Origin: a virus
Lineage: Duplodnaviria > Caudoviricetes
DNA length: 27,531 bases
Strand: one strand, 5' to 3'
Virus record (IMG/VR): IMGVR_UViG_3300032218_001387
Coordinates: 1-27,531 of that record
The position numbers were made by a program, and so were the translations under genes. The notes beneath the pieces were generated by a model that saw nothing but the letters and a program-made list of their open reading frames with translations, did no database searches and was not told the origin of the DNA. Below, one piece after another: positions 1 to 27,531 of this stretch. The first letter of the stretch is position 1. Each line of letters opens with the position of its first letter.

Positions 1-428
1 GTTATCTAGCAACTACAATCTTTCCTTATATAAAAGAAGATCCATATTTAAAATCAAAAATTTCCGGAAATGTTTCTATACGTCTAATAGGTGCGTGGAT
101 TAATTTTCAAGAAAAATATGAATTTAATCCTCCTCACGACCACGATGGAGACTTGAGTTTTGTTATTTGGATTTCTATTCCTTACAATATAAATTCAGAA
201 TTAACAAACTCTCCTAGTGTTAAATCAAATTATCCGGTTGCAGGTCATTTTTCATTTTTATATACAAGTAGTTTAGGTGGAATAGCAGAACATCTTATCC
301 CAGCTGACCGAAGTATGGAAAATACTCTTTTAATTTTTCCAGCTTCATTAAAACATTGTGTTTATCCGTTTTATACTTCAGACGAATTTAGGATTAGTGT
401 GTCAGGCAATTTTGCAATAGATAAATAA
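1..428 (+). CDS. 2OG-Fe(II) oxygenase-like protein (TIGR02466-type), 5'-truncated by the window edge
   Basis: Frame is open from position 3. It reads WINFQEKYEFNPPHDH...LSFVIW...LLIFPASLKHCVYPF...RISVSGN, the HxH...H...RxS pattern typical of phage 2OG-Fe(II) oxygenases. Confidence 0.75.
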   Translation, partial: YLATTIFPYIKEDPYLKSKISGNVSIRLIGAWINFQEKYEFNPPHDHDGDLSFVIWISIPYNINSELTNSPSVKSNYPVAGHFSFLYTSSLGGIAEHLIPADRSMENTLLIFPASLKHCVYPFYTSDEFRISVSGNFAIDK

Positions 429-444
429 TATGTGATAAAGGTTA

Positions 445-493
445 GGTCGGCCATAAACGACCATTTGGGTATTTTGTCAGCCGTAAATGACAA
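445..493 (+). promoter_or_regulatory. Two tandem hairpins with near-identical 8-nt loops (GCCATAAA / GCCGTAAA) in the DNA polymerase leader; candidate translational operator
   Basis: GGTCG-gccataaa-CGACC (445-462) and TTGTCA-gccgtaaa-TGACAA (474-493), directly before the SD-like AGGAAG (495-500) and ATG 506. Confidence 0.6.
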
Positions 494-505
494 TAGGAAG
501 AATAT

Positions 506-3175
506 ATGAGTTATGTAGACGCATCGTGGGATCGCGACCAAGACATCGTTCGAGTTGTCGAACGCGATCCAAAGAAAGGCAGAATTTATCACGAGTATCC
601 TGCCAAATATCTATTTTATTATCCCGATCCTCGTGGCAAATATAGATCAATTCATGGCGAAAGTTTAAGTAAAGTTTCCTCCAAAAGTTGGAAGGAACAT
701 ACAAAAGAACAACGAATACACAGCAACCATAAACTTTACGAAAGCGACATTAATCCAGTATTCCGCTGCCTGGAAGAAAATTATCTAGGTAAAGATGCTC
801 CTAAATTAAATGTGGCATTTTTTGATATCGAAGTAGATTTTGATCCGGAACGAGGATATGCCAGTCCGGATGATGCGTTTATGCCAATCACAGCAATTGC
901 TGTACATTTACAATGGCTGGATACACTAGTATGTTTGGCTGTTCCTCCTAAAACATTAACTATAGAGCAGGCAGAAGAGCAAGTTAAAGAATTTCCAAAT
1001 ACACTGTTGTTTGAAACAGAACACGAAATGCTGGATGCATTTTTAAATTTAATCGACGATGCAGATGTATTAAGTGGCTGGAATTCAGAAGGGTTTGATA
1101 TTCCATATACTGTTAATCGTGTAACTAAAGTTTTAAGTAAAGAAGATACACGTAGATTTTGTCTCTGGGATCAAATGCCTAAAAAACGCGAGTATGAAAA
1201 ATATGGCAAAACTGCTGTTACATACGATTTAGTTGGGCGAGTGCATTTAGATAGCCTTGAATTATATCGGAAATATACTTACGAAGAACGACACACATAT
1301 CGATTAGATGCTATCGGTGAAATGGAAATCGGAGAAAGTAAAACAGTATACGAAGGTACCTTAGATCAGTTGTATAACAACGATTTTAGAAAGTTTATCG
1401 AATATAATAGACAAGACTGTTCGTTGTTAAACAAATTAGATAAAAAATTAAAGTTTTTAGATCTTGCTAGTACCATTGCACATGAAAATACTGTATTATT
1501 ACAGACAACTATGGGAGCGGTTGCAGTAACCGAGCAAGCAATTGTTAATGAATCTCACCATCGTGGATTAATCGTTCCTAGTCGCCCAAAACGCGATGAT
1601 GACATTAGTAATCAAGCAGCAGGAGCATATGTAGCATATCCTAAAAAAGGATTACACGATTATATTGGGTCTATGGACATTAATAGTCTATACCCCAGTG
1701 TTATTCGTGCATTGAATATGGGCCCAGAAACTATTATCGGGCAATTACGGCAAGATTATACTAAGACGGAAATCGAAGAGAAGATGTCCAAAGGAGCAAG
1801 TTTTGCTGCTGCTTGGGAAGGAAAATTCGGCAGTAACGAATACGAATTTGTCGTTAGTAAAGATAGAAGCCACGATATTCACGTAGATTGGGAAAACGGT
1901 GAGACTGATATTATGAGCGGTGCGCAAATCTATGAAGCAATTTACGAAAGTGGCAAACCCTGGATATTATCAGCTAACGGTACTATTTTTACATATGAGC
2001 ATGAAGGTATTATTCCGGGCTTGTTAAAGCGATGGTATGCCGAACGAAAAGAAATGCAGGCTAAATTAAAAGAAGCGCAAAAAGCGGAGAATAAAATTGA
2101 AGAAGAATATTGGGATAAACGTCAGTTGGTTAAGAAGATTAATCTCAACAGTTTGTATGGTGCTATTCTTAACGCTGGGTGCCGCTTTTTTGACAATAGA
2201 ATCGGACAATCAACTACACTCACAGGCCGTCAAATTGCTCGTCACATGGCTTCAAAAATCAACGAAGTAATTACTGGTGAATATAATCACTTAGGCAAAG
2301 CCATTATCTATGGCGATACTGATAGTGCGTATTTTAGTGCGTACAATACTTTGAAAAATGAAATTGTCAAAGGTGAAATTACGTGGGATAAGGATACAGT
2401 AATTAAGTTATATGATAGCGTGGCAGCAGAAGTAAATTCTACTTTTCCACAGTTTATGTTGGATGCATTCCATACTCCAAAATCACGCGGCGAAGTTATT
2501 AAAGCAGGACGAGAAATTGTTGCAATTAAAGGGTTGTTTATTACTAAAAAGCGATATGCTGTATTGTATTATGACAAGGAAGGTAAGAGATTAGATGTGG
2601 AAGGTAAGCCGGGTAAAATTAAAGCCATGGGGTTAGATCTTAAACGTAGTGATACTCCAGAATTTATGCAACGCTTCTTAGAAGAAGTATTAACTGAAGT
2701 ATTGAACAGCGGGGAAGAAACAGAGATTTTAGAGATGATCACTAAATTTCGAACTGAATTTAAAGCTCGGCCAGGTTGGGAAAAAGGAAGTCCAAAAAGA
2801 GCAAATAATATCACCGAATATCAAGAAAAAGAAAAGAAAGCAGGTAAAGCCAATATGCCTGGACATGTTCGAGCTAGTATTAATTGGAATACATTGCGTA
2901 AAATGAACGGTGACAAATATTCTATGCAAATTGTAGACGGTATGAAAGTTATTGTTTGTAAAGTTAAAGAAAATCCTTTAGGTTTTACCTCAGTAGCATA
3001 TCCGGTTGATGAATTAAGATTACCTAAATGGTTTCAAGAGTTACCATTTAATCATCAAGAAATGGAAACGACCATTATTAATAATAAATTAGAAAATTTA
3101 ATCGGCGTATTGGAGTGGGATTTACAATCCACTTTACAAAATAATACATTTGATAACTTCTTCAGCTTTGAATAA
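506..3175 (+). CDS. polB: Family B DNA polymerase with 3'-5' exonuclease domain
   Basis: Exo motifs FFDIEV, GWNSEGFDIPY, YNRQD; polymerase motifs DINSLYPS, KINLNSLYG, YGDTDS, KKRY. No intein evident. Confidence 0.97.
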   Translation: MSYVDASWDRDQDIVRVVERDPKKGRIYHEYPAKYLFYYPDPRGKYRSIHGESLSKVSSKSWKEHTKEQRIHSNHKLYESDINPVFRCLEENYLGKDAPKLNVAFFDIEVDFDPERGYASPDDAFMPITAIAVHLQWLDTLVCLAVPPKTLTIEQAEEQVKEFPNTLLFETEHEMLDAFLNLIDDADVLSGWNSEGFDIPYTVNRVTKVLSKEDTRRFCLWDQMPKKREYEKYGKTAVTYDLVGRVHLDSLELYRKYTYEERHTYRLDAIGEMEIGESKTVYEGTLDQLYNNDFRKFIEYNRQDCSLLNKLDKKLKFLDLASTIAHENTVLLQTTMGAVAVTEQAIVNESHHRGLIVPSRPKRDDDISNQAAGAYVAYPKKGLHDYIGSMDINSLYPSVIRALNMGPETIIGQLRQDYTKTEIEEKMSKGASFAAAWEGKFGSNEYEFVVSKDRSHDIHVDWENGETDIMSGAQIYEAIYESGKPWILSANGTIFTYEHEGIIPGLLKRWYAERKEMQAKLKEAQKAENKIEEEYWDKRQLVKKINLNSLYGAILNAGCRFFDNRIGQSTTLTGRQIARHMASKINEVITGEYNHLGKAIIYGDTDSAYFSAYNTLKNEIVKGEITWDKDTVIKLYDSVAAEVNSTFPQFMLDAFHTPKSRGEVIKAGREIVAIKGLFITKKRYAVLYYDKEGKRLDVEGKPGKIKAMGLDLKRSDTPEFMQRFLEEVLTEVLNSGEETEILEMITKFRTEFKARPGWEKGSPKRANNITEYQEKEKKAGKANMPGHVRASINWNTLRKMNGDKYSMQIVDGMKVIVCKVKENPLGFTSVAYPVDELRLPKWFQELPFNHQEMETTIINNKLENLIGVLEWDLQSTLQNNTFDNFFSFE

Positions 3176-3182
3176 AAAATTG

Positions 3183-3211
3183 TTGACAAATCGAATAAAC
3201 CTAAATAAAAT
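3183..3211 (+). promoter_or_regulatory. Sigma70-like promoter for the clamp/modification operon
   Basis: TTGACA (3183-3188), 17-nt spacer, TAAAAT (3206-3211), intergenic and upstream of SD AAAGGA and ATG 3231. Confidence 0.75.
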
Positions 3212-3230
3212 AACACAAAGGAAAAATAAT

Positions 3231-3962
3231 ATGAAAGACTTCTTACAAGATTTAGTATCACACACGCATAACTTAGGATTTTTAACAACCCTTAAGGTTA
3301 CTGCCACCGAAAAAGACACTGCTATCGAATCGATGGCTGAAGACCGTAGCGTTATTCTTAATGCAAAGACAAATGCCCCAATAGAGAATCTTATTGGTAC
3401 ATTTGGAATGCCTAATTTGAACAAATTAGATATTCATCTAAAGTGCCCAGAATATCAGGACGGTGCTAAGATTGAAGTTGTTCAAGCACAACGAAATGAA
3501 AAAACTATTCCAACCGGGTTGCATTTTGAAAACCTCAATGGCGATTTCGAAAATGATTATTTGTTTATGAATGAAGAAATCATTAATACTGCATTAAAGA
3601 CTGTAAAATTTAAAGGTGCTAAATGGGACATCGAAGTTGTGCCTACTGTAAACAGCATTGCTAAATTGCGGTTTCAAGCAGCAGCAAATAGTGAGGAATC
3701 AACGTTTCAAGTTTCTACAGATGACAACAAATTGGTGTTTAAGTTTGGTGATGCTAGCACACACGCAGGATCATTTGTATTTCAAGACGGCATCACTGGT
3801 AAACTAAAACAAAAGTGGTCATATCCTATAGATCATGTTTTAAAGATTTTAAATTTAACTGGGGATAAGATCATGCGCATTGCCGACGGCGGTGCTATGA
3901 ATATCACTGTAGATAGTGGCGTAGCACAATATGATTATGTGTTGCCTGCACAAAGCAAATAA
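3231..3962 (+). CDS. Probable DNA polymerase sliding clamp / processivity factor (243 aa; start moved to ATG 3231)
   Basis: Size of PCNA/gp45, beta-rich pattern, C-terminal AMNITVDSGVAQYDYVLPA strand pair, located right after polB. ATG 3231 has an SD and lies downstream of the promoter. Fold is inferred, not searched. Confidence 0.55.
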   Translation: MKDFLQDLVSHTHNLGFLTTLKVTATEKDTAIESMAEDRSVILNAKTNAPIENLIGTFGMPNLNKLDIHLKCPEYQDGAKIEVVQAQRNEKTIPTGLHFENLNGDFENDYLFMNEEIINTALKTVKFKGAKWDIEVVPTVNSIAKLRFQAAANSEESTFQVSTDDNKLVFKFGDASTHAGSFVFQDGITGKLKQKWSYPIDHVLKILNLTGDKIMRIADGGAMNITVDSGVAQYDYVLPAQSK

Positions 3963-5497
3963 TGAATACTGATCTAACAGCAGCCCAACTCGACTATGCG
4001 TATTTTCTGCCGGCAACGTCGGGATTTTATAGCACTTATATAGGAAAACAAAGATACGGTAATTATGTAGATCCCGCACGTATTCCTAAAAGTTTTAAAA
4101 ATGGTGTAGAAAGTCTCAATTATCTAGATCCGGATAAGGGTGCTTTCTATTACGATCATTGTTTATATAGTGCAGGTCACGCTAATTTAGATCTTAATAA
4201 GCAGGATGAAGGCGAAGATATGTTTCGCAATCGAAATCGTGCTACTAGTTGGGTATTAGGCGATTCAGGCGGATTCCAAATTGGTAAGGGCAAATGGGAA
4301 GGTGATTGGAAAGATCCTTCCTGTCCTAAAGCACAAAAGAAACGATCACAAGTATTAACTTGGATGGATGCGCTCATGGATTATGGAATGATTTTAGATA
4401 TTCCAGCATGGGTCTCTCGCAGTCCCGAGGGTGCTAAAGCTACAGGAATTAGCACATATGCAGAAGCAGTTAATGCTACCTTTATTAATAATGATTATTT
4501 TATTAAGAATCGCAATGGTAATTGTAAATTCTTAAATGTATTGCAGGGAGAAAATCATACTGATGCCGAAGGTTGGTATCAGCATATGAAGAAATATTCT
4601 GATCCTAAACAATATCCGGGCGCACACTTTAATGGGTGGGCAATGGGTGGACAGAATATGTGTGATGTTCATTTAGTATTAAAGAGATTAGTAGCATTAC
4701 GATTTGATGGATTATTGGAAGAAGGCCAGCAAGATTGGATGCACTTTTTAGGCACTAGTAAACTAGAATGGGCATTGTTACTAACAGACTTACAACGAGC
4801 TGTTCGCAAGTATCATAATCCTAAATTTAGTATTAGTTATGATTGCGCAAGCCCATTCCTAGCTACTGCTAATGGACAAATTTATGTACAGACAGAGATC
4901 ACAGATCGTGAAAAATGGCTATATAGAATGTTACCTAGTGTAGATAATAAAAAATATTCTCAGGATACTAGAACGTTCAGAGATGCTGTTTTACAAGATA
5001 AATTTTTTGAAAACTTTGAAGATAGCCCTATTATGCAAGGCGTCGAAATTAAAGATATTTGTATCTATTCTCCCGGCGACCTAAATAAGATTGGCAAGGA
5101 AGGTAAAACTTCTTGGGACAGTTTCACTTATGCTATTATGATGGGTCATAATGTTTGGACACATATTAATAGTGTGCAGGAAGCCAATCGTCAATATGAT
5201 GCAGGATTGTGCCCAGGAATGTTAGTTGATGAAAGATTTGATCGTGTCTTTTTTAAGGACATAGTCGATGCTATTTTTAGTACGAGTGATCGAGGCACCG
5301 CCGAAGCAATCATTGAAGAATTTAGTAAATTCTGGATGCGTATTCCGGGTACAAGAGGATATACTGGAAAGAGAACTGTTAACGCTAGCACAAAGGCCAA
5401 TGAATTTATCGATTTCGAAGGAAATCTTGTTATAGAAAAACAAGACAAGATCGAACAACCAAAAGTTGTGTTAAACGACGGACTATTTGAAATATGA
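3962..5497 (+). CDS. dpdA: TGT-fold (queuine tRNA-ribosyltransferase / DpdA-like) base-exchange transglycosylase
   Basis: TGT motifs in the expected order: GDSGGFQ, MILDIP, NVLQG, GWAMGG, MHFLG, SYDCASP (nucleophile-Asp position), GHNV. Clustered with queD/queE-like genes. Confidence 0.72.
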   Translation: MNTDLTAAQLDYAYFLPATSGFYSTYIGKQRYGNYVDPARIPKSFKNGVESLNYLDPDKGAFYYDHCLYSAGHANLDLNKQDEGEDMFRNRNRATSWVLGDSGGFQIGKGKWEGDWKDPSCPKAQKKRSQVLTWMDALMDYGMILDIPAWVSRSPEGAKATGISTYAEAVNATFINNDYFIKNRNGNCKFLNVLQGENHTDAEGWYQHMKKYSDPKQYPGAHFNGWAMGGQNMCDVHLVLKRLVALRFDGLLEEGQQDWMHFLGTSKLEWALLLTDLQRAVRKYHNPKFSISYDCASPFLATANGQIYVQTEITDREKWLYRMLPSVDNKKYSQDTRTFRDAVLQDKFFENFEDSPIMQGVEIKDICIYSPGDLNKIGKEGKTSWDSFTYAIMMGHNVWTHINSVQEANRQYDAGLCPGMLVDERFDRVFFKDIVDAIFSTSDRGTAEAIIEEFSKFWMRIPGTRGYTGKRTVNASTKANEFIDFEGNLVIEKQDKIEQPKVVLNDGLFEI

Positions 5498-6387
5498 ATA
5501 AAAGAAGTTTAGTTATTGGAATGGGGATCGGAAGACTTTATAAAGAAGTTTTAGAAAATTTAGGGTATGAAGTAATTACCGTAGATTTAAACCCCGACGT
5601 ACAAGCGATGTATACTGATATTACCGAATGTTTGAAAGAATATCCAAAATTTGATACAGTACATATTTGTACTCCAAACTTTACACACTATATAATTGCC
5701 GAACAAGTAGCAAACCAGACAGACATTGTATTTGTCGAAAAACCCGGAGTTAAAACTGCCAACGAATGGTTAGAATTAATATCTAAATATCCTAACACAC
5801 GATTTATGATGGTTAAAAATAACCAATATCGTGGAGAAGCATTAGACATAATAAAAGAATCAATTAAACAATCTAAATTAATAAATCTCCTATGGATTAA
5901 CAATGATCGTGTGCCTAATCCTGGAACTTGGTTTACCACTAAAGAATTAGCATACGGCGGCGTTAGCAGAGATTTAATGCCGCATTTATTAAGTTTGTTT
6001 ATAAAATTAGAACCTGATTATATGACTGCTGGTGTTAAAGAATATGCCAAATTACAGCAATGGACATTAGATCAAATAACTCATACTGACTACGGAATAA
6101 TTAAAAAAGATGGCATTTATGACGTAGATGATTATTGCGGATTTAAATTCGAAGTAAATGGAAGGATTTGGAATATAGTTGCCGATTGGAGAAGTTTAGA
6201 AGGAGATCGATCCCAAATCGTGTGTTCTACTCCTGGAATTGGTCAAGTAGATATTCTTGAGCTTGGATTATGTCATGAATCTGCTTATGAATCTATGATC
6301 GATACTGCCGTTAAAAATATCGATAATGATAAATTTTGGTTAGAACAACTTATACAAGATTATTGGATCCATAAGAGAATTGAATGA
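5494..6387 (+). CDS. Gfo/Idh/MocA family NAD(P)-dependent oxidoreductase
   Basis: LVIGMGIG Rossmann start, ICTPNFTH, FVEKP, GGVSRDLMPH motifs; ATGA overlap with the upstream gene. Confidence 0.88.
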   Translation: MNKRSLVIGMGIGRLYKEVLENLGYEVITVDLNPDVQAMYTDITECLKEYPKFDTVHICTPNFTHYIIAEQVANQTDIVFVEKPGVKTANEWLELISKYPNTRFMMVKNNQYRGEALDIIKESIKQSKLINLLWINNDRVPNPGTWFTTKELAYGGVSRDLMPHLLSLFIKLEPDYMTAGVKEYAKLQQWTLDQITHTDYGIIKKDGIYDVDDYCGFKFEVNGRIWNIVADWRSLEGDRSQIVCSTPGIGQVDILELGLCHESAYESMIDTAVKNIDNDKFWLEQLIQDYWIHKRIE

Positions 6388-7274
6388 AAGTAAGATTATT
6401 ACATACTATCGGTAATGGGTCATTTGAAGAAATAATCTGGGATAAACCAGATCCTGCAGAAAACGAAATCGAAGTTCGAGCAGTTATGACCGGAGTATGT
6501 CGTAGCGATATTGATATGATGCAGGGAAACTTTGGCCCACTACCGTTACATATGCAAGGCCACGAAGGATTAGGAATTGTTACTCGAATAGGCAATTCTA
6601 TAAACAATGTCGAGGTCGGCGACTGCGTTGCTACACGCGGTGAACCGGCATATGCGGATTATTATAATTGTCGAGAAAATGAATTTGTTGTAGTACCAGA
6701 ATTAGAACCTAAATATATTCTAGAACCAGTTGCGTGTGGTATTAACTGCGTTAACCAAGCCATTGATGAAATTCGTAAGAGAATAAATGGAAAATTTTTA
6801 ATTATCGGTAGTGGATTCCTTGCATGGGTTGTATATAACAATCTTATGCATTATTTTAAAGATATAACGATTGATGTAGTGGGAAGAAGCAACAAGGAAT
6901 TATTTGGAGATATATTGTTAGATATTCCAAACGGGTCATACGATGTTGTAATCGATTTAGGGTCTGGAACAGAAGTATTCGATCAGCCAATTTTAAACAT
7001 TAACGCATTAATTGTATTTGGAGTTGAAAAGACTATAACAACCAATTTCCAAAATCTGCTTTGGCGAGCATGTACTATGATTTTTCCAAGTCCACGTACC
7101 GACGGATTTACTCATTGTATGTTTGAAGCAAAAGATCTTATCGAATCCGGTAAATTAAACATTGACAAATTTTGGACTCAAGCGTATAATCGTAACACGA
7201 ACTGGAAACAAGCGTTTTTGGATGGCGCAAATCGTCCAAATGGTTATAGCAGAGGATATATTAAGTGGGATTGA
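6384..7274 (+). CDS. Zn-dependent medium-chain dehydrogenase/reductase (polyol/threonine dehydrogenase-like)
   Basis: GVCRSD, GHEGLG, LEPVACG catalytic-Zn motifs and IIGSGFLA nucleotide-binding loop. The four-Cys structural-Zn lobe is absent. Confidence 0.88.
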   Translation: MKVRLLHTIGNGSFEEIIWDKPDPAENEIEVRAVMTGVCRSDIDMMQGNFGPLPLHMQGHEGLGIVTRIGNSINNVEVGDCVATRGEPAYADYYNCRENEFVVVPELEPKYILEPVACGINCVNQAIDEIRKRINGKFLIIGSGFLAWVVYNNLMHYFKDITIDVVGRSNKELFGDILLDIPNGSYDVVIDLGSGTEVFDQPILNINALIVFGVEKTITTNFQNLLWRACTMIFPSPRTDGFTHCMFEAKDLIESGKLNIDKFWTQAYNRNTNWKQAFLDGANRPNGYSRGYIKWD

Positions 7275-7783
7275 ACACTGAAGAACGGTTGAAAACAACG
7301 TATTTCACCGGCTATGAAGTGGAACATACTGTATGCTATGGTATGTTTACTTTATTTGTTGTGGGTGTACAACCTGCTAAAGAGATTTTAGAATTGGCTA
7401 GTACGCATGATGTACAGCAAATTTACTTTGGTACTAGCCAAAGTTTTCCTAACATTAACATAAATGACGCCGAAGAATGGCAGAATTGGGAAACAATGAT
7501 TAAAGAATGTTTGGATAATGGTTACTGGTGTACATTAGATTTAGATGTTAAGCAAGCAGAAGGTCTATTAGAAAGTGGACTGTGTGAGCATAACCGATTT
7601 GTTCCGATGATCAGTGTTAAACTTCCATACATTCGTCAATTTAATTACAATACAACAATCAAGTTGGATGATAAGACTTGGGGTGCCACAAACACAGGAG
7701 TTTGGACGCATCAACTACACGATTTAATGAATAAAGACAAATATACTCATTGGGATCTATACACTAAGGATACGAATGTATGA
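7265..7783 (+). CDS. Hypothetical protein within the modification operon
   Basis: 172-aa ORF with GTG start, overlapping both neighbours; globular alpha/beta-like sequence with no motif I recognise. Confidence 0.7.
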   Translation: MGLNTEERLKTTYFTGYEVEHTVCYGMFTLFVVGVQPAKEILELASTHDVQQIYFGTSQSFPNININDAEEWQNWETMIKECLDNGYWCTLDLDVKQAEGLLESGLCEHNRFVPMISVKLPYIRQFNYNTTIKLDDKTWGATNTGVWTHQLHDLMNKDKYTHWDLYTKDTNV

Positions 7784-7956
7784 TTACTGCAAAAATTTCT
7801 AAAACTACACCGACTACTACTCTTACCGAAGATAAACTTTTCAAGTTACTTGAAAGTATCGATTGGAAGTTGTGGGAAATTATGAACATGATGAAGGATA
7901 ACCTTCCCGAAAAGGCTAAGACTGTTAAGGTCAAAGCTGTTAAGAAAGGCGCATGA
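7780..7956 (+). CDS. Small hypothetical protein (58 aa, not in ORF track)
   Basis: MITAKISKTTPTTTLTEDKLFKLLESIDWKLWEIMNMMKDNLPEKAKTVKVKAVKKGA; ATGA overlaps at both ends fill the gap exactly. Confidence 0.75.
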   Translation: MITAKISKTTPTTTLTEDKLFKLLESIDWKLWEIMNMMKDNLPEKAKTVKVKAVKKGA

Positions 7957-8327
7957 TGATTCAACCAGTTAATATGATTTGGGTAACCTTCCAAAAGGAA
8001 GGTATCCACTGTTATCCGGCTGCGGCAACAGATGTACGTCTAGAAGATGTGAGTTTTCTCGGATCGCCGCATCGCCATATTTTTCATTTTAAGGTTTGGA
8101 TTGAAGTTTTTCATGATGACCGAGATATCGAATTTATTCAGTTTAAACGTTGGCTTGAGCGATGCTATAATGATGGCACACTCGAGCTTAACTACAAATC
8201 CTGCGAGATGATTGCTCGTGACTTAAACACGACAATTACAGCAAGATATCCAAATAGAGATATTTGGATCGAAGTCAGTGAGGACAGTGAGAATGGCTGT
8301 TTCCTTACTTTTCCATCAACCCTTTAA
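7953..8327 (+). CDS. queD: QueD/PTPS-like T-fold protein (6-carboxytetrahydropterin synthase-like)
   Basis: H...HRH metal triad (GIHCY...PHRHIFH), DIEFIQFK, SCEMIA, IEVSED matching the QueD layout; 124 aa. Confidence 0.7.
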   Translation: MMIQPVNMIWVTFQKEGIHCYPAAATDVRLEDVSFLGSPHRHIFHFKVWIEVFHDDRDIEFIQFKRWLERCYNDGTLELNYKSCEMIARDLNTTITARYPNRDIWIEVSEDSENGCFLTFPSTL

Positions 8328-8343
8328 TAAAAGGATATAAATC

Positions 8344-8586
8344 ATGGCAACCCCTGCCTACATTCAGAAGAGCCTGCGTATGAAGCCCGAAGTTACTCGG
8401 ATCTATGACGATTTGGAAGCATGGTTGGATCATTGTAGATTCAACTTAATGCCTTTTAATCCTGCGGACTTATACAAGTCTAAGGAATATAAGGACTTTC
8501 AGCGTCAGTCTGAATATCTTCAACGTAAGGCTCGTCGAGCTGCCGAAGGTAAACCAGAGCCGGCTCGGCGTCCTAAGGCTCGTTAA
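8344..8586 (+). CDS. Small hypothetical protein with basic C-terminus
   Basis: SD AAAGGA upstream; 80 aa; K/R-rich tail; stop overlaps the next start. Confidence 0.75.
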   Translation: MATPAYIQKSLRMKPEVTRIYDDLEAWLDHCRFNLMPFNPADLYKSKEYKDFQRQSEYLQRKARRAAEGKPEPARRPKAR

Positions 8587-9686
8587 TGACGATATTCCTC
8601 ATAGATCTTGAGGCGGTAGAAACTAGGTACACTGGCGAATGGAAGCGCCATGTACCTAATCTATTGAAACATCACGGTCATAGTGTAAAAATTATTTCTG
8701 GTCCGGCTGATATTCCATCTGCAACAACTCCAGGTGCTTTTCTTAATTTTGGCGGCACTAATATTTACAAGGCAGCTCAAGTTGCAGAAATGGGTAAACT
8801 ATTCTGTTCAGGCGAAGTTAAGCCTGGAGACCATTTCTTGTTTACCGATGCTTGGCATCCCGGTATTATAAACTTGAAATATATGAGTGAGCTGTTACAG
8901 ATTCCTGTAACAACACATGGATTATGGCATGCAGGATCATATGATCCTCAAGACTTCTTAGGTAGATTAGTTGGTAATAAACCCTGGGTTAGAAACGCAG
9001 AGAAAAGTTTCTTTCATTGTTTTGATTACAATTATTTTGCTACGCAGTTTCATATAGAAATGTTCTTTACTAACTTGTTGAATGACCATCCGTCAGAAAA
9101 CCCGTGGTTTCACGATGAGTTAACAGATTTACGAGCAGGTACATTAACTACAAAAATTGTGCGTACTGGCTGGCCTATGGAATATATGGATACAACTCTA
9201 ACAGCATATAAAAATATGCCTAAAAGAGATTTAATTTTGTTTCCCCATCGTATTGCTCCAGAAAAACAAGTAGAAATATTTCGAGATTTGAAAGAACAGC
9301 TTCCACAATACGAGTTTGTTGTTTGCCAAGATCAACAACTGACGAAGAATGAATACCATAATTTATTGGGCGAGGCCAAACTTGTTTTCAGTGCTAACTT
9401 ACAGGAAACATTAGGAATTAGCTGTTATGAAGGTGCTATTCTAGATGCTATACCTATGGTTCCTGACAGATTAAGTTATACAGAAATGTACTTTGAAGAT
9501 TTTAAGTATCCGCAGGAATGGACACAAAATTGGACCAAGTATTTACTAAACCGAGATTCACTTTGTAAAAAAATAATCGAATACATGGAAAATTATAAAA
9601 ATTTCATCCCGTTAATTCGAGAACAAAATACAGGATTGACAGAAAACTTCTTTTCATGCCACCCGTTATTAAAGAATTTAAAATGA
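8586..9686 (+). CDS. GT-B (GT4-like) glycosyltransferase
   Basis: FPHRIAPEK and the E-x7-E signature QETLGISCYEG, followed by PMVPDRLSYTEM. Confidence 0.88.
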   Translation: MTIFLIDLEAVETRYTGEWKRHVPNLLKHHGHSVKIISGPADIPSATTPGAFLNFGGTNIYKAAQVAEMGKLFCSGEVKPGDHFLFTDAWHPGIINLKYMSELLQIPVTTHGLWHAGSYDPQDFLGRLVGNKPWVRNAEKSFFHCFDYNYFATQFHIEMFFTNLLNDHPSENPWFHDELTDLRAGTLTTKIVRTGWPMEYMDTTLTAYKNMPKRDLILFPHRIAPEKQVEIFRDLKEQLPQYEFVVCQDQQLTKNEYHNLLGEAKLVFSANLQETLGISCYEGAILDAIPMVPDRLSYTEMYFEDFKYPQEWTQNWTKYLLNRDSLCKKIIEYMENYKNFIPLIREQNTGLTENFFSCHPLLKNLK

Positions 9687-11701
9687 AAAAAATTTTATTA
9701 ATTTTATTAATGGCGTGCAGTAACTCTGCATTTTCTCAAACTACTGCCGCATCATTTGATACTGCCGAATATTATAAAAGTAGAGCCCTTGTACCAGTAC
9801 ATGCAGATCAAACATGGGCCAAAGGATATACAGGAGCAGGTAGCATAATTGCTATTTTAGATACTGGTATCGATTCTACCAATACAGATTTTCAAGGTAA
9901 AATCATCGCATCTAAAGATTTTAGCGGCAGCGGAACTATTATTGATACTAACGGACATGGTACTGAGGTTGCAGGGATTGCTGCCGCAGCACAAAATAAC
10001 ATAGGTACAGAAGGAGTTGCTCCCGGCGCTAATTTAGTTATTGCAAAAATTTCTTCTAATGGTATAGTGTTAAGTTCAACCGCGTTATCTGGGTTGCAAT
10101 GGGCTAATACAACTGGTGCTATTGTTGCAAATTTATCTGTTAATTCTACATTAACTGCTGCTTCAATCGGTGCAAAATTAATTGCACCTGGAATTTATAG
10201 CACAAATTTTACCAATACTACTAACTTGGTAGGCGGGATTAATCCTAATCAATGGGCGGCAGCAATGCCCAACGACATGGTATTAGTCATTGCTGCCGGT
10301 AACGACGGAACGCCATGGTCGGGCGGATGGAGTCAGATTGCAACTGCAACTAACATCTCAGGATCCCTTATACTAGGTGGTCGAGTTATTATTGCAGGCA
10401 ACTGGAATGAACAGACAAATAGCGGTCCAGGCGCGGGAAATAACGGTGCAGCAACTCTGTGTCAAGTTGTTGTCTCAGGAGTTTGTCAAGACAAATATCA
10501 AGCATGGCAATTTTATCTTATGGCTCCTGGAGTAGGAATTACTACAACAGCGCCATTGGCTGTTAATAGTTTAAGATTAGCCACTGTTTCCGGAACATCG
10601 TTTGCTGCTCCTACTATTAGTGGCGCGGTTGCTATCATACATCAAGAATGGCCGCAGATGACAGCGGCTAATATTGTTCAGCTATTACTAATGACCGCCA
10701 ATAAAAATATTCCAGGATATAATCCTTATATTGATGGCCAGGGGTTATTAGATCTCAATGCAGCCACACAACCTATTGGGTCTTTAGGTATTCCTACAAC
10801 AAAATCTATGTTGGGGCGACGAGCAACATCTATTCAGCCAGTATTAATTACATCTGGTAGTGCAGGTACTGCTAATCTAAAACCCTTAATGATTTTAGAC
10901 AGTTTTAACAGAGATTATTACATTAATAGCAAAATTTTAACTGCCAGTATTACTGCCCCAAATGATTATAATGTAATGCAAAATTCTTTACCTTATTTTA
11001 CAGGAAATACCTATACACTGTTTAATAATTATTCTAACTATCTGAAATTTACTAGAGAAGATTCCAGTGTTACTTGGTATTTTAATTCTCAAAATACTTC
11101 TTTGGATTCTCCTGCAATGGCAGAAATTGCAGTAAAAAAACATTATAAACTTTTTGACGTGGATTATAGTACAGGTGCATTTTCCGAACATCAGACTTGG
11201 TTAGGCAATTGGTTTTATGGTAATAACAATACTAGTAATACCGATAGCGTTACTCATTTTTATAGAGCACAATTACAAAAATCTTTTGAAAATAACATCA
11301 AATTGTTTGGTGGTATTGGACAAGGTGTTACTTTTACCAAATCTAATAGCCCTATAATTAATGCCGTCGGCCCGGCATTAAGTTGGACATGGAATGTAGG
11401 TATAGAAAAAACATTTAAAAATGGTTCTGTAGGTGTAATGTCTTACACTCCTGTTAATGTTTGGCATGCACACGCCGCATTTAATTCTCCGGTGGGGCTT
11501 GATAAAAATTTCGATGTAGTGCAAAATAGTCAGGGTGATCTGGCGGCTACTGTGCATGAATATCGTACAGGCGCATATTTTAAGATCAATGATCAAAAGA
11601 CCGTAAATATGTTAGCGTTTATTGAACATCGAAGAAATTTCCAAGGACAATCAGATATTACCGATAATGCTGTTGGGTTAGTTGTAACTAAACATTTCTA
11701 A
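9683..11701 (+). CDS. Subtilisin-like S8 serine peptidase with signal peptide and C-terminal beta-barrel-like domain (start moved to 9683)
   Basis: Signal peptide MKKILLILLMACSNSAFS; catalytic D (ILDTG), H (GHGTEVAG), oxyanion N (AAGN), S (SGTSFAAP); amphipathic beta-strand C-terminus ending in Phe. Confidence 0.9.
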   Translation: MKKILLILLMACSNSAFSQTTAASFDTAEYYKSRALVPVHADQTWAKGYTGAGSIIAILDTGIDSTNTDFQGKIIASKDFSGSGTIIDTNGHGTEVAGIAAAAQNNIGTEGVAPGANLVIAKISSNGIVLSSTALSGLQWANTTGAIVANLSVNSTLTAASIGAKLIAPGIYSTNFTNTTNLVGGINPNQWAAAMPNDMVLVIAAGNDGTPWSGGWSQIATATNISGSLILGGRVIIAGNWNEQTNSGPGAGNNGAATLCQVVVSGVCQDKYQAWQFYLMAPGVGITTTAPLAVNSLRLATVSGTSFAAPTISGAVAIIHQEWPQMTAANIVQLLLMTANKNIPGYNPYIDGQGLLDLNAATQPIGSLGIPTTKSMLGRRATSIQPVLITSGSAGTANLKPLMILDSFNRDYYINSKILTASITAPNDYNVMQNSLPYFTGNTYTLFNNYSNYLKFTREDSSVTWYFNSQNTSLDSPAMAEIAVKKHYKLFDVDYSTGAFSEHQTWLGNWFYGNNNTSNTDSVTHFYRAQLQKSFENNIKLFGGIGQGVTFTKSNSPIINAVGPALSWTWNVGIEKTFKNGSVGVMSYTPVNVWHAHAAFNSPVGLDKNFDVVQNSQGDLAATVHEYRTGAYFKINDQKTVNMLAFIEHRRNFQGQSDITDNAVGLVVTKHF

Positions 11702-11709
11702 GAAATTAC

Positions 11710-12183
11710 ATGAAAAAATTATTCTATTCTTTTTTAAATTTTCTCGAAAAACATGATCGTAAAAGGATCGTGTTAGATCGACAAAGCCGAGAACCCTATC
11801 TCGAACGCTATTATATCTTTTTAAAAGATAGAAAATTATTTCCATTTAACGTGTTTATTCACAAATTTTTGAAATCCGATCCGGATGACGTACACGATCA
11901 TCCATGGCCTTATGCAACATTTATTTTAGCAGGAGGTTATTATGAATGGGTTCCGCAATTCACTAGCCAAGGAACAATGATTGGGGAAATTCGTCATTGG
12001 AGAGGACCTAGTCATTTTAGAATTTGTCGGCCGGAAAGTTATCATCGTATTGAATTAAAAGAAGATGTTACTCCATGGACGTTATTCATGCCGGGCCCGC
12101 AGCGACGTGAATGGGGATTTTTAGTTAATAATCGGTGGATACACAACGAGCAGTACTTAACGGAAAAAGCAAAAGGAAATTAA
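11710..12183 (+). CDS. Cupin-fold metal-binding protein
   Basis: HDHPW...GGYYE...YHRIEL...WTLF pattern (HxH...E...H) of a common phage cupin family. Confidence 0.7.
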   Translation: MKKLFYSFLNFLEKHDRKRIVLDRQSREPYLERYYIFLKDRKLFPFNVFIHKFLKSDPDDVHDHPWPYATFILAGGYYEWVPQFTSQGTMIGEIRHWRGPSHFRICRPESYHRIELKEDVTPWTLFMPGPQRREWGFLVNNRWIHNEQYLTEKAKGN

Positions 12184-12185
12184 AA

Positions 12186-12692
12186 GTGAAAAAATTAACA
12201 TTAGAGTATACTCAATACAAAAACTTAGTAGCTAATCTGTGTCAAAAAATTATTGTTAGTGAGTGGATGCCGGATTACGTCGTGGGTATTAGCCGTGGTG
12301 GATTGTTGGCTGCTACTATGATTAGCCACTATTTAGAAGTACCTATGAAGCCATTACAGGTTAGTTTACGAGACGGCGAGTGTGTCAGTGACTTAGGTAT
12401 TGCCGAAGATGCATTTGGTTTGCTCTCCTTGCGTAAAAACATTTTAATTGTAGACGACATCAATGACACTGGTGCTACATTTAACTGGATCATGGAAGAT
12501 TGGCCTAGTGGGTGTTTTCCTGACAATCCGTCTTGGAAAGAAGTTTGGAACAATAATGTTAAGTTTGCTGTAACTATCGACAATCTTGCCAGCAAGTGTA
12601 ATGTTAAAATGGATTACACGGGTATGGAGATTAACAAAGCAGAAAATGATGTTTGGGTCGAATTTCCTTATGAGGTTTGGTGGAAGAATTAA
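12186..12692 (+). CDS. Type I purine phosphoribosyltransferase (xanthine-guanine PRT-like; start moved to GTG 12186)
   Basis: VVGISRGGL, PRPP loop ILIVDDINDTGATF, C-terminal WVEFPYE; SD AAAGGA before GTG 12186. Confidence 0.9.
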   Translation: MKKLTLEYTQYKNLVANLCQKIIVSEWMPDYVVGISRGGLLAATMISHYLEVPMKPLQVSLRDGECVSDLGIAEDAFGLLSLRKNILIVDDINDTGATFNWIMEDWPSGCFPDNPSWKEVWNNNVKFAVTIDNLASKCNVKMDYTGMEINKAENDVWVEFPYEVWWKN

Positions 12693-12857
12693 ATGGTTTG
12701 CGGTCAATGTGGTTTAGATATCATCGATAAAAAATATTATGCACACAAAGAGTGGAAACCAGTAAATCCATTGCATAATCATCCAGATAATATTATTATA
12801 TTTTGTGGGCCGCGATGTAGTTTAGATTGGCATACAAATAACAAGGATAAGAAATGA
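12693..12857 (+). CDS. Small Zn-finger-like protein (54 aa, not in ORF track)
   Basis: [11 protein letters not shown]...[14 protein letters not shown], a CxxC...FCxxxC pattern (TRASH/FCS-like); begins right after the PRTase stop and has an ATGA overlap with guaC. Confidence 0.7.
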
Positions 12858-13936
12858 GAATCGAAAATGAAATTTTGCTAGACTTTAAAGACGTACTAAT
12901 TCGTCCTAAGCGTAGTACTCTTGCTAGTCGCAAAGACGTTGACTTATCAAGAAAATATAAATTTCGCTGGAGTGGCAAGACTTGGACTGGTGTGCCTATC
13001 ATGGCTGCTAATATGGATGGAGTTGGCACATTCGACATGGCAGAAGCACTGTCTTATGTTAAGATGTTTACTTGTTTAGTTAAAAGTTATACTGTTAAAG
13101 ATTTCAACGAACGATACAGCTATGCTATTCAACCCAATATCGCGGTCAGCACTGGTATCAGTGAACGAGATTATGTAAATCTTGTATCAGTAATGATGGC
13201 ACACCCGCACATTGACTTTATTTGTGTTGATGTTGCTAATGGGTACAGCGAACATTTTGGCGATTTTATTGCTAAGGTTCGTGAAGAGTTTAAAGATAAG
13301 ACTATTATTGCGGGCAATGTTGTTACCGCAGATATGACACAGGAGTTAATTTTACGTGGAGCAGATATTGTTAAAGTTGGAATTGGGCCTGGGAGCGTTT
13401 GCACGACTCGTATTCAAACTGGCGTTGGCTATCCTCAGCTTAGTGCTATTATTGATTGCAGTGACGCTGCTCATGGACTTGGTGGACACATCATCGCAGA
13501 CGGAGGATGTACCTGCCCAGGAGATGTCGCTAAAGCATTCGGAGCGGGTGCTGACTTTGTGATGTTAGGCGGAATGCTTTCAGGACACGATGAAGGCGGA
13601 GGAACTGTAATTGAAGAAATGTGGCAATTAGATAAGTTACAAGAAAACAGCTTTGCTCATGATTACGATGTCAAAAAATTTGTAGAATTTTACGGTATGA
13701 GTTCAGACACTGCTATGACTAAACACAGCGGAGGAGTTGCTGAATATCGTAGCAGCGAAGGTCGCAAAGTTCGTGTTCCGTATCGCGGTCCTGTAAAAAA
13801 TACAGTAAATGACCTGCTTGGCGGATTGCGCAGTACTTGTACATATGTTGGTGCACAATCATTAAAACAATTGAGCAAATGCACAACATTTGTTCGTGTT
13901 AACAGTCAATATAATGATGTATTTGTAAGGAAATAA
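12854..13936 (+). CDS. guaC: GMP reductase
   Basis: [55 protein letters not shown]; typical GuaC with no CBS domains. Confidence 0.96.
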
Positions 13937-13938
13937 AA

Positions 13939-14316
13939 ATGGACGAAATATTTGTTGGGCCCAAAACTATTGAAGAAGCTAATGTTCCATGGACTGACGT
14001 GTTTCAAGAAGACTTTCATGTCATAGTCTACAAAGACAAGTATCCCGTAACCGAAGGCCATTTATTATTTGTACCTAAATATAATTCATTGTCTGTTTTA
14101 ACTGATGCGTTCGAAGACGCTGTACGTTATGGTAAGCAGATGGTTACTGAAAAAGTGTGGGACGGATTTAATATCGGGTTAAACGCCGAAGAAGCAGCAG
14201 GGCAGACCGTAATGTGGCCTCACATACATCTTATTCCGCGCAGAAAAGGCGATGTTGTAGATCCGGTCGGTGGGGTGAGAAATACTATTCCTGGAAAAGG
14301 TAATTACAGAATTTAA
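13939..14316 (+). CDS. HIT family nucleotide hydrolase
   Basis: DKYPVTEGHLLFVPK, GFNIGLN, AAGQTVMWPHIHLIPR. Confidence 0.9.
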   Translation: MDEIFVGPKTIEEANVPWTDVFQEDFHVIVYKDKYPVTEGHLLFVPKYNSLSVLTDAFEDAVRYGKQMVTEKVWDGFNIGLNAEEAAGQTVMWPHIHLIPRRKGDVVDPVGGVRNTIPGKGNYRI

Positions 14317-15314
14317 TTAGGAAATTTTGTAATATGCTGATCTTCTCGGTTTATGCAGGCCTGCATAGTGCATACCTGAGGATTGGTTGGCGGCAACCAT
14401 CCTGCATCCCATATATTACCTAAAGGTTGATTATTACAATGACTGCCTTTTACCCATCCTTGATGAGTGATAATAAGATGTTCGATTCCAACATTGCATA
14501 ATTGTCCGCTAAAACTAGGATTGGAATCATATAATTTATTATATCGATCATTTACCGAAACTGTGTCAAGTTCAAATTTTTCGTGAACTAATGCCGGTGC
14601 TTCTTTAGGAGGAATAATAGATTCTACTTTTGAAGCAGGCGGAGGTTTTATAGGTTCGATTATATCAGGAGTAGATGGTTTTATAACAGGTGGCGGCGGT
14701 TGTGGCCTAGGCGGAGCAGGTTTTGGCGGCGTTATTCCACTTATAATATATAACTGATCCCGAGTATAATTGAACATACCTGCATCTTGAGTTGCATTTT
14801 TATATAGTATATGTTTACTCACTTTAATTTTGTGGTTAGTTTCTATAGATTTAATTCTATCCATATCTTCTTCAAAATTCGTTGGACGAATTGGAACAGA
14901 TACATTAAAAATTTTATTCTTTTCTTGAAAGGTTTCAATTATGTATTTTATTAATGCAGGATTTTGCCAATAATGATATGTGAGATTTAACTTGTCTACA
15001 TAAGGTTCTATGGCCCACCAATCCATCCAAAGTTTGCCACCATTAGTATTTAATTCCATGGAATTTCCATTACTTCTACATAATTTTAACAAAATTACTA
15101 TGTCATTCATATCTAAAGGTTCACCACCATTAAATACCCAATCTATAGACCTATTCATTTTACTATAATTTTCTATAATCAAATTTGCCACTCTTATATA
15201 ATCTTTGGTTTCGGGAGGTTCGGCGCCTCCGCGTAAAGTTATGGGGCAATAGCTGCACTCAGATTCACAATAATCATTTAAATTCCATATTATTTTAGTA
15301 ATTAAATTATTCAT
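14313..15314 (-). CDS. Radical SAM protein with C-terminal Twitch/SPASM-like Cys cluster and Pro-rich insertion (start likely ATG 15314)
   Basis: CESECSYC, GGEP, TNG motifs; C-terminal CNVG...SHC...C...C. Confidence 0.85.
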   Translation of the reverse strand: MNNLITKIIWNLNDYCESECSYCPITLRGGAEPPETKDYIRVANLIIENYSKMNRSIDWVFNGGEPLDMNDIVILLKLCRSNGNSMELNTNGGKLWMDWWAIEPYVDKLNLTYHYWQNPALIKYIIETFQEKNKIFNVSVPIRPTNFEEDMDRIKSIETNHKIKVSKHILYKNATQDAGMFNYTRDQLYIISGITPPKPAPPRPQPPPPVIKPSTPDIIEPIKPPPASKVESIIPPKEAPALVHEKFELDTVSVNDRYNKLYDSNPSFSGQLCNVGIEHLIITHQGWVKGSHCNNQPLGNIWDAGWLPPTNPQVCTMQACINREDQHITKFPN

Positions 15315-15322
15315 AGGTATTG

Positions 15323-15351
15323 TTGACAAATCTAAATAGTTTATATATACT
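15323..15351 (+). promoter_or_regulatory. Sigma70-like promoter upstream of queE
   Basis: TTGACA (15323-15328), 17-nt spacer, TATACT (15346-15351). Confidence 0.8.
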
Positions 15352-15378
15352 ACTTATCTTATAATAGCAGACTAACAA

Positions 15379-16254
15379 ATGAGTAAAATAAAAATATCAG
15401 AAGCATTTTATAGTATACAAGGTGAAGGACTTTGGACAGGTGTCCCTAGTGTTTTTTTAAGAACATTTGGTTGTAACTTTACTTGTAGCGGATTTGGTAT
15501 GCCACATGGAGCAAAATCTCAAGAACACGAGCGTGTAGCAGAAATACACAAGACATTACCATTCAAATCTTATGAAGATTTGCCATTGGTTAAAACGGGC
15601 TGCGATAGTTATGCTGCTTGGGACGTTAGATTTAAGGATCTAAGCCCAATGCTAACAGTAGATGCCATTGTAGAACGATTGCTACAATTAATACCAAACA
15701 ATCGATGGACACAACCCAATGGACAAGATGTACATTTGGTCATTACAGGCGGCGAACCGTTACTAGGTTGGCAGCGCAGTTATATAGAATTATTAGAACA
15801 CAAGGGTATGCAAGATCTAAAAAATCTTACATTTGAAACAAATGCAACGCAACAACTTCATAAAGAGTTTGCTGACTATCTTAAAGTTAGACAAAGAAAA
15901 CTCCATGTCACATGGTCCTGCAGTCCAAAACTCACCGTCAGCGGTGAAACGTGGGAAAATGCAATACAACCTGACATTGTTAAGTCTTATTATGATTTAT
16001 ATTGTCATGGTGGTAGCAGTCTGTATCTTAAGTTTGTCGTTGCCACTAATGATGATATACTCGATGTTAACAGGGCTGTGGCAGATTATCAAAAGGCTGA
16101 CATCCATTGTCCGGTCTACTTAATGCCTGTGGGGGGCACAGTTGAAAGTTATATGATGAACAATCGACAGGTAGCGGAATATGCTATGGGCCAGGGCTGG
16201 AGATATAGTCCAAGACTGCAAGTTGATTTATTTGGAAACGCATGGGGAACTTGA
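15379..16254 (+). CDS. queE: 7-carboxy-7-deazaguanine synthase QueE-like radical SAM enzyme
   Basis: ISEAFYSIQGEG, VFLRTFGCNFTC...GCDS, VITGGEPL, FETN, SCSPKL, LKFVV, VYLMP, RYSPRLQ. Confidence 0.88.
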   Translation: MSKIKISEAFYSIQGEGLWTGVPSVFLRTFGCNFTCSGFGMPHGAKSQEHERVAEIHKTLPFKSYEDLPLVKTGCDSYAAWDVRFKDLSPMLTVDAIVERLLQLIPNNRWTQPNGQDVHLVITGGEPLLGWQRSYIELLEHKGMQDLKNLTFETNATQQLHKEFADYLKVRQRKLHVTWSCSPKLTVSGETWENAIQPDIVKSYYDLYCHGGSSLYLKFVVATNDDILDVNRAVADYQKADIHCPVYLMPVGGTVESYMMNNRQVAEYAMGQGWRYSPRLQVDLFGNAWGT

Positions 16255-16255
16255 T

Positions 16256-16681
16256 ATGAAGAATATTGTTAAAAAACTTTTTGGTATTGAAAAATTACAA
16301 ATTGCTAAAAAGCAAGCAGAAGAAGAATTAAAATCTGCACAAGAAGCGGCAGACACTGTTAAAGAATCGAATCGAATACAAGGGTTGTCTCCTAAGGATC
16401 TAGCTACAGAAAAGAAAGAACCATGGGTAGGATGTTTAGATGTTCAAGTTAATTCAGAAAATGTACGTAATGGATTTTTTGAATTAGATTGGAATGAATT
16501 CTTTGTTCAAGAATTAAGACGAGCAGGATATACTGGGCAAACCGACGAAGAAGTAGTTGCTGCTTGGTTTTCTGATGTTGCTAGAAACTCAGCAGAACAG
16601 GAAGGTATTGATATGTCTCGACGAGGTTCGGGTTACATCAATACCAATAATCTCGGTGGCGGAAGAACAGAAGTAAGTTAA
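16256..16681 (+). CDS. Hypothetical protein (start moved to ATG 16256)
   Basis: Starts one base after the queE stop; coiled-coil-like N-terminus, NGFFELDWN core. Confidence 0.75.
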   Translation: MKNIVKKLFGIEKLQIAKKQAEEELKSAQEAADTVKESNRIQGLSPKDLATEKKEPWVGCLDVQVNSENVRNGFFELDWNEFFVQELRRAGYTGQTDEEVVAAWFSDVARNSAEQEGIDMSRRGSGYINTNNLGGGRTEVS

Positions 16682-17670
16682 TGAACAAAACGTATATTTT
16701 AGTAGATACTGCTAATACTTTTTTTCGAGCCAGGCACGTGGTTCGTGGTAATTTAGAAGATAAAGTAGGTATGAGTATTCATACAGTATTAGGTAGTGTA
16801 CGCAAAGCATGGCGAGACTTTAAAGGTAGCCATGTTATCTTTTGTTTAGAAGGTCGTAGTTGGCGTAAAGATCATTATGAACCTTATAAACGGCAACGAG
16901 CAGAAGGTCGTGCAGCAATGAATCCAAAAGAACAAGAAGAAGAAAAAGTCTTTTGGGAAACATTTGATCAATTTAAAGATTTTGTTATTAATAAAACTAA
17001 TTGTAGTGTATTGCATCATCCTCAATTAGAAGCAGATGATTTAATTGCAGGATTTATCGAGCATCACCCCGATGATAGCCATGTTATCATTAGCACAGAT
17101 GGAGATTTTGCTCAACTTATTTCTCCAAATGTGCGTCAATATAATGGTGTTAACAGTATTACTATTACTCACGAAGGATATTTCGATGAAAAAGGTAAGC
17201 CTGTTGTAGATAAAAAGACAAAAGAAATTAAACCTGCACCAGAACCCGAATGGCAATTATTTGAAAAATGTATGCGTGGTGATACCAGTGATAATGTATT
17301 CAGTGCATATCCCGGTGTTCGAGAGAAAGGAACAAAGAATAAAGTTGGCTTACGAGAAGCTTTTGAAGATCGTAATAGTAAAGGATATAACTGGAATAAT
17401 ATGATGTTACAACGATGGACTGACCACGAAGGAAAAGAACATCGAGTATTAGATGATTATCTTCGTAATAAATTATTATGCGATTTAAAAGCACAACCCG
17501 ATGATATTAAAAAGATTATTAAAGAAACTATTTTTACAGAAGTAGAAAAAAATAAAAATATTCCTCAAGTTGGGATTAGATTATTAAAATTCTGTGCGGA
17601 ATACGATTTACAAAAAATCAGCGAACAAGTACAAAGTTACGCCGATCCATTAAATGCGAGATATAATTAA
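16681..17670 (+). CDS. rnh: T4 RNase H-like 5'-3' exonuclease (FEN superfamily)
   Basis: ILVDTAN, YKRQR, EADDLIA, STDGDFAQL, GDTSDNV motifs. Confidence 0.9.
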   Translation: MNKTYILVDTANTFFRARHVVRGNLEDKVGMSIHTVLGSVRKAWRDFKGSHVIFCLEGRSWRKDHYEPYKRQRAEGRAAMNPKEQEEEKVFWETFDQFKDFVINKTNCSVLHHPQLEADDLIAGFIEHHPDDSHVIISTDGDFAQLISPNVRQYNGVNSITITHEGYFDEKGKPVVDKKTKEIKPAPEPEWQLFEKCMRGDTSDNVFSAYPGVREKGTKNKVGLREAFEDRNSKGYNWNNMMLQRWTDHEGKEHRVLDDYLRNKLLCDLKAQPDDIKKIIKETIFTEVEKNKNIPQVGIRLLKFCAEYDLQKISEQVQSYADPLNARYN

Positions 17671-18152
17671 TGAATTCAACTGCTAAAGTATTAGTTCCAA
17701 ATAAAGAATGGTTAGTGCGTGATGGAGATCGAAAAATTGGTTCCATTAGTAAAGCCAAAAAAGGTTATGTTTTTTTAAAAAACGGAAATCAAATTAATTT
17801 TAAAACTCTATCAGAAATCAATACCCAATTCGGTATTGCGATATTTGAAGAAAATATTAAAAAAGTTAAATCCGATATTGTCGAAAATAAAAATTATTCT
17901 ATCTACGATTTCCCGTGCAGCTCTAAACCGCATAACCCTTTATATAACATAAAAAAGAAATTACCGTTATTTGCCAAAAGCAATAAAAGCAAAAGCCAGT
18001 ATTGTGCAGGGCATTATATCATTAAATTTCGAAAAGGGTGGGTTAAGAGCTTTTGTCCTAAATTAATCACGTTAGACCGGTACCCGTTCCACGGACCAGT
18101 TAAAACAGAATCAGAATTAAAATTATTATTAAATAATATCAATAAGTTATGA
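17670..18152 (+). CDS. Hypothetical protein
   Basis: 160-aa basic ORF overlapping both neighbours. Confidence 0.7.
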   Translation: MNSTAKVLVPNKEWLVRDGDRKIGSISKAKKGYVFLKNGNQINFKTLSEINTQFGIAIFEENIKKVKSDIVENKNYSIYDFPCSSKPHNPLYNIKKKLPLFAKSNKSKSQYCAGHYIIKFRKGWVKSFCPKLITLDRYPFHGPVKTESELKLLLNNINKL

Positions 18153-18370
18153 AACAATTAAACACTATACCTATAGAGGACTTTTTAGACACGGTAAGGG
18201 TTGCTATTAAAAGTAATCAAAAAAATGTCACTTTATCTATTAAAGAAGCTACTGATCTTCAAAATAGCCTAAGCGTTGTAATGACAAGATTATCTGGTCA
18301 ATTGGACGATATTGCTACAAATAACACCAATGCTACTGTATCGATTAACATGGACGGCGGTAACTTTTGA
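18149..18370 (+). CDS. Hypothetical protein
   Basis: 73-aa ORF with ATGA overlap; ends in MDGGNF. Confidence 0.7.
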   Translation: MKQLNTIPIEDFLDTVRVAIKSNQKNVTLSIKEATDLQNSLSVVMTRLSGQLDDIATNNTNATVSINMDGGNF

Positions 18371-18420
18371 ATTAAAGTTTGATAAATATATACGTACTTT
18401 TCGGAGATTATGTTTATATT

Positions 18421-18720
18421 ATGTCAAGACCCAAACCAAAAGTTTTATTAGAAACTACTAGCAAAAAAACTTATAAAACAGAACAAGTTTTAGAAGCCGA
18501 AGCAATTTGGGCAGTATTTTATCAAGATCATCCTATTAATCTAAAAACTTCTAGCCTAATAGGTCAACAATTGGGTCCAAAATATAAAAAAGTATCCTTT
18601 TCTAATGCCGGACATGCTTTTAACTTATCAGAAAAATTAAACAAGATTTTTAATACCGATGAATTTTCTGTTTTTAAATTAACCACCGGCGAAAAATTAA
18701 CTGATGAACCCAAAAATTGA
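18421..18720 (+). CDS. Hypothetical protein (start likely ATG 18421, MSRPKPKVLLE)
   Basis: Preceded by GATAAATA (18381-18388) and GGAG. Confidence 0.7.
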   Translation: MSRPKPKVLLETTSKKTYKTEQVLEAEAIWAVFYQDHPINLKTSSLIGQQLGPKYKKVSFSNAGHAFNLSEKLNKIFNTDEFSVFKLTTGEKLTDEPKN

Positions 18721-19087
18721 AATAACCAAAAAAGTTGCTGAAATACTAGGCCTATCATTAGATAATAAATCGATTAAAAAACTTATTCAAACTTGGTGGC
18801 AAAATCCTCGAAATAAACCCACCGGCGGTCTACACCTTACCGAACAAGGATTTGCGTCCTTAAAACAAGCAGATATCAAAGTACACAAGATAAAATTAGA
18901 AACGCCAATTATATTCTATAGTAATCAACTAGTTATTTGGTTAGATCGTTTTATAGATAGTCCTTGGTTTTTGTTTAGAAATGAAATATTTGTTTTTGGT
19001 GATAAAACAGCAGTACAGTTAATATTATTCTCGGGTAATATAGAACGATTTGTCTCTGCCAAAGCAGAAAGTTTAAAATCTCATTGA
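18704..19087 (+). CDS. Hypothetical protein
   Basis: 127-aa ORF overlapping the upstream gene. Confidence 0.65.
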   Translation: MNPKIEITKKVAEILGLSLDNKSIKKLIQTWWQNPRNKPTGGLHLTEQGFASLKQADIKVHKIKLETPIIFYSNQLVIWLDRFIDSPWFLFRNEIFVFGDKTAVQLILFSGNIERFVSAKAESLKSH

Positions 19088-19112
19088 CATCTTGGTAAAT
19101 TTAATGTAGAAT
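19084..19112 (+). promoter_or_regulatory. Sigma70-like promoter upstream of the AAA/VWA pair
   Basis: TTGACA (19084-19089), 17-nt spacer, TAGAAT (19107-19112). Confidence 0.75.
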
Positions 19113-19162
19113 GCGTATGTAGAAATTAGATACATCCATTTTACACTAAATTTGAGGATTTT

Positions 19163-20242
19163 ATGGCAGAGCAGTTTTCCATCAATCGAACAGTTACTCC
19201 TAACGAAGCTAAACGTAGCGTTCGTAAATGTATTAATATTCAGCGACCAGTGTTTGTCTGGGGGCCGCCGGGTATTGGTAAATCAGACATCGTTCACCAG
19301 ATTGGCGACGAACAAAACCGCAATGTTCGAGATATCCGTTTAAGTTTGTGGGAACCGACTGACATCAAAGGTATCCCGTATTACAATAGTTCCCTTAACA
19401 CTATGAGTTGGGCTCCTCCTATGGAATTACCCAGCGATCCTGATAGCACAGATATTCTGTTTCTAGATGAACTTAATTCGGCTGCGCCGGCCACTCAGGC
19501 TGCTGCGTATCAATTAATTCTTAATCGTCGAGTCGGTACTTATACACTGCCTAAAGGTGTTAGTATTGTTGCTGCTGGCAACAGAGAATCTGATAAAGGT
19601 GTTACTTATCGTATGCCTGCTCCATTACAGAATCGATTCTTGCATCTCGAACTTCGTACCGATTTTGAAGATTGGCAGGAATGGGCTGTAAAGAACATGA
19701 TTCACGAACAGGTCGTGGGCTATCTAGGATTTGCTAAACAGGATCTTTATGATTTTGATCCGAAAGGTTCTAGCCGTGCATTCGCTACACCACGTAGTTG
19801 GAGTTTTGTTAGTGATCTACTTATGGATGACGACCTCGACGACAATACACTAACTAATCTTGTTGCAGGGTCGGTTGGAGAAGGACTGGCTGTTAAATTT
19901 ATGGCACACCGTAAGGTTGCTAAACAGATGCCTAAGCCTGAACAAATTCTTAGCGGACTTGTTAAGAAAAGCGAGATTAAAGAAATTTCTGCTATGTATT
20001 CGCTAACCGTTAGCCTTTGTTACGAATTGCAAACTGCACATCAGAAGAAAGTTAAAAATTGGGACGAAATGGCCGATTGCTTCTTTGGATTTATGATGGA
20101 TAATTTTCCAACCGAATTGGTTGTTATGGGAGCAAAAGTAGCCCTCACGAATTACCAGTTACCTTTCGATGCTTCTAAATTAAAGAATTTTGATCGGTTC
20201 CATGAAAAATATGGTAAGTACATTATCCAGGCTATGGAATAA
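19163..20242 (+). CDS. MoxR-like AAA+ ATPase
   Basis: Walker A GPPGIGKS, Walker B LFLDE, sensor AAGN, Arg finger NRF, TPRSW. Confidence 0.92.
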   Translation: MAEQFSINRTVTPNEAKRSVRKCINIQRPVFVWGPPGIGKSDIVHQIGDEQNRNVRDIRLSLWEPTDIKGIPYYNSSLNTMSWAPPMELPSDPDSTDILFLDELNSAAPATQAAAYQLILNRRVGTYTLPKGVSIVAAGNRESDKGVTYRMPAPLQNRFLHLELRTDFEDWQEWAVKNMIHEQVVGYLGFAKQDLYDFDPKGSSRAFATPRSWSFVSDLLMDDDLDDNTLTNLVAGSVGEGLAVKFMAHRKVAKQMPKPEQILSGLVKKSEIKEISAMYSLTVSLCYELQTAHQKKVKNWDEMADCFFGFMMDNFPTELVVMGAKVALTNYQLPFDASKLKNFDRFHEKYGKYIIQAME

Positions 20243-20247
20243 TTGCA

Positions 20248-21495
20248 ATGACTGCTACTACTGCAAACAAACGTGCTAAAATTAAACTTGAAAAAAAAGA
20301 GTTTACTGAAGCCGAAAAAAATAAGATTATTGAAAAACTTGTGACCGCAAGGATTGGTCTTTTATTGCGTCATCCGTTTTTTGGAAATCTTGCTACTCGT
20401 TTGAAATTAGTAGATGCTACTGATTGGCTTCCTACACTAGCAACCGATGGTAGAAATTTTTATTATAATAATGATTTCGTTAATCGTTGCACTCCTAAAA
20501 ATGCTGAATTTGGATTTGCTCACGAAGTATTGCATAATGTGTTTGATCACATGGGTCGTCGCGACGGCCGAGATCCTACATTATCAAATATTGCTGCAGA
20601 CTATGCAACCAATCAGATTTTAAAAGACGAACGTATCGGTGAAGTTCCTGAATGGATTCAAATTTTTCAAGATAACAAATATCGTGGTTGGAGTTTTGAA
20701 CAAATCTATAATGACATTTATGAAAAAGCTGAAAAAATTGATATTAATCAGTTGGGCGAACTACTCGATGAACACCTCGATGGGGAAGGCCAAGATGGAG
20801 AAGGTGAAGATGGCGATGGTAAAAGTAAACGTCCTAAATTAACGCCCGAAGAAAAGAAAGCTATTAGAGACGAGATTAAAGAAGCAATGGTAGCTGCTGC
20901 ACAATCGGCCGGTGCTGGCAAAGTCCCGGCCGCAGTTGCTCGAATGATTCGAGATTTTACCGAACCAAAAATGGATTGGCGTCAAATTCTTCGAATGAAT
21001 ATTCAAAGCATTATTAAAAGCAATTTTAGTTTTACTCGTCCAAACCGTAAAAGTCAGCACAGTGGTGCTATCCTACCAGGTATGTTGAATGAAGAAACTA
21101 TTGATATCGTTGTATCTTTTGACATGAGCGGAAGTATTACCAACGACATGGGTAAAGAAATGATCAGCGAAGTCAAAGGTATTATGGAAGAATACAAAGA
21201 TTTCAAACTTAAACTATGGTGTTTTGATACTAATGTATATAATTATGCCGAATTTACCGGAGATAATGCTGACGATTTGTTATCTTATGAATTGAAAGGC
21301 GGCGGTGGCACTAATTTTAATTGCAATTGGCAATATATGAAAGACCATGATATACAACCAAAACGGTTTATCATGTTTACTGACGGCTATCCGTGGGATT
21401 CTTGGGGAGATCCGGACTATTGCGACACATTGTTTATTATTCATGGAACAGAATCTATCGTTTCTCCCTTCGGTCAAACTGCATATTATAAATAA
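20248..21495 (+). CDS. Metallopeptidase-VWA protein (DUF2201-like), partner of the MoxR ATPase
   Basis: ATDG, HEVLH (HExxH), acidic/Gly linker, MIDAS DMSGS, GGGT, FTDG. Confidence 0.88.
   Translation: MTATTANKRAKIKLEKKEFTEAEKNKIIEKLVTARIGLLLRHPFFGNLATRLKLVDATDWLPTLATDGRNFYYNNDFVNRCTPKNAEFGFAHEVLHNVFDHMGRRDGRDPTLSNIAADYATNQILKDERIGEVPEWIQIFQDNKYRGWSFEQIYNDIYEKAEKIDINQLGELLDEHLDGEGQDGEGEDGDGKSKRPKLTPEEKKAIRDEIKEAMVAAAQSAGAGKVPAAVARMIRDFTEPKMDWRQILRMNIQSIIKSNFSFTRPNRKSQHSGAILPGMLNEETIDIVVSFDMSGSITNDMGKEMISEVKGIMEEYKDFKLKLWCFDTNVYNYAEFTGDNADDLLSYELKGGGGTNFNCNWQYMKDHDIQPKRFIMFTDGYPWDSWGDPDYCDTLFIIHGTESIVSPFGQTAYYK
21487..21494 (+). promoter_or_regulatory. T4-type late promoter motif TATAAATA
   Basis: Exact TATAAATA 13 nt upstream of ATG 21508. 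Confidence 0.55.
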
Positions 21496-21507
21496 AGTAC
21501 ATAGATA

Positions 21508-21804
21508 ATGTCACTGAATAGAAATGAGGTCAATCCGTTAAGTGTATTAAATGTTAGACGGTTAAAGTTTATACCAAAACATTTTACCAAAATTTCTTTG
21601 GATATATTAACGGATATCAAAATTTTAAATCGGTGGATTAACTATAACTTAAATAGCAGGTATGCAATTAAAAAAACAATCACTGTAGATCATAATAATA
21701 AAATGATCGAAATGATCGAAGTAGGCATAGAGGATTCTAGGGAAATTACTATGCTGACATTGGGATGTCCCTATATACACAAAACCAAAAAGGAAATATT
21801 TTAA
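21508..21804 (+). CDS. Hypothetical protein
   Basis: 98-aa ORF after the TATAAATA motif. Confidence 0.7.
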   Translation: MSLNRNEVNPLSVLNVRRLKFIPKHFTKISLDILTDIKILNRWINYNLNSRYAIKKTITVDHNNKMIEMIEVGIEDSREITMLTLGCPYIHKTKKEIF

Positions 21805-22092
21805 ATGGATAATCAAGACACAGCGCAAGTACCAACTCAAGAAGGTGTCGGCGGAGCCGATGCTGTAGATAATACTACACCACCATCACCCCCGCAGATC
21901 AATATACAGGATTTACAAAGTCTTCGTGCTATTGTTGATACGGCTGTACGCCGCGGTGCTTTCCAAGCAGCCGAAGCTACATTTGTTGGCGCATCATTCG
22001 ATCGATTGAATGCGTTTTTAAATTCTGTTGCTCCACCCGAAGCCGCTTCCGACCAACCAAACACAGTATCGGCACCAGAAGCAACAGCATAA
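21805..22092 (+). CDS. Hypothetical protein with helical core and disordered ends
   Basis: SD AAAGGA; 95 aa. Confidence 0.7.
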   Translation: MDNQDTAQVPTQEGVGGADAVDNTTPPSPPQINIQDLQSLRAIVDTAVRRGAFQAAEATFVGASFDRLNAFLNSVAPPEAASDQPNTVSAPEATA

Positions 22093-22104
22093 TAGGAGAA
22101 ATTT

Positions 22105-22743
22105 ATGATGAAGCATGTAGGTAAAATGAAAAACAACGGAGCAAGAGTCGTTGTAGCATATCGAACTTTACCGGGCGATGCTTATCACGCACTAGTGATA
22201 AGCACTGCTAAACTTGGGGAATCGTACCATGATTCTTTAATGTCCTTAGTACAAGGACCCGAAGGTCAAGATTCCAACGAATTAGCAGAAGTTCTTGCTG
22301 TTAGGAAATTTCCTGACGGTAGTACAATGCTTCATTGGTTGCATCAGAGAGGCCAGTTAATTAAAGTTCCTACTGACGGAGTATTAATGACTCCTTCAAC
22401 CAGAGAAAATGATAATATCTCTCTAGATGAATTAAATCTAATAATTGCCGAGCAAAAAGGATTAAGCCTCGATGAATTGGCCATGACAGATGGCGTCAAC
22501 CCTAATCCTAGAACCTCTGTTACATTAGACGACCCAACTAAAACGACCAGTGCTAGTGTGAATTCCGAAGAGAGTGCAATCACCGCTAAGACAACATCGG
22601 CACCGATTGAATTAAGTTCTACAGAATTGCGTTCACGTGCCGATGCATTGTTTAAGCAAGCACAGCAACTTCGCAAGCAAGCAGATGATCTTGACCCTCC
22701 TAAGAAGAAGTCTAAGAAAGTTGCTAGCGTAGAAGTTGAATGA
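22105..22743 (+). CDS. Hypothetical protein
   Basis: SD AGGAG; 212 aa; coiled-coil and basic C-terminus. Confidence 0.75.
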   Translation: MMKHVGKMKNNGARVVVAYRTLPGDAYHALVISTAKLGESYHDSLMSLVQGPEGQDSNELAEVLAVRKFPDGSTMLHWLHQRGQLIKVPTDGVLMTPSTRENDNISLDELNLIIAEQKGLSLDELAMTDGVNPNPRTSVTLDDPTKTTSASVNSEESAITAKTTSAPIELSSTELRSRADALFKQAQQLRKQADDLDPPKKKSKKVASVEVE

Positions 22744-23624
22744 GTGCTTCGGAAAAAGTCTATTTAAACGCTCTCAAAGATATTTTAGATACCGGTCAAT
22801 ATCGTCCAGACAGGACTGAGACTGGTACTCTAAGCATCTTTGGTTTACAAATGCGTTTTGATTTAACTGAAGGCTTTCCTGCTGTTACTACTAAAAAGTT
22901 AGCATGGCAAGCCATTGTTAGTGAATTACTTTGGTTTTTAGAAGGTAGTGGGGACGAATTTCGATTAAGAGAAATCTTACACGGAGAGCGTTATACGGAA
23001 AAGACTACAATCTGGACTGGCAATGCGCAGTCTCCCAATTGGGTTAACAAACATAACCAACGTCATAAAGGAGACCTAGGTCGTATCTATGGCGTACAAT
23101 GGCGAAAATGGCGTAAACATTTAATACGTATCAATAAAGTCGTATTACAAAATCACGATCAATTACTAGAACTTATTCGCGGTATTAAGGAAGATCCTTA
23201 CAGCCGTAGACATATTATTACTGCTTGGAATCCGGGTGAATTAGATCAAATGGCATTACCGCCCTGCCATGTAATGAGTCAATTTTATGTTAACAACGGT
23301 CGATTAAGCTGCCATATGTATCAACGTAGTGCAGACATGTTTCTTGGAGTGCCGTTTAATATTGCTTCATACGCATTGTTTACGCATATGCTAGCACAAG
23401 TTTGTAATTTAGAAGTACAAGATTTGATTATTTCTGTAGGCGATGCTCACATTTATAATAATCATGTTGAGCAAGTTAAAGAACAACTATCACGTAAAAT
23501 GCTGCCTCTTCCAGAATTAAAATTAAATGCTAAAATTAGTGTTATTACTGATTTTGATATGGAAGATATCGAATTAATTAACTATCAAAGCCACAATACT
23601 ATTAAAGCCCCAATGGCTGTTTAA
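22740..23624 (+). CDS. thyA: Thymidylate synthase
   Basis: DRTETGT, ELLWFL, GRIYGVQWR, SRRHI, MALPPCH, YQRSADMFLGVPFNIASY, GDAHIY. Confidence 0.97.
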   Translation: MSASEKVYLNALKDILDTGQYRPDRTETGTLSIFGLQMRFDLTEGFPAVTTKKLAWQAIVSELLWFLEGSGDEFRLREILHGERYTEKTTIWTGNAQSPNWVNKHNQRHKGDLGRIYGVQWRKWRKHLIRINKVVLQNHDQLLELIRGIKEDPYSRRHIITAWNPGELDQMALPPCHVMSQFYVNNGRLSCHMYQRSADMFLGVPFNIASYALFTHMLAQVCNLEVQDLIISVGDAHIYNNHVEQVKEQLSRKMLPLPELKLNAKISVITDFDMEDIELINYQSHNTIKAPMAV

Positions 23625-24817
23625 ATTTTAACTTCGATTACGCCTTGACTACCTTCAAAATCTTGAAGTGCTACAGCAAAAATTGCTCTAGCATGTTCTG
23701 TTCCTGAATATTTTTGAGCATATCCCGGAGTACTACTAGTAACTAAACTGGAGCCTTTCTTGATCGGGCCTGTTACTTTGCATAAAACACGACCTTTCAA
23801 CGCCACATAAGGGTGTGTTTGATCGTCGCCGGCCCCGGAATTCATCATATAAGCAGGATTTTGTGATATTACACCTGCTACTGCCATATCGCCCACTGTG
23901 TTAGTAACAGTAATTTCTTTTTCTCCGCCAATTACTACTACTGTTCCAACTTCATAAGAAGTATCTGCTGCATATCTTTCTGCTAAATCTGCATAATAGG
24001 CAGCAGTAGCAGTAACATTTAATACATTAGTGGATGGATTAAAATAAAAAGTTGACGTAGAATATAATGGTAATGATCCGGTAGTAGTAGAGGCAAAAGT
24101 TACATAGTAGTTACTATTGTTCGAAGTTTCCAATAATTTAGTATTAGAAGATAATGATTCGGACGCAGTTCCCCAAAAGTAATATCCACTAGCAATACTA
24201 GATCCGTTTATATCTGTTCCTGCTAATGTTATACCTTTTACTATTCCTCCTCCAAAATCTGCATCGGCTAAATCTGTTCCTGCAGTCGGAACAAATGCTG
24301 GAATAGAATTTAAATTTTGTGTTGAATTAGCATCAATAGAAGATGCTATGACCATTACAGGAACAGGGTTTGTATTATATAATAAATTGGTATTAAGATA
24401 ATTTGCAGTATCATATGCCCAGGATTGAGCATTGGCCGGAGGTCCTATAATTGTATCATAAGTAGCACCATTACAAATTGCTAATTGCGCACCGTTCCAC
24501 CACAAATCTCCAACATTTAAACTTGCGGGCTGTGTACTAGAAGTGCTAAGATATGCTAATGGTTTAAAATCTGTTCCGTCGTAATTGACATTAAGTTGTC
24601 GAGATCCGGAATCAAACCACAACTGCCCTTGAATAGCATTGGCCGGAGAAACAGAATTGGAAAAATTTTCTAATAGATAAACAAAGTTTTGATCTATAAC
24701 ACTACCGTATCCGGAATAATTACGACCCACAAATGTTAAACTTGTAGTTACATTTAATGAGGCTTCATCAACTGTAGTTAATATATTTCCGTTTGTTTTT
24801 GTTAAAGTATACGACAT
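23621..24817 (-). CDS. Tail fibre/spike-like virion protein with C-terminal intramolecular-chaperone (peptidase G2-like) domain
   Basis: N-terminal GRNYSGYG...ENF...GQLWFD module; S/T/G-rich body; C-terminal YADLAERY...AGVIS.NPAY.MN...VALKGRV.CKV.G.IKKG. Confidence 0.7.
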   Translation of the reverse strand: MSYTLTKTNGNILTTVDEASLNVTTSLTFVGRNYSGYGSVIDQNFVYLLENFSNSVSPANAIQGQLWFDSGSRQLNVNYDGTDFKPLAYLSTSSTQPASLNVGDLWWNGAQLAICNGATYDTIIGPPANAQSWAYDTANYLNTNLLYNTNPVPVMVIASSIDANSTQNLNSIPAFVPTAGTDLADADFGGGIVKGITLAGTDINGSSIASGYYFWGTASESLSSNTKLLETSNNSNYYVTFASTTTGSLPLYSTSTFYFNPSTNVLNVTATAAYYADLAERYAADTSYEVGTVVVIGGEKEITVTNTVGDMAVAGVISQNPAYMMNSGAGDDQTHPYVALKGRVLCKVTGPIKKGSSLVTSSTPGYAQKYSGTEHARAIFAVALQDFEGSQGVIEVKI

Positions 24818-24829
24818 TTTTTTTCCTAA

Positions 24830-25861
24830 TTATACCACTGCTGCTGATTGATAGATTATATTTGTAAATGTAAAAACACTAGAATTAGAAATATTAGGTG
24901 CTTTCCATTCTCCTATTTGACCGGCGGTTAGACCAGCTTGGAATAATCGTATTTGATAGTAGCCGGGGCAAGTTACCATAACTCTTACTTGACTATTCAA
25001 CGGGACACCCGATTCCGATAAAGAAGAATTTGCAGGATTAATAATTGTAGCATTTGAAGTAGTATTAATTGGAAATACTTTCGACAAAAATTGAGAAATA
25101 AACCCATTTTGTTCTAATGCATAACTTGGAGAAGTAGAAATAAATATTGGTGTAGGCACTAAAGGATTAGGTACCGCATAATATGTAGAACCAGGGGCAG
25201 CTAGTACTCCTAGATCAATTGTTATAGATAGATAATTGTTTAATATCTTTCCTGTATATTGTATATCCCCTAATATTGTTAGTCCTTTGACTGTAGATTC
25301 AGTAATTGTGCTTATGTACGAAGATATTGCGTTCGAAGTTCCTATAGAGGACTGAACATTGCTCATGTAACCTAATACTGTGCCATCATTTGCATTTTCT
25401 AATAAAGTAACTGGCAGCGGTTGAGGAGGAACATTTGCATTATATACGGTTGTATTAACTGTTGTCGGCACCCATCCATATGCAGGACCAATTGTAAATA
25501 TTGTTGAATTATTATATATTTTTAATTGACCGTTAGTTGAATCCCACCATAAATCTCCGCTGCTTAAATTTGTTGGCTGACTTCCTGATACAACAGCGCC
25601 ATTGATGGCTTTAAAACCTGCATCAAAAATGTTTAATTTTTTTCCTATAGTATCATACCATAATTGTCCTACTAAAGGAGAAATAGGCGGACCGCTGCTA
25701 GCATTATTTGCTAATAATGTTACTAAATTATTATTAAGAGCTTGGCCAAATCCACTATAGTTTCTTCCTATCAAAGATAGAGAAGTAGAACTTGCATCAA
25801 TTGTATTATCTGCTAGTATAGTTAAAATTGATCCATCAGTGTTTAATATTGTATAAGACAT
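24830..25861 (-). CDS. Tail/baseplate-associated virion protein, paralogous N-terminus to 23621-24817
   Basis: MSYTILNTDG...GRNYSGFG...GQLWYD...GDLWWD. Confidence 0.65.
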   Translation of the reverse strand: MSYTILNTDGSILTILADNTIDASSTSLSLIGRNYSGFGQALNNNLVTLLANNASSGPPISPLVGQLWYDTIGKKLNIFDAGFKAINGAVVSGSQPTNLSSGDLWWDSTNGQLKIYNNSTIFTIGPAYGWVPTTVNTTVYNANVPPQPLPVTLLENANDGTVLGYMSNVQSSIGTSNAISSYISTITESTVKGLTILGDIQYTGKILNNYLSITIDLGVLAAPGSTYYAVPNPLVPTPIFISTSPSYALEQNGFISQFLSKVFPINTTSNATIINPANSSLSESGVPLNSQVRVMVTCPGYYQIRLFQAGLTAGQIGEWKAPNISNSSVFTFTNIIYQSAAVV

Positions 25862-25862
25862 A

Positions 25863-26522
25863 TTAAATTCCGCCAGTGAGGCTTTGTATTCTCACAGTGT
25901 AATCGATTTGAATCATTCTGTTTAATGATTTTTGAACTGGGTGGAATATTACATGAGTTAATAATAAATTATCTCCGGTTGCTGTATAACTTTTTAATCC
26001 TAGTTCATCAAAAATATAATTTCCGTTAGGAGTTGTGGCATTGTCGAATGCTGCTTGGCCCGACGGTTCTCCAAAATCTAACAAACAGCTAACTAAAATA
26101 TCACTATAAGTTGTTCCTAAAATATGGCGTACTTGCATAAAATTTCTAGCAGGATCCAAATCACTAGCTAATTTAGGATCAACTACTTTACTATAAGTTT
26201 CGTTGTATAACGCCGCAGTAGGACCAATAGTGTTAGGAGTCAAATATGTAATAATACCGGTGTCATCAACTAATGTGCCACCATTACCGAATGCCATTTG
26301 AGAAATAGTACCATAACCTTGATGACTTAAACTTTGTGCTAATGCTAACGAAAAATTTTCATAATGTATAGCATTACGCTTATCTACAAAAATTTCCTTA
26401 GTATTAGGGTCAAAAATCTTAATATGACCTTGGATCTTAATCGAGCCTTGCTCGTTTGGACGGGCGGCAATTTCTGTTTCTTGGCTTTTTGTTGAGTTAT
26501 TCATAGTTTTAGACTGTTCCAT
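25863..26522 (-). CDS. Putative virion structural (tail/baseplate) protein
   Basis: Beta-rich (IKIFD...MAFGNGG...FDELGL...IDYTVRI); in the - strand structural block behind TATAAATA. Start may be 26504. Confidence 0.6.
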   Translation of the reverse strand: MEQSKTMNNSTKSQETEIAARPNEQGSIKIQGHIKIFDPNTKEIFVDKRNAIHYENFSLALAQSLSHQGYGTISQMAFGNGGTLVDDTGIITYLTPNTIGPTAALYNETYSKVVDPKLASDLDPARNFMQVRHILGTTYSDILVSCLLDFGEPSGQAAFDNATTPNGNYIFDELGLKSYTATGDNLLLTHVIFHPVQKSLNRMIQIDYTVRIQSLTGGI

Positions 26523-26528
26523 AAAATA

Positions 26529-26536
26529 TATTTATA
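26529..26536 (-). promoter_or_regulatory. T4-type late promoter motif TATAAATA
   Basis: Exact TATAAATA on the - strand in the 22-nt gap upstream of the structural gene 25863-26522. Confidence 0.65.
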
Positions 26537-26544
26537 CTAGCCGG

Positions 26545-27531
26545 TTAGGGCGTTCCGCCATAATAATAATCAGTTGGCAAATCTACTGGGCTAATTTTTA
26601 AGAAATTAGCCTGCGGAGTGTTACTATCCACCAATGATAAAGCTCCTGTATTCCAAGACCAAGATGTTGTCGGTGTAATTTGCTTCTGTACTATTGTTAA
26701 TTTAACCCCCGAAACCACTCCGGTTACAAGCCTTAGCTTGATTTCTTGTGTAGAAGAATCAATTGTAAACTCAGGTGGTTGATAGTTTATTCCTCGATAT
26801 ACATATCCGTTGACAGAGTTAATATCGGTAGAATTTTCATATACCCACACTTCTTTATAAGACATATCACCATAAACAACTATATTTGCACCATCGATAG
26901 GTAAATCAACTGTTGTAGGATTGCTTAAAGTTATTTGATTAACAGTATTTCCTACTACAGAGAAATTAACCACCGTAGTACCATCGGGTATAGCTGATAT
27001 AAATCCACCAATACCATCAGAAATTTTAAGAGTTACATAATTTCCTGTGCTAATGAAGCTTGCCCACCCTTGGCCATATACTGGGATTACAATTGCTCCG
27101 GCTGTTAGTACATTGAGATTGGTGGTATAATTACTAACATAGTTTGCTGAATTTCCATTTAGAACAATACATGCATCACCGACAGTATTTGTAATTGGCA
27201 AATCTTGCACAAAAGGAACTTCAATTAACCCGGCCGATGTAGAAGTGTTGTAATTTATAATCGGTGGATCGAATGATAAATTGGTATCTTGATAATAACC
27301 CCCATTCTTATTCAGCAATCTACTTCCGTAATAAACCATTATTTGGTCTGCAGCATTAGTAAGAGTTGATAAAGTAATGCCATCATTAATAAACGTGTTC
27401 AACCCCGAGGAGTAATGAACTATCGACGAAATTGTGGATATTGTGTAGACATCATTATGAAAGTTTGTTAATGTATTTTGAACTAACATTTTGTCAGTAT
27501 AAGGAATTGTCTGTATTGAGCTTTGATCGAA
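26545..27531 (-). CDS. C-terminal part of a large virion structural protein (5'-truncated by the window edge)
   Basis: Frame stays open upstream of 27489 (FDQSSIQTIPYTDK); S/T/N/V-rich beta composition. Confidence 0.65.
   Translation of the reverse strand, partial: FDQSSIQTIPYTDKMLVQNTLTNFHNDVYTISTISSIVHYSSGLNTFINDGITLSTLTNAADQIMVYYGSRLLNKNGGYYQDTNLSFDPPIINYNTSTSAGLIEVPFVQDLPITNTVGDACIVLNGNSANYVSNYTTNLNVLTAGAIVIPVYGQGWASFISTGNYVTLKISDGIGGFISAIPDGTTVVNFSVVGNTVNQITLSNPTTVDLPIDGANIVVYGDMSYKEVWVYENSTDINSVNGYVYRGINYQPPEFTIDSSTQEIKLRLVTGVVSGVKLTIVQKQITPTTSWSWNTGALSLVDSNTPQANFLKISPVDLPTDYYYGGTP

What the first reader, a model, noticed from the sequence alone, without database searches (positions are those of the whole stretch)
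3231..9686. Candidate new pathway: glycosylated 7-deazaguanine hypermodification operon attached to the replisome genes
Seen: behind one promoter, mostly with overlapping stop/start codons, are a clamp-like gene, a TGT-fold enzyme, a Gfo/Idh/MocA oxidoreductase, a Zn-MDR dehydrogenase, two unknown ORFs, a QueD-like gene, a small ORF and a GT4 glycosyltransferase. QueE is at 15379. Established: FolE-QueD-QueE make 7-carboxy-7-deazaguanine (CDG), and phage DpdA (TGT paralogs) swap 7-deazaguanines into DNA as anti-restriction marks (preQ0, preQ1, G+, ADG and others). Inference: the sugar transferase and two redox enzymes point to a sugar-decorated deazaguanine. I do not know of such a base described in phage DNA. 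Alternative: the target is tRNA (Q-like modification, e.g. against anticodon nucleases).
Basis: partly seen in the sequence, partly recalled or inferred. Interest (0 to 1): 0.92.

Follow-up and report, generated by a model that had tools for sequence, protein, structure and literature searches.

The report
Sugar enzymes inside phage deazaguanine genes
A large uncultured phage carries, behind its DNA polymerase, genes that likely swap guanine in its DNA for 7-deazaguanine, plus a sugar transferase that travels with them in phages and bacteria and two optional redox enzymes, so its DNA may bear a sugar-decorated purine that I found in no searched paper and that has not been measured here.

Summary
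The gene run is real, with three corrections. The 'QueD-like' gene is DpdL, the proposed CDG decarboxylase (LxxxHRHxF motif). A second, conserved, perfect sigma-70 site lies inside the MDR gene, so 'one promoter' is unlikely. folE and queD are not in the window.

The TGT-like protein is 36% identical to the PA5oct protein that Cui 2023 lists as DpdA3. PA5oct DNA resists five restriction enzymes, which points to DNA rather than tRNA.

The GT folds as a retaining GT-B. It follows dpdL in 42 of 42 informative viral loci, has a dpdA-like neighbour in 18 of 18 bacterial loci, and is absent from phiST, whose DNA has plain dDG.

Best reading: DNA deazaguanine with an added sugar (about 0.5); no chemistry exists. 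This scan has noted the same module on many other genomes.

The parts
3183..3211 (+). sigma-70-type promoter-like site (TTGACA-17-TAAAAT) before the clamp-like gene
   Evidence: 11 of 12 matches; a site of at least 11/12 lies upstream of the clamp gene in 63 of 97 distinct related stretches
3231..3962 (+). sliding-clamp-like protein, 243 aa
   Evidence: phrog_12062 E 2e-34; 32% to the Phosso protein annotated as a sliding clamp and 32% to the PA5oct syntenic protein; follows the family B polymerase 506-3175
3962..5497 (+). DpdA-type DNA transglycosylase, 511 aa, PA5oct/Phosso (DSGG) type
   Evidence: 35.9% to PA5oct QCG76197.1, E 5e-91, listed under DpdA3 in Cui 2023 DS1; D101-SGG, Q195-G, H261-FLG, D294 invariant in 52 diverse homologues; no CxCxxC in 180 sequences
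5494..6387 (+). Gfo/Idh/MocA oxidoreductase, 297 aa, optional
   Evidence: PF01408 E 3e-7; best PDB sequence hit of the profile is DgpA 7xr9, E 1.4e-8; EKP kept in 118 of 119 homologues
6384..7274 (+). Zn-MDR dehydrogenase, 296 aa, optional, paired with the Gfo gene
   Evidence: PF08240 E 4e-11; GxCxSD and GHEG kept in 112 of 113 homologues, no structural-Zn cysteine cluster in any
7162..7190 (+). perfect sigma-70 consensus inside the 3' end of the MDR gene; likely internal promoter for the downstream genes
   Evidence: 12 of 12; at least 11/12 in 37 of 57 distinct homologous ends; Val/Ile codon ends in TT in 56 of 57 against GTT in 42% of Val codons elsewhere
7265..7783 (+). conserved 172-aa protein, partial beta/alpha barrel; possibly a QueE-fold protein without the Fe-S motif
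7780..7956 (+). 58-aa ORF, unknown, not part of the conserved module
   Evidence: tblastn hit in 3 of 80 related loci only
7953..8327 (+). DpdL (QueD paralogue, proposed CDG decarboxylase), 124 aa
   Evidence: LGSPHRHIF matches LxxxHRHxF; 58.8% to ACP17 DpdL, 54.7% to PA5oct DpdL, 32.7% to phiST DpdL; no hit to PA5oct or ACP17 QueD
8344..8586 (+). 80-aa ORF between dpdL and the GT in this clade, unknown
   Evidence: present at this place in most environmental relatives; not detected in PA5oct, Phosso, ACP17 or X1 loci
8586..9686 (+). retaining GT-B glycosyltransferase (GT4/GT5-like fold), 366 aa
   Evidence: model pLDDT 93; Foldseek hits glycogen synthase E 8e-10, BshA, MshA, PglA, tetrahydrobiopterin glucosyltransferase; E274-x7-E282 kept in 134 of 135 homologues; 42% to PA5oct QCG76198.1, which lies between dpdA and dpdL
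15379..16254 (+). QueE-like CDG synthase with its own promoter-like site at 15323-15351
   Evidence: phrog_2076 E 9e-48; NCBIfam QueE models E 1e-9 to 2.5e-12, below cut-off; promoter 11 of 12

Best explanation
This is a QueC-less, DpdL-type gene set that likely replaces some guanines in the phage DNA with 7-deazaguanine, and the glycosyltransferase that travels with it probably adds a sugar to that base, while the two redox enzymes are an optional cassette that may edit the sugar. Steps: FolE and QueD (not in the window; present in near-complete relatives) and QueE would make CDG (established chemistry). DpdL would decarboxylate it (proposed by Cui 2023, not shown there). DpdA would exchange it for guanine after replication (established for the family, inferred here). 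The retaining GT-B would transfer a sugar from an NDP-sugar to the base, at N2 as I recall for huimycin or at the C7 freed by decarboxylation (inferred; position unknown). The Gfo enzyme would oxidise one sugar hydroxyl to a ketone and the Zn-MDR would reduce it to the epimer (inferred, weakest step). The likely purpose is to block restriction and modification-dependent nucleases.
For: [quoted passage not shown]

Pathway: DpdL motif in 154 of 157 homologues and QueD motif in 0; FolE and QueD in 3 of 3 near-complete relatives, with no full-length QueC.

GT link: 42 of 42 loci with room carry it behind dpdL. It sits between dpdA and dpdL in PA5oct/Paride and ACP17, and beside them in X1 and Phosso in other orders. 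18 of 18 bacterial GT loci have a dpdA-like neighbour and 13 of 18 a dpdL-like one. In 4 of 8 bacterial loci scanned, a Vut_1 (PF02592; YhhQ identity recalled) gene lies directly before the GT, 1 above Pfam's cut-off. The GT is absent from phiST, whose measured base is plain dDG. Its fold and acidic motif are intact. A GT gene in a 7-deazaguanine cluster is assigned the glycosylation step for huimycin (PMC7439116, passages).

Redox link: 74 of 75 Gfo-seeded loci with room have dpdA upstream; the pair stays between dpdA and GT in a rearranged locus (L158); the top PDB sequence hit is DgpA, recalled as a glycoside 3-oxidising enzyme.
Against: No nucleoside analysis of any GT-bearing phage was found. 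DpdL activity is unproven: Cui 2023 saw no dDG on expressing the phiST or ACP17 genes in E. coli. The DpdA profile does not detect phiST DpdA3, the chemically tested member (2.7 bits). The GT's fold neighbours act on small molecules, lipids and glucans, and include a pterin glucosyltransferase; no phage DNA glucosyltransferase is in the rows shown. DpdL phages phiST, RHph_I1_18 and Ahp1 lack the GT (3 of 5 genomes searched). The redox pair is missing in 36 of 69 loci, changes 11 times on the DpdA tree, is absent from 4 of 5 cultured genomes searched, three of them GT-bearing, and from 5 of 5 bacterial island genomes. It lies 26 kb from dpdA in PA5oct with broken NAD- and Zn-motifs and 107 kb away in G005. 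folE and queD are not on this fragment. Much of the viral co-occurrence is shared descent.
Confidence: 0.5

Rival explanations
1. DNA carries plain 7-deazaguanine as in phiST, and the GT glycosylates a free small molecule of the pathway (deazaguanine base or a pterin) for storage, detoxification or export; the redox pair could then reduce a pterin side chain.
For: Tetrahydrobiopterin glucosyltransferases are among the GT's fold hits (E 2.6e-7 to 2.3e-6). HuiG is assigned a free 7-deazapurine as acceptor. A precursor transporter-like gene precedes the GT in some bacterial islands.
Against: The GT is tied to dpdA (18 of 18 bacterial loci) more tightly than to biosynthetic genes. It occurs with the long DSGG-type DpdA (PA5oct, Phosso, ACP17, X1) and not with the phiST/RHph/Ahp1 type. 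The pterin GTs do not stand out from other GT4/GT5 hits.
Confidence: 0.25
2. The GT has a target outside the deazaguanine pathway (another base, a protein or a surface glycan) and is linked by inheritance only.
For: Jumbo phages carry GT clusters assigned to surface polysaccharides (PMC7824862, passages). Environmental loci are close kin, so synteny is expected.
Against: Linkage to dpdA/dpdL holds in at least five gene orders, in unrelated phage lineages and in bacterial islands. No pyrimidine hydroxymethylase was identified in the window; the thymidylate synthase scores as a canonical PF00303.
Confidence: 0.12
3. The transglycosylase modifies tRNA (Q-like), not DNA.
For: The TGT fold is shared with tRNA enzymes; the X1 homologue is annotated as queuine tRNA-ribosyltransferase.
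Against: No CxCxxC in 180 homologues, no QueC/QueF route seen (QueC tested), no tRNA gene in the window, a fixed place behind polymerase and clamp, and restriction-resistant PA5oct DNA.
Confidence: 0.06
4. Not exclusive of the above: the Gfo/MDR pair is a metabolic passenger (for example sugar or inositol interconversion) that uses this transcription unit and has no part in the DNA mark.
For: Patchy presence, unlinked copies in PA5oct and G005, weak NCBIfam hits to inositol and sugar dehydrogenases, other unrelated genes also enter this slot.
Against: Same slot in both deep DpdA branches (about 43% identity) and in a rearranged locus; never one gene without the other in 69 loci; catalytic motifs kept when linked and lost in the unlinked PA5oct copy.
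Confidence: 0.5

Closest known systems
DpdL/DpdA3 dDG system of Cellulophaga phage phiST (Cui, Hutinet et al. 2023, PMC10516641)
   Same: DpdL with LxxxHRHxF (32.7% identity), QueE, a DpdA-type transglycosylase, FolE/QueD in relatives, no QueC.
   Different: phiST has no detectable homologue of this GT or MDR; its 259-aa DpdA3 lacks DSGG and is not detected by the profile of the 511-aa protein.
Pseudomonas phage PA5oct/Paride (Wroclawvirus) locus, listed by Cui 2023 as DpdA3 + DpdL
   Same: Polymerase-clamp-dpdA order, homologous DpdA (36%), GT (42%), DpdL (55%), QueE, Gfo (32%), MDR (40%), 172-aa protein (45%). DNA resists five restriction enzymes.
   Different: gfo-mdr-172aa lie 26 kb away and the two redox genes have lost NAD- and Zn-binding motifs. 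The GT is not mentioned in the main text of Cui 2023 ('glycosyl' 0 word-start hits). No MS of its DNA was found in the passages read.
Huimycin cluster, Kutzneria albida (PMC7439116)
   Same: A glycosyltransferase in a 7-deazaguanine gene set, assigned to add a sugar to the base.
   Different: A free secondary metabolite made from preQ0 with QueC, with no transglycosylase. Homology between HuiG and this GT was not tested.
Phage DNA glycosyltransferases of T-even phages (recalled)
   Same: GT-B enzymes adding sugar to a modified DNA base after replication to block nucleases.
   Different: They act on hydroxymethylated pyrimidines; none appeared among the Foldseek rows shown for this GT.

Membership tests
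DpdL | LxxxHRHxF in place of QueD CxxxHGH | tested here: met
   LGSPHRHIF in the window; 154 of 157 homologues, 0 with CxxxHGH
DpdL | homology to listed DpdL proteins; genome with DpdA, FolE, QueD, QueE and no QueC | tested here: met
   32.7-58.8% to phiST, PA5oct, ACP17 DpdL. Gene set checked in three near-complete relatives; the window itself is a fragment without folE/queD
DpdL | CDG decarboxylase activity | not testable with these tools
   only proposed in PMC10516641
QueD | catalytic CxxxHGH | tested here: not met
   0 of 157; no PF01242 hit
DpdA (DNA transglycosylase) | TGT catalytic motifs and homology to a listed DpdA | tested here: met
   DSGG in 179 of 180, QG in 180 of 180; 35.9% to QCG76197.1; motif labels recalled; protein not folded
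DpdA3 (phiST type) | similarity to the chemically tested phiST DpdA3 | tested here: inconclusive
   profile scores phiST gp042 2.7 bits and ACP17 DpdA2 21 bits, although PA5oct's protein is in the DpdA3 column of DS1
DpdA3 (phiST type) | complete replacement of G in DNA | not testable with these tools
   needs nucleoside MS
tRNA-guanine transglycosylase | CxCxxC zinc-binding motif (recalled) and PF01702 match | tested here: not met
   0 of 180; 1 of 52 members with a marginal PF01702 hit, E 0.026
retaining GT-B glycosyltransferase (GT4-like) | GT-B fold and E-x7-E motif | tested here: met
   362 PDB chains at E <= 0.001, top ones GT5/GT4; motif in 134 of 135
GT4 in the strict sense | PF00534/PF13439 above cut-off | tested here: inconclusive
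   window protein has no hit; 9 of 58 homologues hit PF00534 weakly, best E 0.0017; Atlas cluster with 29% PF00534 at 0.99
Gfo/Idh/MocA oxidoreductase | Rossmann glycine motif, EKP, PF01408 | tested here: met
Zn-MDR dehydrogenase | catalytic Zn ligands C/H/E (GHE), PF08240 | tested here: met
   C39, H60, E61
QueE / radical SAM (for the 172-aa ORF) | CxxxCxxC Fe-S motif | tested here: not met
   0 of 153 homologues
QueE / radical SAM (for the 172-aa ORF) | QueE partial barrel fold | tested here: inconclusive
glycosylated 7-deazaguanine in DNA | nucleoside mass of deazaguanine plus sugar in virion DNA | not testable with these tools
   no such measurement found in searches

The most novel reading that the evidence does not exclude
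An abundant clade of 330-400 kb aquatic phages, cultured phages such as PA5oct/Paride and ACP17, and some alphaproteobacterial islands write a sugar-bearing purine into DNA: DpdL frees C7 of 7-deazaguanine, a dedicated GT-B glycosylates the base, and a switchable Gfo/MDR cassette epimerises the sugar to vary the mark, helped by a QueE-derived protein that has lost its Fe-S cluster.
Probability: 0.25. Interest if true: 0.87.

Novelty: new variant of a known kind. Interest (0 to 1): 0.62.

Why it matters
The sugar-modified phage DNA bases I know of are pyrimidines (recalled), and the eight phage deazaguanines in Cui 2023 carry no sugar. A glycosylated purine would add a new class of DNA mark and a new kind of nucleic-acid glycosyltransferase. 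It would also name the unidentified modified G of PA5oct, a phage of therapeutic interest that END nucleases target. The gene family is large: 7760 of 8000 scored candidates matched the DpdA. The main prediction needs one LC-MS run on phages already in culture.

Tried and rejected
QueD identity for 7953-8327: rejected (motif). Single promoter: rejected as a description, because a second consensus site is conserved inside the MDR gene; overall promoter-like counts equal shuffles (67 against 66.5), so only the three best sites carry weight. PDB sequence searches with DpdA and GT profiles gave nothing useful. The 172-aa ORF had no Pfam, NCBIfam or Atlas hit, no Foldseek PDB hit at E <= 0.001, and no profile match to phage QueE (hhalign probability 0.8%); a search for longer fused forms gave 2 partial hits that I did not follow. 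UDP-glucose dehydrogenase occurs near many related loci (81 loci) but not in the window, and occurs with or without the redox pair, so it is not treated as core. Tetranucleotide bias in the window (AGCT 0.57 of expected) was not informative. No remote-homologue search of representatives, no second structural ranking of the GT and no complex prediction was obtained, so cellular relatives of the Gfo/MDR pair and a DpdA-GT contact remain untested. Iyer et al. 2013 (NAR) on predicted DNA glycosylation systems is not held in the library and could bear on novelty.
Full report
Setting. The window is the whole held record, a 27,531-base virus contig. Its genes match a clade of large environmental phages and, more distantly, Pseudomonas phages PA5oct/Paride and Sinorhizobium phage Phosso. 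Order polymerase-clamp-dpdA and queE-exonuclease is shared with Paride. Near-complete relatives are 329-400 kb. No tRNA gene is present.

Observation. The nine ORFs from 3231 to 9686 exist and are tightly coupled; the GT stop overlaps the start of the following S8 protease gene. Gfo/Idh/MocA, Zn-MDR and QueE labels come from library hits. The transglycosylase, the T-fold gene, the GT and the small ORFs have no significant Pfam hit.

The transglycosylase. tblastn against 50,697 phage records gave 14 hits: 11 PA5oct-like records at 35.9%, Vibrio phage 2.275.O, Phosso, and a weak hit annotated as TGT-domain. The PA5oct protein is QCG76197.1, which supplementary sheet DS1 of Cui 2023 lists as DpdA3 with FolE, QueD, QueE and DpdL and no QueC. 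DSGG, QG, HxLG and D294 are invariant over 52 homologues down to 22% identity; CxCxxC is absent from 180 sequences (these counts include overlapping loci and close kin). The profile does not detect phiST DpdA3 (2.7 bits) and weakly detects ACP17 DpdA2 (21 bits), so the subfamily is unsettled. I did not fold this protein. [quoted passage not shown]

The T-fold gene is DpdL. It has the LxxxHRHxF signature that Cui 2023 define against QueD's CxxxHGH and matches DpdL of ACP17, PA5oct and phiST. phiST DNA has dDG in place of dG, but the authors could not rebuild it in E. coli. folE and queD are not in the window. folE lies between GT and queE in 42 of 52 related loci that span both. FolE and QueD were found in 4 of 4 long viral records tested, 3 of them at least 90% complete, and QueC gave only a 76-residue partial hit in one. 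A second FolE search in five incomplete records found 1 of 5.

The glycosyltransferase. The AlphaFold model (pLDDT 93, 58 sequences) matches retaining GT-B enzymes: glycogen synthase, BshA, MshA, PglA and tetrahydrobiopterin glucosyltransferases. In the 80 best of 433 DpdA-seeded viral loci, 42 had at least 900 bases after dpdL and all 42 carried the GT. It is also beside dpdA or dpdL in Paride, Phosso, ACP17 and X1, in different orders. A scan of GTDB genomes gave 28 loci. I set aside 10 whose gene content looks like phage contigs in bins (L165-L173, L191). All 18 others, mostly Alphaproteobacteria, have a dpdA-like neighbour, 13 a dpdL-like one, none a gfo homologue. In 4 of the 8 bacterial loci whose neighbours I partly scanned, a PF02592 gene precedes the GT. 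The GT profile found nothing in the full genomes of phiST, RHph_I1_18 and Ahp1, all DpdL phages with a non-DSGG DpdA, and found ACP17 and PA5oct. So the GT is an add-on that goes with one type of transglycosylase, not a requirement for dDG.

The redox pair. Of 69 DpdA-seeded loci that reach the 172-aa gene, 33 have both genes and 36 neither. Of 80 loci seeded by the 172-aa gene, 58 have both, 20 neither and 2 are cut. On a FastTree of 123 dereplicated DpdA proteins (85 with, 38 without; sampling biased towards 'with' by the Gfo-seeded scan) presence changes 11 times, at least 7 forced by well-supported branches; the nearest row to the window, L002 at 90%, lacks the pair, while L001 at 95%, dropped in dereplication, has it. 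From the other side, 74 of 75 Gfo-seeded loci with room have dpdA upstream. The exception, G005, has dpdA about 107 kb away. In PA5oct the pair lies 26 kb from dpdA, next to the 172-aa homologue, and is the only copy lacking EKP and GHEG. ACP17, Phosso, X1 and phiST have no MDR homologue. The Gfo profile's best PDB hit is DgpA, recalled as oxidising C3 of C-glycosides; that is a hint, since generic family members follow. I read the pair as optional sugar tailoring at about even odds against a passenger.

Promoters. The three best sigma-70 sites in 1-16,500 lie before the clamp gene, inside the end of the MDR gene and before queE. The internal site scores at least 11/12 in 37 of 57 distinct homologous ends, with synonymous codon choice skewed towards it. 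When the pair is absent, only 1 of 21 stretches upstream of the 172-aa gene has such a site, against 42 of 62 when present. The rows are related, so this is not an independent count.

Mechanism and odds. Deazaguanine in DNA: about 0.87. GT acting within this pathway: about 0.8. Sugar ending on the DNA base: about 0.5. Redox pair editing that sugar: about 0.5 given the former.

Literature seen. PMC10516641: abstract, passages, two parts of the results, supplement part 1 and a supplement search. PMC12191111, PMC7439116, bioRxiv 2026.04.15.718813, PMC13282480, PMC7824862: passages only. Nine keyword searches listed no paper whose title or abstract start reports a glycosylated deazaguanine in DNA; most listed papers were not opened, subscription papers are largely outside the library, bioRxiv supplements are closed, and Iyer 2013 was not available. 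The scan's own notes record this module on many other genomes (look-alikes of the GT in 151 windows of 113 genomes; of the Gfo in 18 windows of 12 genomes). They are not independent support.

Verdict. A known kind of system (DpdL-type deazaguanine DNA modification) with a well-linked, unstudied glycosyltransferase and an optional redox cassette. New variant of a known kind; interest 0.62; 0.87 if the sugar-bearing purine is confirmed.

Noticed in passing
window 11710-14316: Downstream run of purine-related genes: cupin (phrog_4786), phosphoribosyltransferase, GMP reductase (above NCBIfam cut-off) and HIT protein. Cupin, PRTase and HIT recur after the GT in many relatives; GMP reductase is rare there. 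Could recycle the guanine released by DpdA.
   Followed up: partly
window 9683-11701: S8 subtilase with an N-terminal signal-like stretch, translationally coupled to the GT; not seen in any of the 80 related loci.
   Followed up: no
window 506-3175 against 3962-5497: The polymerase is 84-87% identical to loci such as L095, L105, L144 and L152 whose DpdA is only about 43% identical, while loci with 80% DpdA have 72-75% polymerase identity: suggests exchange of the modification module between lineages.
   Followed up: no
L087 10870-12638 (PA5oct QCG76242.1, QCG76243.1): Gfo and MDR homologues are full length but have lost NAD-binding and Zn-ligand motifs: possible pseudo-enzymes kept in all 11 PA5oct-like records (hits; motifs checked in PA5oct only).
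   Followed up: partly
L176, L179, L183, L185, L190: Bacterial GT-dpdA islands lie behind a MASE1 histidine kinase (with a LuxR-type regulator in L179 and L185), near integrases and defence-like genes; L176 and L190 add a 585-aa unknown and a second GT4.
   Followed up: partly
L006 6848-7108 and 50 other loci: A conserved protein of about 84 aa follows dpdA in 51 of 80 relatives but is absent from the window.
   Followed up: partly
L158 14518-16549: Rearranged locus (clamp-dpdL-dpdA-gfo-mdr-GT) followed by a cytidylyltransferase-like gene, UDP-sugar dehydrogenase and folE.
   Followed up: no
window 14313-15329 (- strand): Radical SAM protein with a long proline-rich insert, opposite strand, just before queE.
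   Followed up: no
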